Made by a program: the position numbers and the translations under genes
Assembly (NCBI GenBank): GCA_048359995.1
Contig: DBGCPK010000010.1
Coordinates: 9,860-73,859, forward strand
Direction of reading: 5' to 3'
DNA length: 64,000 nucleotides
Source of the DNA: Bacilli bacterium
GTDB lineage: Bacteria > Bacillota_I > Bacilli_A > RFN20 > CAG-449
Notes under the pieces: model-generated
The model's database searches: none
What the model was told of the DNA's origin: nothing
What the model saw: the letters and a program-made list of their open reading frames with translations, nothing else
Shown here: positions 1 through 64,000 of the stretch, piece after piece
How positions within the stretch are numbered: position 1 is the stretch's first letter
Layout of the letters: each line of letters begins with the position of its first letter

Positions 1-825
1 ATGGCAGACAAAACGACACCAAAAAATAGAGATGAACAGGAAATTGCAGGGTATCGTGACGTGCTTGGTATTATCCATGAAAGTTTTGATGCAGTTCCAA
101 TAACGCCAAATTATATTCTTCAACTACACAAGGTTCTTTATAGTTATATGCGAAATCCAAGTGCCGGAAAGACTAAGAGTGTGCAGAATTATATAAGTGC
201 CACATATCCCGATGGTAGAGTGGAAACAATTTTTACTCCGCTAGATGCATTTGAAACACCAACAGCACTGCAATCAATTTGTGATGAATATAATCGAGTG
301 ATAGGAAATATGGAAGTAGAACCATTGATTGTTATTCCAACATTTATTCATGACTTTCTTTGTATCCATCCATTTAATGATGGAAATGGAAGAATGAGTA
401 GATTACTTACTACTTTACTTTTATACCATAATGGTTTTTATGTGGGTAAGTATATTTCATTAGAAGCCAAGATAGCAAAAAATAAAGACTTGTACTATGA
501 TGCTCTTGGTCAAGCACAATGTGGATGGCATGAAGGAACGGAAGATGTAACGTCTTTTATTAAATATCTACTAGGCACAATTCTTTCTGCATATAAAGAT
601 TTTGAAGAACGTTTTGCACTTGTAGAAACTAAACTTCCTGCTATTGAAATTGTAAGACGTGCATCAATGAATAAAATTGGAAGATTTAAAAAACAAGATA
701 TTATCGAACTTTGTCCTTCACTTAGCATTAGTTCAGTCGAAGGTGCATTGCGTAAATTAGTGGAATATGGAGAGCTAAAACGTGAAGGCAATGGCAAATC
801 CATTTGTTATTTTAAATTAAAATAG
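1..825 (+). CDS. Fic/DOC (Fido) family protein with a winged-helix-like C-terminal tail; N-terminus may be cut by the window edge
   Basis: Canonical Fic motif HPFNDGNGRMSR (HxFx[D/E]GNGRxxR) at aa 123-134 (nt 367-402). The ORF begins at base 1, so the true start is uncertain. No [ST]xxxE[GN] inhibitory motif found in the 274 aa present. Confidence 0.85.
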   Translation: MADKTTPKNRDEQEIAGYRDVLGIIHESFDAVPITPNYILQLHKVLYSYMRNPSAGKTKSVQNYISATYPDGRVETIFTPLDAFETPTALQSICDEYNRVIGNMEVEPLIVIPTFIHDFLCIHPFNDGNGRMSRLLTTLLLYHNGFYVGKYISLEAKIAKNKDLYYDALGQAQCGWHEGTEDVTSFIKYLLGTILSAYKDFEERFALVETKLPAIEIVRRASMNKIGRFKKQDIIELCPSLSISSVEGALRKLVEYGELKREGNGKSICYFKLK

Positions 826-893
826 AATACCCTTAATTTTAAAGTTTCCCCTTAAAACAATTATTAAAATAAGGGAAATCAAGCGTGAATGTG

Positions 894-925
894 AGCATCT
901 ATCGAAAAGGTAGGTGCTTTTATTA
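894..925 (+). terminator. Candidate intrinsic terminator after the Fic gene
   Basis: Arms agcatcta (894-901) and taggtgct (911-918) pair with one G-U, followed by a short T-rich run. Confidence 0.45.
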
Positions 926-1062
926 TGTCAAAATTCAAAGGAGGAAACCACATGGGAATATTTAAAAAGAAAGCAAGAGATAAACCACAAAAAAAACTAT
1001 AGGCGGTTCCTATTCATTTTTTTATGGGTGGTCAAGTACAGGAAAATCAGTAACTGAACGAA

Positions 1063-1952
1063 GTGCTATGCAATGATGCGATTAGGTTTATCAAAAGAAT
1101 GAGAGAACAAAAATCAAGGTATGTATATCCACAATGTAGAAAACTAGATAGAATGCGAAAGTACTATAGTGATAAAAAGATAGTTGAAGGTCTAAAGTAT
1201 TGTCTAAGCATTGAAGTATGTACAGTAATTGAATTAAGTTCTTGGCTAGTAATGGATATGGGAATAGATATTGCTAAACCAAGCATACATACTATTAGAC
1301 ATTATAAAGATAGAGCATTAGAAATAGAAAAGGAGTTAAAAGGAAATGGCAGAAGCTAAAGAAATACAACAATCAGCTAGAATTCTTAATTTACAGAATA
1401 TCGCTAATGGTGAAATTGATTTAAATGATGAAAAACTTTCTAATAAAGATTACATCTATAGTATTCTTTTACAAGAAGTCAATATTAGAAATGCTAATAA
1501 ACTTAAAGATATAAGAAAACAGGCAAGACTTCCTGAAAAGGTATTTGACAAGACTAGAATCACAGAAGGATTAAAATGGCAATTAGATAAACTAAGTTTA
1601 TTTGATTTTGCCTCAGCTAGAAAACAGCTTTATCGTTGGAGATTGTTCTACAGGTAAAACATCACTTGCGGTAACAATAGGAAATGAGGCTGTTGAAAAA
1701 GGTGCTAGAGTTATTTACATAAAGTTCGATGATTTGCTAGAAGAACAAAAATTAAAAAAGAAAATATGGAATTACATATTAAATGCAGATTTAGTTATTG
1801 GAGATGAACTATTTTATATGACACCAACAGAGGAAGAATTAGAACAAGCCTATAAGATTATGATGTTTTTACATGAAACAAGAAGCTTGATACTCATTAC
1901 GAATTCGCATTTAGTTGAAACACTTCAAAAAAGATTAATACACGGAGCATAA
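1063..1952 (+). mobile_element. IS21-family remnant: istA 3' end plus a frameshifted istB-like helper ATPase
   Basis: ORFs 1346..1657 and 1602..1952 together read as an IstB/DnaC-like ATPase (Walker A GDCSTGKTS, then DLVIGDELFYM) split by a frameshift in the 1602-1657 overlap. ORF 1063..1359 overlaps the istB start, as istA 3' ends do. No intact transposase or terminal repeats seen. Confidence 0.6.
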
Positions 1953-2307
1953 CTTGATAATAATTTGATCAGTTGGCTCAAGCATATCTGCTTTCTTCTT
2001 GAACCAAGTGACAAGACTGTTATCCTTTTGAACGAGGAAACACAATCGAAACATGTTCCTACGAATTATTCTCACAAAATGCTGAAAAGGTTGCAATGAG
2101 TGAGAATAAAACCGTATATAGGGGGTAGGGGAGGTCAAATCTCTACACCTATTTTAAGGGGACATCGGGCTGGGGTTTCGTGTGTAAAAATTGGAGTTCA
2201 AACGATTTTTAGATTTATGGGAATGCCCCAAACAAAGGTATCTCAAAACCAAAATCAAAAGTTTTTATTGACGATATTATACCTGATGGAATTTAAAAAA
2301 ATACACA

Positions 2308-2390
2308 AATTGAAAATTTCGGCATTTTGCGACAAAAACAATTTGAAATTTTCGGCAAATTAAATAGTATAAAATTTGAAATTTTCGGCG
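2308..2390 (+). repeat. Three direct repeats (consensus AATTTGAAATTTTCGGC) spaced about 32-33 bp apart
   Basis: Copies at 2308-2325, 2339-2357 and 2372-2390, immediately upstream of a -10 element and the ATPase gene at 2428. Confidence 0.8.
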
Positions 2391-2395
2391 ATGCA

Positions 2396-2404
2396 TGATA
2401 TAAT
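2396..2404 (+). promoter_or_regulatory. Extended -10 promoter element (TGaTATAAT) for the DUF4143 ATPase gene
   Basis: tgatataat at 2396-2404, GGAG at 2417-2420, ATG at 2428. Confidence 0.4.
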
Positions 2405-2427
2405 GGTATCAAAAATGGAGGTTTAAT

Positions 2428-3768
2428 ATGGCTGAAAGAATTTTTGAACGTAAAATATATCAAAAGATGTTAGATTGGAAGAGGGATTTTGATGGAAAAA
2501 CCGCTCTTTTGATTAAAGGTGCGAGACGTGTCGGTAAATCTACAATAGCAGAAGAATTTGCTCAAAAAGAATATTCAAGTTATATTCTTATAGATTTTTC
2601 TATTGCATCTAAGGAAGTACATGATTTATTTAAAGATTTGTCGAATTTAAATTATTTATTCTTACGTCTTCAACTCATTTATCATGTGAATTTAGAAGAA
2701 AGAAAATCAGTTATTATTTTTGATGAAGTTCAAAGAGAACCTCTCGCTAGGCAAGCGATTAAACATTTAGTAAAAGATGGAAGATACGATTATATTGAGA
2801 CTGGCTCACTATTATCTATAAAAAAGAATGTTGAAAAAATTGTTATTCCAAGTGAAGAAACAAGAATTGAAATGGTGCCTATGGATTATGAGGAGTTTCG
2901 TTGGGCGTTAGGGGATAAAACTACAATTCCTATGCTTAGAACTGCTTTTGAAAATAGAGTATCATTAGGTGATGATATTAATCGAAGAATGATGCGTGAT
3001 TTTAGGCTATATATGTTGGTTGGAGGAATGCCTCAGGCAGTAAACGAATATATAGATACAAATAATTTCAGCAAAGTGGATCAGGTAAAACGTTCCATAT
3101 TAGAACTATATCAAGATGATTTTAGAAAAATAGATACAACAGGAAGAGCATCATTGATGTTTTCGGCAATCCCGTCAGAACTTGCCAAAAGTGCATCAAG
3201 ATACCAAGTGTCAAGTGTTATTGCTAATGAAAAACCTGATCGAGTGCTAGGAATTGTTGCGGATATGAAAGATTCCTTGACGGTTACGATTGCTTATCAT
3301 GCAAATGACCCTAGTGCAGGAATGTCATTACACGAAGATATCGGTAGATATAAAATGTTCGTGGGAGATACGGGATTATTCACGACACTTGCGTTTATGG
3401 ATAAGAATTTTACAGAGAATGTTATCTATGAGAAACTTTTGAGTAACAAACTTGATACTGATTTGGGATACCTATATGAAAATATGGTTGCGCAAATGCT
3501 GTATGCAACAGGTAATAAATTGTTTTACTATACATTCCCTAAAGAGAATTCAAGTCATAACTATGAAGTCGATTTCTTAATTGCAAAAAGGAACAAGATA
3601 TGTCCTATTGAAGTAAAGTCTTCAGGATATAAAACTCATGCATCTATTGATGCGTTTATAAATAAGTTTTCAGGTAAAACAGGACAAAGATATTTAGTGT
3701 ATACTAAGGATTTAAGAAAAGACGGCGAATTACTTTGTATACCGATTTATATGACAATGTTTTTATAA
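2428..3768 (+). CDS. AAA-family ATPase with a DUF4143-type, PD-(D/E)xK-like C-terminal domain
   Basis: Walker A GARRVGKST and Walker B IIFDEVQ. C-terminal YEVDFLI...PIEVKSSG resembles a D...ExK nuclease core. Length (446 aa) and layout are typical of AAA_14/DUF4143 proteins. Confidence 0.8.
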   Translation: MAERIFERKIYQKMLDWKRDFDGKTALLIKGARRVGKSTIAEEFAQKEYSSYILIDFSIASKEVHDLFKDLSNLNYLFLRLQLIYHVNLEERKSVIIFDEVQREPLARQAIKHLVKDGRYDYIETGSLLSIKKNVEKIVIPSEETRIEMVPMDYEEFRWALGDKTTIPMLRTAFENRVSLGDDINRRMMRDFRLYMLVGGMPQAVNEYIDTNNFSKVDQVKRSILELYQDDFRKIDTTGRASLMFSAIPSELAKSASRYQVSSVIANEKPDRVLGIVADMKDSLTVTIAYHANDPSAGMSLHEDIGRYKMFVGDTGLFTTLAFMDKNFTENVIYEKLLSNKLDTDLGYLYENMVAQMLYATGNKLFYYTFPKENSSHNYEVDFLIAKRNKICPIEVKSSGYKTHASIDAFINKFSGKTGQRYLVYTKDLRKDGELLCIPIYMTMFL

Positions 3769-4203
3769 AAATACTAAATTAAATATAATGGTCGAAAGCA
3801 TCAGAAGATTTATTAATGCTTATGGAAATTTTGGCTTCATATGTTTCTCTTTTTTAAGAGTAACTTTATTAATTCTTCTTTGCTTAATTCTTGGCCATTT
3901 ACTTCTTTTCTCATATATTTATTATGACAAAAAATGCCCGATTTTTCGAGCGTTTTAACTGTTTTTAATAAAAATCTTTATATCATTAGGATTAAAAGTA
4001 TAAAAAATCCGAACGAAAAAACACAGTAGATTAAAAAACTAATGAGTCACCCTTTCTGGAGTCTATTTTAATCAAACAGTTTCAAAGAGAATGATTTTTA
4101 ACAAAAATAAAAAGAAATCTAAAATAGCTTCTAAATGACTGCTTCTGATCTCTAAATTTTGGTGCAAAGGAATATTCCATACTCTACCAATTCGATAATA
4201 ATT

Positions 4204-4212
4204 GGGGGGGGG
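4204..4212. repeat. G9 homopolymer (C9 on the minus strand)
   Basis: Read directly: attggggggg gg. It stands out in DNA that is otherwise extremely AT-rich. Confidence 0.95.
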
Positions 4213-4404
4213 TTATCGTTATCATAAAGATTTGCAAATCTACTCATTTTTTCGATACTACGCACAGTATGTAGGTTCATTGTTATTGTTATACGGCAAT
4301 ATAGCGTTTCTCCATTATAATCGAATTTTATAAATTCATCTAGGTCGTATTTTTTATATACTCCTTATTAGCCAAAATTAAAATTTTTTTGTTTTTTGTC
4401 ACAG

Positions 4405-5035
4405 CTATTTATCGAGCAACCAATCTGCAATTTCAATAATTCTGACACCATCATATTGATACTCAGAATCTCGTGTTCTTGAAATTATCATCTTAGGATA
4501 AGCATCGTTAATTTTGAGAAGTGGTGATACTTCTCTTTCAAGTGTTTTTTCTTCGGTGATGTTATCCGAAACTTGAATATAGATTTTTTCGTTATGTTTA
4601 ATCGCCACAAAATCTATTTCTTTCTTATATAAAACACCGACATACACATCATACCCTCTACGGAGCAACTCTATTCAAGTATTCTGCCTCTATCAAGGTT
4701 TTTAGTGCCAAGTTTTGTATAGCGAAATGTATGGTCGCTTAAATAATATTTATCATTGGTAGAAAGATATATTTTTTACCCTTAATATCGTATCTACGAA
4801 CTTTATAGAAAGCAAAGGCATTACAAAGATACTGCATATATGAGCCAACTGTTGTGTGATGTATCTTTTCTTGAACTTTACTCAATGTGGCTGTGATATT
4901 TCTTGCAGAAGATAAATTAGAAATATTGTTATAGAAAATATATGGTAGGAAGGTAAGCGGTGGTTTCAGATGATAATGCTGATGTTCCATATGCAGAATA
5001 TACAAAACAAGATTTCGATAAATATTTAATGTCAA
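4405..5035 (-). pseudogene. Decayed, N-terminally deleted DUF4143-type ATPase
   Basis: ORF 4739..5035 (..ISNLSSARNITATLSKVQEKIHHTTVGSYMQYLCNAFAFYKVRRYDIKGKKY) and ORF 4405..4668 ([29 protein letters not shown]) match the middle and C-terminal parts of DUF4143 ATPases. They lie in different frames, and no AAA domain remains upstream. Confidence 0.7.
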
Positions 5036-5141
5036 TGTTTATAAGCCATAAATTAGACTGTTTATGTACTCAATTATGGATGTAATCGGCTTTTTAGCAT
5101 AACAACTGTTAAACTCGAGTATTTTTATTATGTTTATTATA

Positions 5142-5150
5142 TGTTATAAT
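5142..5150 (+). promoter_or_regulatory. Extended -10 element (TGtTATAAT) upstream of the jetA-like gene
   Basis: tgttataat at 5142-5150, ACGGAG at 5165-5170, ATG at 5180. Confidence 0.35.
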
Positions 5151-5179
5151 TGATACACGAAGAAACGGAGCACTGACTT

Positions 5180-6544
5180 ATGGAACTATTTAGCGCGGTT
5201 AATCCTAGACTATTTAGTATTTTAAATTGCCCAAATCAATCTATTTATGCAAGTATTATTATTGAATTGTACACATATATTGATGAATTAACTGATAAAA
5301 ATGAAAATACAAAAGGCAATGTTAAAGAAAAAATAAATCAAATATTATTGCGTAAAGTTTTATACGCTTGGGACGATGATCTTTCATCCGATACTAAATC
5401 ACGTGCCAATATTATTTATAATCGATTAAAAAATGATGGATGGATATTTGAAGAACAACAGGAGAACTTTGAATATCAAGTTAATTTTTATGATGCACCA
5501 AGAAGGATTATCGAAAGCTTAATTGGCATCCAAAATAATGAAAGTATTCCCTATAGTGGAATTGTTACTTCAATTAGAAATAAACTTGATAATTTAGATC
5601 CAAATAAAGATTTATTAGAAATAATGGAATTGATTCATAGTGATATTAAAAGAATGTCAATTGAATTGAAAAGACTTAGATCAAACATCTACACTTATTA
5701 TGAAAGTATCATTAAAGCTCGAGAAAATGACTTTGAAACTTTAAAAGAAGAATTAATCGCAAAATATCAAAAAACTTTTTTCGAAAAGGGATATTATAAC
5801 CTAAAAGTAAATGAAACATATGTTCGTCATAGGAAAAGCATTTTAAGAGATTTGAAAACTATTAAAGATGATGATGCTTACCTATTAAAAATGAAGGAAA
5901 GTAAAATTGATGCTAACGATAAAAGATATAATTCTTTTGAAAAAGCAAACGCTTATGTGATTTCATTAATGGAAGAATCAATCGATTTATTTGATGGCAT
6001 CAAAAATACCATTTTACAAATTGATAAAAAGAATAATGCATATTTAAATGTTTTATTATCAAAAATTAACTTTCAAATAAATCGCTCCGATTCATTAGAA
6101 GGCATCATTAATCGAGTCCTAGAAGAAATTGTAAAAAATGATGATGTTGAAATTACTCCATATTTAACTCAATGCATTCCGTTAACTTGCGAATCTCTTT
6201 CTCAACCAAGAAAAGAAGCATATAGAAGTCAATACCAACAAATTATTGAAACTTTAGAAATACCTAAAAATTTAAAAGAAGAATTTGAAAGGAATATGTT
6301 AATAAATAAAGAGTATTCTTATGAAGAAATATTGCATCAAGCTAATCAATTAGTGGAGAATAAAAAATCAATCAAAGTATCGGAACTTGAGATCAATGAT
6401 TATCGAGATTTAGTGAAAATTATATTGATGCTTACCTACTCAACATCAAGTGATTCAAAATATAGTTTTTTTATTCTAGATGAAAAGATGGTAAGGGTTG
6501 GTGTTAAGTTTAATGATATGGAAATAAGAAGAAAAAAGAAATAA
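5180..6544 (+). CDS. jetA: JetA-like (kleisin/MksF-like) subunit of a Wadjet-type system
   Basis: Assigned by position and size (454 aa, first gene of the 4-gene operon) and helical K/E/N-rich composition. I could verify no diagnostic motif by eye. Confidence 0.55.
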   Translation: MELFSAVNPRLFSILNCPNQSIYASIIIELYTYIDELTDKNENTKGNVKEKINQILLRKVLYAWDDDLSSDTKSRANIIYNRLKNDGWIFEEQQENFEYQVNFYDAPRRIIESLIGIQNNESIPYSGIVTSIRNKLDNLDPNKDLLEIMELIHSDIKRMSIELKRLRSNIYTYYESIIKARENDFETLKEELIAKYQKTFFEKGYYNLKVNETYVRHRKSILRDLKTIKDDDAYLLKMKESKIDANDKRYNSFEKANAYVISLMEESIDLFDGIKNTILQIDKKNNAYLNVLLSKINFQINRSDSLEGIINRVLEEIVKNDDVEITPYLTQCIPLTCESLSQPRKEAYRSQYQQIIETLEIPKNLKEEFERNMLINKEYSYEEILHQANQLVENKKSIKVSELEINDYRDLVKIILMLTYSTSSDSKYSFFILDEKMVRVGVKFNDMEIRRKKK

Positions 6545-6709
6545 TAATTAAATGAAAATTCAGTTACTCGAAAATTTTGAATAACTGATAATAAAACTTA
6601 TAGTGGTCAAACATTTAATTTACAAATTGTTATCGTTGTTTGGTTAAAATGAAATCTAGAAAACATATCAAAAATGTAAAAATTACATGAAGTAAAGGAG
6701 AAAATAAAC

Positions 6710-7345
6710 ATGGATAAAATGGATTATTGTAATAGATTTTATGAAGGATATAAATTATTTAATGAGCGAGAACAAGATAAATTTAAAGTGATTGTTAATT
6801 TACTTTTACAAAAAAATTTTTATGTTTATAGTCTTTATTCGCTAGATGATTATAATTTTATGATTAAGAATTTTGATGTTTTAGAAGCTTATTTTGATTT
6901 AATGGGAGTAGAGTTAATCAACGCTCAAGTCGATCAAGTTATCTATATCAAAAACAATATTGCTAAGAAGTTAAAGTTCTCAAAACTTGGAACTTTAATC
7001 TTTTTAATTTTATATAAAACCTATTTGACGAAAAAGCAAAATATTTCTCTTTCAATGTATGCAACTGTATCAATTTCTTTTTTTGAATTATGTAACGAGC
7101 TTGCGAGCATTAATTATTTTAAAAATGCGAATGTTAAAGAAATTGATATTAAGGATGAGCTCCAAATTTTAAAAAGTTATAATATCGTATCCTTTTCTTC
7201 AACAAAGGAATACCAATATATCGATATAAATATTAATCCTACAATTAAATATGTAATTGATAGTAATGAACTTGTTGAAATAGACCATAAAATTGCTTCA
7301 CTAACTGGAGGAAATAGCGATGAAGAAACACTTATCGAAAATTAA
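6710..7345 (+). CDS. jetB: JetB-like (MksE/KITE-like, DUF4194-type) subunit
   Basis: 211 aa, second position, and its stop overlaps the jetC start by 26 nt. Assigned by size and synteny. Confidence 0.55.
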   Translation: MDKMDYCNRFYEGYKLFNEREQDKFKVIVNLLLQKNFYVYSLYSLDDYNFMIKNFDVLEAYFDLMGVELINAQVDQVIYIKNNIAKKLKFSKLGTLIFLILYKTYLTKKQNISLSMYATVSISFFELCNELASINYFKNANVKEIDIKDELQILKSYNIVSFSSTKEYQYIDININPTIKYVIDSNELVEIDHKIASLTGGNSDEETLIEN

Positions 7346-10300
7346 ATTAATTAACTGGATGTATTTTACAAATACAACCATCGTTTCTAATGGAAATACC
7401 ATTATTACCGGAATGAATGCATCTGGTAAGTCAACAATAGTTGATGCAATTCAACTTGCATTAATTGCAGATAAAAGAAAAGTAAAATTTAACAGTGCCG
7501 CTGACTCTGAAGGTAAAAGAGATGTTAAAAGCTACGTTCGCGGTGAGATTAATACTGAAGAAATATCATGTTTAAGACCTGGGGATGTTGTTTCTCACAT
7601 TGTTTTAGAATTTCTTTCTGATAATGGGCCAGTAATCATGGGCGTGGTAATTGAATTAAATAATGGAATTGATGAAATGCACTTTTATAAAGCAAATAAT
7701 GTTAGGGTTTCTGATCAATTTTATTTAGATGATGAAAATAAACCTAATGATTTTGCTAAGCTAAAAAGTGCTTATGAAAAGTATTATGTTGAATTTGAAT
7801 ATTTAAGCGCGGTTGATTATCGTCGCGCGCTAGCTTCTCAAATGGGAGTTGAAGAAAAATATTATGATAAGTATATATCTTTATTAATTGCCTCAATTGG
7901 TTTTAAATCGGTAAGTAAAGTTGATGACTTTATCAATAACTTCTTATTTTTAGAAGATAATATCGATGTTTCTGAATTAAGAGAAAATAATGCTAAACTA
8001 ATTAGTTTAAAAGCATCCTTAGAAGAAAATAATTTGAAAGCAACAAAATGTCAAGAAATCATAGATTTATGCACAAAGTATAGTGAAATTGATATTAAAA
8101 ATAATAAAAACGAGTTGTTAAAAAAGAAATATCAGCTTGAAAAGAACCGAAGTAATCTTGAAAAGCAAAAAAGAGAAAAAATAAAAGTTAATTCTTTGTA
8201 CAATAAGAATGTTTCTGACATTGAATTATATAAAAAAGAAAAGCAAAACCTTGAAGATCAAAAAGAAGCTGCTCAATGTGATTTGGAAGATTCGGATAAT
8301 AATCGCCAAATTAAAGAAGCAAAAAGGCAACTTCAAGAAACTGAAAATGAACTTAATAAGAGTAAACTCATTTTGTCTTCCGTAGCGTCACAGATAAAAA
8401 ATGTTTACGATACCGGTAAGCAATTAAATGATTTACTTGAAGGAAACAATAATACTTTTGAAAAAATATTAATTAAAATTGCAGATAACTTAAATACTCC
8501 AGAAAAGATTCCGCCTTATTTAAAAGATTTTGGTGAGTGTATTGACTCAATTAAAGAAGAATATATTCAAAAAAAATTTGCCGACTCGCAAAAACTTATT
8601 GAAATAAATAAATCTATCAAAGAAACTAACTTAAATATTAAAAAATTAAGAAGTAATCAAAAAGTATTTAGATCTGACTTTAGTCAACTTATTAAATATC
8701 TAAAAGAACAATTATTTGATAAATTTGGTAAAGACATTGTAGTTAAACCATTATGTGACTATGGACAAATTTTAGATGAAGAATGGCGTAATGCAATCGA
8801 AGGCTATTTAAACACTCAGCGTCTAGCTTTAATTATTGAGCCAGATTATGTTTTAGATGCAGTTAAATTATACAAGTATTATTATACAAATATTGATTCA
8901 AATATTTCCTATGAAATTGTTGATACTACTAAATTGAATATGGATTATCAAATCGATGAACAAACCCTCGCCTCTAAGGTTCGCTTTAGCAATAAATATG
9001 CTTCTGCTTACGCTCAATTTATACTAGGAAAAGTATATTGTGTTGACGATGAAGAACAACTTAATAAATATGAAGTTTCTATTACTAAAGACTGTATTAG
9101 ATATAAAAATTTTACTTATGCAGCAATAAAACAAAACGTCTATAAAAATCCCTTAATTGGAAATGGGGCAATTGAAGTTCAATTAAAAAAAGAAATCGAA
9201 AACTTACAATTACTTGAAAATCAAAGAATTCCAATAGATGAGTCACTTAATAAAGATGTTAAGATTATTGAACTTTGCCATCAAACTGATGCAAAAAGTA
9301 TTGATATTGAAAGATTAAATCAATTTGAAACCGTTAAAACCTATCAACAAAAAATTAAGAATTTGACAAGTAAAATCAATAGACTTGAGCAAGTTCCTTC
9401 ATTTGGTCGGCCATTTGAATTATCTCAAATTATTGATAATTTAAAATCTGAAATTGCTCGTCTTGATGAAAAAATTAATAAAGCAAATTATGATAAGGGG
9501 AGTAACGAAAATATACTGAGCAATATTGATAAATCAATTGAAAATTATCGCGCAGATGATACTAAATTAAAAAATGAATATAATGAACTATTTTCTAAAA
9601 CAAGTAATGTGTCTCCAAATGATGAAATTTGGAGTGAAGAAGAGATTTTAAATTATGAAAATAATCAAGATGTAATCAATCGTAAGATCAATGAAAATAA
9701 AAATAACCTATATAAATTACATAACTCGATTGTAAAAAAGAAAACCGAATATAACCAGAAATACTTTTTCAATGCTGATTGTAGTTCTGATACAGCTGAT
9801 GAATATCGTATTGAATTAAATAAAAAGATTGCTCTTGAAGGGAATGAACTAAGTGCTAGTGTACAAACTCTTCATAAAAAGAATATTACTATTTTCAAAA
9901 AAGAATTTATGTCTAAACTTAAGTGGAAATTTGATGATATGGATGACATAGTTGAAAGTTTAAATTTTAACCTTAGATCTAATCCATTTGATAAAGATCG
10001 ATACTCTATTTCAGTTACTAAAACCGATGACCCTGAATTAAATGCCTTATATGATATTATTAATTCTGATGATACATACGAAACCGGCTTATTTGAAACC
10101 GAAGAATCATCAAAGAATCGATTATTTTTAGATAACTTCTTTGAAAGAATGGCAACCCTTGACTCAAAAGATGAAATCGAAAGATTACAAGATTATCGTA
10201 AATATCGAAAATTTGATGTTATGATTCAATCAAATTATGAAGAAAACGGCGTATTAAAGCATAAAACTAGATATTTATCTCAAGTAAAAAAACAACAATC

Positions 10301-10601
10301 TGGTGGTGAAAATCAAGTACCATTTTACATTTTAGCAGCTGCTTCATTTCAGAATCTTATATCCAGAAAAAGAAAAGAAAATGATAGCGTTTCAATTGTT
10401 CTATTTGACGAAGTGTTTAACACTATGGATGCAAATAGAATCGAGTCAATGTTAGGATTTTTTAAAAAATTAAATGTTCAAATTTTCATGGCTCTAACCG
10501 CTGAAAAGGTCCCAAATATGTGCAAATATATGGATACTACAAATGTTATTTTTAGAGATGGAAATAACGCCTTTGTAGAGGAGTTTACAAATGAAAAATA
10601 A
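7320..10601 (+). CDS. jetC: JetC-like SMC/MksB-type ATPase
   Basis: N-terminal head with Walker A GMNASGKST (aa 31-39). A coiled-coil-like K/E/N/L-rich middle of roughly 900 aa. C-terminal QQSGGENQVPFYIL (ABC signature) and VLFDEVFNTMD (Walker B). 1093 aa. Confidence 0.85.
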   Translation: MKKHLSKIKLINWMYFTNTTIVSNGNTIITGMNASGKSTIVDAIQLALIADKRKVKFNSAADSEGKRDVKSYVRGEINTEEISCLRPGDVVSHIVLEFLSDNGPVIMGVVIELNNGIDEMHFYKANNVRVSDQFYLDDENKPNDFAKLKSAYEKYYVEFEYLSAVDYRRALASQMGVEEKYYDKYISLLIASIGFKSVSKVDDFINNFLFLEDNIDVSELRENNAKLISLKASLEENNLKATKCQEIIDLCTKYSEIDIKNNKNELLKKKYQLEKNRSNLEKQKREKIKVNSLYNKNVSDIELYKKEKQNLEDQKEAAQCDLEDSDNNRQIKEAKRQLQETENELNKSKLILSSVASQIKNVYDTGKQLNDLLEGNNNTFEKILIKIADNLNTPEKIPPYLKDFGECIDSIKEEYIQKKFADSQKLIEINKSIKETNLNIKKLRSNQKVFRSDFSQLIKYLKEQLFDKFGKDIVVKPLCDYGQILDEEWRNAIEGYLNTQRLALIIEPDYVLDAVKLYKYYYTNIDSNISYEIVDTTKLNMDYQIDEQTLASKVRFSNKYASAYAQFILGKVYCVDDEEQLNKYEVSITKDCIRYKNFTYAAIKQNVYKNPLIGNGAIEVQLKKEIENLQLLENQRIPIDESLNKDVKIIELCHQTDAKSIDIERLNQFETVKTYQQKIKNLTSKINRLEQVPSFGRPFELSQIIDNLKSEIARLDEKINKANYDKGSNENILSNIDKSIENYRADDTKLKNEYNELFSKTSNVSPNDEIWSEEEILNYENNQDVINRKINENKNNLYKLHNSIVKKKTEYNQKYFFNADCSSDTADEYRIELNKKIALEGNELSASVQTLHKKNITIFKKEFMSKLKWKFDDMDDIVESLNFNLRSNPFDKDRYSISVTKTDDPELNALYDIINSDDTYETGLFETEESSKNRLFLDNFFERMATLDSKDEIERLQDYRKYRKFDVMIQSNYEENGVLKHKTRYLSQVKKQQSGGENQVPFYILAAASFQNLISRKRKENDSVSIVLFDEVFNTMDANRIESMLGFFKKLNVQIFMALTAEKVPNMCKYMDTTNVIFRDGNNAFVEEFTNEK

Positions 10602-11775
10602 TTACTATTATTATTTATTAAATATATTAATAAATAAATATGAAAAAAGATTCTTTAACTATGCCCTTAACATTCGAAAGATAACGATCAAGTTTAATGA
10701 AAAAGAATTAAAAGATTATGTTAGTGATGGTAGCTATAAATACCGCTCTTCGATTGAAAATGCAGTGGAAGAATTAGTTAATCAGAATATCATTAAAGTA
10801 ATCTATGAACGTGGCAAGGTTATCGACTATATTTTTCTTAATATCGATCAAATAGATAAAGCTTACGAAGAATTAAATAAAGAAAACATTATCATTACTT
10901 GGCAAAACTACTTAAATGCCATTAATAATGGAACGTCAAAACTATCAAAATCAATATTTTATAAAATAAACTCTATTTATAATAATCATCAAGGAATTAA
11001 AACCTATTTAAATGATTATAAAATCATTGAAACAATCATTCACTGCATTGATGAATTAGAAAATAACCAAATTGATATATTATTACGAGATTTTAGTGTT
11101 AAAGTATTTGATGATAGTAAGTATCTAGAAAATAATTTATCTACGATCAGAAAATATTATAGGTTAGTGGGAATCGACAATGATGATGATAATGAAACTT
11201 TCTTAAAAAAAAGGCACATCTACAAAAATCCGATTTCAATAATAATCAAAGGAAATGCATTGATTAAGGTAAATCAACAAGTTATCGATCTTAGTGCTTA
11301 TAATTCCCCATTACATTTATATAAAGAAGGAATTGAAAACATTACTTTTCTAAACATTTCAAATAATATCGTGACAACAATTGAGAATAAAACTACCTTT
11401 TTTGATTATCATGAGGATGGTTTAATTGTTTTTTTAGAAGGATTTCCTAATTCAATGGCAATTAACTTACTAAAAAAAATCAATTCTAATCTATCGTCCA
11501 TAAAATTTAATCATTTTGGAGATATTGATTTAGGCGGATTTAAAATTTTTAATTATTTATGTGAACAAACTAATATTTTATTTAATACGATCCATATGGA
11601 TATTGATACTCTAAAAAAATATAAGAATAAACTGACAAGAGTTAAAGATAAATCATATTATCAAGAATTAAATTCCTTAAAATATTTAAAATATGTCGCA
11701 AGGTATAGTGATGTTATCGACTATATGATTGAAAATGAGGTTATTTTAGAAGAAGAAATACTATATGCGCAATAA
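10591..11775 (+). CDS. jetD: JetD-like Toprim-domain nuclease subunit (DUF2220-type C-terminus)
   Basis: TTIENKTTF (Toprim Glu) followed by HFGDIDLGGFKIFNYL (DxD) in the C-terminal third. 394 aa. Overlaps jetC by 11 nt. Confidence 0.8.
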   Translation: MKNNYYYYLLNILINKYEKRFFNYALNIRKITIKFNEKELKDYVSDGSYKYRSSIENAVEELVNQNIIKVIYERGKVIDYIFLNIDQIDKAYEELNKENIIITWQNYLNAINNGTSKLSKSIFYKINSIYNNHQGIKTYLNDYKIIETIIHCIDELENNQIDILLRDFSVKVFDDSKYLENNLSTIRKYYRLVGIDNDDDNETFLKKRHIYKNPISIIIKGNALIKVNQQVIDLSAYNSPLHLYKEGIENITFLNISNNIVTTIENKTTFFDYHEDGLIVFLEGFPNSMAINLLKKINSNLSSIKFNHFGDIDLGGFKIFNYLCEQTNILFNTIHMDIDTLKKYKNKLTRVKDKSYYQELNSLKYLKYVARYSDVIDYMIENEVILEEEILYAQ

Positions 11776-12416
11776 CTTTTATTCTCTTAATTTCGATAAT
11801 ATTTTTATCAAAAATCAGACTTGGCGATAAACTCACTCAAATCTAAGACCTTTTAACCTAAAGAATAAGGTGGGGAATGAAAAGTTTCTTTCTACAAAGA
11901 GACAATAACCAAAGCGTTGTATAGAGACACAAAAAGAAACATCAAAAGCGGAGAATCAAAAAACGCAGTGGAAGAGTAAGCGATGAGGAGCTTACTCGTC
12001 TTTTGTATCATGACTTGGCACCTATGGGAGTGCAACAAGAAATACCACGGAATTTCAAAGAAAAAGACGGAGATATTCATAGATAAAGCATTTCCTGAAG
12101 GAATTTTGTTAATCTAAAAAGTAAAAGCAACAAAAAGGTGCAAAATGAAAATGTTGCGAAATAAATGAATAAACAGAATAAACGCATCAATAAAATAAGC
12201 AAAAAATATATTGAGAGATCTAAAAGATAAAATGGCATTGAATGGATGTATTTCTTATGAAATAAAGAAGGATATACACCAAAAAATATTATTTATCTAA
12301 TGAAGTGTCTTGATGGAGTAATAATACAAAGATGATTGCAATAATATTTTGTAGGTAAGGAAGAAAAACCTTAAGATGAGAATATAATATTTAAAAAGAA
12401 GAAATAAAAGCAATAG

Positions 12417-12432
12417 ATATCCCTAGGGATAT
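12417..12432. repeat. 16-bp perfect palindrome ATATCCCTAGGGATAT
   Basis: Read directly. Lies 17 bp beyond the stop of minus-strand ORF 12449..12910. Confidence 0.9.
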
Positions 12433-12448
12433 GAAAATTTTAAAATAA

Positions 12449-12910
12449 TTAAAGTCCAGAAATATGTTTCAAAGTTTTTCTAACATCAAATGAATACTTT
12501 GGTGAATTATCAAATTGCAAAGGAATATCGTAATATGATTCTTTAGTATTGTTTTTAAATAAGAAGTTATTATATTTTGCATTCATGAGATCACAAAGTT
12601 TATCAAGAGAAGAAGTAGTAAATGTATTAGGCTTTTTATCTAATCTATCGGAAAAGTAATGAGAATTAATACATTCTTGTGAGTAGCTTAAGTAATCTTT
12701 ATTAAACCAGTTTCTAATTGAATTATGATTTTTGATAAGAAGGTTATAAAGGACTTTATAATCATTATCTTGGGAATCTTTAGGAATGGAATCTAAAGTG
12801 TTGATATAAGCTTCAACATACGAATCAAAATGAGATAAATCACCAAAGAATAATTTTTTCTCCAATAATTTTAGTAGCAATTCTTTGAACATGAAATTTA
12901 TCTGGAACAT
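12449..12910 (-). CDS. Hypothetical protein (153 aa), no recognisable motif
   Basis: Clean ORF in the AT-rich island with composition like its neighbours. Function unknown. Confidence 0.4.
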   Translation of the reverse strand: MFQINFMFKELLLKLLEKKLFFGDLSHFDSYVEAYINTLDSIPKDSQDNDYKVLYNLLIKNHNSIRNWFNKDYLSYSQECINSHYFSDRLDKKPNTFTTSSLDKLCDLMNAKYNNFLFKNNTKESYYDIPLQFDNSPKYSFDVRKTLKHISGL

Positions 12911-12927
12911 AAACGGACGTTGAATTA

Positions 12928-13119
12928 TTGGAAAAAATCATAATCAATTGTTTGGGAACGGGCGAATTCTTTGTGAATAAAGCCATTGGTTGGGCTTTAA
13001 GAGAATATTCAAAGACTAACTCCGATTGGGTGAAAAGCTTTATTGATAAATATAAAAATCAAATGAATGATTTAAGTATCAAAGAAGCAAGCAAATATTT
13101 AAAAAATGACAATACTTAA
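12928..13119 (+). pseudogene. 3' stub of a DNA alkylation repair (AlkD-like HEAT-repeat) gene
   Basis: FFVNKAIGWALREYSKTNSDWVKSFI...LSIKEASKYL matches the conserved C-terminus of AlkD-like proteins. Only about 63 codons remain. Confidence 0.6.
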
Positions 13120-13581
13120 AGCGGTTTATCTCTGGAAAACGATAAAGATATATCGATTCAATGATTTATCTGTTTTTTTGATATAATCAATCGGGAAAAT
13201 AGATTTTTTATCAAGTGGACTAAAGCCGTAGTCAAAGCGTGCATTTAACTAGAATTCATGCTATAAAGTTTGTTTACTTAGACATAGACAATTATAGAAA
13301 GGGATAGACGAATATTGTCAATCCTCTTGTAAATAAAGAAAAATTAAAAATCGGTACTTCCAATCAGACTTTTTTGCGACGAAAGAATTTGATTGATTTA
13401 TAGATTTAGAGTTTGCTTCGACAATGTATGCCTAATTCATGAAAAACATCAAATACTATAAATGGAAAAAGTTATACAGAAAAACTTTTGTTGATTTTTT
13501 AAAGTTGACGGCGATCGAGCCCGCCTTTATTGCATCGCGAAGAGAAAACGGGTAAAATGAAAATGACGAGGGAGGGCAAAT

Positions 13582-14358
13582 ATGGAGATATTTCTTGGAT
13601 TGACAATTCCTTTCTTGGGAACGACATTAGGCGCTTTGATGGTCTTTTTCATCAGAAAGCAGATTCATCCGAAAGTTGAGAAACTCCTGTTGGGATTTGC
13701 CGCAGGAGTGATGATTGCCGCTTCCGTCTGGTCTCTGATTATTCCTTCGATCGAAATGGTCGAATCCGATAAAGGTATCGCTTTTCTTCCGGCGGCTGTC
13801 GGATTTATGGCCGGCGTACTCTTTTTGCTTTTATTGGATTCCGTAATTCCTCATCTGCATTTGGGAAGCGATCAACCGGAGGGCGTTCACTCGAATTTCA
13901 AAAAGAAGACCATGATGGTCTTTGCCGTTACATTGCACAATATCCCCGAAGGAATGGCTGTCGGTGTGATTTTAGCCGGCGCAATTTCCGGAGAAACCAC
14001 GATCACCCTTACTTCGGCAATGGCTCTTTCCATAGGAATTGCCATTCAGAATTTTCCGGAAGGAGCGATCGTTTCTATGCCTTTGGCATTGGAAGGAAAA
14101 AGCCGACCAAAAGCTTTTTTGAGCGGTGTTTTTTCGGGTATCGTCGAACCTGTTGCCGGTCTATTAACTATTCTGCTATCCCAATTTATGATTCCGATTT
14201 TACCTTATCTTCTTGCTTTTGCCGCGGGGGCAATGATCTACGTCGTCGTCGAAGAACTGATTCCGGAATCTCAAAACGGCGCGCACAGCAATATTGCGAC
14301 GATCGGCGTCGCCGTCGGGTTTGTATTGATGATGATTCTCGATGTCGCTCTCGGATAA
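13582..14358 (+). CDS. zupT: ZIP-family divalent metal transporter (ZupT-like)
   Basis: Multi-TM protein with paired HNIPEGMAVG and QNFPEGAIVS motifs. 258 aa. Confidence 0.85.
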   Translation: MEIFLGLTIPFLGTTLGALMVFFIRKQIHPKVEKLLLGFAAGVMIAASVWSLIIPSIEMVESDKGIAFLPAAVGFMAGVLFLLLLDSVIPHLHLGSDQPEGVHSNFKKKTMMVFAVTLHNIPEGMAVGVILAGAISGETTITLTSAMALSIGIAIQNFPEGAIVSMPLALEGKSRPKAFLSGVFSGIVEPVAGLLTILLSQFMIPILPYLLAFAAGAMIYVVVEELIPESQNGAHSNIATIGVAVGFVLMMILDVALG

Positions 14359-14439
14359 CTTCAAAGTGAGAATATTGACTCCGAAACTTAACAAACTCGG
14401 GATTTTAACGTATAATTGAAACTGGTGAGGAACAAGAAT

Positions 14440-15417
14440 ATGCAGAATCAACGCGACGCTTTAAAAGTAACGATCGTCGGATGCGGAAGATGGGGGAGTT
14501 TCATCGGCTGGTATCTCGATCGTATCGGTCATCGGGTAACCCTTTACGGCCTTGAAGACGCGCCGAGTTTTTCTCGGTTGGTGAAAGAGAGAAAGAACGA
14601 ATATATCGAACTGCCCGATTCAATCGGACTGACGACCGATATCGCGACGACAAAAGATTCCGATGTGATCGTAATTTCCGTCAATTCACAGAATTTAAGA
14701 AGCGTTGCTTGCCAGTTCAAAGCAGTCGGCGTGGAAAATAAGACGATCGTTCTTTGTATGAAAGGGATCGAAATCGAAACCGGGAAAAGATTGAGCGAAA
14801 TCGTTGAGGAGACCGTTTCTCCGACAAACCGGATTGCGGTTTGGATCGGTCCGGGACACGTTCAGTCTTTTTATCGCGGCATTCCTAACTGCATGGTGAT
14901 CGACAGCAAAGACGGAGAGACCAAAGATTTTATCATTCAGCGCTTTTCCGGCGATCTGATTCGTTTTTATTACGGGAACGACTTGATCGGAAATGAAATC
15001 GGCGCGGCGTCTAAAAATGTCATCGGCATCGCCGCGGGGATGCTCGACGGATTCGGATTGACTTCTTTAAAAGGGGCCTTGATGGCTCGTGGAACTCGGG
15101 AGATTTCCCGCTTGATCAAGGCATTGGGAGGAAACGAATTGTCCGCGTACGGATTATGTCATTTAGGCGATTACGAAGCGACGATTTTTTCTTCTTATTC
15201 TCACAATCGGCAATTCGGGGAATCTTTTGTGAAAAAGGAAACGTATTCGCTTCTCGCAGAAGGCTACTATACCGCGAAAGCGCTGATGCTTTTAGGTGAA
15301 AAAACGGGTGTGGAATTGCCGATTTGCCGTGCGGTTTACGATATTCTCTATCACGATGCCGATCCGAAAGAAACGATGAACGGCCTTTTCAAAAGAAGTT
15401 TAAAAGAAGAATTTTAA
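14440..15417 (+). CDS. gpsA: NAD(P)H-dependent glycerol-3-phosphate dehydrogenase
   Basis: Rossmann motif VTIVGCGRWGSFIG, plus GPGHVQSF and KNVIGIAAGMLDG. ATG at 14440 preferred over the ORF-track TTG at 14416 because GGTGAGGAA sits 7 nt upstream. Confidence 0.85.
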   Translation: MQNQRDALKVTIVGCGRWGSFIGWYLDRIGHRVTLYGLEDAPSFSRLVKERKNEYIELPDSIGLTTDIATTKDSDVIVISVNSQNLRSVACQFKAVGVENKTIVLCMKGIEIETGKRLSEIVEETVSPTNRIAVWIGPGHVQSFYRGIPNCMVIDSKDGETKDFIIQRFSGDLIRFYYGNDLIGNEIGAASKNVIGIAAGMLDGFGLTSLKGALMARGTREISRLIKALGGNELSAYGLCHLGDYEATIFSSYSHNRQFGESFVKKETYSLLAEGYYTAKALMLLGEKTGVELPICRAVYDILYHDADPKETMNGLFKRSLKEEF

Positions 15418-15427
15418 CGATACAAAA

Positions 15428-15859
15428 ATGAACAAGAAAACGCAGAGAAAAATCGAGAGACAAATCAAAAAAACGCACCCTTTGACCAAAGCGGTCGTCG
15501 CTTTGTGTTTTATGGCTTCTCTGGCAGGAACTTTTTTTGTCAGTTGGTCGATGCAGAAAGACGATTGTTTTGTCCTTCTTGGCGAATCGATTGTAACGAT
15601 GAATGTCGGAGGAAATTATGTCGAGCCGGAACGAAAGGAAGCGGTCAAATGCGTGTTTTTCGGAAAGGACGTTTCGTCTTCGGTTCGGATTAACGAAGAA
15701 GAAACTACGTACGATCCGGTGCTTTCTCCGAAGACGGAAGGAACGTATTATATCGTATACGAAACGGATAATTTCAAATATTCCGGAATCCTGCGCATAA
15801 GGACGATAAAAGTCAGCGCGGTGGATACGAATGAAGACGGGATCGGTGAAGAAGAATGA
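15428..15859 (+). CDS. Membrane-anchored protein with an Ig-like (DUF5011-like) ectodomain
   Basis: N-terminal TM segment, then a G.Y.EP...GTYYIVYETDN pattern. ATGA overlap with the next gene. Confidence 0.5.
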   Translation: MNKKTQRKIERQIKKTHPLTKAVVALCFMASLAGTFFVSWSMQKDDCFVLLGESIVTMNVGGNYVEPERKEAVKCVFFGKDVSSSVRINEEETTYDPVLSPKTEGTYYIVYETDNFKYSGILRIRTIKVSAVDTNEDGIGEEE

Positions 15860-16986
15860 AAAAGGCGAAGAAAAAGAGCAGATTTTCTCTTGGAAAGACA
15901 TTGGGATTGTCGTTAGTCGGCGCACTTCTCGGTGGCTTATTGGGTGTCGGATCTTCGGTAACCTACGCTCTGATCGACGTAAAAACCGATGAAAAAAAGA
16001 TGAACTCGGTTACCGGAGTCGTTTATGACGATTTTCAGATTCACTTTATGGAATTGGGGAACATCTACGCCGGAGATTCGATTTATATCAAGGCAGGAGA
16101 AAACGACATTCTGATCGACGCGGGATCGCGTGCTTCTTCAAAGACGACGATCAAGAGTTATGTCGATCGTTATTGCGAAGACGGGAAGTTGGAATATGTG
16201 ATTGCTACACACGCACATCAGGATCACATCGCTGCATTCGGTTGTGCCGACGGAATTTTTTATTCTTATGAAATCGGGACGATCATCGACTTTCCTTTGA
16301 CGAATTCCAAAACGAGTACGTATCAAGCTTATCGTGAAGCGAAAGAGTATGCAATTGCTCGCGGTGCGGTCAATTATTCCGCATTGGATTGCTGGAACGA
16401 AATCGGCGGAGCGAAAAGAACTTATGCGCTCGGAGAAAACATTACGATGCAGATTCTCTACAATACGTATTATGAAACGGCGACGACAAACGAAAACGAT
16501 TATTCGGTTTGTCTGCTTTTGACTTGCGGAGAGTATAAATTTTTGCTGACCGGAGATCTCGAAGCAAAGGGAGAGGAATATTTTGTCGAATATAATAAGG
16601 AAACGATCAAGGATTGCACGCTTTTCAAGGCGGGGCACCATGGATCGTATACCGCTTCCGGCGAAAAACTTTTGGAAACCGTCCGCCCGGAAATCTCGGT
16701 TTGCACTTGCGTATGCGGTTCGACCGAATATACGAAAAACAACATGAACACGTTTCCGTCTCAGGCGTATATCGATCGTATCAGCGCCTATACGTCTCAA
16801 GTTTACGTTACCAGCCTCTGCACCGATTACGAAAGTGGAGACTATACTTCGATGAACGGAGATATCATCGTCAGCAGCGATTCCGCGAACGTCGGCATAG
16901 CCTGCTCGAAAGATACAACACCACTTAAAGATACTTCGTGGTTTAGGGAAAACCGTACCTGTCCTTCGGCTTGGTTGAACGGGTAG
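15856..16986 (+). CDS. Membrane-anchored extracytoplasmic MBL-fold hydrolase (ComEC C-terminal-domain-like)
   Basis: N-terminal TM segment. HxHxDH motif THAHQDHIAAF. Later GDLE and KAGHHGS motifs typical of ComEC/Rec2-type beta-lactamase-fold domains. Confidence 0.75.
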   Translation: MKKAKKKSRFSLGKTLGLSLVGALLGGLLGVGSSVTYALIDVKTDEKKMNSVTGVVYDDFQIHFMELGNIYAGDSIYIKAGENDILIDAGSRASSKTTIKSYVDRYCEDGKLEYVIATHAHQDHIAAFGCADGIFYSYEIGTIIDFPLTNSKTSTYQAYREAKEYAIARGAVNYSALDCWNEIGGAKRTYALGENITMQILYNTYYETATTNENDYSVCLLLTCGEYKFLLTGDLEAKGEEYFVEYNKETIKDCTLFKAGHHGSYTASGEKLLETVRPEISVCTCVCGSTEYTKNNMNTFPSQAYIDRISAYTSQVYVTSLCTDYESGDYTSMNGDIIVSSDSANVGIACSKDTTPLKDTSWFRENRTCPSAWLNG

Positions 16987-17017
16987 TGACGGAGAGACAT
17001 CAAAAACGGAGGTTAAT

Positions 17018-18226
17018 ATGATTTCTATTCGGGATTTATATCGGATCGGACCGGGACCCTCATCTTCGCATACGATCGGCGTCAAGAACGCCGTAGACTA
17101 TATCGTCTGTCATTATCCCGATTGTCAACGCGTGGAGATGACTTTTTATGGCTCTTTGGCCAAGACCGGAAAGGGACATCTTTCCGATTATATCGCCGAA
17201 CGCGCTTTTAAAAATTTACCTCATCGGATTTATTTCGATGCGAAGACGAAAACGGATCATCCGAATACGATGATTTTCCGCGTTTTTCGGCAAGAGAAGA
17301 AGATCGAAACAGTGACGATTCTTTCGATCGGAGGCGGGCTGATCCGAGTGAAGAATCGTCCGGAAGAAAAAGAAAGGCAGATTTACTCTGAAAATACGTT
17401 TGCCGAGATTAAAAAGTTTTGTGCGGATAACCGATGTACTTTAATCGACTATATCTATCGTTGCGAAGGGAAAGAAATCGACGCGTATATGGAAGAAATC
17501 TTATCCGCGATGATGACTTCGGTGGAAAACGGATTGAATAAAAGCGGGGTTTTGCCCGGAAAACTCAAAGTTCAACGGAAGGCCGGGGAGATGTATCGCC
17601 ATTTCGATTTCGGCGAAACTCCTGAAATGAGAGAAAAGCGGCTGATCTGCGCGTACGCGTTTGCGGTTTCCGAGGAAAACGCTTCGGGAGAACAGATCGT
17701 TACGGCGCCGACCTGCGGTTCCAGCGGGGTTTTGCCTAGTTTAGTCAAACATCGTTTGAATCAAGGAGCGGAGAGACAGAAAGTAATCGAAGGTTTGTTA
17801 GTCGCGGGATTGTTCGGTTTGTTGGTAAAAACCAACGCGTCGATTTCCGGCGCGGAATGCGGCTGTCAGGCGGAAATCGGTACGGCTTCGGCAATGGGGG
17901 CGGCGTTTTTGGCCTATCTTGACGGTCAGAACATCGAAGGCATCGAACGCGCGGCCGAGATTGCGTTGGAACACTCTTTAGGTCTGACTTGCGATCCGAT
18001 CGGCGGATAAGTGCAAATTCCCTGCATCGAAAGAAATGCGATGGGCGCGATGAAAAGTTTGACTTCCTGCGCGATGAGCAGATTTATGGGGAAAAGCAAT
18101 TCGAAAATTTCTTTCGATGTCGTCGTCGAAACGATGTATCGAACCGGTCGCGATATCAACCTCCGGTACAGGGAAACCGCGCAAGGCGGACTGGCTGAGG
18201 TCTATCATGCCGAACGCCATAAATAA
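17018..18226 (+). pseudogene. sdaA: L-serine ammonia-lyase (Fe-S type, fused beta/alpha) interrupted by an in-frame TAA at 18008-18010
   Basis: N-terminal RIGPGPSSSHTIG. ..[23 protein letters not shown].. reads straight through the stop in the same frame; homologs as I recall them have [13 protein letters not shown]. Confidence 0.8.
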
Positions 18227-18288
18227 AGACCATCTTCCTTTTCGTCTTCGTTCGTGTTATGATGATTTCAGGAAAGAGAGAATATCAT

Positions 18289-18819
18289 ATGAATATCTGG
18301 AAGCAAATCGACGGAAAGCGGATTCAAGCGGACGCTTTTCTCTCCTGCATCGAAATATCCAAGGGAAGTAAAATGAAGTATGAATTGGATAAGGAAACGG
18401 GGAGACTGATTCTCGACAGGGTGCTGTACACTTCCACGCACTATCCGCAGAATTACGGATTTATACCTCGAACTTATGCCGGAGACGGCGATCCGTTGGA
18501 TGTGTTGGTGATGTGTCAGGAACCGATCGTACCTCTTTGTTTGGTTCATTGCTATCCGATCGGCGTCATCAAGATGATCGATTCCGATCAGTCGGACGAA
18601 AAAATCATTTCGATCTGTCGGGACGATCCGTCGTTGAATTGCTATCGCGACATCGCCGATCTGCCTCAGCATATCCTCGATGAGATCTGTCACTTTTTCA
18701 AGGTTTACAAGCAATTGGAAGGAAAGGAAACTTCGATTACGACGATTCTCGGACGCGAGGAAGCGATGAAAGTGATCCAAAACGCGATGGATCGATTCGA
18801 TCAATTGATTAAAGAATAG
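18289..18819 (+). CDS. ppa: Inorganic pyrophosphatase, family I
   Basis: KYELDKETG..LDRVL...YPQNYGFIPRT...DGDPLDVLV. ATG at 18289 preferred (GGAAAGAGAG upstream) over the ORF-track start at 18259. Confidence 0.9.
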   Translation: MNIWKQIDGKRIQADAFLSCIEISKGSKMKYELDKETGRLILDRVLYTSTHYPQNYGFIPRTYAGDGDPLDVLVMCQEPIVPLCLVHCYPIGVIKMIDSDQSDEKIISICRDDPSLNCYRDIADLPQHILDEICHFFKVYKQLEGKETSITTILGREEAMKVIQNAMDRFDQLIKE

Positions 18820-18883
18820 AATCCGCTGGAAATCAATATCTTTTTTTGCTATCATAATTCCAGTTTTGGTACGGAGGTTATCA

Positions 18884-20881
18884 ATGAAAAAACGATATTT
18901 ATCAATCTTGACGATATTTTTGATCTGCGGCTGCGCTTTTCAAGGGAACGATTCTTCTCAGGAAAATCCGTTATCCCAAAGCAGCGCGCAAAATTCTTCT
19001 TCGTCTTTTTCGTCGGATTCTTCTTCGCAGGAAGAATCGATTTCTTCTTCCTCTTCGGACGTCGGTCAAAAAGAAATGCTGTACGCGTTCGCACAACCTG
19101 ATTATTCCTGCCCTCGGAGAAACGCAAGGGAAGAATTTGAGTTTGCCGACCTGTTTAATCTGAGCAATCGTGTGGACATACAAGTGGAGATCTCCGATGC
19201 CGAATTGGACGAATTGCAGAAAAACTATCTCACGGGATATAAATGCGAAACATATCGTCTGGCGGACAAAGTGACGATAAGCATTACCAATTACGGAAAC
19301 ACGTTTACGTGGGAATTCGAAAATGTCGGTATTCGCCAGAAAGGAAATACTTCTCGGAAAGATATTCTCATCGGCGATTCCGTCAATCCGGAGAATCACT
19401 TTAAATTGTCTTTCGATGAAACTTTTGACGATCCGGAACTCTATTCGGCGGAATTCATCGCGGAAACAAAGGCGAAGATGAACGGTGCCGTTTATGCCGA
19501 CAGGGATTTTTTAGGCACTTCCGGATTGGATATCAAGTGGAACAAGAATTCGGACTCTACGCACATCAGAGAAATTTACAGCTCTTATATCTATCAGGCA
19601 GGCGGAATCATTTCCCAGCACATAGGTTTGACGGAGTTTTCTTTTATCCGGAAAGATAGAAGCAATCAAGAAACATCTTTTGGATTGTGTATGCTCTACG
19701 AGCCGACTTCGAAGTCGATCGTCAAACGGACTTTGCAGAACGGAAACGAATATCTGAATATGACTTCTTGGAAACAGGAAAAAGCGGGAAGCTACGGCGT
19801 TCCCGGCGTCAATTACGGAGACCTTTATAAATGCACCTATGGAGTCGGAGAAGGAAATTATTCGGACGGCGCGGATCTCACGGCGAATTCGATCGAGGGC
19901 AAGCGAATCGGAATCGGCAATAATTCCGGAAGTTATATTCCGGTTTACGAAAGAAAAACCAATACAGACGCGGTTTACGACGACGATTTGCTGAGAAATC
20001 TCGTTTCGGCCGTCGATCAGGGAACTTACGAAGAAATCGCGGATAAAATCGATTTGGAATATTTCGCCAAAGAAGAAGCCATCACTTATTTGATCGGAAA
20101 CCCGGACGCGTTTCGGTATAACAACAACAATTATCTCCTTTATTTTCGGAGAACGGACGGGAAAGCGATCGTGATTCCTTACGACAACGATCGTTGCTTC
20201 GGCATCACGAAAGATTTCGACGTGATGAACGGAATGACGGAAGCGGGCGTTTTATCGACGGTCATCGCTCAGAATAAACAGGCCAATTCGCTGTTGAAGA
20301 AAACCATTTTAAGCGGAAATGAAAACGATGCGAAAAAGGTTTACTTGGAAATTTTGAGCATTTTGAAAAATTCCGACTGGGCAAAGTGCGAAACTTTCGA
20401 TCGCTTCTACGACATCGCTGTGATGACCTATTCTTCCGAGACTTTCGATAAGAACGGCGTCAATCTTTCGTTCGAGACGTATTTGAACGCGAAACTGAAA
20501 TTGATCGGAAATACTTCCGAAGACGCTACCATTTACGATAATCTTTATGTCGTCGGCAATTTCAATTCTTGGGGAGATTATCCGGAAAGCGATCTGGAAA
20601 AATACCATTTGGAAAGGGTGGAGAATTGCCTTTATCGGGTGGAAATCTTCATTGCAGAACCGCTTCCTGACAATACTTTGCAGTTCAAGTTCAACAACGG
20701 ACAAAAAAATTACGACGAGATTGATTGGACTTTAGATTCTTCGTTGAAGTTTTTGATCAAAGAAGTAGGGGGCAACGCTCGATTGGAAAACGTTTACGCC
20801 GGCGATATTGTGCGGATTGAAATCGACACGGAAAACCTTTCCGCATCGGTGGAGGTAAGTGGCTCTTATTCCGTGTGTTAG
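18884..20881 (+). CDS. CotH-family (atypical kinase fold) lipoprotein with a C-terminal CBM20/48-like module
   Basis: Lipobox LICGC after the signal peptide, then an S-rich linker. NNNNYLLYFRR..GKAIVIPYDNDRCFG matches the CotH signature. C-terminal YVVGNFNSWG...LQFKFNNG is carbohydrate-binding-module-like. Confidence 0.7.
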   Translation: MKKRYLSILTIFLICGCAFQGNDSSQENPLSQSSAQNSSSSFSSDSSSQEESISSSSSDVGQKEMLYAFAQPDYSCPRRNAREEFEFADLFNLSNRVDIQVEISDAELDELQKNYLTGYKCETYRLADKVTISITNYGNTFTWEFENVGIRQKGNTSRKDILIGDSVNPENHFKLSFDETFDDPELYSAEFIAETKAKMNGAVYADRDFLGTSGLDIKWNKNSDSTHIREIYSSYIYQAGGIISQHIGLTEFSFIRKDRSNQETSFGLCMLYEPTSKSIVKRTLQNGNEYLNMTSWKQEKAGSYGVPGVNYGDLYKCTYGVGEGNYSDGADLTANSIEGKRIGIGNNSGSYIPVYERKTNTDAVYDDDLLRNLVSAVDQGTYEEIADKIDLEYFAKEEAITYLIGNPDAFRYNNNNYLLYFRRTDGKAIVIPYDNDRCFGITKDFDVMNGMTEAGVLSTVIAQNKQANSLLKKTILSGNENDAKKVYLEILSILKNSDWAKCETFDRFYDIAVMTYSSETFDKNGVNLSFETYLNAKLKLIGNTSEDATIYDNLYVVGNFNSWGDYPESDLEKYHLERVENCLYRVEIFIAEPLPDNTLQFKFNNGQKNYDEIDWTLDSSLKFLIKEVGGNARLENVYAGDIVRIEIDTENLSASVEVSGSYSVC

Positions 20882-20892
20882 GAGGAAACGAG

Positions 20893-21960
20893 ATGGAAAA
20901 AATTCTTTTGGTTATCGGCATCTGCGCCGCAGTCGTCGTTTTGTTTCTGGTGATGGGATATCTGATGATGGTTCGGATCGCCAACGTGATTATTCAATCC
21001 AATTTCGACATACGCTACGACGATCGGCATACGTTGAAATATTTTACTGCGGATGATTTTGAAAATTTGGAAACCGAACCAGTCGAATTTCTTTCGGATC
21101 AAGGGCAGAAACTGAGAGGCTTTCTGTATCGTTCTTCTCTAATAAAAGACTATAAGGCGCTGATGGTGATTTCCCACGGACTGGGGGCAGGTCATCTGCA
21201 ATATACGACCGAAATCAATTTTTTCGCTCAAAAAGGGTATTTGGTCTTCGCTTTCGACGATACAGGATGCAATCTGTCGGAAGGAGAAAAAATCAAAGGA
21301 TTGACGCAAAGCCTGATCGATTTGGATTACGCGCTTCGCTTCGTTTGCGAGGACGCGCGGCTCAAAAATCTTCCGTTGGTCTTGTTCGGCCATTCGATGG
21401 GGGCTTATGCCGTGTCCAATATCACTTCGATTAATTCCGGAAAAATCAAAGGAATCGTCGCTTTGGCGCCTTTCAAAAACGAAACTTCATTCTTGTTCGA
21501 GGAATTTAAAGCGCTGACGAATCTGAAATACAAGATGGTCGAACGCTTGTTGAAAAAACGCGTGTACCAACGCTTTGGCGATATTTCGAAAATCGATACG
21601 ATGGATTCTTTCGATAAGAGTGAAGTTCCTCATCTGATTATCGCCGGAGATCAGGATCCGATTGTGGACTATTACAACAATTTCGAAAGGATGAAAGATC
21701 TTTTTTCCGAAAAACCGGGTTATCGCTTTTTAAGCGTCGAAAATCGTTTCCATCGACCGAATCTATCTCTCGAAGCGGCGAATTACGATCAGGAAACCAA
21801 TGTCGAATTGCAGAACATACAAGGGCAGAAAATGCCGAAAGAAAGCAAAGAACTCGCCGTGAAGAAATTCTACGAGAATCTCGACTACAATCTCTTGGTT
21901 CAGATGGACGATCACGTAATGGGAGAGATTCTGGAATTTCTCGAAGAATGCTTGCAATAA
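20893..21960 (+). CDS. Alpha/beta-fold hydrolase with an N-terminal TM anchor
   Basis: Nucleophile elbow GHSMGA. GGAGG precedes the ATG at 20893. Confidence 0.7.
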   Translation: MEKILLVIGICAAVVVLFLVMGYLMMVRIANVIIQSNFDIRYDDRHTLKYFTADDFENLETEPVEFLSDQGQKLRGFLYRSSLIKDYKALMVISHGLGAGHLQYTTEINFFAQKGYLVFAFDDTGCNLSEGEKIKGLTQSLIDLDYALRFVCEDARLKNLPLVLFGHSMGAYAVSNITSINSGKIKGIVALAPFKNETSFLFEEFKALTNLKYKMVERLLKKRVYQRFGDISKIDTMDSFDKSEVPHLIIAGDQDPIVDYYNNFERMKDLFSEKPGYRFLSVENRFHRPNLSLEAANYDQETNVELQNIQGQKMPKESKELAVKKFYENLDYNLLVQMDDHVMGEILEFLEECLQ

Positions 21961-22052
21961 GGAAAAGGGAAATTTTTTATTGTAAGAGAACTTGAAATTG
22001 CGGGTTGAATCGGTTATAAAATGTTTGTAAAAGGACGAAAGAACACTAAATT

Positions 22053-22373
22053 ATGAAAAGCAAAGAAAGTTTGGTTTTGAAATGCCCGAAATGCGGGAGC
22101 GGCAGCGACGAGATCGTGTTTCAAGAAAGTCGCCGGAAACCCTATTTGATGCTTCCCGCATTGGTGGGTTTGTGTGGTTGGCTTTTGGCGGTAATCCTTT
22201 TCATTGTCGGTCTTAGGAGGGGAGAATCCGGTTTTGTGATCGCGGCGGTGATTGTTATTCTGCCGGTTTCGGTTCTGGGTCTCGTTCTCCGCTTTCGTAA
22301 AGAATATTCGATCTGGAAAACCCACACCAAAGCGATCTGCAAGCATTGCGGAAATACGTGGTTTATCGACTGA
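22053..22373 (+). CDS. Small membrane protein with a split zinc-ribbon (CPKCG ... CKHCG)
   Basis: Two CxxC pairs flank two hydrophobic segments. 106 aa. Confidence 0.45.
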   Translation: MKSKESLVLKCPKCGSGSDEIVFQESRRKPYLMLPALVGLCGWLLAVILFIVGLRRGESGFVIAAVIVILPVSVLGLVLRFRKEYSIWKTHTKAICKHCGNTWFID

Positions 22374-22495
22374 ACCTTCTTTTAGAAGAGAAATTTCGGA
22401 TCGAACGATCCAAAACCGATTTTTTGAAAACGCAGGTTCGACGAGGGGAAATGAAGAGGAATTCAAAACTCCTTTTTATTTTTTATAAAAAACGC

Positions 22496-22525
22496 TTGTA
22501 AAAGCAAAATAAGATAGTGTAAAAT
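22496..22525 (+). promoter_or_regulatory. Candidate str-operon promoter
   Basis: TTGTAA (22496-22501), 18-nt spacer, TGtTAAAAT with TAAAAT at 22520-22525. Confidence 0.4.
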
Positions 22526-22640
22526 AACAAAGCGTGTGCCAAAGCACCGGAATTTGCGATGCAGTGCATCTTTTTATTTCATCGATGATGAAACACCCGG
22601 TGTTGTGGCTTACATTGAAACTAAGGAAAGGAGATATTCA

Positions 22641-23060
22641 ATGCCTACAATCAACCAATTAGTTCGTAACGGACGTACTAGTGCGATTGAAAAATCCAAA
22701 GCTCCGGCTTTGAACAAACGCTGGAATTCACTCACAAAGAAAACCATCACTCAAAATTCTGCGCAAAAGCGCGGTGTCTGTACCCGTGTCGGTACGATGA
22801 CTCCGAAAAAGCCGAATTCGGCGCTTCGGAAATACGCGCGTGTTCGTTTGAGCAACGGATTCGAAGTAACGGCTTATATCGGCGGCGAAGGACACAATCT
22901 TCAAGAACACAGCACCGTTTTAATCCGCGGCGGTCGTGTGAAAGACCTCCCGGGTGTCAGATATCATATCGTACGCGGTACTTTGGATTGCGCCGGTGTC
23001 AACGAAAGAAGACAGGGAAGATCGTTATACGGAACGAAAAAACCGAAAGAAAAGAAATAA
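22641..23060 (+). CDS. rpsL: 30S ribosomal protein S12
   Basis: [12 protein letters not shown]... with GGAAAGGAG upstream. The ORF-track start at 22536 is an upstream extension. Confidence 0.97.
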
Positions 23061-23120
23061 GCACTGATACGTCGAAGTAAAAATTCAATTGATCAACAAA
23101 TTCAGAAAGGAGGATTTTTA

Positions 23121-23591
23121 ATGCCACGTAAAGGAAGTGTCGCTAAACGCGATGTGTTACCGGATCCGATTTACAATTCCAAACTCGTAACACGTTTAAT
23201 CAACAAAATCATGGTCGATGGTAAAAGAGGAACCGCTCAAACCATCTTGTACAATGCTTTCAAAAAAATCGAAGCGAAGACAGGGAAACCTGCGATGGAA
23301 GTTTTCGAAGTCGCTATCGGAAACATTATGCCGGCTCTCGAACTGAAACTGAGAAGAGTAGGAGCAACCAACTATCAAGTTCCTGTCGAAGTCAGCGCAG
23401 AAAGAAGAGTTACTCTCGGGCTCAGATGGTTAGTCAACTATGCCCGTTTGAGAAACGAGAAGTCGATGGAAGACAAGCTGGCCGCGGAAATTATCGATGC
23501 GGCGAACGGAGTAGGCGCTTCGGTTAAGAAGAGAGACGATACCCACAAGATGGCGGAAGCCAACAAAGCTTTTGCTCATTACAGATGGTAA
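23121..23591 (+). CDS. rpsG: 30S ribosomal protein S7
   Basis: MPRKG...[17 protein letters not shown]; conserved str-operon order. Confidence 0.97.
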
Positions 23592-23603
23592 TCGGAGGAT
23601 ATT

Positions 23604-25673
23604 ATGGCTCGTAAATTAGATATCTCAAATACCCGTAATATCGGAATTATGGCTCATATCGATGCAGGTAAGACCACGGTGTCGGAAAGAATTCTTTTCT
23701 ATACCGGTAAAGTCTACAAGATCGGTGAAACCCACGATGGATCGGCTACGATGGACTGGATGAAACAAGAACAGGATCGGGGCATTACGATTACCTCCGC
23801 CGCGACGACCTGCTATTGGAAAGAACACAGAATCAATCTGATCGACACTCCCGGCCACGTCGACTTCACAGCCGAAGTCGAACGTTCGCTTCGGGTTCTC
23901 GACGGCGCGGTGACCGTTCTCGATGGTAAGAACGGGGTCGAACCGCAGACGGAAACGGTCTGGCGGCAAGGTACTAAATACAATGTTCCGCGAATCGTCT
24001 TCGTCAACAAACTCGATGCGATCGGCGCCGATTTTGAAATGTCCTATCGTTCTATCGGGGAAAAACTTGGCGCGAACGCCGCGCCGATTCAGTACCCGAT
24101 CGGATTGGAATCTCAACTTAAAGGCGTCATCGATATCATCGAAAGAAAGGCTTACCTTTATTCGGATGTCAAAGGAGAACATCCGGAAATCGTCGAAGTT
24201 CCGGCGGAATATCTCGATAAAGTGGAACTTCTTCGCGCGGAATTACTCGAAAAACTCGCCAATTACGACGACGATTTGATGATGAAAGTTCTCGAAGGCG
24301 AAGAACCGACCGTCGAGGAAATCAAAGCAGTTGTCCGAAAAGCGGTTTTGACCGCGGAATTCTTTCCGGTTCTCTGCGGATCGGCCTACAAGAACAAAGG
24401 AATACAACCTTTGCTCGATGCGATCGTCGATTATCTGCCGTCTCCGGTGGATATTCACCACGCCGTCGGCCACAATCCGAACGGAGAAGAAGTGGAATGC
24501 AAACCGGACGATAACGAACCTTTGACCGCTTTGGCTTTCAAGATTATGACGGATCCGTTTATCGGTAAACTCGCTTTCTTCCGCGTCTATTCCGGCGTAG
24601 CCAAGGCAGGGTCGTATGTCTATAACTCGACGAAAGATCTGAAAGAAAGATTCTCGCGTTTGGTGATTATGAATTCCAATAAAAGAGAAGAAGTGGAAGA
24701 GGTTCACGCCGGCGATATCGGCGCGGCCGTCGGTTTGAAATCGACGTCGACTGGAGACACGCTTTGCGATGAAAATCATCCGGTTATTCTGGAATCCATC
24801 AAATTCTCCGATCCGGTCATTTCGGAAGCAATCGAACCGAAATCAAAGGCGGATATGGAGAAGATGACCGCAGGGCTGATGAAATTAGCGGATGAAGATC
24901 CTACTTTCCGTTTTTCGACTAATCCGGAAACCGGACAACACATCATCGCCGGTGTCGGCGAACTGCATCTCGACGTGATGGTGACTCGTTTAAAAGACGA
25001 GCATAAAGTCGAAGTCAATGTCGGTGCGCCGCAGGTGGCGTATCGCGAAACGATCCGGAAAACGGCGGAGTGCGAAGGTAGATACATCAAGCAGTCCGGT
25101 GGACATGGTCAATACGGTCACGTTTGGATTCGTTTTGAACCGAATCCGGGCAAGGGATTCGAATTCGTCGACGCGATCGTCGGAGGAACCGTTCCGAAAG
25201 AATACATTAAGCCGACTTGCGAAGGTTTGAAAGAATCTTTGGATCGCGGTTTAGTTGCCGGATATCCGGTTATCGATCTCAAAGCGACATTGTTTGACGG
25301 CTCGTATCACGATGTCGACTCTTCGGAAGCCGCGTATAAAATTGCCGCGTCTTTGGCTTTGAAAGAAGCGGCGAAAAAATGCAATCCGGTCATTCTCGAA
25401 CCGATCGTCAAGGTGGAAGTTACCGTTCCGTCCGAATATTTGGGCGACGTAATGGGAGATATCAGTTCCAGACGAGGTGAAATCCAGGGGCAGAGCGAGA
25501 GAGGGAACGCGCAGATTATCGATGCGTTCGTTCCTTTGGCCAATATGTTCGGTTACGTTACCGATCTCCGTTCGATGACAAAGGGCAGAGCCAATTATAC
25601 GATGGAAATGGATCACTATTCCGAATGCCCGAAGTTCATTATGGAAGAAATCATCAAGAAGTCGGGCCGTTAA
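23604..25673 (+). CDS. fusA: Elongation factor G
   Basis: [26 protein letters not shown]; 689 aa. Confidence 0.97.
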
Positions 25674-25780
25674 TTCTGCCCGATTTCGAAAATCTCGTTT
25701 TTAAAATGTTGATTTATTCAAATAAATGCTATATGATGAATTCGTTGAAATTCAAAAAATAATTAGGAGGAAATTCAATA

Positions 25781-26965
25781 ATGGCAAAAGAAAAATTTGA
25801 CAGAAGTAAAACCCACGTTAATATCGGCACCATTGGACACGTCGATCACGGCAAAACCACTTTGACTGCCGCGATTACGTCGGTTTTAGCGAAAAAGGGA
25901 TTATCCGAAAAGAAAGCATACGATCAAATCGATGCCGCACCGGAGGAAAAAGCCCGTGGTATTACTATCAATACCGCTCACATCGAATATCAGACAGCGA
26001 CCAGACACTACGCTCACGTCGACTGCCCGGGTCACGCCGACTATGTTAAGAACATGATTACCGGCGCCGCGCAGATGGATGGTGCGATTCTGGTTGTCGC
26101 CGCCACCGACGGCGTTATGCCGCAAACCCGCGAGCATATCCTGCTTGCCAGACAAGTCGGAGTTCCGTACATCGTTGTGTATCTGAACAAAACCGACCTC
26201 GTCGACGATCCAGAACTGATCGACCTCGTCGAAATGGACGTTCGCGAACTTCTTTCCAACTACGGCTATCCGGGAGACAACACCCCGATCATCCGCGGTT
26301 CCGCGAGATTGGCTCTCGACGGAGATCCTGCTGCCGAACAATCGATTATGGAATTGATGGACGCGTGTGACAGTTATATTCCTGCTCCGAAGAGAGATGT
26401 CGATAAGCCGTTCCTTCTTGCGATCGAAGATGTCATTACCATCACCGGACGTGGAACCGTCGTCACCGGAAGAGTCGAGCGCGGTATGGTCAAGATGGGC
26501 GAGGCTGTCGAAATCGTCGGTATCAAACCGACCCGTCAATCGGTCGTTACCGGTATCGAAATGTTCCGTAAACAACTCGATTTCGCGGAAGCCGGAGATA
26601 ATGCCGGTGTTCTGTTGAGAGGCGTCAACCGCGACGAAGTCGTCCGTGGACAAGTCTTGGCAAAACCAGGTTCTGTTACTCCGCATACGAAATTTACCGC
26701 TTCGGTTTACGTATTGACCAAAGAAGAAGGCGGACGTCATACGGCGTTCTTATCCAACTATCGCCCGCAATTCTACTTCCGTACTACCGATATCACCGGT
26801 GTCATTACGCTTCCTGCCGGAGTAGAAATGGTTATGCCTGGCGACAACGTCGAATTGACTGTCGAGTTGATTCACCCGGTCGCAATCGAAAAGGGAACCA
26901 AGTTCTCGATTCGTGAAGGCGGACGTACCGTCGGTGCGGGAACCGTCAGCGAAATCCTGAAATAA
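25781..26965 (+). CDS. tuf: Elongation factor Tu
   Basis: [22 protein letters not shown]; 394 aa. Confidence 0.98.
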
Positions 26966-26978
26966 AATGGTTTGCGAA

Positions 26979-27007
26979 AGAGTCGTGCAAAGCGACTCTT
27001 TTTTTTG
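26979..27007 (+). terminator. Intrinsic terminator of the str operon
   Basis: agagtcg (26979-26985), 7-nt loop, cgactct (26993-26999), then T8. Confidence 0.8.
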
Positions 27008-27061
27008 ATTTTGACTTCGGTTTATGACATAATAAAGTTGATATGGAAGGAGAAACGGAGA

Positions 27062-27973
27062 ATGATGCAGATGGAATTGAAAAAACCGACGAGGTTGAGA
27101 AGATTTCTCTCTTGTCTTTTCGATCTGCTGCTCGCTTTGGTCGCCTTTTTCCTCATCTATGCGATGGTAGTTCAACCGATTTACAACACCGCGACCAAGT
27201 ACAAGACCGCCTGCAACGACTATTACATCGCATTAAGGAATACCAATCTGTACTCCTACAACGAGACCAATATGATCTGCAATATCGTCGAACCGGATTT
27301 GAGCGATAAAGAAGAGGTTACGGCGGAAACCTATTACGCTTTTTACAACTACCGCCTGATCTATTATTATGAAACAAACGAGCTGTCGGAAGCCTATGAA
27401 AGCCAAATGGAGAAATCCGGATTATTCGTTCTCAACGATTCGGGGGTGTATGTCTTCGCCGAAAAAGTAACCGCGGATCAGGCAAAGTCTTTCTATGTCT
27501 CTTCGATCAAAACGGCGATTAAGGATATCTTCGAAAAAGACGAGACAAATCAAAAGCTGAAAGCGCGAGTGAACAATTACGATCTCGCCATATTTGCCTG
27601 TTCTTTTATTCCCGCATGGGCGCTGATATATCTTGCGATTCCTCTTGTCAATCGGGGCGGTCAGACCTTAGGGAAAAAACTGATGAATCTCAAAGTCGCC
27701 TCGGTGAGAGACGGATTTAAAGTGAAAAAGGGCGTTCTCCTTCTTCGCCAGAGTCTTGTGGTTTTCGTCGGTTACGTTTTGGGGATTTTTACTTTCGGTT
27801 TAAGTGCGTTGGCCTTTATGATCGTTTTCTTGATTCATAAAGAAGGAAAATCGATCGACGACGTTTTATGCGATACGATCGTCTACGAGAACGTTCATCC
27901 GGAAGACGCAGGAGAAAAAGACAGACTGACGATTGCGCTTAAAAATAAAAGGCGAAATGAAACGAAAGAATAA
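27062..27973 (+). CDS. RDD-family membrane protein with a large extracytoplasmic insert
   Basis: RRFLSCLFDLLL, GQTLGKKLMNLKV and DDVLCDTIVY match RDD-domain landmarks. ATG at 27062 has GGAAGGAG upstream; the ORF-track start at 26972 runs through the tuf terminator. Confidence 0.65.
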   Translation: MMQMELKKPTRLRRFLSCLFDLLLALVAFFLIYAMVVQPIYNTATKYKTACNDYYIALRNTNLYSYNETNMICNIVEPDLSDKEEVTAETYYAFYNYRLIYYYETNELSEAYESQMEKSGLFVLNDSGVYVFAEKVTADQAKSFYVSSIKTAIKDIFEKDETNQKLKARVNNYDLAIFACSFIPAWALIYLAIPLVNRGGQTLGKKLMNLKVASVRDGFKVKKGVLLLRQSLVVFVGYVLGIFTFGLSALAFMIVFLIHKEGKSIDDVLCDTIVYENVHPEDAGEKDRLTIALKNKRRNETKE

Positions 27974-27980
27974 ATAAAGA

Positions 27981-30900
27981 ATGCTGGAATTAAAAAACGT
28001 CACGAAAATTTATCATCTGAAAAAAGCCGAAGACGTCGTCGCGCTCAACGATATCAGTTTGAAATTTCCGGATAAAGGAATGGTTTTCATCTTGGGAAAA
28101 TCCGGCTCGGGAAAATCGACATTTCTCAATGTCGTCGGAGGTTTGGATTCTTTCGACAAAGGCGAAATTATCATCAACGATCGATCCAGCAAGGGGTTTT
28201 CTCAAAGCGATTTCGATTCTTATAGAAATACTTATATCGGCTTTATCTTTCAGGAATACAACATTTTCGAAGAATTATCGGTCAGAAAAAATATCGCTTT
28301 GGCTTTGGAATTGCAAGGAAAGAGCGCAAGCGAAGAGGAGATTAAAAGAATCCTGAATCTCGTCGACCTCGAAGATCTGGAGGAAAGAAAGCCGAAAGAA
28401 CTTTCGGGTGGTCAAAAGCAAAGGGTGGCGATCGCCCGTGCAATCGTCAAAAACCCTCAGATTATCATGGCGGATGAACCTACGGGAGCTTTGGACAGCC
28501 AGACGGGGAAACAGGTTCTCACTACATTGAAAAACCTTTCCGAAGACAAATTGGTCGTCGTCGTTTCCCACGATCGCGAATTCGCGGAAACTTACGCGGA
28601 TCGGATCGTCGAATTCAAGGACGGAAAAGTGATTTCGGATGTGACTTCCGGAATCGATCGAAGAGCGATTTCAGGATTCGAACGCCGAGAAAAGAAATGG
28701 ATTCGGATAAGAAAGAATCACGTCTTGTCTTCGGAAGAGAAAGAAGAAATTATTCGTTTCATCGAAAATAACGAAAACGACACGCTGGTTTCTTTCGAAC
28801 CCGAAATCAGCCGAAAAATCGATACGCAAGGAGAATTTTTCGGCGCGGAGTCGCGCTTTGTGCCGACCGATGAAAGTCGGATTGAAAGAGACGAAAAAAA
28901 ATTTACGACGATCAAATCGAAACTTTCTTTTCGGAATTCCTTTATCTTCGGTCTCAACTCGATGAAAGTCAAACCGTTTCGATTGATTTTGGTCATTCTT
29001 CTTTCCTGCATTTCTTTCGGTCTTTTCGGATTCGTCGATACGCTGTCGTCTTACAGTGCGACGAATACGATCGTCAATTCGATCGTCAGCACGAATATCG
29101 ACTACGCTTCTTTTACCAAGAATTATACTTTTTATCACTGGATTACCAATCTGAACAGTGAAAAAACGGTGATGACCGGCTTTTCGGGAACTAAGGATAT
29201 TGCCTATTTGAACGAATGTTTCAATCTCGATTTCAAAGGCGTATACAAGAATACCGAAGTCGGCGATTTTTCGCTGACGAACAATATGCTGAGGGATTAT
29301 CACGAAGCGAATAGTTACTATGTCAACGAACTTTCCGGTTTGATCGAGGCGGACGAAAAGACGTTGAAATCCCTGAACTATCATCTTGCCTACGGACGTC
29401 TTCCCGAGAATCCCGACGAAATTTGCCTGACGGACTACACATACAGCCTTTTCAGAGAACAGGGATATTATAATCATTTCGACACGTCGGATCGACTTTT
29501 GATCAGCGAGATGACGCCTTATGAAGAGTATATGGACGAAAATACTTTGGTTGTCAACGCTTCGACAGGGGAATATCGAACTTTATTTGTCAATAATCAA
29601 GAATTTAAGATCGTCGGCATCCTCCATACCGGATTCGACTTCGATAAGTACGAGATTCTGATCGACAACATCGACGACTCTTCTTATAAATATCTGAACG
29701 AAAACTATCAGTTGAATATCCGTTACGGATATCACAATCTAGGTTATCTCGCGCCGGGTTCGCTTTCGACGATCGTCGAAGAAAATCAACTGAGCCTTTT
29801 GAACGCATTGACGACTTTTCGTCTGGAAACGGCGAATGTACGGAATGGTTTTTCGTTTTCATACATCGGAAAATACGATCAGATTCCGGAGCAGACGGTG
29901 GTGAAAGACGATGTTTCTAAATTAAGCGATCAGGAAACGATCGTCTCCGATTCGTTCCTTTTCGATCGCGGCGGTTTGCAGTCGAAAATGCAAGGAATCG
30001 CGTTGATGAGCGAAGACGCGGAATTCTACGGAGTATCCAATCTGGCGGACGCCTATTCGCTGATTAAAGAAAAGATGATCGAAGACTACGCGAATCTTCA
30101 CCCTGATGAAGCGGCGGCGTACAATCCTTACGGAGGAACGGAACGATATATTCAATTTTTAAGCGATGAAGGAACGGGCTATTACGTCAATCCATACGGT
30201 ACTTCCGGATATGAATTGATTTCTCGGGAGAAAAAACGACTGCTGAGCGCCTATAAAGACGAAATTTTTCAGATCACCTTTCAAATTTCGATTGCCGATG
30301 CGAACGCATATTTAGAAGAGGCAAAACAATACAAAATGAATATTGTCGGCTTTTACGTGGCGAATAACGATGTTTCCGGGAAATGCCTGATCTTATCCGA
30401 CGAGAATTACGGACATTATGTCGGCGTGGAAGAAAGTTATTACGCTTTCGTGATCGCAAAGATGCCGAAGAGCAGAGGCACAATCCGCCGTTTGGTAAAT
30501 TTTGAAGACAGTGAATCGGATATCTATTATTGCATGAATAACGAATCCAAAATCGCGATCGACGTTTTGGACGCGACATTGGAAGCGTCGCGGGATATTT
30601 GTTTCTATATCGGCTTGGCTTTATCTGCTTTTTCCGTTTTGTTTTTATTCAATTTCATAAGTGTGTCGATTTCCAATAAAAAGCACGAGATCGGAATTCT
30701 TCGCGCGATCGGTTCGCGATCGAGAGACGTTTTGAAGATTTTTTTCACGGAAAGCTTCATTATTGCCATGATTAACTTCCTTTTATCGACTATCCTTTTG
30801 AGCGTCGTTTCGGCGGTCGGAAACGCCGTTATGCAAAGATTTACCGGATTATCTGTCGCTTTGTTCTCGCCAGGAGTCCGACAATTTGGTATAATGTTAT

Positions 30901-30989
30901 TGATCAGTTGTTTGATTGCTTATATTTCCTGCGCGCTTCCGGTTTATTCGGTCGCGAAGAAAAAACCGATTAACGTTATCAAGGGGTAA
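27981..30989 (+). CDS. Fused ABC ATPase / FtsX-MacB-type permease (1002 aa)
   Basis: Walker A GKSGSGKST, signature LSGGQKQRVAIARA, Walker B IIMADEPTGALD. One TM at about aa 335, a roughly 500-aa ectodomain, and a C-terminal FtsX-like block (HEIGILRAIGSRSRDV) with 3 TMs. Confidence 0.85.
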   Translation: MLELKNVTKIYHLKKAEDVVALNDISLKFPDKGMVFILGKSGSGKSTFLNVVGGLDSFDKGEIIINDRSSKGFSQSDFDSYRNTYIGFIFQEYNIFEELSVRKNIALALELQGKSASEEEIKRILNLVDLEDLEERKPKELSGGQKQRVAIARAIVKNPQIIMADEPTGALDSQTGKQVLTTLKNLSEDKLVVVVSHDREFAETYADRIVEFKDGKVISDVTSGIDRRAISGFERREKKWIRIRKNHVLSSEEKEEIIRFIENNENDTLVSFEPEISRKIDTQGEFFGAESRFVPTDESRIERDEKKFTTIKSKLSFRNSFIFGLNSMKVKPFRLILVILLSCISFGLFGFVDTLSSYSATNTIVNSIVSTNIDYASFTKNYTFYHWITNLNSEKTVMTGFSGTKDIAYLNECFNLDFKGVYKNTEVGDFSLTNNMLRDYHEANSYYVNELSGLIEADEKTLKSLNYHLAYGRLPENPDEICLTDYTYSLFREQGYYNHFDTSDRLLISEMTPYEEYMDENTLVVNASTGEYRTLFVNNQEFKIVGILHTGFDFDKYEILIDNIDDSSYKYLNENYQLNIRYGYHNLGYLAPGSLSTIVEENQLSLLNALTTFRLETANVRNGFSFSYIGKYDQIPEQTVVKDDVSKLSDQETIVSDSFLFDRGGLQSKMQGIALMSEDAEFYGVSNLADAYSLIKEKMIEDYANLHPDEAAAYNPYGGTERYIQFLSDEGTGYYVNPYGTSGYELISREKKRLLSAYKDEIFQITFQISIADANAYLEEAKQYKMNIVGFYVANNDVSGKCLILSDENYGHYVGVEESYYAFVIAKMPKSRGTIRRLVNFEDSESDIYYCMNNESKIAIDVLDATLEASRDICFYIGLALSAFSVLFLFNFISVSISNKKHEIGILRAIGSRSRDVLKIFFTESFIIAMINFLLSTILLSVVSAVGNAVMQRFTGLSVALFSPGVRQFGIMLLISCLIAYISCALPVYSVAKKKPINVIKG

Positions 30990-31002
30990 AGGAGAAAAAA
31001 AT

Positions 31003-32115
31003 ATGCAAAATGAAATCGTCACGGCATCGATATTCAAACGGGTCGGCGCAGCCGTTCTCGACGCGATTTTGATTTTTATTTTTATCGTTTTGATGCAAAG
31101 TTGGGTAGTCGTTCCGATCGCCGACGCTTGCTTCGGATACTCGGACACGCAACAGGAGTACCGCGATAAATTGGTGGAAAGCGGAATGTACGTCGAGTAT
31201 TCTTCCTCCGGAAATGACAGCGAAAAGGCCGTCTATCCGATTACCGCGGCTGCGCTTTACGACGCGACAACCGGGAAAGATAATCTAAACGATCGCACTT
31301 GTTCCGCGTTCGATTATTACGAACCGTTCTTTTCGACTTTTGTCGCTTCTCCTTACGGACAATACAACATCGCGGGCAAAGGTGAAACCGAGGAGAGTTT
31401 TTCCGAAGAATTTATCAGAGCAAAAAGCGAAGCCGAAAACCTATTCGTTTTAAGCGGTGAAACCTATGTTCCTGTCGAAGGTGCAACCAACGAGAAACTG
31501 GCTGAATTTTACGTCAATCAATATGACAATTTTGTCGGCGTTGCTTTATATAATGTAAATGGGGAAATCTATTCTTTGGCACTGGAAATCAACAATATTT
31601 CGATTTGGGGCTTGATTATAACCGGAACTTTGGCTTTCGTCATCTTCTCTTTGGTTATTCCGCTTTGCCGTAAAAACGGTGAGACGATCGGAAAGATGAT
31701 TGTCGGCAGCGCGGTGGTTTCCAGAAAAGACGGGTTCCGCGTCAGAAAAACGCAGACTTTGATCCGCTTCGTTTCTTTCTTCTTTCTGGAAATCGTCTTG
31801 TCGGTTATGCTTGGAAATTTTGCCTTGATTCTGGTAATGCTCCCGCTTTTGGCTTCGTTTACTTTCGTGATTTTCAGCAAATCGCATTGCGCTTTCCACG
31901 ATTACTTCGCCGCGACTGTTGTCATCGATAAAAACAAGTGCATCGTTTACAAAAACGCCGAAGAACTCAACGAACACCTGCTGCAATTGAAGGCAATCGA
32001 AGAACAGGACGTCTATCGCGTCAAAGATAAAGATAATGATCCGGAAGTTTTTGAATCCGGAGCATTCGCACAAAGCGCGTCCGAAGAGGGCGCCGAAACG
32101 GACAAGGACTCATAG
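31003..32115 (+). CDS. Second RDD-family membrane protein
   Basis: FKRVGAAVLDAILIF, GETIGKMIVGSAVV, CAFHDYFAATVVID. ATG at 31003 follows GGAGAAAAAA. Confidence 0.65.
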   Translation: MQNEIVTASIFKRVGAAVLDAILIFIFIVLMQSWVVVPIADACFGYSDTQQEYRDKLVESGMYVEYSSSGNDSEKAVYPITAAALYDATTGKDNLNDRTCSAFDYYEPFFSTFVASPYGQYNIAGKGETEESFSEEFIRAKSEAENLFVLSGETYVPVEGATNEKLAEFYVNQYDNFVGVALYNVNGEIYSLALEINNISIWGLIITGTLAFVIFSLVIPLCRKNGETIGKMIVGSAVVSRKDGFRVRKTQTLIRFVSFFFLEIVLSVMLGNFALILVMLPLLASFTFVIFSKSHCAFHDYFAATVVIDKNKCIVYKNAEELNEHLLQLKAIEEQDVYRVKDKDNDPEVFESGAFAQSASEEGAETDKDS

Positions 32116-32130
32116 CATGAGTTCTTTTTT
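32108..32130 (+). terminator. Candidate intrinsic terminator overlapping the stop codon
   Basis: actcat / agc / atgagt, then tcTTTTTT. Confidence 0.45.
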
Positions 32131-32209
32131 GTGGTAGTTGGTATAAAATCCGACCTTGAATTGGGTTTTATATTGATGTACAATATAATCAGAATTTGGA
32201 GGATTGCTA

Positions 32210-33322
32210 ATGGAAATTCGATTAGAACACTTGACTAAACAATTCCCGGGAAGTAAGAAAGGCGAGCAAGGCACAATCGCCGTCAACGATCTTGACATTA
32301 CGATTCCTGACGGAAAGTTAGTCGGGTTATTAGGTCCATCCGGCTGCGGGAAATCGACGACGCTGTATATGATTTCCGGCCTGTTGGAGCCGACTTCCGG
32401 ACACATTTGGTTCGGAGACGACGATGTCACAAACCTGACTCCGGATAAAAGGGGCATCGGTCTGGTATTCCAGAATTATGCGCTTTATCCGCATATGACG
32501 GTTTACAAGAACATCGCGTTCCCTCTTGAAAACCTGAGAGTGGAAGAAGAGAAAAATGGTAAAAAAGTTAAGAGAAAACTGACCAAGGTCGAAATCGACG
32601 CAATGGTCAAAGAGGCTGCGAATCTCGTTCAGATTGCCAATCTTCTCGATCGGAAGCCGAATCAACTCTCCGGCGGACAGCAACAACGGGTGGCTATCGC
32701 CAGAGCGTTAGTCAAAAAGCCGAAGGTTCTTCTTCTCGACGAACCGTTATCCAATTTGGACGCCCGTTTGAGATTGCAAACCAGAGAGGAAATCCGCCGC
32801 TTGCAGAGAGAAACCGGTATTACCACCATTTTCGTTACTCACGATCAAGAAGAAGCGATGTCGATTTCCGATGAAATCGTCGTGATGAAACTCGGTGTCG
32901 AACAGCAGAGAGACGTTCCGCAGGAAGTATATAATAACCCGAAAAATTTATTCGTCGCTCAGTTCTTGGGAACTCCGCCGATCAACGTATTCCACGGAAC
33001 GATCAAAAAGCACAAGGTCTATATCGGCGACGAGGCGATTCTTTCGTTGGATAAATCGATTGCCGATCAAGAAGTGTACGTCGGTATTCGACCGGAAGGA
33101 TTTATCGTCGAAGAAAACGGACCGTTGCACGTCAAAGTCGAACAGATCGAAACGTTGGGAAGAGATATCTCCATCGTCGGATCGCACGAAGCCAATTTGA
33201 AACCGTCCTTTAAAATCATTGTCGATTCGGATAATAAAGTTTCGATCGGAAATGTTTCTTTGTCGGTTAAGAAACATAAATGCTACATTTTCAATAAAGA
33301 AACCGAAGAAAGGATTGCATAA
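32210..33322 (+). CDS. Carbohydrate-type (CUT1, MsmK/UgpC/MalK-like) ABC transporter ATPase
   Basis: GPSGCGKSTT, LSGGQQQRVAIARAL, LLLDEPLSNLDA, and a C-terminal regulatory (TOBE-like) domain. GGAGGA precedes the ATG at 32210. Confidence 0.9.
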   Translation: MEIRLEHLTKQFPGSKKGEQGTIAVNDLDITIPDGKLVGLLGPSGCGKSTTLYMISGLLEPTSGHIWFGDDDVTNLTPDKRGIGLVFQNYALYPHMTVYKNIAFPLENLRVEEEKNGKKVKRKLTKVEIDAMVKEAANLVQIANLLDRKPNQLSGGQQQRVAIARALVKKPKVLLLDEPLSNLDARLRLQTREEIRRLQRETGITTIFVTHDQEEAMSISDEIVVMKLGVEQQRDVPQEVYNNPKNLFVAQFLGTPPINVFHGTIKKHKVYIGDEAILSLDKSIADQEVYVGIRPEGFIVEENGPLHVKVEQIETLGRDISIVGSHEANLKPSFKIIVDSDNKVSIGNVSLSVKKHKCYIFNKETEERIA

Positions 33323-33324
33323 TT

Positions 33325-34263
33325 ATGGAGTCTAAGAATAACTGGAAGGCTTGGTTATATTTAGCTCCGGCTATTATCCTGTTATTGATTTTTACTTTCT
33401 ATCCTCTGATCAATACGATCTTGATCGCATTTGCCAAAGATTATAATATCTACGCCAATGAAACGGCGTTGGGCGCGATTTTCCGTACCGGATTTACGTT
33501 TGATAATTTCGGATATGTGCTGGGGGTAAAAGGAATTTCGTACAACGGGCAGGTGCTCTACGATAAGACCGTTATCGAATTTGCGTTGCCGAACACGTTG
33601 ATTATCGTCTTCGTTACCGTTCCGCTTTCGATTCTGATCGCTCTTCTGATCGCGGTGGGAATCAATTCGATCAAGTGGTTTCAGAAAATATTCCAGACGA
33701 TTTTCTTCATTCCTTACGTTACCAACTCGATTGCCATTGGTATGGTATTCGCGGTCATTTTCGCGGGGACTAACGGTCTGTGGAACTCGATTTTCCACTT
33801 GGGAAATGTAAGTTGGGTGGATATGGGGGCAAGCCGTCTCAACGGTATGCTCGCGCTCTGCGTCTACATCATTTGGCACGCGTTGCCGTATAAAATTCTG
33901 ATCTTTCTTTCCGGTTTGCAGGGAATCGACAAGCAATACTATCAGGCTGCGCAGATCGACAGCGCTTCGAGAAGCAAAACTTTCTTCCGCGTAACCGTGC
34001 CGCTGCTTTCGCCGCAGATCGTATACGTGATGATCACTTCGCTGATCGGATCGTTCAAAGAGTATTCTTCGATCGTCGCCTTATTCAACGGTCAAGGAAC
34101 TTCTTCGGGAAGTTACAATATGTATACGATCACTTATTACATTTACGACAATATTTCCCAAGCGCCGACAAGGGCTTCCGCCGCCGCGGTTCTTCTGTTT
34201 ATCATCATCATGTTCTTCACGGTGATTCAGAGACAGGTTTCCGCGAAACGGGTGCATTATTAG
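33325..34263 (+). CDS. ABC transporter permease (MalF/UgpA-like)
   Basis: 6-TM binding-protein-dependent permease with an EAA-like loop (QAAQIDSASRSKTFFRVTVP). Confidence 0.85.
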   Translation: MESKNNWKAWLYLAPAIILLLIFTFYPLINTILIAFAKDYNIYANETALGAIFRTGFTFDNFGYVLGVKGISYNGQVLYDKTVIEFALPNTLIIVFVTVPLSILIALLIAVGINSIKWFQKIFQTIFFIPYVTNSIAIGMVFAVIFAGTNGLWNSIFHLGNVSWVDMGASRLNGMLALCVYIIWHALPYKILIFLSGLQGIDKQYYQAAQIDSASRSKTFFRVTVPLLSPQIVYVMITSLIGSFKEYSSIVALFNGQGTSSGSYNMYTITYYIYDNISQAPTRASAAAVLLFIIIMFFTVIQRQVSAKRVHY

Positions 34264-34275
34264 GAGGTATAAAGG

Positions 34276-35352
34276 ATGAAAAATTTTATGAATAAAGTGA
34301 AATCCTTCTTCTCCAATATCAAAGAGACCATCGCCAAACCTTTCAAGAAAAAGGAATTCACGGCCGAACAATTGGCTCAGGTCAATACTTCTTCGATCGT
34401 TCTCGTCATCAAAGAGGGAAATATCAGCGAAGAAAAACTGGAAAAAATATCCAAAGCAGGTAAGATTATTTTCACTACAATTACATATGTCTTCCTGGTT
34501 TTGATGGCTATCGTCGTCATCATTCCGTTCTACTGGATGCTGGCAACTTCGTTGAAATCGATCTACGAAGTCAGGGATACGATCACTTACTATCCGCATG
34601 ACTTTATGTGGGTAAACTATTCCGTATTGTTCAAAGGGGCGCCGATCGGCACTTATCCTTTGGGTAACGGTCAAATGAACTCGTACAAGATCGCGGCGTT
34701 TCCGTTCTGGACTTATTTGAAAAATACCTTGATTGTCGGTATTCTTTCTACGCTTGGAACGGTAATTACTTCGATTCTCGCGGCATTTGCTTTCTCCAGA
34801 TTGAATTTCAAAGGGAAAGATTTCCTCTTCACCTGCTTCTTGGCGACGATGATGATTCCGGGAGAGATGATGGTGATTACTAACTATATCACCGTCGCGC
34901 AGTTGGGATGGTTGGAAAACAACGTCGGCATTTACGCCTCGATGATCGTTCCGTTTATCATCTCGGTGTTCTACATCTATTTGCTGAGACAGAATTTCAA
35001 GCAGATTCCGAACGAATTGTATTATGCGGCTAAAGTGGACGGGAAGACGGACTGGGCTTATCTTTGGAAAGTTATGGTTCCCCTCGCGGCACCGACTTTG
35101 ATTACGATCTTTATCTTAAAACTGATGGGCGCTTGGAACTCTTACGTGTGGCCGAATCTGGTTACCAATTCGGAGAGTATGCGTTTGATCACCAACGGAC
35201 TTCGCGCTTATTCGGGAAGTGCCGACGGAACGACCAATCAACCGCTTCAAATGGCGGCTACGGTTATCGTAACGTTACCGCTTCTTCTGTTGTTCATTTT
35301 CTTCCGAAAATACATTATGAAAGGCGTCGGACGCGCCGGTATCAAAGGGTAA
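34276..35352 (+). CDS. ABC transporter permease (MalG/UgpE-like) with an N-terminal extension
   Basis: EAA-like loop YYAAKVDGKTDWAYLWKVMVP. Confidence 0.85.
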   Translation: MKNFMNKVKSFFSNIKETIAKPFKKKEFTAEQLAQVNTSSIVLVIKEGNISEEKLEKISKAGKIIFTTITYVFLVLMAIVVIIPFYWMLATSLKSIYEVRDTITYYPHDFMWVNYSVLFKGAPIGTYPLGNGQMNSYKIAAFPFWTYLKNTLIVGILSTLGTVITSILAAFAFSRLNFKGKDFLFTCFLATMMIPGEMMVITNYITVAQLGWLENNVGIYASMIVPFIISVFYIYLLRQNFKQIPNELYYAAKVDGKTDWAYLWKVMVPLAAPTLITIFILKLMGAWNSYVWPNLVTNSESMRLITNGLRAYSGSADGTTNQPLQMAATVIVTLPLLLLFIFFRKYIMKGVGRAGIKG

Positions 35353-35399
35353 TAAAACGATTGCGTTTTGTTATATGAGTAAAAGAAAGGAAATTTTAA

Positions 35400-36866
35400 A
35401 TGAAAAACAAGTTAATTAAAACTTTGTGTGCTGCGACATTGCTGACAATATCCTGTACGGCACTCGCGGGCTGCGGAAATTCGAACTCAGGAAAAACCGT
35501 AGTTACTTTCTGGCATACGATGGGACAAGCGAACCAGCAAACTTTGAATAATATGATTGCTGCGTTTAATGCGATTCCAGGGAACGAAAACATCAAAATC
35601 GAACACGATCAGCAGGGAGGATATGCCGACATCTATGAGAAACTGCAAAAAGCGATTCCGGCAAAAACGACCCCGGTTATGGCGTATTGCTATCCGGATC
35701 ACGTGGCCGATTACATCGATGCCGGCGCGGCCGTCAAACTCGACGATCTGATCAACGATCCGGAAATCGGTTACACTTCGACGGGAAAAGCAACCACCGA
35801 TCCGGATTACAAGGTTGAAGACGATTTGAACGACTTCATTACTTCGTTCTTGCAAGAAGGACGGGAATATTCGACGGAAGGAACATACTCGTTGCCTTTC
35901 TCCAAATCGACGGAAGTTCTGTTCTATAACGAAACTTATCTGGTGGAACACGGCTACGTCGACAGCGAAGGGAATGCCGTCGTTCCGACAAAATGGGAAA
36001 ATGAAAGCGATCCGGACGATCTGACGGCAATCATCAACCTTGCCAGAAAGATCAAAGCGAACGACAGCGCGATTATCGCGCCGTTAGGTTACGATTCCGA
36101 TGATAACTTGTTCATCACTTTTGCCAAGCAGTTGGGGCTTCCGTATACTTCGATCGGGAGCGACGGAAGAGGTCAATTCGATTTCAACACCGCCGAAGTC
36201 AAGGCGATGGTCGAAAAAGTAAAAGGCTGGTACGACGAGGGGTTGATCAAGACCCAAGGAACGATCGAAAGTCAGTCGTATACATCGACTTATTTCAAAA
36301 AACAGCAATTGATTTTCTCGATCGGATCAACCGGCGGAACTACCTATAACGAACCGAGCAAGGATTCGGACGGACAATACGAATTCCAGGCCAAAGTCGC
36401 CGCGATTCCGCAATGGGGAGAAACTTCTTATTGCATTTCTCAGGGACCTTCGATCGTCTTCTTCCAAAACAAAAAGATTTCGGACGAACAACTTCGCGCG
36501 GCTTTCAAATTCTACAAATTCATCACCAACCCTGAAAATTCCGCGGCATACTCGATCTTGACGGGATATGAACCGGTTAAACAATCTTCGTATACGACTT
36601 CCGCTTACGTGTCTCACTTGAATCCGGTCGATGTGACAACTCAGGAACCGTTGGAGGATAACGAACTCGAACTGAAAACCCGCGTTGCCAGAATGACGCA
36701 AACGCTGAAAGACGATTACTTCGTTTCGCCGGCTTTCGTCGGTTCGGCTACGGCTCGTACTCAGGTCGGCGGTATCATCACGCAGGTTCTTCTCGGACAA
36801 AAAGGAATCGATCTGGCTTTCAACGATGCTTTGACACAATGCGCCTTTGCTTTACCGCTTCAATAG
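35400..36866 (+). CDS. Extracellular solute-binding lipoprotein (family 1 type)
   Basis: Lipobox LAGCGNS. VTFWHTMG start typical of CUT1 binding proteins. 488 aa. Confidence 0.8.
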   Translation: MKNKLIKTLCAATLLTISCTALAGCGNSNSGKTVVTFWHTMGQANQQTLNNMIAAFNAIPGNENIKIEHDQQGGYADIYEKLQKAIPAKTTPVMAYCYPDHVADYIDAGAAVKLDDLINDPEIGYTSTGKATTDPDYKVEDDLNDFITSFLQEGREYSTEGTYSLPFSKSTEVLFYNETYLVEHGYVDSEGNAVVPTKWENESDPDDLTAIINLARKIKANDSAIIAPLGYDSDDNLFITFAKQLGLPYTSIGSDGRGQFDFNTAEVKAMVEKVKGWYDEGLIKTQGTIESQSYTSTYFKKQQLIFSIGSTGGTTYNEPSKDSDGQYEFQAKVAAIPQWGETSYCISQGPSIVFFQNKKISDEQLRAAFKFYKFITNPENSAAYSILTGYEPVKQSSYTTSAYVSHLNPVDVTTQEPLEDNELELKTRVARMTQTLKDDYFVSPAFVGSATARTQVGGIITQVLLGQKGIDLAFNDALTQCAFALPLQ

Positions 36867-36876
36867 GTGATTCGCT

Positions 36877-38277
36877 ATGATTTTACATAAAAAAATCAAA
36901 TCATTGCTGATGGCGCTGTTGTTGGTGTTCTCTGCGGTTACCGCTTCGACGGCTCTCACCTCTTGCGGAGGGACAGTGAAGAAAATCGATTATACCGGTC
37001 AAACGCGGATCATAAGCGAAGAATGGAAGACTTCCAATTTCATTCAAAACGGTGTCGGAGTCGTCGATCTGTACAAATGCGTCGACGGAGATACCGCGCA
37101 CTTCACGTTAGGCGACCATTTGATTCAGGGGAGATTCAACGGAGTAGATACTCCTGAATCTACCGGAATCTTGGAGAAGTGGGGATTGCAAGCGAGCAAT
37201 TTTACAAAAGAAAAACTTCTCAATGCCAAAACGATCGTTCTGGAAACCGAACCGAACAATACGGCTTTGGGTCCTGAACAGGACGGGAACGGCCGCTATT
37301 TAGTTTGGGTATGGTATTCGGATCGCACACCGGAAGAAGAGGACGGAAGTCAGTTGTATCTTCTCAATCTTCAATTGGTGCAGGAGGGATTTTCCCTCAC
37401 GAAGGGAGTTTCCGGAAGCGCTTATGCCGACGTGATCTACGACGCCGACGCGCAAGCGCAGAAATTGAAAATCCACCTCTATTCCGACGATGAAGATCCT
37501 TTGTTCTATGAAGGCGATGCCATCGTCAACGAACTCGATGTGTATCAGCATCCGGAGGAATATGTCGGCAGAAAAGTTTATCTGACAGGCGTCGTTACCC
37601 GGACTTTGGGCGATAACGCGTACATTCAAAAGACGCTTTACGACGAAGAAGACAATGAAATCGGTACTTACGGAATTTATATCTTTACTCAGTATAAGAA
37701 GTACGACATTCTCTCCAAAGGTAACGAAATCTCGGCGACGGGAACGATCGCGGAAAGATACGGCGCGTATCAGTTGATTAACGTGTCTTATTCCAATGTC
37801 GACACTTTGAAAGGAGAAGATGATATGGTTCTCCTTTCCATCGGGAATGCGGTCAATCCGCTTCTCATCACTGCATCGGAAGCCAATACAAACTCGTATA
37901 TGGGTGTTTTGGTTACGATTGAGAATCTTACGATTACCGGCGGTTACGGCGGATATGATAACAATTTCGCGGAATGTATGGAATCTCCGGACGCATCGCA
38001 GGAATATTGTATATCGAATTCCAGCAATGCGATGACGCTCTACGCCGTGCAGACGGATCCTGATACTCAGGCGAAGGTAGATTTCTGCATTCGGATAGAC
38101 AGTTCCACTTTTATCAAAAAGAAAAGCGGAGCGACGGTCAAAGACTACAACTATTTTGTAGGACAAACGCTAACACTTACTGGGGTAATGAGCATGTATG
38201 AAAGCGAAAAAACGGGGAACAACACCATTCAAATGATGCTTCTTGCGACCAGCGATATTATTTATATCAGCGAATAA
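36877..38277 (+). CDS. Lipoprotein nuclease: SNase (thermonuclease) domain plus OB-fold-like modules
   Basis: Lipobox LTSCGG. VDGDTAHF...GRFNGVDTPES...GRYLVWVW matches staphylococcal nuclease catalytic landmarks (D21, R35, D40-T41, E43, R87). Followed by VYLTGVVTR..NAYIQ..YGIYIFT OB-like segments. Confidence 0.75.
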   Translation: MILHKKIKSLLMALLLVFSAVTASTALTSCGGTVKKIDYTGQTRIISEEWKTSNFIQNGVGVVDLYKCVDGDTAHFTLGDHLIQGRFNGVDTPESTGILEKWGLQASNFTKEKLLNAKTIVLETEPNNTALGPEQDGNGRYLVWVWYSDRTPEEEDGSQLYLLNLQLVQEGFSLTKGVSGSAYADVIYDADAQAQKLKIHLYSDDEDPLFYEGDAIVNELDVYQHPEEYVGRKVYLTGVVTRTLGDNAYIQKTLYDEEDNEIGTYGIYIFTQYKKYDILSKGNEISATGTIAERYGAYQLINVSYSNVDTLKGEDDMVLLSIGNAVNPLLITASEANTNSYMGVLVTIENLTITGGYGGYDNNFAECMESPDASQEYCISNSSNAMTLYAVQTDPDTQAKVDFCIRIDSSTFIKKKSGATVKDYNYFVGQTLTLTGVMSMYESEKTGNNTIQMMLLATSDIIYISE

Positions 38278-38291
38278 AGAAAGGAAAAAGA

Positions 38292-40337
38292 ATGAAAAAA
38301 TTCAAAATTTTAACTCTAAGCACGGTTGCGCTTCTGGCAATGGGAAGCGTTGTCGGTTGTGGCGGAAAAAAGGATGACAAAGATTCTCCGGAAGAGATTC
38401 TTGCCAGCGCCAAAGCGGCATTGGTATTCCCGAATTTGACAACGGGTGTCAAAGCAAGTTTTGATCTTTACGATACGCTCGACGGAGTGTCTATCACTTA
38501 TTCGATCGCGAACACCTATACCGTTGCACAAGGAACGCTGACGGAAACCGTTACTGCGGCATGTCCTTATATTTCGATCAGCGAAGACAACAAAACGGCG
38601 AATATCACACCGGCTTATTTGAAAGATTCGGTTACCATCAATGGAGAATCCGTAACGGTTGACAATACTTGGTATGCCACGACCGTTTTGACCGCGACGC
38701 TTACCTACGGCGATCTTACCGATACGAAAAAATTCAACATCAAGATCGTTCCTACTGCCAAAGTGATGACTTACAGTGAATTCATCGCGGCTCAGAACAA
38801 CAGCGCGATCTGCATTCAGGTTATCATCGACAAGGTCGGTATCGAGAGAAAATACAACTACAATCTCGCTTGGGGTCATGATCAAGCAGGCAATGCGTAC
38901 TATATGTACAACATTCCGAACACCTATATGACCGACGATTTGGTCGCAGTCGGAAACGAAGTCATTATGACCGGTTCCAAGAGCATCTACTCCGGATTCC
39001 ACGAATTGCAGAAAGCCGACGGCGTCATGTTAGTGAACAAAGATTCCTCTTATGTTGCACCTGAATTCCAAGACGTCACCGCCGATTTGAATGCCGCTGA
39101 GTCGATGGATTCCAAAGATTTGGTCAAATATCAGGCCGCGCCGATAAAGATCCAGAACCTTATCGTCGCTAAAACACCGGAAATTCCGGCAGTTCAGACA
39201 AATGAAACTTACGGACAATACTACGATACATTCAGCATTGTCTGTACGTTAGGAGAAGGCGGAAAAGAATTCAGCCTCAGAGTGAGCAGAGCCGCCGACG
39301 ATCCTGTCGCATTGGTCGATGTGGTCAAGACGCTGCAAGTCGATGATGTCCTCACCGTTAAGGGATGGGGCGAATGGTATAACGAATTGCAACTGACTAT
39401 GCTCGCTACCGATTCGATCACCAAAACCGGAACGATCTCCAAAACGGACGATGAAAAACTGGCCGGTGCGAAAACCGCAGCGGAAGAAAAACTTCCGGCT
39501 ACCGCAATCGTAAGCAATTTCAACTTACCGATTACAAGCACTTACAATTCGACGATTGCTTGGACTTCCAGCAATACGGACGTTCTCGCTATCGATAACG
39601 AAACAGGTCTCTGCACGATTACTCCAAGTTCGACGGAGGATGTGGTCGTAACCTTAACCGGTACGCTTACCATTCCGGGTATCGAAAATACGATCGAGAT
39701 TACCAAAGATGTAACGGTATCGCGAGTTGTCACTTCGACTATTCTCAAAGCCAGAATGGCTGCGGATGCAAGTTCGACAGAGGCGATGGAGATTACCGGT
39801 GTTGTTACCAACGTTCAGGGAACTTCGTTCTACATCGACGACGGTGAATCCGCGATCATGGTTTACAATTTGACCGGTCATAACTATGTCAAGGGCGATG
39901 TGGTTGCTCTCACTTCTACGGTGACGAGCTACAATGGTCTCTATGAAACGACGAGCAAAGGCGTAACCGCTCATGAAAAATTGACGGATTCGGATCTCGT
40001 TGCCAGAGAGGCTTTGGTTCTGACTGCCGATAACTTCTCTGCCGATGCCTTGAAGGGCGAAGACAGCAGATTGGTATCCGCTTCCGGCTTAGTGTTGAAA
40101 TCAGTGACTACGGCGGCAAGTACTGCTTCCAGCGGACTATATGTCTTCTCATTGGGAAGCGTAGATGTCACGATTACTGTGAACAAGTATGCGTACAATG
40201 TCACAGAAATTGCTGAGAAATTGGCAACTTTGAATGTCGGAGACACGATTGACGTCGTCAATGCCAACTTGGGTTGGTATAAAGTACCGCAAATCGATAT
40301 TTGCGAAGTCGATTCCATCGTTATTCCAAACGCATAA
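38292..40337 (+). CDS. Large surface lipoprotein with repeated OB-fold-like and Ig-like modules; no catalytic motif seen
   Basis: Lipobox VVGCGG. Segments such as MEITGVVTNVQGTSFYIDDGESAIMVYNL..GDVVALTSTVTSYNGLYE resemble the OB modules of the flanking nuclease. NSTIAWTSSNTDVLAID is Ig-like-repeat-like. Confidence 0.5.
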   Translation: MKKFKILTLSTVALLAMGSVVGCGGKKDDKDSPEEILASAKAALVFPNLTTGVKASFDLYDTLDGVSITYSIANTYTVAQGTLTETVTAACPYISISEDNKTANITPAYLKDSVTINGESVTVDNTWYATTVLTATLTYGDLTDTKKFNIKIVPTAKVMTYSEFIAAQNNSAICIQVIIDKVGIERKYNYNLAWGHDQAGNAYYMYNIPNTYMTDDLVAVGNEVIMTGSKSIYSGFHELQKADGVMLVNKDSSYVAPEFQDVTADLNAAESMDSKDLVKYQAAPIKIQNLIVAKTPEIPAVQTNETYGQYYDTFSIVCTLGEGGKEFSLRVSRAADDPVALVDVVKTLQVDDVLTVKGWGEWYNELQLTMLATDSITKTGTISKTDDEKLAGAKTAAEEKLPATAIVSNFNLPITSTYNSTIAWTSSNTDVLAIDNETGLCTITPSSTEDVVVTLTGTLTIPGIENTIEITKDVTVSRVVTSTILKARMAADASSTEAMEITGVVTNVQGTSFYIDDGESAIMVYNLTGHNYVKGDVVALTSTVTSYNGLYETTSKGVTAHEKLTDSDLVAREALVLTADNFSADALKGEDSRLVSASGLVLKSVTTAASTASSGLYVFSLGSVDVTITVNKYAYNVTEIAEKLATLNVGDTIDVVNANLGWYKVPQIDICEVDSIVIPNA

Positions 40338-40356
40338 TCATCTTAGATGAAAAAGG

Positions 40357-40385
40357 GACAGGCTGAATCAGCCTGTCTTTTTTTG
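40357..40385 (+). terminator. Intrinsic terminator
   Basis: gacaggctg / aat / cagcctgtc, then T7. Confidence 0.8.
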
Positions 40386-40468
40386 TCGATTTGGAAGTCA
40401 TTCATTTAATCTATATTATTTTTTTTCTTTTTTTGCTATAATGATTTTGAAAGAAAAAGGTTGATGTT

Positions 40469-41614
40469 ATGGCTAAAAAAAATGTAAAATGGATGGTAAT
40501 TGCTTTGGCGATCGTCGCAACTTCGCTGACATCTTGCTCGAAAAATAAAAGTTCTGTGACTCATTCGGATCTTTTGATCAGCGAATACTTGGAAGGAACG
40601 GGAAGCAATCGGGCGATCGAATTGTACAATAAAGGTGACGAAGAGATTGATCTTTCCGGATATAAGGTCTGCATTTATCTTCGCGGCGATACTAATCCGG
40701 GATATACGATTGATCTCGAAGGTTCTTTGTCTTCCGGAGAAGTATTTGTCATCGCCCATCCGGACGCTGAAAAAGACATTTTGGATAAAGCCGATCAAAT
40801 CAGCGAAAAACTGATGTTCAACGGATCGCAGCAGATCGCTTTGATAAAAGGAAAAAAAGTGATCGATTTAATCGGAATTATGGGAACCACCTATTCCTAC
40901 GAAAGCGATGTTACTTTGGTCAGAAAGACATCTTTTATGGAAAGCAAGAACGTTTGGGACGAATACGATTGGATCCGCTATTCGGTGGATAACTTCAATT
41001 ATTTAGGAAATGCCACCAATTCGGTTACCGCGGAAGAGTTAGAAACAGGTCCGAAAATCAATGAGATCTACCTCAGTTATCCTTTTATCAAAGATGCGGA
41101 AAAAGAAATCACCGGCGGCGGATTCATCGATGTTGAACTCTATGCAGGAGTTGACGGGGATACGGCCAGATTCTATTATCCTGCTTTAACCGGCATCGAA
41201 GACGGAACGAAAGTTCGTTTTCAGAACATCAATACACCGGAAAGTTATACCGCCAACGTTCAACCTTGGGGTATACCTGCGAAGTTTTGGGTAACCGAAA
41301 GATTGGAAGAAGCGACGAGAATTCAACTGCAATCGCAGTACAACGGAACATTATATGAAAATTTCGATCGCGTTTTGGCGTGGGTCTGGACGGATGGAGA
41401 ATTGCTCAATTATAAAATCGTCAAAAAAGGATTATCCGATATTGCTTTCGGAACGACAGACAATTTGGTTTATAAAGATATTACATATACGAATTGGCTC
41501 TATGATGCCAGCTTGTACGCTAAAAGAAACGGTTTGGGAATCTGGGGTGAAAAAGATCCGTACTGGGATTATGAAAACAATAAATCAACCTATGACGGAT
41601 ATTTTGAGATCTAA
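40469..41614 (+). CDS. Lipoprotein with a lamin-tail-domain (LTD) and an SNase domain
   Basis: Lipobox LTSCS. LLISEYLEGTGSNRAIELYN...IDLSGY is LTD-like. VDGDTARF...VRFQNINTPES...DRVLAWVW is the SNase core, with Asn at the D40-equivalent position. Confidence 0.75.
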   Translation: MAKKNVKWMVIALAIVATSLTSCSKNKSSVTHSDLLISEYLEGTGSNRAIELYNKGDEEIDLSGYKVCIYLRGDTNPGYTIDLEGSLSSGEVFVIAHPDAEKDILDKADQISEKLMFNGSQQIALIKGKKVIDLIGIMGTTYSYESDVTLVRKTSFMESKNVWDEYDWIRYSVDNFNYLGNATNSVTAEELETGPKINEIYLSYPFIKDAEKEITGGGFIDVELYAGVDGDTARFYYPALTGIEDGTKVRFQNINTPESYTANVQPWGIPAKFWVTERLEEATRIQLQSQYNGTLYENFDRVLAWVWTDGELLNYKIVKKGLSDIAFGTTDNLVYKDITYTNWLYDASLYAKRNGLGIWGEKDPYWDYENNKSTYDGYFEI

Positions 41615-42301
41615 TTTTTCTGCGATTTTCATATAAATATCGTTAGCGGCCGAGTAGTTTTCCATTTTGATATGGATAAAATACTGTATGCAGAAATCGT
41701 TGAAATCGGAAAAGAAATCCCGATAGGTTTCCGGACAAAAAGATCGGATTCGTTCGGCATGCGCGGAAAGTTTTTTCAGATGTTCGGATATCGCGTTTTC
41801 GTCTTCTTGGGAAAGGATGTCATCGAAATTCATCAGCGTTCGATAATAATTTTCTGTTTCCGCGATGATTTTTTCGTCGTTGCATAGACGGCTTAGAGAT
41901 CGTCGCAACCACAAAAGGTTGCTTTTCTCATAGGATTCGTAAATTGACGGAAGAAAAGCTTTGATTAAAATAGCTTCTTTGCATTGACCGACTAATACGA
42001 CAAAAGGAAGAAGCGAGCATCGAAGATCTTTTTCTTTTGGCTTTTCTGAGGCAATTTCGACTTTTGTTTCTTCTGGTTGAGTTTTTGTTTTCGGACAATT
42101 GTCGATCGCCTTTCGTTCTGTTTCCGTTTCTTCCGATGGCGAATAGGGAATTTTAATCGGAATATTGCTGATCTTCACTTTGTTTTTCAGCAAGGGATTA
42201 AAGATATACAGCAGTTGCTTGGTGATGTGAAAACGTTCGCAAATGCTGTCCACTGTGTCGCTTTCATTGGCAATATAAATTTTGATCGAATAGTCTTTCA
42301 T
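41585..42301 (-). CDS. Hypothetical protein with an N-terminal LysM-like segment
   Basis: KIYIANESDTVDSICERFHITKQLLYIFNPLL...IPIKIP resembles a LysM motif. The remainder is unassigned. Confidence 0.4.
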   Translation of the reverse strand: MKDYSIKIYIANESDTVDSICERFHITKQLLYIFNPLLKNKVKISNIPIKIPYSPSEETETERKAIDNCPKTKTQPEETKVEIASEKPKEKDLRCSLLPFVVLVGQCKEAILIKAFLPSIYESYEKSNLLWLRRSLSRLCNDEKIIAETENYYRTLMNFDDILSQEDENAISEHLKKLSAHAERIRSFCPETYRDFFSDFNDFCIQYFIHIKMENYSAANDIYMKIAEKLDLKISVIG

Positions 42302-42408
42302 TTTTTTATCCTCTTCATAAATCTATGTGAGAATCGAAAAAAATATCTTTATTTCTTTGAAAATCGGGTATGCTCATTTATAATACAATGGGAAAAGGAA
42401 TTCGAAGT

Positions 42409-43029
42409 ATGCAAAAACCGATATTAATCTGCGTTGCGGGAGGTTCTGCAAGCGGGAAAACGACGTTAGTGAATGAAATCGCCGCCGCATTTCACGGAAA
42501 GGATATCGTTATTCTCAAACACGACGACTATTATCGCGATCAATCGCATCTCAGTCTGGAAGAAAGAAAGAAAACCAATTACGATCATCCGAGTTCTTTG
42601 GAAAACGAGTTGCTGATCCGACATTTGAAGGATTTGCTGAATGGAAAAAGCATTGACAAACCGATTTATGATTTCGTCGCGCAGACACGAAGTCCGGATA
42701 CGGAAAAAGTTAATCCGGGCAGAGTGGTGATTCTTGACGGTATTTTGGTTTTGGAAGATCCGGATATTCGCGCTTTGGCTGACATCAAGGTGTTCGTCGA
42801 ATGCGATGAAGACCTTCGCTTAATTCGGAGAATCCGTCGAGATATGATCGAAAGAGGCCGTTCGTTTGACGGAATCATTCATCAGTATCTGAGTACGGTC
42901 AAACCGATGTATCATAGTTTTGTCTCTCCGAGCAAGAGATACGCGGATATTATCATTCCAAACGATTTTTCGCATTCGGTGGCTACCGATTTGCTGATTG
43001 AAAAAATCAAGTCGATTTTGGATAAATAG
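42409..43029 (+). CDS. udk: Uridine kinase
   Basis: ILICVAGGSASGKTT; DDYY; ILDGIL; RRIRRD. ATG at 42409 preferred. Confidence 0.9.
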   Translation: MQKPILICVAGGSASGKTTLVNEIAAAFHGKDIVILKHDDYYRDQSHLSLEERKKTNYDHPSSLENELLIRHLKDLLNGKSIDKPIYDFVAQTRSPDTEKVNPGRVVILDGILVLEDPDIRALADIKVFVECDEDLRLIRRIRRDMIERGRSFDGIIHQYLSTVKPMYHSFVSPSKRYADIIIPNDFSHSVATDLLIEKIKSILDK

Positions 43030-43069
43030 TTGATTATTTCCGCCGTTTATTTTATGATAATAGGGCAAT

Positions 43070-43145
<76 letters not shown>

Positions 43146-43147
43146 TT

Positions 43148-43181
43148 TAAAAAAATGTATGGATAAATCCATACTTTTTTT
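43148..43181. terminator. Bidirectional-looking intrinsic terminator
   Basis: A-run, gtatgga / taaa / tccatac, then T7. Confidence 0.7.
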
Positions 43182-43227
43182 AATAGATGATACAGAAATG
43201 ATACGGGTTTTTAAAGAAAAAGGGGAA

Positions 43228-43990
43228 TTAAATCCCCGAATTTAATAGATCAATTAACTGATCGATTTTGTCAATAATTGCTTTTTGCCTTTCTTTCGTC
43301 ATATCGATATAAACGTCCATAGTAACGTTATGAAACTTATGTCCGAGATACTTTCCGATGTCTTCAAAGGATATTCCTTCGGAGTAGAGATAACTGGCTA
43401 TCCCGTGTCGCAGTCCATGCGGAGTAATGTGTTCCAGTTGATGAGTTTCTTCCAAATGATTCAAATACCTTCGGACCGATGTTCCTGATATCGGATTGTC
43501 TTTCTTTCGGATATAGAACAAGCGATGAACATCTTTCAAACGATGCGTTTCGACATAATTTTGGAAAAGCGCAATATACTTGTCGGAAAGAAGATACTTT
43601 CTTATCGACGATGCGCTTTTCGGAACAAGATCGATCGACTGATTCAAACCGCATTTGCAAGTGGTTACTTTATAAATCGATAAAATCTTTTTATTTAGAT
43701 CGAAGGCTTTGACTTCCAATCCACGAACCTCGGATTCATAATTCTTTCTTTCGATGATTTTTATAGGATTCTACAAGGTCAAAAAAATAAAAATCTTTCT
43801 GAATCGCCTTTTTCTTTGAATCCTTCTGATGATTTGACGATCCTTCTATACGAAAGAGAGCCTCGGCTTGAACAGTCTCTTTTCTGGAAGAGAATCCTCT
43901 ACGAAGGAACTGACGTCCGTTGATCGAGCATTTAAAGAACCACGTTCCGTTTTTGCTTTTATACGCTGGCATAATCATTAGAAATTCCAT
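43228..43990 (-). pseudogene. Tyrosine recombinase (phage-type integrase), disrupted and internally shortened
   Basis: ORF 43736..43990 is an Arm-type N-terminus (YKSKNGTWFFKCSINGRQF). ORF 43228..43719 is the catalytic domain (HGLRHGIASYL ... LGHKFHNVTMDVYIDM). The two are in different frames and most of the core-binding domain is missing. Confidence 0.75.
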
Positions 43991-44214
43991 CTCGAACGAT
44001 ATAGCCAGTCACTGGCCAAATCCCGTTCGTCACTACCGCCGGAACGATCGCTGCATGTGAGATCGGAAACAAATTGCTCGATGATTCTTCTCGGCGTGAC
44101 CTTCCAGTTTTCATCTGATACAAAATTTGCCGCCAACCATATCGAAAGATATTCTGCATGGTCTTTCAAACATTCATACTCTTCTTCCGTTAATTCAATC
44201 TTTATTGTTTTCAT
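43978..44214 (-). CDS. Small hypothetical protein next to the integrase remnant
   Basis: AAGGAGG precedes the ATG (MKTIKIELTEEEYE...). 78 aa. No motif recognised. Confidence 0.4.
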   Translation of the reverse strand: MKTIKIELTEEEYECLKDHAEYLSIWLAANFVSDENWKVTPRRIIEQFVSDLTCSDRSGGSDERDLASDWLYRSRWNF

Positions 44215-44458
44215 TCTTTTTCCTCCTTGGTTTAAAAATTTTTCTTTGATTATTTGATGCAATCGCATATAATAAAAGAGCAAAAGGTTGTCATCAGATA
44301 ACCAGGCTCCGCCCTAAGGGGCATCACCCGCAAGGGTGATTTTTCTTATTTCTTTATTTTCTTTTCCTCCTTGTTTTTTTTCATTTCGATTGCATATACT
44401 CTGATTAGAGATACGTCGAATAAGCACTTGTTCACAAGATTGCGACGCGTCTCTTTTA

Positions 44459-44760
44459 TTATCTTTTAAAATTACGTTTGATCTTTCGCACCATCTTCTT
44501 ATCGGCAGCGCTTAATCGATAATTCTTTAATCGCTTTCTTTTGAAATTTTTCTTCTTATCATGCGTACTGAAAGGACGCAAATAACTTATTCGCGAATCA
44601 TTCGGATTTGGATTCACTTCAATTTCTTATTACTCAAACCATAAGTAACCGGAGAATGATTAAACCGATATACTTGTATTCATCCTTTTGTTCGTCGTAA
44701 ATCAACGCCGGATGCCCATTCTTTTTATGAGTTCGAAAAGTGTGTTTTAATCTTTTTCAC
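44459..44760 (-). pseudogene. Frameshifted small mobile-element-type gene
   Basis: AGGAGGT plus a GTG start. It reads ..HKKNGHPALIYDEQKDEYKYIGLIHSPVTYGLSNKKL, and after a frame change ..VNPNPNDSRISYLRPFSTHDKKKNFKRKRLKNYRLSAADKKMVRKIKRNFKR*. Confidence 0.35.
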
Positions 44761-45182
44761 TTAACTTACCTCCTTTCGCTTTTTTCGGATTTAGGGATTG
44801 ACATTTCTTCTCAATTTCTCTAAAATTCTTATCAAGAAGAACCTTGTGACCTTCAAAGCGTCGCGTGGCTAAAAGCAATTGAATTGCCAGCCGATTCTTC
44901 TTTTTTTATTTAGAAATTTTTTTTATCGTTTTCCGATAACTTCCATCCTTTTTTAGAACCGAATGTACTTCTGTTTTGTACTTTTGTTTTCTGTCTGAAA
45001 TACGTCTTTCTTTTATCGCATGGATTGGGATTTTTCTAAGGGAATAAAAATGCCGAACTTCTTTTGAAACCAAGAAAAGAGTATGGAATTACCTCGCGTT
45101 AAAAAAGCTTAAATAAAGTTTTCATCGCTTTTCGTATTGCTTTACAAAAGAATTTCGTTTAAATTATAGAATATATCGTATT

Positions 45183-45656
45183 ATGAAGAAAATGAGCCGA
45201 AAAGAAATCTTGTTGTACATTCTAAAAACGTCGATCGACAATTTTGTCGTCGCCATTTGTCTTTCATTTGTCAGTTCTCTCATTTCAGGGGTATTCGACA
45301 ACTATTTTTGGTACTGCACCATTCTGTCGTTTACCCTAAGTTGGTTGCTCTGTCTGCTCGTTCCGGCGCGGAGAATTTCCAACTTTTTAAGCTGCCTCGT
45401 GAAGATTCCTCCGGATACGGTGAGAAGTTGTCTTTTCGGCGGATTGTTTACCAATATTTACACCTGCGGCATTTTAACGATGGCTTGTAAAATTTTAATT
45501 CATTATCCGGACGGAAAGGCCATCATCGACGACTTTCTCCGCTCGATTCTGATTATGTACATCATTTCTTATTTGATTTATCAATTGTCATTTTATCTGA
45601 CGAATCGACTTGTGCGTCATTTATCGCCTGTGAATGAGGAAAAAGAATGCGATTAG
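45183..45656 (+). CDS. Hypothetical multi-pass membrane protein
   Basis: Four hydrophobic segments. Overlaps the next gene by 10 nt. Confidence 0.5.
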   Translation: MKKMSRKEILLYILKTSIDNFVVAICLSFVSSLISGVFDNYFWYCTILSFTLSWLLCLLVPARRISNFLSCLVKIPPDTVRSCLFGGLFTNIYTCGILTMACKILIHYPDGKAIIDDFLRSILIMYIISYLIYQLSFYLTNRLVRHLSPVNEEKECD

Positions 45657-46522
45657 GAGAAGAATGCAGAGAATGCCTTTTTCAGAGTCAGTCGGCAAGA
45701 GTAAAGAAATATCCCGATTCGGAAAAGAAAGATGTTTTTTTGAGAGAAATCCGAAGTTTGACGAAAACATTTCCTTCTAAAAGCGCATCGCCGCTTTTGA
45801 TGCGGGAAATCGATCGGAAACATCGGGAAATTTTCGGTTATCCGTTGGATTATTCGGAAGAAAAAAATCGGTTCAATCGTTTTTTTCTGGACTGCGAAGC
45901 CCAAATCGAACAAGAAGTCCTTCAATCGAAGGATCCTTTGGAAAAAGCGATTCAATTTGCGTGCGTCGGGAATTTGATCGATTTCGCCAAACTGACTTCG
46001 ATCGATAAAGACAGGGTGAATCATTTTATCGCTATTGCAGACAAGCAGAAAATAGATACAGGCGTTTATCGAAGTTTGAAAAAAGATTTAAAGAGCGCAA
46101 AAAGCGCGGTATATCTTCTTGACAACTGCGGAGAGATCGTCTTCGATAAAATCTTGATTCGGACGATAAAGCGGCTTTATCGCGGCATTGTCGTTACGGC
46201 GGTCGTTCGAGGAAAAGAAATCATCAATGACGTAACGAGAAAAGACAGCGTTCAGGTAGGTCTCGATAAAGTCGTAGAAGTGGTTGACAACGGAACAGAT
46301 ATTCCCGGCACGTATTTAAATGAAATCAGCGGCGAATGCAAGAAAAAATTGGACGAGGCAGATTTAATCCTTTCAAAAGGATTGGGGAATTTTGAGACCT
46401 TATTCGGCTGCGGATTGAACATCTATTATATGTTTTTGTGCAAATGTCGGTATTTCGCGGATAAATTCCATTTGAACCAGTGGGAAAGCGTTTTGACTAA
46501 CGAGAGGCTTCTTTCGTTTTGA
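45647..46522 (+). CDS. DUF89 / ARMT1-like damage-control phosphatase family protein
   Basis: N-terminal CRECLF, LLDNCGEIVFD and SKGLGNFETL motifs. Confidence 0.75.
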   Translation: MRLGEECRECLFQSQSARVKKYPDSEKKDVFLREIRSLTKTFPSKSASPLLMREIDRKHREIFGYPLDYSEEKNRFNRFFLDCEAQIEQEVLQSKDPLEKAIQFACVGNLIDFAKLTSIDKDRVNHFIAIADKQKIDTGVYRSLKKDLKSAKSAVYLLDNCGEIVFDKILIRTIKRLYRGIVVTAVVRGKEIINDVTRKDSVQVGLDKVVEVVDNGTDIPGTYLNEISGECKKKLDEADLILSKGLGNFETLFGCGLNIYYMFLCKCRYFADKFHLNQWESVLTNERLLSF

Positions 46523-47870
46523 CGATCGAACGATTCATCCATCGGTCGCTTTGCCAGCGGGCGATCATCATCACCGCGCGGGCGCACTCGTCCAAAGCTT
46601 GAGCGAGGAAAACGCCGAGAAATCCGAGGTGAAGATAAATTCCGAGAAGCCAACTTCCGAAAGAAGAGAAGAGAAACATGCATACGATTGCGCCGATTAA
46701 CGGGAAGATGACATCTCCTGCGGCTTTCAGGGAATTGATGAAAATCAAGTTGATGCAACGGCCGGTTTCATAAAGAAACATCCAAGGGAGAATCATCACC
46801 GCAGCGGAGACGATTTCCTCCGGATCGTAATTTTTCGCGTTTCGAACGATCAGATAGATCAAATCTTTGCCGAATATATTCAAAAGAATGATCAGAGAGA
46901 AGAGAATCGGAAAGCAAATCAGATAAGAGGAATAGGTTTTTCTTTTCGCTTCGACGTAATTTTCCTTTCCGACATCATGTCCGACCAAAATGGAATTTGC
47001 TTGACCGAAAGCCACCGAAAACTGATAAATGTAAGACATAATCATATTGATATAGGTTCTCGCCAAAATTTCGGGTTCTTTCAAATCGTTGACTACCCGC
47101 GTGACGACTAATCCGGAAAGGGTATAACAAATCGATTCCAATGCGGAAGGAAATCCGATAAAGATGATTTTCTTTAAATGAGTCCAAGAAAAACGAAGAG
47201 AGTAAACCCGATTTTTGAGAATGATCGGAGTGAAAATCATCGTGAAAACGAAAGTGATTCCTTGGCTGATCAAGGTTGCAACTGCCGCGCCTCGAACTCC
47301 CATTTCCGGAAGACCGAATTTTCCGTAAATCAAAAGATAATTGAGTAGAACGTTGATCAAGTTGGAACAGACGCCGATAACGGTGATGAAACCGGGGCGT
47401 TGATAAGAACGGAGATTTGCCGAAAGCACATAGGTCATCGCGTATAAAGGCATACCGAAACAAGTGATGGACAGATAAGCCTTTGCATCTGGAATAAAGT
47501 GTTTGGGGCAATTGATTAACCGAAGCAAAGGTGTCTGCAAAAGAAGAAGAAAAAGCATTAAAATAAGGCTTAACCCTAGATTGAACAACAGGCCGTTGTT
47601 AAACGATTTTTTCGCGTCTTCTTCTCTTCCTGCTCCGAGATACTGCGCGATGACGATGCCGACGCCGATCGAACAGATCGAAAAAAGGACGTTCAGCATC
47701 GCTGTAACCTGACCGGCATTGTTGATTGCGATGACTAAAGATTCGTTGTAGTCGGTGATCATCAGCGTATCGATCGTCGATAGGAAATTAAACAGAAGCA
47801 ATTGAATGAAAATCGGAACTCCGAGCGACAGAATGTTTGCTTTTCTCTTTTTCATAATCGTCCCTTTCAT
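46497..47870 (-). CDS. MATE-family efflux transporter
   Basis: 12-TM pattern, 457 aa, N-terminal LSLGVPIFIQLLLFNFLSTIDTLM typical of MATE. Confidence 0.85.
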   Translation of the reverse strand: MKGTIMKKRKANILSLGVPIFIQLLLFNFLSTIDTLMITDYNESLVIAINNAGQVTAMLNVLFSICSIGVGIVIAQYLGAGREEDAKKSFNNGLLFNLGLSLILMLFLLLLQTPLLRLINCPKHFIPDAKAYLSITCFGMPLYAMTYVLSANLRSYQRPGFITVIGVCSNLINVLLNYLLIYGKFGLPEMGVRGAAVATLISQGITFVFTMIFTPIILKNRVYSLRFSWTHLKKIIFIGFPSALESICYTLSGLVVTRVVNDLKEPEILARTYINMIMSYIYQFSVAFGQANSILVGHDVGKENYVEAKRKTYSSYLICFPILFSLIILLNIFGKDLIYLIVRNAKNYDPEEIVSAAVMILPWMFLYETGRCINLIFINSLKAAGDVIFPLIGAIVCMFLFSSFGSWLLGIYLHLGFLGVFLAQALDECARAVMMIARWQSDRWMNRSIVKTKEASR

Positions 47871-47968
47871 CTTGGACAGGTATAATTATATGAAATTTCA
47901 CTTTTTTATGAAAGAACTATTTATCGTTTTTCCAATCGTCCTTTATAATAAGAAAAAAGAGGTGGATT

Positions 47969-48343
47969 ATGTTGGAAATCGGAATGAAAAGAACAAAGAG
48001 ATATATCGTTCTTCCGGAACAAAGTGCGATTGCTGTCGGAAGCGGAGATTTGGAGGTGCTGTCGACTCCTTATCTGTTGGCCTATATGGAAAACGCCGCG
48101 AAAGATTTGATTTCTTCGGAATTAAGCGAGGGAAAGACGACGGTCGGCATAGAGGTAAATCTGCATCATCTTGCTCCGAGTAAAATCGGAGATGAATTGA
48201 CGATCGATTGCGAATTGAAAGAAATCGACGGGAGAATTCTGACGCTGGAATTGACGGCGAAAGACTCGGAAAAAATCGTCGGAAAAGCCTCGCATAAGAG
48301 ATGCGTCGTCACAATCGAAAGATTTATGGAAAAATTGAAGTGA
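47969..48343 (+). CDS. Hotdog-fold thioesterase (FlK-like family)
   Basis: 124 aa; VGSGDLEVLSTPYLLAYMENAA ... HLAPS pattern. Confidence 0.65.
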   Translation: MLEIGMKRTKRYIVLPEQSAIAVGSGDLEVLSTPYLLAYMENAAKDLISSELSEGKTTVGIEVNLHHLAPSKIGDELTIDCELKEIDGRILTLELTAKDSEKIVGKASHKRCVVTIERFMEKLK

Positions 48344-48344
48344 T

Positions 48345-49211
48345 ATGAGGGTTACTTTACTCAAACCTATCGGATATTGCCGCGGGGTTGTCGAAGCTAT
48401 TTCCACGACATATGCCGTCAAGAAGGAAAATCCCGATTCCGATATTTACGTATTCGGTCATCTGGTTCACAATGACAGCGTTATCGAAGAATTGAAAAAG
48501 AGCGGAATCCATTCGGTCGATACGGAAAAGAAAAACCCTTTTTCCGTTTTAGCGCAATTTAAAAGAGGCGACGTCGTGATTTTTTCCGCGCACGGGCACA
48601 GTGAAAAATACGAAGATTATCTTAAAGAACGCGGAATCAAGTATTACGATACGACATGTCGGATCGTTCGGGATAACCTTTCAAGGATCAAAGCCAATCT
48701 CGATCGCGGAGTTATCTATATCGGCAAAAAAGGACATCCGGAGACGGAGGCGGCGTTAAGCGTTTCGGAACAAATCGTTCTTTACGATATCAAAGAGGGA
48801 ATCGACTACGCTTCTGTGAAGAAGAAATCCCCCCTGATCGTCAATCAAACGACGCTTTCTGTCGTCGAATTGAGCAGAATTTACGAGGATATCAAAAGGA
48901 ATGTCCCCGAAGCGGAGTTGTCCGACGAAATTTGCAACGCGACGAGGATCCGACAAGAGACTTTGCGCGATTTTAAGGACGAATTCGATTTGATTCTCAT
49001 CGTCGGTTCGGAAAGATCTTCGAATACGGATAAACTATTTCAGATCGCCAAGACTTCGCATCCTTCCATTCCTTGCTATAAAGTCAACGGAAAAGAAGAT
49101 TTAATAGGGATTTCATTGAAAAACCGCCATCATGCGGTAATTGCGGGAGGAACGTCGACGCCATTTCGGAAGATTGAAGAAATAAAAGAATATTTGGAGG
49201 ATAATGCATGA
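48345..49211 (+). CDS. ispH: 4-hydroxy-3-methylbut-2-enyl diphosphate reductase
   Basis: GYCRGV, SAHGHS, TCRIVRDN, NQTTLS landmarks (three Cys ligands). Confidence 0.9.
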   Translation: MRVTLLKPIGYCRGVVEAISTTYAVKKENPDSDIYVFGHLVHNDSVIEELKKSGIHSVDTEKKNPFSVLAQFKRGDVVIFSAHGHSEKYEDYLKERGIKYYDTTCRIVRDNLSRIKANLDRGVIYIGKKGHPETEAALSVSEQIVLYDIKEGIDYASVKKKSPLIVNQTTLSVVELSRIYEDIKRNVPEAELSDEICNATRIRQETLRDFKDEFDLILIVGSERSSNTDKLFQIAKTSHPSIPCYKVNGKEDLIGISLKNRHHAVIAGGTSTPFRKIEEIKEYLEDNA

Positions 49212-49933
49212 AAGAAACGTTTAAGATGACAAAATCGCTTACGCATCTGGCCGTGATTATGGACGGAAACGGAAGGTGGGCGAAAAAGCGCGGCTTGCCC
49301 AGAACCTTGGGGCATCGTGAGGGTTGCAAAAGGATCGTCGAGATCTTTGATTTGTGCAAAAAGTACGGAATAAAGGTGTTCACTTTGTACGCGTTTTCCA
49401 CGGAAAACTGGAATCGACCGAAAGAAGAAATCCGTTGCCTTTTCGAGTATCTCGATGAATTCTTTCATAAGAATATCGAAAAATTCATGAAAGAAGGAGT
49501 TAGAGTGTCTCATATGGGAGATCCGACACCTTTACCGGAAAAAACGCGGAAAATTCTCGCCGAAGCCGTCGAAAAAACAAAAGATAACGATCGTTATGTG
49601 TTCAACATCTGCCTGAATTATGGTTCAAGGCAGGAAATAACGAGAGTTTGTCGGTTAATCGGAGAAGATGTGAAGAATGAGAAAATCGACCCCGATCGAA
49701 TCGACGAGCGATGCGTGAACCGCTATCTCTATTCTTCTTCTCTTCCCGAAGTCGATTTGATGATCCGAACTTCGGGAGAGGTTCGCCTTTCCAATTTCCT
49801 GCTTTGGCAATTGGCATACAGCGAAATGATCTTTACTCCGACTTACTGGCCGGATTTCAAGGAAAAAGAGTTCGTATCGTGTCTGAAAGAGTACTGTTCC
49901 AGAGAACGGCGTTTCGGTCAAATCAAAGAATAA
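49208..49933 (+). CDS. uppS: Isoprenyl transferase (undecaprenyl diphosphate synthase)
   Basis: HLAVIMDGNGRWAKKRGLPR; FSTENWNRP; RTSGEVRLSNFLLWQ. Confidence 0.92.
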   Translation: MKETFKMTKSLTHLAVIMDGNGRWAKKRGLPRTLGHREGCKRIVEIFDLCKKYGIKVFTLYAFSTENWNRPKEEIRCLFEYLDEFFHKNIEKFMKEGVRVSHMGDPTPLPEKTRKILAEAVEKTKDNDRYVFNICLNYGSRQEITRVCRLIGEDVKNEKIDPDRIDERCVNRYLYSSSLPEVDLMIRTSGEVRLSNFLLWQLAYSEMIFTPTYWPDFKEKEFVSCLKEYCSRERRFGQIKE

Positions 49934-51781
49934 TCAACTCAGCGTTTTCAAATAAGAAAGGACGTATTCGGGATCGACTTTACAGCGCTTTCGCTGCTGA
50001 TCAATCGTTCCTTTTTGTATAAAGCGGTTTTTCAATGCGATGAAGTGGATTTGATTTCGATATCCCAAATTCGTCAATGCGGCGTTGACGTGGAAAGGAA
50101 ACCCTTCTTCGATTCCGTAAGCGTCATAAACGACGATGTGCCGATAAACGAGAAGTTCTTTGAGAAGTTCATAGTCCAACGGAGACTGGAATAGAGCGTT
50201 GACGATTGTGATTTCGGGTTGAGCTTCCAGAAGAGAGTTCAGCACCGGCCCGAATCCGATTACGCAAACGCCCGATTCGGGAAAGCGGGCTTCATATTTC
50301 CACTTTCCGAAAGAAATCTCCGCTTTTTCTCTCGACTCTTTCGAAAAAGTTTCTACCGAGTAGCGGATAGCCAAAGGGTGAGGATAATCGCGGCTGAAAT
50401 CGAAAAGCGCTTCGGCTTCGCTTTTGTCTTTGGCCATGCAAACGCTCATATTGGGCATATTGATTAAAAAGGCTTCGTCGAAAATCCCTTGATGCGTTTC
50501 TCCGTCGGCTCCGACCAATCCGGCCCGATCGATCAGAAGCGTAACGGGCAGATTCATTCGCGCGACATCGTGATTGACCTGATCGTAACTGCGTTGCAGA
50601 AAAGTGGAATAAATCGAAACATAGGCGTGTTTTCCGCATAAAGCGTATCCGGAAGCGAAAGTGACGGCATGTTCTTCGCTGATACCCACATCGAAAACGC
50701 GGTCGGGGTATTTTTTTAGCAGGGAATCGATGCCGCTTCCGATCATCGTACTCGGGTTGATCAAAATCACATTCGGATTGACGGCTAATTCTTCGCCCAG
50801 TTTACTTGCATATACATCTTTGATGTGAATTCTATCTTTGGATAGGCGATACAGGGATTTTCCCGTATGGATATCGAAAGGTTGAACGCTGTGCCACGAA
50901 GAGACATTTTCGCTCTCGGAAAGAGTGTATCCCTTTCCTTTGATCGTCGTGACGTGAAGGACTACCGAAGATTTCTTTTTTTTGGCTTTCCGAAAAGCGT
51001 TTTCCATTTCTTTGAAATCGTATCCGTCGATACCTCCGATGTAATGCAATCCGAACATTTCGAAAAGATTTTCTCTGAACAGCGCCTTTTTCAACAAATC
51101 TTTCGCTTTCTTCGACAGCGAGAAGAACCATCGCGTGAAGCGGGTCTTATTCATACGCTTTCGGTATTTTTCTTTCATATTCATGTATTTTGAGGAAAGA
51201 CGTATGTTTTGCAGAATGTTGTGGAATGCGCCGACGGGCTGAGAGATGGACATATTGTTGTCATTGATGACGATGATGATTTTGTGGCGAAAACCTTCGA
51301 GATTGTTCAATGCTTCCAACGCCATTCCGTTGGCGAGAGAGGAATCTCCGATGAAAGCGATAATTTGATAGTTTTCCTCATTTTGATCTCGGGCGATCGC
51401 CATGCCCATCGCCGTGGAAATGGATGTGGAAGAATGTCCCGCCTCAAAAGGATCGTAAACAGACTCGTTTCGCTTTTGAAATCCGTCGACGCCTTCTTCT
51501 TTCCGGAGATGATCCAAACTTCGTCCGGTAAGCACTTTGTGCGTATAACATTGATGACCGACATCGAAAAGGAGTTTATCTTCCGGAAAGTGAAATGCCC
51601 GATGAAGAGCCACCGTCAGTTCGACGACGCCGAGATTCGAGGCAAGGTGTCCCCCGTTATGACTGCAAGTGTCGATGATATACGCGCGGATTTCATCGCT
51701 TAAACTTTGCAATTCGGAAGGCTTCATTCCTTTCAAATCGCATTGCGAAATTTTTTTGAAAAGCGCTTGATAATCTTCCAT
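49934..51781 (-). CDS. dxs: 1-deoxy-D-xylulose-5-phosphate synthase
   Basis: GGHLASNLGVVELTVALH; GDSSLANGMALEALN; GADGETHQG. Its stop codon abuts the uppS stop with no gap. Confidence 0.92.
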   Translation of the reverse strand: MEDYQALFKKISQCDLKGMKPSELQSLSDEIRAYIIDTCSHNGGHLASNLGVVELTVALHRAFHFPEDKLLFDVGHQCYTHKVLTGRSLDHLRKEEGVDGFQKRNESVYDPFEAGHSSTSISTAMGMAIARDQNEENYQIIAFIGDSSLANGMALEALNNLEGFRHKIIIVINDNNMSISQPVGAFHNILQNIRLSSKYMNMKEKYRKRMNKTRFTRWFFSLSKKAKDLLKKALFRENLFEMFGLHYIGGIDGYDFKEMENAFRKAKKKKSSVVLHVTTIKGKGYTLSESENVSSWHSVQPFDIHTGKSLYRLSKDRIHIKDVYASKLGEELAVNPNVILINPSTMIGSGIDSLLKKYPDRVFDVGISEEHAVTFASGYALCGKHAYVSIYSTFLQRSYDQVNHDVARMNLPVTLLIDRAGLVGADGETHQGIFDEAFLINMPNMSVCMAKDKSEAEALFDFSRDYPHPLAIRYSVETFSKESREKAEISFGKWKYEARFPESGVCVIGFGPVLNSLLEAQPEITIVNALFQSPLDYELLKELLVYRHIVVYDAYGIEEGFPFHVNAALTNLGYRNQIHFIALKNRFIQKGTIDQQRKRCKVDPEYVLSYLKTLS

Positions 51782-52045
51782 CGAATCTAAACTCCTTGTG
51801 TGCTTTATGAATTATATCATTTCCGAACGACAATTTAAAGATGAAAAAATATCTGACGGAAAACGATAAAATACGATGCGAAACATGAGGAGAATCAAAA
51901 GAATGTTCGGAAGAAAATAAGAAACAAGTATGGACAGATTCCGTTGAAATGAAAAGGAGTCCCGTTGAAAACCAATTCCGAAAGCTCTGTCTCTTGCGAG
52001 ATTTCGTGGTATTTTATTGGTTTATAAGCGAGTTTATGATAAAAT

Positions 52046-52065
52046 ATTTCGCGTCAATGCGAAAT
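52046..52065. promoter_or_regulatory. Inverted repeat ATTTCGC-N6-GCGAAAT just downstream of an extended -10 (TGaTAAAAT, 52037-52045)
   Basis: Read directly. Lies 18 nt upstream of the flavodiiron gene start. Confidence 0.3.
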
Positions 52066-52082
52066 AGAAACGAGGCGGATTT

Positions 52083-53213
52083 ATGATAGAATACATCGGA
52101 GTCGACGACCATATTACGGATTTATTCGAAGGTCAGTACCGCATACCGGAGGGCATGAGTTACAATTCCTATCTTATCATCGGAGAATCGCTCGCCGTAA
52201 TGGATACGGTCGACGAACATTTTGTCGATGAATGGCTACTTCATTTGAAGAGTGCCTTGAAAGGAGGAAAACCGGATTATCTCGTCCTTCTTCATATGGA
52301 ACCCGATCACTCTTCCGGCATAGCGAAACTTTTGGAACTTTATCCGGATATTATCGTCGTGGGAAATCAAAAAACGTTTGCGATTTTGAAGCAGTTTTTC
52401 CCCGATCTGCAAATCAAGCGCACGAAGATCGTCAAAGAAAACGATCGGTTGAATCTCGGAGGTTATGAACTGAAATTCATCTTTGCGCCGATGGTGCATT
52501 GGCCGGAAGTAATGATGGCGTACGAAACCTCAACGCATTCGCTGTTTTCCGCGGACGCTTTCGGCAAATTCGGCGCTTTGAACAGCGGAGGCAATTGGAA
52601 AGAAGAAGCGAGAAGGTATTACATCGGGATCGTCGGGAAATACGGCGCGCAGGTGCAATCTCTTTTTAAGAAAATTGCCGGAATGGAATTGGAAAATATC
52701 TATCCTCTTCATGGGCCGGTTTTAAGATCGCCTTTGGACGAGTATCTCGCCCTTTACGACCGATGGTCGTCCTATCTTCCGGAAAGCCGGGGAGTTTTAA
52801 TCGCTTACGCTTCGATCTACGGTCACACGAAAAGAGCCGTCGAATATCTCTGCCAAGCGCTTGAAGGCAAGAAGTACGAAGCGTTCGATCTTGCCCGATG
52901 CGATAAAGCGCAGGCGATCGCGAAAGCGTTTCAGTATCCGGAGATGATTCTGGCTACGCCGACATACAACGGCGAGGTTTTTCCGCCCGTAAAAGAATTT
53001 CTATCCGGCTTGAAAGAAAGAAATTATCAGAATCGGAGAGTCGGCATCATCGAAAACGGATCGTGGGCGCCGAACGCCAAGAAATATATTCTCGATTTTT
53101 TCGCCGGCTCGAAAGGAATCGAATTCATGCAAAACGCGGTTACCATCCGCTCTTCTCTCAGCCGCGACGACGAGAAGAATCTGGACGCTTTGGCAGAAGA
53201 AATCAAAGCGTAA
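52083..53213 (+). CDS. Flavodiiron protein (FprA-type: MBL-like domain plus flavodoxin-like domain)
   Basis: HMEPDHSS (HxExDH di-iron motif). C-terminal VLIAYASIYGHTKRA flavodoxin-like start. Confidence 0.8.
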   Translation: MIEYIGVDDHITDLFEGQYRIPEGMSYNSYLIIGESLAVMDTVDEHFVDEWLLHLKSALKGGKPDYLVLLHMEPDHSSGIAKLLELYPDIIVVGNQKTFAILKQFFPDLQIKRTKIVKENDRLNLGGYELKFIFAPMVHWPEVMMAYETSTHSLFSADAFGKFGALNSGGNWKEEARRYYIGIVGKYGAQVQSLFKKIAGMELENIYPLHGPVLRSPLDEYLALYDRWSSYLPESRGVLIAYASIYGHTKRAVEYLCQALEGKKYEAFDLARCDKAQAIAKAFQYPEMILATPTYNGEVFPPVKEFLSGLKERNYQNRRVGIIENGSWAPNAKKYILDFFAGSKGIEFMQNAVTIRSSLSRDDEKNLDALAEEIKA

Positions 53214-53307
53214 TTCGTCTATAAAAGCAAAGAAGTTTTTTCACCTGCTTTTATTTATTAAAATACAGGGATTGTGTTACAATAATCTATTGGGAGATTT
53301 TGGAAGT

Positions 53308-56148
53308 ATGGGAAAAGAAATCGTTGTTAAAGGCGCAAGAGAAAACAATCTCAAAAATGTTACTATCCGCATTCCGAAGGAGAAACTTGTGGTTTTCACA
53401 GGGGTTTCCGGAAGCGGAAAGTCTACTTTGGCTTTCGATACGATCTACAATGAAGGTCAACGTCGTTATGTGGAAAGTTTATCCAGTTATGCCCGACAAT
53501 TTTTAGGCGGGGTAGAAAAGCCGGACGTCGATTCGATCGAAGGGCTGTCTCCGGCTATCGCCATCGATCAGAAGACGACTTCGCACAATCCGCGGTCGAC
53601 AGTCGGAACGGTGACTGAAATCTACGACTATCTTCGCCTTCTTTACGCTCGGATCGGCGTCGCGTATTGCCCGACTCACCATAAACCGATAGTGAAATTC
53701 ACGCCGAAACAAATGGTCGATATCGTCAGAAAACGGCCTGTCGGAAGCAAGATTATGATTCTCGCGCCGATCGTTTACAATGAAAAAGGCACGCAGAAAG
53801 ACGTTTTGGAAAAAATCAGGAATTTAGGTTACGAAAGAATACGACTGGAACGGAAAAACATTCTCCGGTTAAGCGAAGTACCGCCTTTGGAAAAGAACGC
53901 CAAGCATTTTATCGACGTAGTCATCGATCGTTTGGTTTTAAAAGAAGACAGCGATTCCCGACTTTACGAGAGTATCGAAAGCGCTTTGGACGTCGCGGAC
54001 GGATATGTCATCATCTATGCCGACGGTGAAGAAACGCTTTTCAGCCAACATCAAGCCTGTCCGGAATGCGGTTTTTCGGTTCCTCCTTTGGAACCGAGAT
54101 TGTTTTCGTTCAACGCGCCTTTAGGGTGCTGTCCGGAATGTCATGGATTGGGAATCAAAAGAGAATCAACCGAAAATCTGTTGATACCGAATCCGAATCT
54201 TTCCATCAGACAGGGCGCGGTTGCGTATTATAAGAATACGCTGGAAACGACGAATATCGAATGGCAGGAATTTGATTATCTTTTAAAATATTACGGGATT
54301 TCCAAAGATATCCCCTATCGTAAACTGACCGACGAACAGAAAAAAATCATCCTTTTCGGTTCACCGAAACCTTTGCGTTTTCAGTTGACTTCCGTCTCCG
54401 GAAACGTGATGAATCGGACCGGAATCGAAGGAATCAAGACAAAAGTGGATCGCCTCTACGTTTCGACAAACAGCGAATTTATGCGCGAATACTACGGTTC
54501 GTTTATGTCGGATTCCGTTTGTACGGCCTGTCAAGGAGCGAGATTGAATCCGAGTACTTTATCGGTGAGAATCGGCGGGCTTAATATTTACGAGATGACG
54601 ACTTTGTCCTTGAAGGATCTGATGAATTTTTTGACGAATCTGCAATTGACTCCGCAGGAACGGGAAATCGCGTCGCTGATTTTAAGGGAAATCACGAATC
54701 GGGTTTCGTTCTTGATCGACGTCGGATTGGAATACTTGAATCTGGCGCGAATGGCGATGACGCTTTCCGGAGGCGAAAGTCAAAGAATCCGTTTAGCCAC
54801 GCAGATCGGATCCAAGTTAACCGGAGTTCTTTACGTTTTAGACGAGCCGTCCATCGGTTTACATCAAAGAGATAACGATCGGTTGATCGCCACGTTGAAA
54901 GAAATGGTTGAATTGGGAAATACCCTGATCGTCGTCGAACACGACGAAGATACGATGTTGGCCAGCGATTATCTGGTGGATATCGGTCCGGGTGCAGGAG
55001 AACACGGAGGAAAAATCGTCAGCGCGGGAACTCCGGAACAGGTTATGAAAGATCCGAATTCGCTGACCGGGCAATATTTAAGTGGGAAAAAATTTATTCC
55101 GATTCCGACCTATCGTGCGAAGGGAAACGGCAAATTTCTGACGATCCGAAAGGCAGAATGCAATAATTTGAAAAAGATCGACGTCAAAATTCCATTGGGA
55201 ATCTTTGTTTGCGTAACCGGCGTTTCCGGCAGCGGAAAATCGAGCCTGATCACCGAAATTCTATATAAAAGCGTTCGGAATCACCTTTACGACACGAAAG
55301 AAGTTCCGGGTAAATGCGAAGCGGTTTTGGGAATGAATCATATCGATAAGGTGATCAACGTATCGCAAGAACCGATCGGCAGAACGCCGCGAAGCAATCC
55401 TGCGACCTACATCGAAGTTTTCGACGATATCCGCGATCTTTTCGCCAATACGATCGAGTCAAAGGCCAGAGGATACACCAAGAGCAGATTCTCTTTCAAT
55501 GTCAAAGGCGGCTGCTGTGAAAAATGCGGAGGAGACGGCGTCAAAAGAATCTCGATGAATTTCCTTCCGGACGTATTTGTCACCTGCGACGAGTGCGGAG
55601 GAAGAAGATACAACGAGGAAACGCTTCAAGTTACCTATAAAGGAAAGAATATTTTCGACGTTTTGGAAATGACTTGCGAAGAGGCGGAAAGGTTCTTCGA
55701 AAACGTACCTTCGATTCACCGTAAAGTGAAAACGTTGGTAGATGTCGGATTAGGATATATCAAACTGGGGCAAAGTTCCACGACGCTATCCGGCGGAGAG
55801 AGCCAACGCGTTAAATTGGCATATGAATTGCAAAGGCGTTCGACGGGAAATACGCTGTATATTCTCGACGAACCGACGACGGGACTTCATATCGACGATA
55901 TCCGCGCGCTGTTGAATGTCCTCAATACGATTGTTTCCAACGGGAATTCCGTAATCGTCATCGAGCATAATCTCGATATCATCAAATGCGCGGATTATAT
56001 CATCGATCTCGGACCGGAAGGAGGCGACCAAGGCGGGAATATCGTCGCGCAGGGAACGCCGGAAGAAGTGATGCGGTGTGAGGAATCCTATACGGGAAAA
56101 TATTTAAAAAGAATCATCGAAAGGGATCGCGCAAGGGCGGCAAAATGA
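53308..56148 (+). CDS. uvrA: Excinuclease ABC subunit A
   Basis: GARENNLKNV, two GVSGSGKSS/T Walker A sites, two LSGGE signatures, CPECxG and CxxCxG zinc modules. Confidence 0.97.
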   Translation: MGKEIVVKGARENNLKNVTIRIPKEKLVVFTGVSGSGKSTLAFDTIYNEGQRRYVESLSSYARQFLGGVEKPDVDSIEGLSPAIAIDQKTTSHNPRSTVGTVTEIYDYLRLLYARIGVAYCPTHHKPIVKFTPKQMVDIVRKRPVGSKIMILAPIVYNEKGTQKDVLEKIRNLGYERIRLERKNILRLSEVPPLEKNAKHFIDVVIDRLVLKEDSDSRLYESIESALDVADGYVIIYADGEETLFSQHQACPECGFSVPPLEPRLFSFNAPLGCCPECHGLGIKRESTENLLIPNPNLSIRQGAVAYYKNTLETTNIEWQEFDYLLKYYGISKDIPYRKLTDEQKKIILFGSPKPLRFQLTSVSGNVMNRTGIEGIKTKVDRLYVSTNSEFMREYYGSFMSDSVCTACQGARLNPSTLSVRIGGLNIYEMTTLSLKDLMNFLTNLQLTPQEREIASLILREITNRVSFLIDVGLEYLNLARMAMTLSGGESQRIRLATQIGSKLTGVLYVLDEPSIGLHQRDNDRLIATLKEMVELGNTLIVVEHDEDTMLASDYLVDIGPGAGEHGGKIVSAGTPEQVMKDPNSLTGQYLSGKKFIPIPTYRAKGNGKFLTIRKAECNNLKKIDVKIPLGIFVCVTGVSGSGKSSLITEILYKSVRNHLYDTKEVPGKCEAVLGMNHIDKVINVSQEPIGRTPRSNPATYIEVFDDIRDLFANTIESKARGYTKSRFSFNVKGGCCEKCGGDGVKRISMNFLPDVFVTCDECGGRRYNEETLQVTYKGKNIFDVLEMTCEEAERFFENVPSIHRKVKTLVDVGLGYIKLGQSSTTLSGGESQRVKLAYELQRRSTGNTLYILDEPTTGLHIDDIRALLNVLNTIVSNGNSVIVIEHNLDIIKCADYIIDLGPEGGDQGGNIVAQGTPEEVMRCEESYTGKYLKRIIERDRARAAK

Positions 56149-57308
56149 AAAACGCGGTTTATGTACAGTCGGGCGGTCCCACTTCGGTCATTAACGCTTC
56201 TTTTTACGGCGTCATTCGTGCTTGTCAGCAAAACGGGGAAATCGAAACCCTCTTCGGTGCGAAATACGGAATTCAAGGGCTGATCGAAGATCGCTTGATA
56301 CCGATTCAAAACGATCGAGATTATTCGCCGTTGAAAAAAATCCCGGGCGCGATTTTAGGAAGCGCCCGCGTCAAACTCGGCGATTTTTCCGATCCTCTTT
56401 ATCAAAAAATTCTTTCATCGATGAAAAAACACGATATCCGCATGATTTTCATCAACGGCGGAAACGATTCGATGGATACGGCGGACAAACTCGACAATTA
56501 CTTTCGGCACGTCGGATACGATTGTGCGGTGGTAGGAATCGCCAAAACCATCGACAACGATTTGGAAGAATGCGACTTTACGCCGGGGTTTCCCAGCGCA
56601 GTTCGCTACATCGTCAAGACCCTGACGGAAATTTATCTGGATATTCGATCCTATCGAAAGGGCAGAGTTACGATCGTCGAGATGATGGGCAGAGACGCCG
56701 GCTGGCTTTGCGCCTCTTCCGCGTTGGCTAACGACTATGGTTTCGGTCCGGATTTGATCTACGTTCCCGAAATCCCGTTCGATAAATACGCTTTTCTCAA
56801 AGAAGTAAAGCAGGTTTACGAGGACAAACAGCGTGTTTTGATCTGCGTTTCGGAAGCGCTGAAAGACTCGCACGGGCAATACGTTTTCTGCGATGACAAT
56901 CATCTGGATTCTTTCGGTCACAAACAACTCGGCTCTGTGAGCAAAAATCTTTGCGATCTGATTCATCGTCACTTGCATTATTCCACGCGCCATATCGAAC
57001 TCAATTTGATGCAGCGTTCGTCGGCGCATCTTCAGAGCCAATTGGACGTCCGTTGGGCGGAAGAATGCGGCTTTGAAGCGGTGAACTATGCGAAGGAAGG
57101 GAAGCGAGGTATAGTTTGCCTTCAAAGGGAGAAGGGAAAAATTCGATGCGTGCTGAAAGATTTCGGACTTGTCGCCAATAAAGTACGAACGATGCCTCCC
57201 GAATTTCTTCGATCGGATCATCGCGATCTCAGCCTCAAGGGAAAAGAGTACTTTTCGATTTTTAAAGATGATTCTTTGAGAATTGATATTCCCGAGGAAT
57301 TCCAATAG
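56145..57308 (+). CDS. pfp: Phosphofructokinase, probably PPi-dependent
   Basis: GGPTSVINAS; INGGNDSMDTA; AKTIDNDL; VEMMGRDAGW. Asp and Lys sit at the two positions that distinguish PPi- from ATP-dependent enzymes. Confidence 0.8.
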   Translation: MKNAVYVQSGGPTSVINASFYGVIRACQQNGEIETLFGAKYGIQGLIEDRLIPIQNDRDYSPLKKIPGAILGSARVKLGDFSDPLYQKILSSMKKHDIRMIFINGGNDSMDTADKLDNYFRHVGYDCAVVGIAKTIDNDLEECDFTPGFPSAVRYIVKTLTEIYLDIRSYRKGRVTIVEMMGRDAGWLCASSALANDYGFGPDLIYVPEIPFDKYAFLKEVKQVYEDKQRVLICVSEALKDSHGQYVFCDDNHLDSFGHKQLGSVSKNLCDLIHRHLHYSTRHIELNLMQRSSAHLQSQLDVRWAEECGFEAVNYAKEGKRGIVCLQREKGKIRCVLKDFGLVANKVRTMPPEFLRSDHRDLSLKGKEYFSIFKDDSLRIDIPEEFQ

Positions 57309-57326
57309 AATAGAGAGGGTGATTAA

Positions 57327-57833
57327 ATGAAAAAAGTAGCGAAATTTGAAAAAGTCTCTTTCGAGGTGTTTTCCGAATCTCTCGATGATTCGGAACTGAG
57401 CGAAAGATCCACACTGGCGCTTTACGATTCGATTTCTTTGCCGAAAAGGGCAACGAAATTTTCCGCCGGATACGATTTTTTCTCTTATTCGGACATTACG
57501 CTGAATCCGGGAGAAACGATAAAGATTCCCACCGGAATTCGTTGCAGAATTGAAGAAGATTACGTGCTTATTTTAGTTCCGAGATCGAGTTTAGGGTTCA
57601 AATATCGTTTGCAGTTGGACAATACGGTGGGAATCATCGACAGCGATTATTATTCGGCGAAAAACGAGGGACATATCTTCATAAAAATGACGAATGAAAG
57701 CAAATCGGGAAAAGTGTTGAAAATTAAAAAGGGAGAGGCTTTTGCGCAAGGAATCTTTCTGCAATACGGAATCACTGACGACGACGACGTTGACGCGGAA
57801 AGAATAGGAGGTTTTGGGTCGACCAATCGGTAA
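57327..57833 (+). CDS. dut: dUTP diphosphatase (trimeric type)
   Basis: SAGYDFFS; GIIDSDYY; RIGGFGSTN. Confidence 0.85.
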   Translation: MKKVAKFEKVSFEVFSESLDDSELSERSTLALYDSISLPKRATKFSAGYDFFSYSDITLNPGETIKIPTGIRCRIEEDYVLILVPRSSLGFKYRLQLDNTVGIIDSDYYSAKNEGHIFIKMTNESKSGKVLKIKKGEAFAQGIFLQYGITDDDDVDAERIGGFGSTNR

Positions 57834-57834
57834 T

Positions 57835-58125
57835 ATGAAAAGAATAAAATGGATCGAAGCGATAATCGTCGTTTCGGCGGTGGCCCTTTTAGCGGGGTTC
57901 TGCATTCCAACGATTTTGACAAATGTCGGTAAAGCGCGGGTTACCGCTTCTTATCTTGCCGCGAAAGCGTATTACGAAGAATATTTATCTTTCAATAATA
58001 TTGACAATTTAGAGGAAGGTGAGGTAATATATTATAATGATGGTCATCTGTTTTGGGTGATCGATGATCAAGGAAATATCATAGAGGATACCCAAAAAAA
58101 CGAAAAAACTCCTCTGGAAAGATAA
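57835..58125 (+). CDS. Small protein with an N-terminal TM anchor
   Basis: MKRIKWIEAIIVVSAVALLAGF... No motif recognised. Confidence 0.4.
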   Translation: MKRIKWIEAIIVVSAVALLAGFCIPTILTNVGKARVTASYLAAKAYYEEYLSFNNIDNLEEGEVIYYNDGHLFWVIDDQGNIIEDTQKNEKTPLER

Positions 58126-58134
58126 CCTCCACAT

Positions 58135-58219
58135 GGGGATATGGCGAAATTGGCAGACGCGTTAGAATCAGGATCTAATGTTGAAAGACGTGACGGTTCG
58201 AGTCCGTTTATCCCCACCA
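58135..58219 (+). tRNA. tRNA-Leu (anticodon CAG)
   Basis: Hand-folded: acceptor ggggata/tatcccc, anticodon arm ttaga-ATCAGGA-tctaa, long variable arm, T-arm gacgg-ttcgagt-ccgtt, encoded CCA. 85 nt. Confidence 0.9.
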
Positions 58220-58231
58220 TCTAAGTGCAAC

Positions 58232-58265
58232 AGATTGATACAATTAAAGTATCAATCTTTTTTTA
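58232..58265 (+). terminator. Intrinsic terminator after tRNA-Leu
   Basis: agattgatac / aattaaa / gtatcaatct, then a T-run. Confidence 0.75.
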
Positions 58266-58323
58266 TTTTAGGAAATGAATTCGTAAAATAAGCGTCAAAG
58301 ATCTCCTAGTACGAACCAAGGAA

Positions 58324-58616
58324 CTAAGAAAGATCAAATTGTTTGGAAATATTCCAAGGCAAAAGAGAATCCAAGGCTTCATCCGACATATTGGGTTTCA
58401 TCAAATCTAAGACCTTAGCTATATACTTTTCAGAATCCAGTAAATTCTCTTTGGCTGTTTATTGAAGAGAAAAGATAATCGCAGAAGAAAAAGCACCGTC
58501 CGTAGTTGCATTGAATATGAAGTTCTTTCTTGCAATAACAAAAGGCTTTATCGCTCTTTCAGAAATATTATTGGTCATTTCGATATGCCCGTCTTCCGGA
58601 TATGTCGTAAATTCTT
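58324..58616 (-). mobile_element. IS66-family transposase C-terminal fragment (pseudogene)
   Basis: The minus strand reads ..YPEDGHIEMTNNISERAIKPFVIARKNFIFNATTDGAFSSAIIFSLQ*TAKENLL..LLPWN.., matching the IS66 C-terminal signature (DG.l.idNN.aER.iRP..iGRKN.lF). It contains an in-frame stop, and everything N-terminal is missing. Confidence 0.7.
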
Positions 58617-59030
58617 TTCAATGATATCCAGGGGATAGACGGAGATGGAAACCCATATGCGATCTTCACGCCATTGACCCTATATGAGACAAAAGAGACC
58701 ATGAATAGCCTATGCGAGGCGTACAACAATGCGATAGACGAGGGAAAGGACGACCCTACGCCGTTCATCAAGTACCTGTTGTCCATCGTCGATATGGCCT
58801 GCAGGGATTTCGAGGGGAGGCTCGACATTATCAAGGCCAAGGTCTCATCGTCGGACATGGTGAGAATGGCATTCGAGAAGAAGGTCGGCAAGGTCACAAA
58901 GTCCGACATCGCGGAACTCTGCCCAGGGATCTCGATCAGCGCGGTGGAGAAAGGCATCGCCCAATTGGTAAAAAGCGGTGAAGTGCTCAAAATGGGGAAC
59001 GGGAAGAAAACGTTCTATATCAAAAAATAA
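58611..59030 (+). pseudogene. Fic-family remnant lacking the catalytic core
   Basis: ..AIFTPLTLYETKETMNSLCEAYNNAI-DEGKDDPTPFIKYLL..DIAELCPGISISAVEKGI..GNGKKTFYIKK aligns with aa ~77-100 and ~176-274 of the Fic protein at 1..825. The stretch that should carry the HPFxDGNGR motif is absent. Confidence 0.7.
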
Positions 59031-59049
59031 TCCCGTAAAGATAGGTTCT

Positions 59050-59110
59050 GTAGAATCTAATGGGGGTATTATGGGGCAGGAAAAATAAGATTACGTAGAA
59101 TCTAATGAGG
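59050..59110 (+). repeat. Direct repeat GTAGAATCTAATGRGG, two copies
   Basis: Copies at 59050-59065 and 59095-59110 with one mismatch. Confidence 0.7.
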
Positions 59111-59190
59111 TCAAAGACAGATAATATAAAAATTGAAAATTTATGATATAATCTAAACGAAAGGTAGATAGTAATTTGACGGAGTGACAG

Positions 59191-60165
59191 ATGAAAAAAT
59201 TGATCATTAGTTTTTCAGCTAGAAAAAAAGGTAATAGTGACGAAATTGCCGAATATCTGGCTTCAGAAGAAGACAAAATCATCTATTTTAAAGATATGAA
59301 TGTACATAACTGTAAAAATTGCGATTATGAATGTTTTTCTGATTATTGCAAATATCAGAATGATGACATATGTAATTTATATGAAGAGATGAATAATTAT
59401 CAAAAAATAGTTTTAATAGTACCTATGTATTGCGGCAATCCGCCCTCTTTGTATTTTACTTTTAATGAAAGATGTCAAGATTACTTCGTGCATAATGAAG
59501 ATAAATATGAAAACATAATAAAAAGATTATTTATAATAGGTATCTATGGCGATGATAAACAATCTCCGGATTTCATTTCTTGTTTAGAAAAGTGGTTTAA
59601 TGGTTCAAAATATTCTAATCATGTGTTGGGTATTGAAAGACATCGCTATCATCTGAAAGAAAAAGATTCAATTTTAAATTCGGATATTAAAGCATTGATC
59701 AGCGAATTTATAAATCCTAAGAACGCTAAAATTGAAAAAAGTGCGATGGCGGTTGTAATATGTAAGGATAAAATTTTGACAACAAATGAAATAATTTATG
59801 GAAACGAAAGAATATCATTGCCAAAGGGACATATAGAGAAAAACGAGACATCAATAGAAGCCGCTATTAGGGAATGCTATGAAGAAACAAATATAGTAAT
59901 TAGTAAAACGAATTTAATTAAAGAATTAAACTCGTATACGTATGAATTTTTGACACCTTCAAACAAATTGATTAGGAAGACATTATTGCCATATTTATTT
60001 GTAGTGAATGATTTTGGTGATCCGTTGCCTAAAGAAGAAAGAATTAAATCAGTACATTGGATGAACGTGGAGAAATTTTTATCGCTGTGCCCTTATGACA
60101 ACGTTAAGAGTATTGTTAATGATATTTTAAATCCCGATGTAAAAATCAACGTAAAAAACGATTAA
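59191..60165 (+). CDS. Fusion of a flavodoxin-like/FMN-reductase-type domain and a Nudix hydrolase domain
   Basis: N-terminus KLIISFSARKKGNSD..CKNCDYEC..VLIVPMYCG (iron-sulfur-flavoprotein-like). C-terminal Nudix box GHIEKNETSIEAAIRECYEETNI (GX5EX7REUXEEXGU, with N at the G position). Confidence 0.7.
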   Translation: MKKLIISFSARKKGNSDEIAEYLASEEDKIIYFKDMNVHNCKNCDYECFSDYCKYQNDDICNLYEEMNNYQKIVLIVPMYCGNPPSLYFTFNERCQDYFVHNEDKYENIIKRLFIIGIYGDDKQSPDFISCLEKWFNGSKYSNHVLGIERHRYHLKEKDSILNSDIKALISEFINPKNAKIEKSAMAVVICKDKILTTNEIIYGNERISLPKGHIEKNETSIEAAIRECYEETNIVISKTNLIKELNSYTYEFLTPSNKLIRKTLLPYLFVVNDFGDPLPKEERIKSVHWMNVEKFLSLCPYDNVKSIVNDILNPDVKINVKND

Positions 60166-60769
60166 AGTTTTATGCAATAGTAGTATGATGGAATGAAATC
60201 AATAAATCTTTTGAGTTGGTTGTTAAATGTATAGTTCAGTGAAATAAAATTTGGAAAGAATAAGTTTTTAGAGGTAACTGATGAAAATTGCAATTTATTG
60301 TAACATAACAAAGATGCTCTTGAAATTGAACCCTATGCAATCATACGCTTTTGTATTTAAATATACGCGTTCGTACACTTCAATTTGAGTACTTATGCAA
60401 TTCAAGCACACATCCTTAGACTTCAAAAGTTTAACAGATTGGTTAATCACCCATTTTATAGCTTTTTTTAGTCGATTTTAGTTTTTTCGTTGCTTAGAAA
60501 TATTTCAGTTTGAACTTCAAAATACAAGAAAAATATTAAGTGTATTCAAAAATGAGCTAATTTAAGTTTTAACAATCAAAGAGAGTATCACCCTTTCGTT
60601 AAAGGAAAACTTTTTTATGACAAGGAATCAAAAGAAAGAAGCAGAAAAATTTTATGAGGAAGAAGAAATATCCTATGAAGGTTTTTGACGGATACTATTG
60701 TCAATTAGATTTCTGTTTTCGATTTTACTTTGTCACTTAAAAACTGATAAAAATTTTTTCAAAAAGACT

Positions 60770-60801
60770 TGACTAAATAAATACGGGGGGGGGGGTATTA
60801 T
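60770..60801 (+). promoter_or_regulatory. Candidate sigma-70-type promoter with a G11 tract inside the spacer
   Basis: TTGACT (60770-60775), 20-nt spacer ending in G11 (60785-60795), TATTAT (60796-60801). GAAGGAGG at 60823-60830 and ATG at 60836. Confidence 0.5.
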
Positions 60802-60835
60802 ATGCTCATAAATAAACTATTTGAAGGAGGTAATT

Positions 60836-61177
60836 ATGAAAAGAACAAGTAGTTTTGTCCCGTTGATTTTGGGGATAATTGGTGGCGTTTTTGCAATTAT
60901 TGGTGGATCATGTGCCGCATTCTTATCTGATTTTGCAAATGCCGTAGGGGAAAGCAGCTACTTGATTTGGGGATATCTTTCCTTGGCCTCAGGAATTCTT
61001 GGTCTTATAGGAGGGTGCATTTCAAGAAAAACAGGATTAGGATCGATAATTATGATTTTATCGGCAGTTATATCGATTATTTGCTTAGTTTTCCTAGGAG
61101 CGATATGGACAATTATTGTTGGAATTGTATTATTTGCTATTGGCGGTGTTACAGGCATTATTAAGCGTGAAGAATAA
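60836..61177 (+). CDS. Small Gly-rich multi-TM membrane protein (DUF4064-like)
   Basis: 113 aa. Hydrophobic G/I/L-rich segments. Strong RBS. Confidence 0.55.
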   Translation: MKRTSSFVPLILGIIGGVFAIIGGSCAAFLSDFANAVGESSYLIWGYLSLASGILGLIGGCISRKTGLGSIIMILSAVISIICLVFLGAIWTIIVGIVLFAIGGVTGIIKREE

Positions 61178-61189
61178 GGCACTGTTTGG

Positions 61190-61216
61190 CTGAGTTGGTA
61201 TGAGCAACTCAGTTTT
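61190..61216 (+). terminator. Candidate intrinsic terminator
   Basis: ctgagttg / gtatgag / caactcag, then TTTT. Confidence 0.5.
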
Positions 61217-61231
61217 AAATTGGAATTTAAA

Positions 61232-62032
61232 ATGCTAAAAACAATAAATATTTTTGGACAAACAATAAGCAGTTACGCTTTATTTATTTGTTTGGGATTT
61301 CTTGCCGCAATATTTATTTTATTGTTCGAAATCAAAAAATATAAATTAAACCTATTTCATTGGGATAATTTTTTTTGTTTATTGCCAGTGTTGATTATTG
61401 GTGGTTTTCTTGGAGCTGCGCTATTCGATAAAATTGCCCACTTCAATGAAAGAAAATTATTTGAATTTGCAGGATTATCTTTTGCAGGAGGATTAATAAC
61501 AGCTCTTTTTCTTTATCTGTTTTTTTATCCAATCATTGTTTCAAAAAGTAAAAAAGAAATGCTGGAAGATATAAATTTTTTGGTATGTCCTTTTCTTATT
61601 GCTCATTTCTTTGGAAGAATTGGATGTTTTATGGCTGGGTGTTGCTATGGTAAACCGACCGATTCTATTATTGGTGTTACATTTCCAGAAGGATCATTGC
61701 AGAATATACAATATGGTTATGTTACTAAAGTATTTCCTACGCAATTGTTTGAAGCAGCATTTCTTTTCTTCTTGTTTTTGATATTCATTTTTTTAAAAAA
61801 AGTAAGGAATCATAAGATTGATTTATATTTAATTTTATATGGCATCTTTCGTTTCTTTATTGAATTTATACGTGGTGATAATCGTGGTGCATACTTTTTG
61901 CTTTTATCCCCTTCACAATGGATGTCTATTTTATTTGTCATTTTGGGGACTTTGTTATTGCTATGGAAAATAAAAAATGATGGCGATAAAATTCACCAAA
62001 TTTACAGTGAGAAAAAAACAATTGTTGAATAA
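61232..62032 (+). CDS. lgt: Prolipoprotein diacylglyceryl transferase
   Basis: Multi-TM protein with HFFGRIGCFMAGCCYGKPT, and FPTQLFEA downstream. Confidence 0.75.
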   Translation: MLKTINIFGQTISSYALFICLGFLAAIFILLFEIKKYKLNLFHWDNFFCLLPVLIIGGFLGAALFDKIAHFNERKLFEFAGLSFAGGLITALFLYLFFYPIIVSKSKKEMLEDINFLVCPFLIAHFFGRIGCFMAGCCYGKPTDSIIGVTFPEGSLQNIQYGYVTKVFPTQLFEAAFLFFLFLIFIFLKKVRNHKIDLYLILYGIFRFFIEFIRGDNRGAYFLLLSPSQWMSILFVILGTLLLLWKIKNDGDKIHQIYSEKKTIVE

Positions 62033-62703
62033 TATTGAGCATTATAAATATCATAGTTGTAGAATGATTAAATTCATCTCATTAATCATAGCAATAATGT
62101 TCCACGTTTTTGTGGTCATTTGTACCCAGTGCAAAGCACACGTCTTCCTATGATTACGATAGAAATAATGTATGGAAAAATTTACAATGCACATTGCCTT
62201 ATGTCGTTGTGGTGCAATAACAACTCAAGATATTGCTATTTCTTAGTGGAACTTTTACTTGTGGAAATTCCGATTTTCTTTTTATGTCGAGGCGGGAAAA
62301 TCAAATATAACTTTACTAAAAGCGGATAGAATCTTAGAAGAACGAAGTATGAACGCTTTATAGATCAGATGCTTTCCGAAAACATACACCCCAAGTCTTC
62401 GATACCGCATCGTTGAGATTACGAAATACCTAAAAAAGAATTGAGATTTTCAGCATGACCCTATGTAAAAAGAAATAATGCCCAATTCAAAAAGGCAGAC
62501 ATACTTTCAATTTGGAAAAGAATCTTATAGCCGATGCCGTTGCTTTCGTGCAAAGAAAGGCTTTTCTATGCGGAAATCGGCTATGCAAAGAAACTCGTCG
62601 AAAAATCGATGAGAGGAGAGAAAAATGCAAAAATTGTTTCAAATATAAAGAGGAACAAAAACATTTTGTGTATAATATCTATGCTCAAACAGAGGTGCAG
62701 TAA

Positions 62704-64000
62704 ATGAAGAAATTTCTGAAGTTGTTAATGAGCCGGATCGTGCTTGTGTTTCTTGCCATTTTATTGCAAGTTTTGTTTTTGCTTGGAATCTACCTGATTC
62801 CGTATTATTTATTCAGTCAAAAATTCTATTATTTTTCCAGTGCGGTGAACTTGATTGTCAGCATTATGGCGGTGATCGTCGCGATATTCATCATCAACAA
62901 AGAGCAACCGGAATCGTTTAAACTTCCTTGGGTGGTAATCTTACTGCTCGCACCGATCGTCGGACTTTTCATTTTTATGCTTTTCGGCAGAAAGCCTTTA
63001 TCGAAAAAGCAGATTCGGCGTCGAGAAAAAATACGAGAAGAGGTGCGAGGAAAAGTTTCGGAAGATGAAAACGTCGTTGAGAAAGTCAGACTGGCGAATT
63101 TGGACGCTTACGGGCAAAGCCGTTACATTAAAACGAGTTCAATGATGCCTTTATACGACAATACCGATACGAAATATCATTCTTCCGGCGAAGAATTTTA
63201 CGAAGAGTTGATGATCAGGGTAGGTATGGCCGAGAAATATATCTTTTTGGAATATTTTATCGTTGCCGAAGGAAAAATGTTGGACGGTCTGCTCGATCTG
63301 CTCTATCAGAAGATCGACGAAGGGATTAAAGCCTACTTGATCATCGACGATTTGGGATCAATGGGAAAGATATCTTCGGTAAAACTTCACGAAATCCGGA
63401 GTAAAGGGGTCCACTTGGCAATGTTCAATCCGATGATTCCGGTCGTTTCCGCCATACACAATAACCGCGATCATCGAAAAATTATGGTCGTCGACGGAAA
63501 ATATGGTATGGTCGGCGGAGTGAATATCGGAGATGAATACATCAATCTCGAACACCCTTACGGGCACTGGAAGGACACTGCGGTGAGTATCAAAGGCCAA
63601 GGAGTCTGCTCTTTGATTGCGATGTTTATCGAAAACTACAATGTATCCTGCCATAAAGGCGAAGAACTCTCTTTTGAAGACTTCTTAGCCGACTGCGATG
63701 TGGAAAGTCGGGGATTTGTTCAACCATTCTGCGATGGCCCTGAACCATTGGATCATTATCACGTGGGCGAAGATGTGTATTCCAATCTGATTTGTACTGC
63801 GAAAAAGAGCATTTGGATCACTACTCCGTATTTAATCGTCTCCTACGATTTCCTTCAAAAACTCTGCATTGCCAGCGAAAGAAACGTCGATGTCCGAATC
63901 ATCACTCCTTACATCGCCGATAAAAAAATCGTCAACATTTTGACTAAGGGAAATTACGAAATGCTGATTAAGCACGGAGTGAAAATCTATGAGTACAAAC
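62704..64000 (+). CDS. cls: Cardiolipin synthase, 3'-truncated by the window end (absent from the ORF track)
   Basis: ATG at 62704. Two N-terminal TMs. First HKD motif NNRDHRKIMVVDGKYGMVGGVNIGDEY at about 63460-63540. The frame stays open to base 64000. Confidence 0.85.
   Translation, partial: MKKFLKLLMSRIVLVFLAILLQVLFLLGIYLIPYYLFSQKFYYFSSAVNLIVSIMAVIVAIFIINKEQPESFKLPWVVILLLAPIVGLFIFMLFGRKPLSKKQIRRREKIREEVRGKVSEDENVVEKVRLANLDAYGQSRYIKTSSMMPLYDNTDTKYHSSGEEFYEELMIRVGMAEKYIFLEYFIVAEGKMLDGLLDLLYQKIDEGIKAYLIIDDLGSMGKISSVKLHEIRSKGVHLAMFNPMIPVVSAIHNNRDHRKIMVVDGKYGMVGGVNIGDEYINLEHPYGHWKDTAVSIKGQGVCSLIAMFIENYNVSCHKGEELSFEDFLADCDVESRGFVQPFCDGPEPLDHYHVGEDVYSNLICTAKKSIWITTPYLIVSYDFLQKLCIASERNVDVRIITPYIADKKIVNILTKGNYEMLIKHGVKIYEYK

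Follow-up and report, generated by a model that had tools for sequence, protein, structure and literature searches.

A probably intact type I Wadjet (JetABCD) operon, apparently acquired from a low-GC lineage, in the genome of a Bacilli bacterium

Four genes in a 64,000-nucleotide stretch of DNA from a Bacilli bacterium (assembly GCA_048359995.1, contig DBGCPK010000010.1; the whole stretch is hereafter called the window) very probably form together an intact type I Wadjet operon (JetABCD; synonyms MksBEFG and EptABCD) that was horizontally acquired from a low-GC lineage and that, by analogy, would have a plasmid-cutting role. The genes all lie on the + strand, at 5180-6544 (jetA, kleisin-like subunit, 454 aa), 6710-7345 (jetB, KITE or MukE-like subunit, 211 aa), 7320-10601 (jetC, SMC/MukB-like ABC ATPase, 1093 aa) and 10591-11775 (jetD, Toprim nuclease, 394 aa), which reproduces the number, direction and lengths of the genes in the initial annotation. 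Each of the four has an ATG start, a TAA stop and a GGAG-type ribosome-binding site 8-12 nt 5' of its start. The order jetA-jetB-jetC-jetD is co-directional and tightly linked, with overlaps of 26 nt (jetB/jetC) and 11 nt (jetC/jetD) that constitute translational coupling of jetB, jetC and jetD; the sole departure is a gap of 165 nt between jetA and jetB, and all three of these distances agree with those originally reported. No frameshift or premature stop interrupts the four ORFs, the ORF listing contains no antisense ORF of at least 60 aa within the cassette, and the operon carries no extra domains or genes. From composition (~26% GC, at which ~9-10% of random codons are stops), we estimated the chance of a 1093-codon ORF at ~1e-47. 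The locus thus reads as an apparently functional, complete copy of type I Wadjet, and it is an ordinary added member of a well-studied family whose type I mechanism is already characterised structurally and biochemically.

The cassette had been said to start at position 5142, but no gene starts there: the jetA ATG is at 5180, and 5142 is the first base of an extended -10-like box, TGTTATAAT (5142..5150, + strand), which was read from the sequence 30 nt 5' of that ATG. The box is partly conserved in relatives, as TGGTATACT in locus L084 and TGTTATGAT in locus L090, and is a putative promoter element of jetA. At the other end, a consensus scan located a terminator-like hairpin with a T-run (11974..12007, + strand) ~200 nt 3' of jetD, a possible but weak candidate for the operon terminator.

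Family and type were assigned by searching the four proteins against the PADLOC, Pfam (curated cut-offs) and NCBIfam profile sets. The best PADLOC matches were JetA1 (1.1e-52, residues 1-452 on profile positions 3-466/467), JetB1 (1.4e-24), JetC1 (model PDLC00519, 6.3e-213, 708 bits, residues 3-1093 on 2-1089/1097) and JetD1 (1.4e-75, residues 3-392 on 2-406/409), with nearly the whole profile covered. In Pfam all matches exceeded the curated cut-offs: 170.5 bits for JetA to PF18982 (5.9e-50, cut-off 26.2, residues 46-452 on 17-434/434), 49.2 bits for JetB to DUF4194 (6.3e-13, cut-off 32.7), 68.2 and 62.3 bits to SbcC_Walker_B and AAA_29 for JetC, and 65.4 bits to JetD_C (5.5e-18). JetA and JetB, which had first been assigned by size and position alone, are therefore true members of their families. 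DUF4194 had been correctly anticipated for JetB, while DUF3375, proposed as the JetA family, gave no match at E <= 0.01; by its profile matches JetA belongs to PF18982/DUF5716, the JetA family, and is predicted to be a kleisin-like subunit. Type I models headed the PADLOC list for 4/4 proteins, and JetC2 reached just 1.1e-4. When the JetC profile was compared with the PDB, type II JetC (9qe0) scored 1.7e-14, as against 3.2e-51 for type I, and TIGR02680, which we take to be the type III JetC family, gave 15 bits against an NCBIfam cut-off of 463. NCBIfam returned no match for JetA, JetB or JetD; among the search routes used, only NCBIfam (for these three proteins) and single-sequence PDB searches were blind to the operon.

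The initial annotation had suggested that profile tools might score so biased a sequence weakly and that the operon could be a divergent subtype. The first expectation did not hold, given that a single PADLOC JetC1 model scored 708 bits over the full length. A divergent subtype with an altered target range or mechanism would account for the drop to just ~36% identity in the closest proteins outside a small clade of 69-87% identity, for the extreme K/I/N composition bias and for the three proteins that NCBIfam misses, but it is very improbable: every best match is to a type I model, JetC1 is matched end to end, JetA1, JetB1 and JetD1 cover the full proteins, the proteins match their solved type I counterparts in length (JetC 1093 aa vs 1096 aa in E. 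coli), and there are no additional domains or genes.

Assignment to type I Wadjet extends to the individual subunits. JetC carries a Walker A motif, GMNASGKST (7410-7436, aa 31-39), a hinge motif, WRNAIEGYLNTQR (8784-8822), a signature, QQSGGENQ (10293-10316, aa 992-999), and a Walker B motif, VLFDEVF (10398-10418, aa 1027-1033), all on the + strand; G31, G36, K37, S38, S994, G995, E997, Q999, D1030, E1031 and D1037 show no variation across 20 homologues. In PDB searches the JetC profile (A3) matched E. coli GF4-3 JetC (8as8) at 3.2e-51 over positions 3-1080 vs 14-1081, PA14 JetC (8dk2) at 1.1e-37 and MukB at 2.7e-17. These features identify JetC as a predicted SMC/MukB-like ABC ATPase, in which a hinge and a long coiled-coil arm accompany the Walker A, signature and Walker B motifs. 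PDB searches with single sequences or shallow profiles of JetA and JetB gave no matches; the three best matches of the JetB profile A7 were all solved JetB chains (8dk1_E, 1.2e-4; 9qxt_C and 8as8_C, ~3e-3). The AF2 model of JetB (pLDDT 89.3) found PA14 JetB 8dk1_E as its best Foldseek match (2.2e-7, TM 0.67/0.78), with MukE and E. coli JetB next, and JetB is accordingly modelled as a KITE/MukE-like tandem winged-helix subunit.

JetD consists of an N-terminal arm and, at the C terminus, a Toprim domain in which the metal-binding Glu and DxD are conserved. The Toprim Glu motif IENKTTF (11380-11400, aa 264-270), the DxD motif HFGDIDLGG (11512-11538, aa 308-316) and a C-terminal acidic motif, ILEEEIL (11743-11763), lie within jetD on the + strand; the first two of these and the Walker A, signature and Walker B motifs of JetC, all quoted in the initial annotation, are each present exactly once. 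E265, N266, H308, D311, D313, G315, G316, E387 and E389 are unchanged throughout 21 homologues, and position 388 is E, whereas Q occupies it in at least 90% of homologues. Profile A2 of JetD matches Topo VI-A (2zbk), and the AF2 model (pLDDT 91.8) matches Spo11 (8urq, 1.6e-8), P. aeruginosa JetD (7til, 7e-8) and Topo VI-A (2zbk and 2q2e) in Foldseek, each with a probability of 1.00, so that the fourth ORF does model as a Toprim fold, as had been anticipated. Full-length TM-scores were just ~0.4, with no rigid-body match, and in the model this low score is consistent with a flexible linker between arm and Toprim domain. With profile searches, profile-to-PDB matches and fold comparison behind it, the complete JetA-JetB-JetC-JetD Wadjet originally proposed is now well supported.

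The nuclease gene also bears on whether these proteins might form a chromosome-organising condensin of the MksBEF/MukBEF kind and have no part in defence. JetABC is homologous to MukBEF, and the matches of the JetC profile to MukB and of the JetB model to MukE reflect this; we nevertheless consider such a role hardly credible, since the jetD/MksG Toprim nuclease gene that overlaps jetC by 11 nt is a mark of Wadjet and is absent from MukBEF, solved Wadjet JetC is matched far better than MukB, and the operon, foreign by its composition, is located in a defence island. A three-gene SMC-kleisin-KITE operon without a nuclease (MukBEF/MksBEF) is at odds with the presence of jetD.

The composition and surroundings of the Wadjet operon point to its origin. 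The cassette has a GC content of 26.1%, whereas the window from 14000 to 59000 has 44.3%, and the operon appears from sequence composition to have been horizontally acquired from a low-GC lineage and now to sit in a ~44% GC chromosome. Nucleotide homology to the L084 cassette is confined to 5120-11766, and the operon together with its promoter region is therefore one unit. On the left it is preceded by a 5'-truncated, frameshifted pseudogene of a PDC-S01-type ATPase (AAA_14/DUF4143 family; 4405..5035, - strand), in which PADLOC PDLC04787 matches the ORF at 4405-4668 over positions 323-408/412 (4.2e-31) and the ORF at 4739-5035 over positions 228-286 (1.2e-15); positions 1-227, the N-terminal ATPase part, have been lost at the edge of the jet cassette. 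On the right, an ISLre2-family transposase fragment (12449..12910, - strand) and 1.15 kb of non-coding DNA lie between jetD and the surviving 3' part of an alkD-type DNA alkylation repair gene (12928..13119, + strand; Pfam DNA_alkylation, positions 157-213/213, 1.1e-19). The transposase matches NCBIfam NF033529 over positions 231-331/382 with an E value of 2.3e-6, short of the family cut-off owing to its fragmentary state. At the alkD stub the low-GC island ends on the right, and beyond it GC rises from 0.27 to 0.37-0.46; leftward, low-GC DNA runs for at least 12.7 kb from the cassette, past the edge of the window. Insertion of the cassette as a unit between two truncated genes, as first suggested, is thus partly borne out: both stubs are real, operon and promoter region do form a unit and the left stub ends just before 5120, but the right side holds the intervening non-coding DNA and transposase fragment, and low GC continues to the left. 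Given this intervening DNA and leftward extension, the cassette is one module of a composite low-GC defence island that spans at least 20 kb and bears IS scars, in which the neighbours are defence or candidate-defence genes (SoFic, PDC-S01 and PDC-S53) and the surroundings are decaying, with pseudogenes, IS21 and ISLre2 fragments and the truncated alkD.

The closest relatives (loci L084-L089 and L091) are found on metagenome contigs of an uncultured low-GC gut organism. Identity to L084 is 86.5% for JetA, 82.5% for JetB, 80.8% for JetC and 68.9% for JetD; the jetA-D order is common to L084-L091, and the nearest relatives have the same jetB/jetC and jetC/jetD overlaps. In contrast to the cassette here, the relative's operon matches its own genome in composition (cassette 0.267 GC, genome 0.28-0.29), and it sits between chromosomal housekeeping genes (DegV, ABC/FtsX, trigger factor and Lon). 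Across the four genes dN/dS relative to the L084 orthologues is 0.07-0.15 (jetA 0.07), while dS is ~0.9-1.4; this is near saturation, and the ratios therefore record long-term, not recent, constraint, which suggests that all four jet genes have been under long-term purifying selection. On sequence grounds, the AT-rich clade that comprises this locus and L084-L091 might conceivably form a distinct type I sub-lineage of uncultured low-GC gut Firmicutes.

The clade varies at the jetA-jetB junction. The untranslated spacer here (6545..6709, + strand, 165 nt) ends at its 3' side in the jetB ribosome-binding site AAAGGAG; it is missing from L084-L089, in which 3 nt separate the two genes, and L091 has a spacer of 94 nt that is non-homologous to it. 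Within the 165 nt no RNA structure was indicated (fold z-score -0.46) and no Rfam family reached its gathering score, and the window contains no second copy. The spacer accordingly shows no sign of function, in a junction that is variable in the clade (3, 94 or 165 nt), yet it abolishes the jetA-jetB coupling of the nearest relative, and subunit stoichiometry could shift as a result. That the clade is a type I sub-lineage of its own, passing from class to class as four genes and nothing more, and that its variable junction carries a lineage-specific regulatory element (e.g. an internal promoter) setting the kleisin-to-motor ratio, is a long shot. The spacer, unique to this locus, might also be read as a sign that the operon is a silent or recently disabled relic in a decaying island, with jetA uncoupled from jetBCD or the foreign AT-rich promoter unused by this host; the pseudogenised ATPase, IS fragments and truncated alkD on its flanks and the replacement of the nearly invariant Q388 of JetD by E388 would fit. 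We regard this as unlikely, however, in that all four ORFs have the full length expected from their profiles and are uninterrupted, the catalytic motifs are intact, the strong jetB ribosome-binding site is retained, the spacer of L091 indicates that a gap is tolerated in the clade, and dN/dS is low throughout.

An intact Wadjet operon remains the preferred reading, and comparison with characterised systems gives it a predicted function. E. coli GF4-3 JetABCD (type I; 8as8, 8bfn, 8q72, 9qxr-9qxx) has the same four subunits, a JetC of nearly equal length and a JetB matched by profile and fold, although identity is very low (12% for JetB in structural alignment) and a single-sequence search with JetC aligns the N-terminal head alone; the host here is a Firmicute, not a proteobacterium, and the operon is AT-rich and has the jetA-jetB spacer. 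P. aeruginosa PA14 JetABCD (8dk1-8dk3, JetD 7til) is the best structural match for JetB and the best among solved JetD structures, with the Toprim acidic residues conserved in the JetD here; structural alignments give 11-14% identity, and the full-length JetD TM of ~0.4 probably reflects a differing orientation of arm and Toprim domain. MukBEF/MksBEF shares a homologous SMC-kleisin-KITE architecture, in which the JetB fold is MukE-like and MukB can be aligned with the heads and a portion of the arm of JetC, but MukBEF has no nuclease subunit, a MukB of ~1480 aa and a chromosome-organising role. The chromosomal four-gene jetABCD of Clostridium cellulovorans 743B (PMC12287153), likened here by gene content only, offers the closest precedent of function in a host that is itself a member of the Clostridia.

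The Wadjet mechanism and its anti-plasmid role in native Clostridia have been described (review PMC10586767; PMC12287153; 10.1101/2022.10.04.510915; 10.1101/2023.11.03.565488; PMC10889018). By analogy, JetC (SMC ATPase), JetA (kleisin) and JetB (KITE) would come together as a dimer of SMC motors that loads on DNA, and these JetABC motors would extrude DNA using ATP. On a small circle (below ~50-100 kb) extrusion would be completed, the motors would meet and stall, and the bent DNA would be passed to dimeric JetD, the Toprim nuclease, which would cleave it irrespective of sequence, so that the plasmid would be linearised and lost; the large chromosome would be spared, as it would never be fully extruded.

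The locus appears to be a clear case in which a whole jetABCD operon has moved between lineages of very different GC into a defence island. In such AT-rich genomes NCBIfam-based annotation leaves JetA, JetB and JetD unnamed, while PADLOC and Pfam recognise them. By analogy, the operon predicts that the host lineage would resist small plasmids, which matters for the genetic tractability of this lineage or its relatives.

The jet cassette comprises four open reading frames on the forward strand, jetA (5180-6544, 454 aa), jetB (6710-7345, 211 aa), jetC (7320-10601, 1093 aa), and jetD (10591-11775, 394 aa), each with an ATG start, a TAA stop, and, at 8-12 nt upstream, a ribosome-binding site of the GGAG type. 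Because about one in ten random codons is a stop in DNA of 26% GC, the lengths of these frames lie far beyond chance, and the cassette contains no antisense ORF that reaches 60 aa. The four ORFs described in the initial annotation were confirmed as real, and the sequence likewise bore out the overlaps of 26 nt (jetB/jetC) and 11 nt (jetC/jetD), the 165-nt gap between jetA and jetB, and the quoted motifs, each of which is present once (JetC residues 31-39, 992-999, and 1027-1033; JetD residues 264-270 and 308-316). Position 5142, previously given as the start of the cassette, is not a gene start; the jetA ATG lies at 5180, and 5142 is the first base of TGTTATAAT, which resembles an extended -10 box and lies 30 nt ahead of that ATG. 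In the gene call of the source assembly, jetB starts 3 codons later (window 6710-6718), giving 208 aa, and jetC starts 13 codons later (window 7320-7358), giving 1080 aa. The longer JetC start is more likely the correct one, judging from the alignment of PADLOC profiles from residue 3 of the longer protein and from the conserved KIKLINW strand within its extra residues.

To identify the four products, we relied on profile searches, in which all of them matched Wadjet families. JetA was recognized by Pfam JetA PF18982 (5.9e-50, 170.5 bits against a cut-off of 26.2) and PADLOC JetA1 (1.1e-52), JetB by Pfam DUF4194 (6.3e-13) and PADLOC JetB1 (1.4e-24), JetC by Pfam AAA_29 and SbcC_Walker_B and by PADLOC JetC1 (6.3e-213, residues 3-1093 on profile positions 2-1089 of 1097), and JetD by Pfam JetD_C (5.5e-18) and PADLOC JetD1 (1.4e-75), with each PADLOC match spanning nearly the whole profile. 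These matches upheld the proposed JetA-B-C-D identity, and since the best PADLOC models were those of type I and the type II JetC model reached only 1e-4 against the window JetC, the locus was assigned to type I Wadjet. As far as sequence can tell, all defining features of that type are present. The suggestion that the locus might be a divergent subtype was not sustained, as existing type I sub-models fit end to end and there are no extra domains or genes. A related concern, that biased composition would lead to weak profile scores, proved unfounded for Pfam and PADLOC and held only for NCBIfam, in which JetA, JetB, and JetD were all left without a name, and for PDB searches with single sequences, in which JetD, JetA, and JetB gave no relevant match. 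Outside a small metagenomic clade, the identity of the window's Jet proteins to known sequences does not exceed about 36%, and the named distant homologues of JetC come from Erysipelotrichales, Thomasclavelia, and a phytoplasma.

Comparison with solved structures was carried out with deeper alignments and AlphaFold2 models. A JetC profile of 20 sequences aligned end to end with the type I JetC structures of Escherichia coli GF4-3 (8as8; profile 3-1080 on residues 14-1081, 3.2e-51) and Pseudomonas aeruginosa (8dk2, 1.1e-37), whereas its scores were poorer against MukB (2.7e-17) and Neobacillus vireti JetC, a type II protein (9qe0, 1.7e-14). A MukBEF reading of the operon was rejected because a nuclease gene belongs to it. 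Within the 20-sequence alignment, the Walker A residues G31, G36, K37, and S38, the signature residues S994, G995, E997, and Q999, Walker B D1030 and E1031, and D-loop D1037 of JetC are invariant; in the 21-sequence JetD alignment, the same is true of E265, N266, H308, D311, D313, G315, G316, E387, and E389. The JetD profile matched the Toprim region of Topo VI-A in the PDB profile search, and the JetD model (pLDDT 91.8) matched the Spo11 core complex, P. aeruginosa JetD 7til, and two Topo VI-A structures with a probability of 1.00 each; the fourth ORF, for which failure to model as a Toprim fold had been named as grounds for refutation, does take that fold. JetB had 109 cluster representatives at E ≤ 1e-3; the top three PDB matches of a 70-sequence profile were solved JetB chains, and the JetB model (pLDDT 89.3) was closest to PA14 JetB (TM 0.67/0.78), followed by MukE and E. 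coli JetB. Profiles of three sequences had found nothing in the PDB for JetA or JetB, and the deeper alignments and models recovered structural matches for JetD and JetB but not for JetA, so that JetA is assigned by its profile matches.

All jet subunits are full length with intact catalytic residues. The dN/dS values relative to the orthologues of the nearest metagenome locus (L084) were 0.07 for jetA, 0.11 for jetB, 0.10 for jetC, and 0.15 for jetD, which reflect long-term constraint only because dS was about 0.9-1.4. Two small departures were seen, namely the 165-nt jetA-jetB spacer and a substitution in JetD, where residue 388 (window 11752-11754), flanked by the invariant E387 and E389, is E, giving LEEE in place of LEQE, while at least 90% of 21 homologues, the two closest included, have Q. 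In JetB, the segment RFYEGY (residues 9-14, window 6734-6751) is identical in three JetBs of the clade, one of which is only 39% identical overall; for P. aeruginosa, contact between JetD and an N-terminal IFDR motif of JetB has been reported (PMC10586767).

The 165-nt spacer between jetA and jetB (6545-6709) was considered as a possible functional element. It carries a good jetB ribosome-binding site, but it matched no Rfam family at gathering score, its fold was no more stable than that of shuffled sequences (z -0.46), its longest ORF is about 10 codons, and no repeat copy was found in the window or in the compared loci L001-L083. Nor is it conserved in the closest jetABCD relatives: in metagenome loci L084-L089 there is no spacer, the jetA stop being 3 nt from the jetB start and the jetB ribosome-binding site lying inside jetA, and in locus L091 the junction holds a different, non-homologous spacer of 94 nt. 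On these grounds a functional role was rejected, and the spacer is read as neutral junction variation. The variable jetA-jetB junction is among the mildly notable points of the locus.

The window belongs to a 352,572-bp metagenome scaffold (ENA ERZ28574532 scaffold_16) and is also present in Logan SRR5930503, a DNA data set. Housekeeping genes and tRNAs to the right of the cassette indicate chromosomal DNA, and a neighbouring core gene has its best matches, at about 70% identity, in uncultured gut Clostridia. Within this host core, a 376-aa metallo-beta-lactamase-fold protein (15856-16986) has a 'faint' precomputed match to Anti-Pycsar Apyc1 and only Lactamase_B in a Pfam scan. GC drops to 0.36-0.37 at 43000-45000, just past tRNA-Lys(CTT) (43070-43145), with a negative GC skew of -0.18 at 44001-45000. 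A second low-GC patch (59000-62000; 0.29-0.31) starts about 800 nt past tRNA-Leu(CAG) (58135-58219) and holds an ORF at 59191-60165, whose 324-aa product combines FMN-reductase-like and NUDIX domains, and the gene for the prolipoprotein diacylglyceryl transferase Lgt (61220-62032).

The GC content of the jet cassette is 26.1%, versus 44.3% for the core. Low GC extends from about 13,100 leftwards past the window start and for another 7.5 kb, as far as the end of L002, a locus reaching left of the window on the source scaffold; the resulting island of at least 20 kb is a lower bound, as L002 1-7573 (record 270419-277991) is still low-GC at its left end. The island contains an MC7/CTD11 gene pair, a helicase of 909 aa that matches PDC-S53, a candidate defence system (9e-273), and an rve integrase fragment, and the window begins inside the gene for a 348-aa Fic protein that matches SoFic (8.5e-37). 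Three short overlapping ORFs on the forward strand (1063-1952), including an IstB_IS21 ATPase fragment at 1602-1952 (Pfam 3.7e-12), hold istB fragments and look like a frameshifted IS21 remnant. They are followed by an intact PDC-S01-type AAA_14/DUF4143 ATPase (2428-3768, 8.9e-95) and, directly left of the jet cassette, by the frameshifted 3' portion of another PDC-S01-type gene (4405-5035, reverse strand), which lacks profile positions 1-227. This stub is not a duplicate of the intact ATPase, given that tblastn revealed no significant similarity between them and that they match different PDC-S01 sub-models. On the right, about 670 nt of non-coding DNA precede an ISLre2 transposase fragment (12449-12910, reverse strand; a 153-aa ORF covering model positions 231-331 only), which adjoins, within 17 nt (12449-12927), a 5'-truncated alkD remnant (12928-13119, forward strand) retaining the last 57 profile positions. 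Loss of the 5' part of both genes at one junction suggests a deletion scar.

Nucleotide homology to the closest relative is limited to 5120-6533 (83% identity) and 6695-11766 (79%), which identifies the operon with its promoter region as the unit of transfer. The start of this unit coincides with the end of the left stub. The earlier picture of a cassette inserted as a unit between two truncated genes is too simple: it stands for the operon and its left edge and fails for the right side, where non-coding DNA and the ISLre2 fragment lie between jetD and alkD. The cassette is not flanked by repeats, direct or inverted, of the kind expected of att sites or IRs (matches ≤ 15 nt, at chance level), and a search for an empty site via the neighbouring ZIP transporter yielded 80 loci, at most 72% identical, none with a syntenic alkD or other neighbours. 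Within this composite and scarred defence island, the jet operon forms a single module. In L084-L089, the operon has 26.7% GC in genomes of 28-29% and is set between housekeeping genes; this match in composition and setting points to a low-GC lineage as its source. A megablast of the cassette against PLSDB, addressing a plasmid origin, returned no match. In L091, jetD is followed by a gene (5727-6647) whose 306-aa product matches HNH_4 weakly, a neighbour that differs from those in the window and L084.

The move of a bare jetABCD operon across lineages is mildly notable, as is the NCBIfam annotation gap for the jet proteins. From family membership, we infer that JetABC would form an SMC motor dimer able to extrude DNA, that on small circles the motors would collide and stall, and that JetD would then cut the DNA regardless of sequence, with large chromosomes spared (review PMC10586767; PMC12287153; abstracts of 10.1101/2022.10.04.510915, 10.1101/2023.11.03.565488, and PMC10889018). 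In Bacillota, jetABCD and plasmids of <40 kb are described as almost mutually exclusive (PMC12287153). By analogy, the host bacterium is predicted to exclude small plasmids.

Follow-up and report, generated by a model that had tools for sequence, protein, structure and literature searches.

Which substrate is carried by a sugar-type ABC importer whose genes lie side by side with those of surface nucleases? Such an arrangement is found in the window, i.e. the whole 64-kb stretch of DNA analysed here. Its host is not a Mycoplasma; it reads the standard genetic code and has a GC content of 45%. The first-pass annotation had proposed that the transporter carries nuclease products rather than an ordinary sugar, but had held that the sequence alone does not reveal its substrate. 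We consider it fairly probable that the locus serves nucleic-acid utilisation, i.e. feeding on DNA or RNA, in an uncultured gut bacterium of the Bacilli. The cargo of such loci, a long-standing question, becomes testable here.

Organization of the locus

All features listed in the first-pass annotation were recovered where it had placed them, on the + strand (Table 1). Profile searches against Pfam and NCBIfam bore out the assignments of the ABC components, the substrate-binding protein (SBP) and the SNase and lamin-tail (LTD) domains. The gene count had to be corrected: the span 32210-41614 holds seven genes instead of eight, and only the first six rather than the first seven are tightly joined (gaps of 2, 12, 47, 10 and 14 nt). 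These six co-directional genes form a predicted operon (32210-40337, gaps 2-47 nt), within which no + strand terminator was predicted.

Between the sixth and the seventh gene the gap widens to 131 nt. The terminator that had been placed there is indeed present as an intrinsic terminator with a folding energy of -21.8 kcal/mol (z = -5.0; 0 of 200 shuffled sequences folded as well). The same element can be read as a terminator on the opposite strand, too. The seventh gene, which encodes the LTD-SNase lipoprotein, is probably promoted separately and lies outside the six-gene operon; its promoter probably includes the extended -10 element given in Table 1. The genes udk and dut, expected about 0.8 kb and 16 kb further on, were located 756 nt past the stop codon of the LTD-SNase gene and 15.7 kb further, respectively. 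In the close relatives L001-L003 udk adjoins the locus as well.

Table 1. Positions of genes and transcription signals of the locus within the window.
Feature	Position	Strand	Remarks
Terminator of upstream RDD gene	32104-32126		predicted
Promoter-like site of six-gene operon	32156..32184	+	TTGAAT, 17 nt, TACAAT; past RDD gene terminator
ABC importer ATPase, UgpC/MalK type	32210..33322	+	ABC_tran and C-terminal OB_MalK regulatory domain
Permease 1, UgpA/MalF-like	33325..34263	+	BPD_transp_1
Permease 2, UgpE/MalG-like	34276..35352	+	BPD_transp_1
SBP lipoprotein, UgpB clade of CUT1	35400..36866	+	SBP_bac_8; lipobox LAGC, Cys25
SNase lipoprotein	36877..38277	+	PF00565 at residues 86-203; lipobox LTSC, Cys30
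681-aa non-catalytic lipoprotein	38292..40337	+	sole Pfam match aBig_2; lipobox VVGC, Cys23
Intrinsic terminator closing six-gene operon	40350..40384	+	GGGACAGGCUGAAUCAGCCUGUC then U7; 16-bp stem in predicted fold
Putative extended -10 element of LTD-SNase gene	about 40434..40442	+	TGcTATAAT; read from sequence
LTD-SNase lipoprotein	40469..41614	+	PF00932 at residues 32-136, PF00565 at residues 248-360; lipobox LTSC, Cys23
udk, uridine/cytidine kinase, salvage enzyme	42370..43029	+	loosely associated neighbour, outside operon
dut	57327-57833		15.7 kb past LTD-SNase gene

Conservation of the gene order

The gene order was compared across 80 related genome loci from Bacilli MAGs, Mollicutes-like lineages and Clostridia, which had been found from the SNase side. 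In all of them (80/80) the SNase gene directly followed the SBP gene, and the full order ATPase-permease-permease-SBP-SNase was present in 65 of the 66 loci with enough flank. Six loci sampled from the SBP side, with SBP homologues of 39-47% identity, all had the same arrangement (6/6). That this order came back in each of the related loci studied goes beyond chance. The linkage of SBP and SNase in both samples, together with the published Mycoplasma and Izemoplasmatales models discussed below, supports in silico the earlier proposal of a nucleic-acid scavenging locus.

A pair of signal-less DHH/DHHA1 (NrnA-like) genes was located 2-8 kb downstream in 25 of the 46 loci with enough flank, i.e. 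in about half of the relatives. No NrnA-like gene was found in the 64-kb window, a point against the role favoured here; udk lies next door to the locus.

Predicted surface nucleases

The claimed combination of SNase and OB domains in the fifth gene product was confirmed by a PF00565 match and a C-terminal OB pair detected with hhalign. The SNase domain extends over residues 58-205 and the tandem OB pair over residues 206-466 (approximate boundaries). The C-terminal half aligned with the third and fourth OB domains (OB3-OB4) of the 681-aa protein (hhalign 95.5%), and weak matches to PF01336 and NucH were obtained. A PDB thermonuclease was matched with E = 4e-18. Across 7 orthologues the residues D70, D72, R86, D91, T92, E94 and R140 show no variation and, judged from its sequence, the SNase domain has a complete catalytic set.

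The lipoprotein behind the terminator carries both of the domains assigned to it (PF00932 and PF00565), with the lamin-tail domain at about residues 28-190 and the SNase domain at about residues 215-381. It matched the ExeM N-terminal region NF033680 (E = 4e-38) as well as a thermonuclease in the PDB (E = 4e-17). In the alignment Asn253 replaces the SNase Ca2+ ligand Asp40, which counts against the explanation that we favour. Staphylococcal nuclease produces 3'-phosphorylated mono-, di- and short oligonucleotides. Because of this established chemistry the same type of product would be expected from both nucleases.

The ExeM/NucH nucleases of Shewanella and Aeromonas have the N-terminal lamin-tail domain in common with the LTD-SNase protein (NF033680 region 19-179), and they combine OB-like DNA-binding modules with a secreted nuclease for growth on extracellular DNA, as proposed here. 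Their catalytic domain has an endonuclease/exonuclease/phosphatase fold, whereas the nucleases of the window are of the SNase type. Unlike ExeM/NucH, the latter are lipoproteins of a Gram-positive-type cell, and the operon of the locus encodes a dedicated importer as well.

A lipoprotein with tandem OB domains

The sixth gene encodes a 681-aa lipoprotein for which OB/Ig-like repeats and no catalytic motif had been claimed. An AF2 model (pLDDT 83.5) agreed with this description: it consists of the unit Ig, OB, OB arranged twice (Ig-OB-OB-Ig-OB-OB), and no catalytic domain was found. The N-terminal half comprises an Ig-like domain (residues 44-155), OB1 (156-252) and OB2 (253-383), the C-terminal half a helix plus aBig_2 (384-478), OB3 (479-570) and OB4 (571-681). 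The two OB pairs aligned with each other (hhalign 98.7%). PF01336 was detected in 3 of 7 members of the family, being above the cut-off in relative P0131, and was found also in positional equivalents of the protein.

In Foldseek searches the best matches were tandem-OB DNA binders, among them p204 HINab with dsDNA (E = 4.5e-9). Further matches included the HIN domains of IFI16, AIM2 and MNDA as well as RADX, Teb1 and Pot1, in part as DNA-bound structures; the TM scores against HIN domains were modest (0.40-0.46 on target). GH43 arabinanase and S-layer proteins were ranked lower. Consecutive OB pairs are common to the 681-aa protein and the HIN-200 proteins (AIM2, IFI16, p202, p204), Teb1, Pot1 and RADX, but their sequences are not similar (8-13% identity), and the resemblance is one of fold and not of family. 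HIN domains are moreover basic and eukaryotic, whereas the 681-aa protein is extracellular, lipid-anchored and strongly acidic (pI 4.4; 45 K+R vs 82 D+E). Strong acidity is found for all four secreted proteins (pI 4.2-5.1) and, like the modest HIN scores and the lower-ranked matches, counts against the explanation that we favour. Since the 681-aa protein is acidic, unlike the basic HIN domains, it could bind DNA only with the help of stacking aromatic residues or of divalent cations as bridges. The modelled fold and the homology to the OB pair of the nuclease suggest that the protein is likely a surface nucleic-acid binder, in line with the earlier proposal of a non-catalytic surface DNA receptor.

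The importer and its predicted cargo

For the ATPase the ABC domain was recognized with PF00005 (E = 1e-38), and the best NCBIfam match was UgpC (NF008653, 356 bits, below the equivalog cut-off). The SBP had only two kinds of sequence matches in the PDB, the dinucleotide-binding protein of the 7C0x series and UgpB proteins, both of the phosphate-ester (UgpB) clade. Its closest solved relative by sequence was the T. thermophilus dinucleotide (UpG)-binding protein (E = 2e-15), and no oligosaccharide binder was found at E<0.01 in this search. By fold (AF2 model, pLDDT 89.9) the best 25 Foldseek matches all belonged to the 7C0x series (TM 0.82-0.85), followed by UgpB proteins as a second tier and by sugar binders lower down. 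The N-terminal lobe had a weak match to the P68 lipoproteins of Mycoplasma (NF045826, E = 2e-10).

The eight residues that were mutated in the 7C0x series map to Y75, Y98, D100, S170, Y294, S310, Y316 and Q348 of the SBP, of which 5 are identical to the dinucleotide-binding protein and 3 are conservative replacements. All eight are at conserved positions and 7 are invariant in 95 SNase-linked SBPs, among which only 13% of positions are at least 90% conserved. The pocket common to both proteins consists in part of the phosphate site that is generic to UgpB.

The T. thermophilus protein (2021; cited in PMC12718374) is the best solved relative of the SBP by sequence as well as by fold. Against the comparison stand an overall identity of only 21-22%, the generic part of the pocket and the origin of the UpG in the Thermus protein crystals, which was carry-over from the expression host. 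The SBP, a lipoprotein, also exceeds the Thermus protein by about 80 residues. To our knowledge the Thermus protein has no known linkage to a nuclease. The relatives, the fold match and the conserved pocket of the SBP, together with its retained UgpB phosphate-binding residues and the missing glycerol clamp of UgpB (see below), speak for a phosphodiester, for instance a dinucleotide, as the ligand rather than a free sugar or G3P, and dinucleotides or short oligonucleotides are the likely cargo. The relatives and the pocket thus indicate a ligand class, such that the earlier remark on the substrate was too pessimistic, while the idea of an importer for nuclease products gained support in silico.

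Alternative cargoes

A different possibility is that the nucleases together with putative phosphatases digest nucleic acid fully and that monomers, i.e. nucleosides, 3'-mononucleotides or nucleobases, are imported. We regard this as unlikely. 3'-Mononucleotides are also among the established SNase products, udk is located next door, and the equivalent SBPs of Izemoplasmatales were proposed by Wasmund et al. to belong to 'nucleoside or nucleobase transporters' (PMC8289736). However, domain searches revealed no 5'- or 3'-nucleotidase encoded within the operon, and known nucleoside ABC importers use binding proteins of the PnrA/P48 type, a different family (PMC12892991). Furthermore, the SBP pocket matches a dinucleotide binder with the phosphate site retained, and the NrnA pairs linked to the locus act on short oligomers.

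Ugp-type scavenging of phosphate or lipid headgroups, in which sn-glycerol-3-phosphate or glycerophosphodiesters are taken up as by Ugp of E. coli and M. tuberculosis and the nucleases are co-located only since both serve to acquire phosphorus, appears quite improbable. It would agree with the best NCBIfam matches of all four transporter parts (UgpC, UgpA, UgpE and UgpB, below the equivalog cut-offs), with the second-tier position of UgpB proteins in both sequence and fold searches, and with the retention in the SBP of the Tyr, Ser and Arg by which UgpB binds phosphate (described in PMC12718374). In contrast, the glycerol clamp Trp169/Trp172 of UgpB is lost in SNase-linked SBPs, being replaced by D/A/S and F/Y/L. 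In sequence and fold searches alike the dinucleotide-binding protein comes ahead of all UgpB proteins, and it is its pocket residues that are conserved. The SBP-SNase adjacency in 80/80 loci as well as the nearby NrnA pairs fit a nucleotide cargo better.

An ordinary oligosaccharide importer, with the Ig/OB lipoprotein as a glycan-binding or adhesin-like scaffold and the nucleases serving an unrelated role such as biofilm DNA clearance or foreign DNA degradation, would be in line with the family annotation ('multiple sugar transport system SBP'), the sugar binders among the lower SBP matches, the arabinanase and S-layer matches of the 681-aa protein and the acidic secreted proteins, but is very improbable given that genes for glycoside hydrolases or sugar catabolism are absent from the operon and its flanks, that no oligosaccharide SBP was matched by sequence at E<0.01, and that throughout Bacilli and Clostridia the gene order with the SNase does not vary.

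Proposed pathway and relation to known systems

For the preferred role in nucleic-acid utilisation we propose the following pathway. The four lipoproteins, whose lipoboxes are present and invariant, would be located at the cell surface; lgt is present within the window. There the 681-aa (Ig-OB-OB)x2 protein would, as its fold and OB-pair homology suggest, hold extracellular DNA or RNA, and the SNase-OB-OB protein and the separately transcribed LTD-SNase would degrade the polymer to mono-, di- and short oligonucleotides with a 3'-phosphate. Dinucleotides or short oligonucleotides may then be captured by the UgpB-clade SBP, a ligand class proposed because the pocket matches the Thermus UpG-binding protein, and be imported by the UgpA/UgpE-like permeases and the UgpC/MalK-like ATPase. 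Once in the cytoplasm, they would be converted into usable nucleotides by DHH/DHHA1 enzymes of the NrnA type and by salvage kinases.

This interpretation of the locus is not novel, since a MslA/P80-SNase-ABC model has been published for Mycoplasma and the locus resembles the 'DNA-degradation loci' of Izemoplasmatales. In M. agalactiae the SNase gene MAG_5040 is transcribed together with those of P80 and an ABC transporter (PMC3585158), and MslA, which is encoded within a 'putative nucleotide transporter operon', binds ssDNA and dsDNA (PMC4045577). As in the window, an SNase surface lipoprotein (Mhp379, MAG_5040, MBOVPG45_0310 or MGA_0676) is encoded directly next to an SBP-like lipoprotein and to one ATPase and two permeases of the sugar/Ugp type. 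The order is SBP-SNase-ATPase-permeases in Mycoplasma but ATPase-permeases-SBP-SNase in the window, with MslA/P80 as putative counterpart of the SBP. The window differs further in the tandem OB pair of its nuclease, in the extra 681-aa lipoprotein and in the second nuclease, LTD-SNase.

For Izemoplasmatales, DNA-degradation loci with ABC transporters were described (Wasmund et al. 2021, PMC8289736), and the nuclease/NrnA/ABC locus of Hujiaoplasma nucleasis is induced by DNA and RNA (PMC10470597). In these loci, too, extracellular nucleases are co-located with ABC transporters, NrnA and proteins that carry LTD and nucleic-acid-binding domains, and two Izemoplasmatales MAG loci found here (L077, L090) have the same ATPase-permease-permease-SBP-SNase order as the window. 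In both papers a nucleoside or nucleobase cargo was proposed and the SBP was not linked to the dinucleotide-binding protein (PMC8289736, PMC10470597). A single 1,049-aa protein unites there the binding, nuclease and LTD modules, which are distributed over three lipoproteins in the window. The habitats differ as well, being marine sediment for Izemoplasmatales and Hujiaoplasma and the gut for the host of the window.

Gene organisation and transcription signals

The locus between positions 32210 and 41614 comprises seven co-directional genes on the + strand, where the first-pass annotation had counted eight with gaps of 2-48 nt between the first seven. Tight spacing joins the first six (gaps of 2, 12, 47, 10 and 14 nt), while the seventh follows after 131 nt. 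No + strand terminator was predicted inside the six-gene block, and a strong intrinsic terminator was found downstream of it, in agreement with the terminator previously placed before the LTD+SNase gene. Judging from gene spacing and terminator prediction, the six genes would be co-transcribed. Promoter-like matches within the operon numbered 29 versus 21.7 +/- 4.5 expected in shuffled sequence; since this is no excess, they were not taken as internal promoters. Rfam at gathering threshold returned two tRNAs only for the whole window, with no riboswitch or leader at the locus.

Features of the window
Feature	Position	Strand	Remarks
AAA_14/DUF4143 ATPase	2428-3768		low-GC island
JetA	5180-6544		Wadjet anti-plasmid system
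JetB/DUF4194	6710-7345		Wadjet
JetC	7320-10601		Wadjet
JetD	10591-11775		Wadjet
RDD-family membrane protein genes	25781-32115		before operon
ABC/FtsX fusion	27981-30989		between RDD genes
Upstream terminator	32104-32126		predicted
Promoter	32156-32184		TTGAAT-17-TACAAT, upstream of operon
ATPase	32210-33322	+	operon gene 1
Permease	33325-34263	+	operon gene 2
Permease	34276-35352	+	operon gene 3
Substrate-binding lipoprotein (SBP)	35400-36866	+	operon gene 4
SNase lipoprotein	36877-38277	+	operon gene 5
681-aa lipoprotein	38292-40337	+	operon gene 6
Intrinsic terminator, strong	40350-40384		downstream of six genes; -21.8 kcal/mol, z = -5.0
LTD+SNase lipoprotein	40469-41614	+	own TGcTATAAT element
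ORF, 238 aa	41585-42301	-	no Pfam match
tRNA-Lys(CTT)	43070-43145		
Phage-integrase ORF, truncated	43228-43719	-	after tRNA-Lys(CTT)
tRNA-Leu(CAG)	58135-58219		
FMN_red-NUDIX fusion	59191-60165		
lgt	61220-62032		

Every domain named in the first-pass annotation was recovered with Pfam and NCBIfam. All four secreted proteins carry a lipobox, the Cys of which is invariant in three of their family alignments (A1-A3) and at least 90% conserved in the fourth (A4); lgt is present in the window. The genes udk and dut lie 756 nt and 15.7 kb beyond the LTD-SNase gene, close to the earlier estimates of about 0.8 and 16 kb. The minus-strand ORF following the locus shares 30 nt with the 3' end of the LTD-SNase gene, and in three related loci (L001-L003) a minus-strand gene of 193-195 aa occupies its position.

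Conservation of the arrangement

Scanning one genome per species with the SNase-OB alignment yielded 80 loci from Bacilli MAGs, the culturable Liberiplasma polymorphum (L038), Anaeroplasmataceae, Acholeplasmatales, Izemoplasmatales, Erysipelotrichaceae, Lachnospiraceae, Oscillospiraceae and Christensenellales, the closest being Bacilli MAGs labelled Coprobacillus sp. CAG:826. In all 80 the SNase gene is immediately preceded by the SBP gene, and the complete order ATPase-permease-permease-SBP-SNase was present in 65 of the 66 loci with at least 5.6 kb of upstream flank. Looked up in reverse, from the SBP side, 6 of 6 homologues (39-47% identity) adjoin an SNase gene. Two SBP genes, tandem paralogues before the SNase gene, occur in 16 of the 80 loci; carriers among the related loci include L010, L012, L018, L022, L027-L041 and L093-L095.

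Homologues of the 681-aa protein are scarce (8 clusters, all from gut or other metagenomes), and their contigs have the order RDD - ATPase - permease - permease - SBP - SNase - 681-aa - LTD-SNase - udk. A tblastn search with the 681-aa protein picked up a gene resembling it downstream in just 7 of 61 loci, while ORF inspection showed that in nearly all cases the slot after the SNase gene is taken by a lipobox protein of 325-1178 aa and variable sequence, often with aBig_2/Big_2 domains plus OB (PF01336) or LTD modules. The position of this slot is conserved, its sequence is not. An LTD(-SNase) gene comes next in 17 of the 61 loci.

RDD genes were detected upstream in 37 of the 80 loci by tblastn, Clostridia included, and a functional tie of these proteins to the importer is possible. 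In the window, L010, L012-L020 and L093-L095 the order is tuf - RDD - RDD - operon; in the window an ABC/FtsX fusion is inserted between the RDD genes. A Firmicutes-type locus was also seen in 'cleanbin' isolate records (L032, L033, L035, L037, L039, L049, L051) titled Bacteroides uniformis, Hallerella, Sodaliphilus, Alistipes communis, Escherichia coli, Alloprevotella or Bacteroidaceae; almost certainly these labels are wrong or the bins mixed.

Transporter class and predicted cargo

The transporter has the components of the CUT1 class (TC 3.A.1.1; UgpB clade), namely a MalK/UgpC-type ATPase whose C-terminal domain is regulatory, a pair of BPD_transp_1 permeases and a binding protein of the SBP_bac_1/8 type. 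Among solved structures, sequence comparison at E<0.01 related the SBP to the Thermus thermophilus 7C0x series (E 2e-15) and to UgpB proteins of M. tuberculosis, E. coli and a marine bacterium, and to no others. The AlphaFold2 model of the SBP (pLDDT 89.9) had entries of the 7C0x series as all of its top 25 fold matches, with TM of 0.82-0.85. According to their PDB titles, these entries represent an ABC-transporter dinucleotide-binding protein with the endogenous ligand uridylyl-3'-5'-phospho-guanosine. Together with GPC-binding Mtb UgpB and G3P-binding UgpB, the T. thermophilus protein forms one phosphate-recognising CUT1 clade (PMC12718374).

Eight residues are mutated in the deposited 7C0F series (Y56, F79, N81, S127, Y224, T240, Y246, Q274) and, from the titles of the mutant entries, presumably contact the ligand. 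A HMMER alignment, with a chain-index offset of +2 that fits all eight, maps them to Y75, Y98, D100, S170, Y294, S310, Y316 and Q348 of the SBP, with five identities and three conservative exchanges. Across 95 SNase-linked SBPs sharing 28-55% identity with that of the window, seven of these eight positions never vary, in an alignment where only 13% of positions are at least 90% conserved. The position equivalent to Y246 is occupied by Tyr (66) or His (29) across the family. This split and the tandem SBPs may reflect two ligand preferences, e.g. ribo versus deoxy, or different lengths.

The UgpB relatives raise G3P as an alternative ligand. The phosphate-coordinating residues Y42, S121, S247, Y323 and R374 of E. 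coli UgpB (a sequence checked only by the positions of the two Trp) correspond to Y75, S170, S310, Y390 and R453 of the SBP, which are conserved in 26 of 26 sequences. The Trp169/Trp172 glycerol clamp of UgpB is not kept, the SBP family having D/A/S at 235 and F/Y/L at 238, and the UgpB profile NF008211 scored 29 bits versus a cut-off of 411. The phosphate-site Tyr/Ser pairs of UgpB are supported by PMC12718374. Kinship with the 7C0x proteins, the conserved pocket, the kept phosphate site and the lost Trp clamp together argue for a phosphodiester ligand other than G3P. That the putative ligand is specifically a dinucleotide we regard as evenly balanced.

The SBP may also be a homologue of the Mycoplasma MslA/P80/P68 lipoproteins, as it matched NF045826 (lipo_P68), though over residues 2-178 only (E 2e-10, 39.6 bits; cut-off 200). 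The nucleoside-binding P48 of Mycoplasma was rejected as the relevant binding protein, being a PnrA-type SBP of a different transporter; the mycoplasma nucleoside importer uses such an SBP (PMC12892991).

Predicted nuclease lipoproteins

The gene 5 product matched PF00565 at E 3e-10 and a thermonuclease in the PDB at E 4e-18. In S. aureus nuclease the Ca2+ ligands are Asp21, Asp40 and Thr41, and the catalytic residues Arg35, Glu43 and Arg87. The catalytic and Ca2+-binding set of gene 5 is complete (D70/D72, R86, D91, T92, E94, R140) and invariant in 7 orthologues; D72, D91, T92, R86, E94 and R140 are the residues expected of an SNase domain (PF00565). Residues 206-466 form a tandem OB pair, whose homology to OB3-OB4 of the 681-aa protein was scored at 95.5% by hhalign, and the C-terminal half gave weak PF01336 and NucH matches. 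End products of SNases are 3'-mononucleotides and dinucleotides.

The LTD-SNase protein likewise has a clear SNase domain match, with D231, R250, T256, E258 and R301 invariant. Its Asp40 position is Asn253 in the window and Asp in the orthologues of L001, L008 and L010, so that this candidate nuclease may have an altered metal dependence or lower activity. The lamin-tail domain is ExeM-like (E 4e-38), with the match to the ExeM/NucH profiles NF033680 and NF033681 covering their N-terminal 160-180 positions only. ExeM and NucH have an endonuclease/exonuclease/phosphatase catalytic domain after LTD and OB, whereas the window protein has SNase instead.

A tandem-OB lipoprotein as candidate receptor

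The structure prediction that had been suggested for the 681-aa protein gave a confident Ig/OB-repeat model (AlphaFold2 from the family alignment, pLDDT 83.5): after the signal peptide follow an Ig-like domain (44-155), OB1 (156-252), OB2 (253-383), a helix with aBig_2 (384-478), OB3 (479-570) and OB4 (571-681). BLASTP of the segments against each other and the nuclease tail gave nothing significant, such that profile-profile comparison was needed; by hhalign, OB1-2 and OB3-4 are an internal duplication (98.7%). PF01336, the OB-fold nucleic-acid-binding profile, stayed below threshold in 3 of 7 family members and passed it in P0131, a larger relative, as well as in the positional equivalents of L019 and L065; that of L044 fell just short of the cut-off. 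A catalytic role was rejected, in line with the earlier call, as Pfam, NCBIfam and the fold search returned no catalytic family.

The best Foldseek matches in the PDB were tandem-OB DNA binders, with p204 HINab bound to dsDNA at the top (E 4.5e-9), and further matches to HIN domains of IFI16, AIM2, MNDA and p202, to RADX with ssDNA, Teb1 and Pot1. The resemblance to HIN-200 proteins is at fold level only (E 1e-5 to 4.5e-9, a modest TM of 0.40-0.46, 8-13% identity): the protein has no Pfam HIN match, and neither the HIN signature nor a basic surface was found, the protein being strongly acidic (pI 4.4).

The invariant residues of OB1 (E185, K187, Y188, Y190, W194, H196, D197, N201, Y203, Y204, Y206, N207, H237, E238) map in the model to strands 2-3 and to loops 1-2 and 4-5, the usual ligand face of OB folds. 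In the modelled fold this aromatic-rich set would suit base stacking. We put DNA binding by the 681-aa protein a shade under an even chance; if it does bind, this (Ig-OB-OB)x2 lipoprotein would be the counterpart, on a bacterial surface, of tandem-OB DNA sensors.

Cytoplasmic NrnA-like gene pairs

Downstream of the SNase gene, at a distance of 2-8 kb, 25 of the 46 loci with at least 8 kb of flank have two paired DHH/DHHA1 (NrnA-like) genes whose products lack a signal peptide. The pair was seen in Bacilli, on the same strand, and in Clostridia, where it is convergent. NrnA enzymes break down 2-5-nt oligomers (PMC9757072). Paralogous pairs were noted at 15866-17770 of L008, 14398-16296 of L025 and in 29 of the loci L013-L092. 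The 64 kb of the window hold no NrnA-like gene; there udk adjoins the locus.

Known systems and proposed function

The window locus belongs to an already known kind. The Mycoplasma MslA/P80-SNase-ABC operon follows the same logic with partly the same parts, and its layout (PMC3585158) is found in the window, where an SNase lipoprotein adjoins an SBP-like lipoprotein, an ATPase and two permeases on the same strand. MAG_5040 has nuclease activity and shares a transcript with P80 and the transporter (PMC3585158). MslA reportedly binds both ssDNA and dsDNA and supplies an exonuclease and the ABC transporter (PMC4045577). Wasmund et al. described 'DNA-degradation loci' of Izemoplasmatales that combine nucleases and ABC transporters with LTD and nucleic-acid-binding proteins, and noted SBP homologues neighbouring nucleases elsewhere too (PMC8289736). 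In Hujiaoplasma a nuclease/NrnA/ABC locus is induced by DNA and RNA (PMC10470597).

The earlier reading as a locus for extracellular-DNA capture, degradation and uptake is supported in silico and is essentially the published model. As far as we found, the cited papers contain neither the link to the dinucleotide-binding protein, nor the SBP-SNase pairing that holds invariably in Clostridia and Bacilli with NrnA pairs nearby, nor the fold of the (Ig-OB-OB)x2 lipoprotein. Nucleic acid would be captured and digested at the surface and then imported as dinucleotides or short oligomers, a model that we consider, as a whole, moderately probable.

Reduced-genome gut Bacilli and mycoplasmas rely on external nucleotide sources, and to our knowledge there is no organism in which the cargo of the nuclease-linked ABC transporter has been identified. 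The Thermus protein as nearest solved relative, the pocket residues invariant in 95 SBPs and the NrnA pairs in about half of the relatives lead to a specific hypothesis that is cheap to test: the cargo would be dinucleotides or short oligomers, not nucleosides or sugars. This would hardly surprise a mycoplasmologist, and it makes a long-open question accessible to a simple binding experiment.

A broader reading, which we offer tentatively and rate somewhat below even, is that the locus stands for a class of loci for nucleic-acid utilisation that is very widespread among Firmicutes of the gut and the environment (Bacilli MAGs, Mollicutes-like lineages, Lachnospiraceae, Oscillospiraceae, Christensenellales) and has gone unrecognised. 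OB-tethered surface SNases would make dinucleotides and short oligonucleotides, a UgpB-clade ABC importer would take these up intact, and a cytoplasmic NrnA pair would complete the digestion. The dedicated tandem-OB lipoprotein would serve as polymer receptor, a proposed counterpart for nucleic acid of the SusD-like glycan receptors. If true, this would be the first defined nutritional oligonucleotide importer and would name the cargo of the Mycoplasma SNase-linked transporter. Judging from the unvarying gene order in Bacilli and Clostridia, feeding on extracellular nucleic acid would be common among gut Firmicutes, and the SBP-SNase gene pair could serve as a marker for such organisms in metagenomes.

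Other features of the window

The Wadjet system and the AAA_14/DUF4143 ATPase form an island (2428-11775) with a GC content of 26-32% versus about 45% in the rest of the window, and this island was therefore probably acquired horizontally. Beyond tRNA-Lys(CTT) and the truncated integrase ORF the GC content is also lower (37-39%), and the region 43070-46000 resembles what is left of an element that had integrated at the tRNA. GC content is low a second time (31-35%) at 58000-62000, in a stretch that follows tRNA-Leu(CAG) and holds the FMN_red-NUDIX fusion and lgt.
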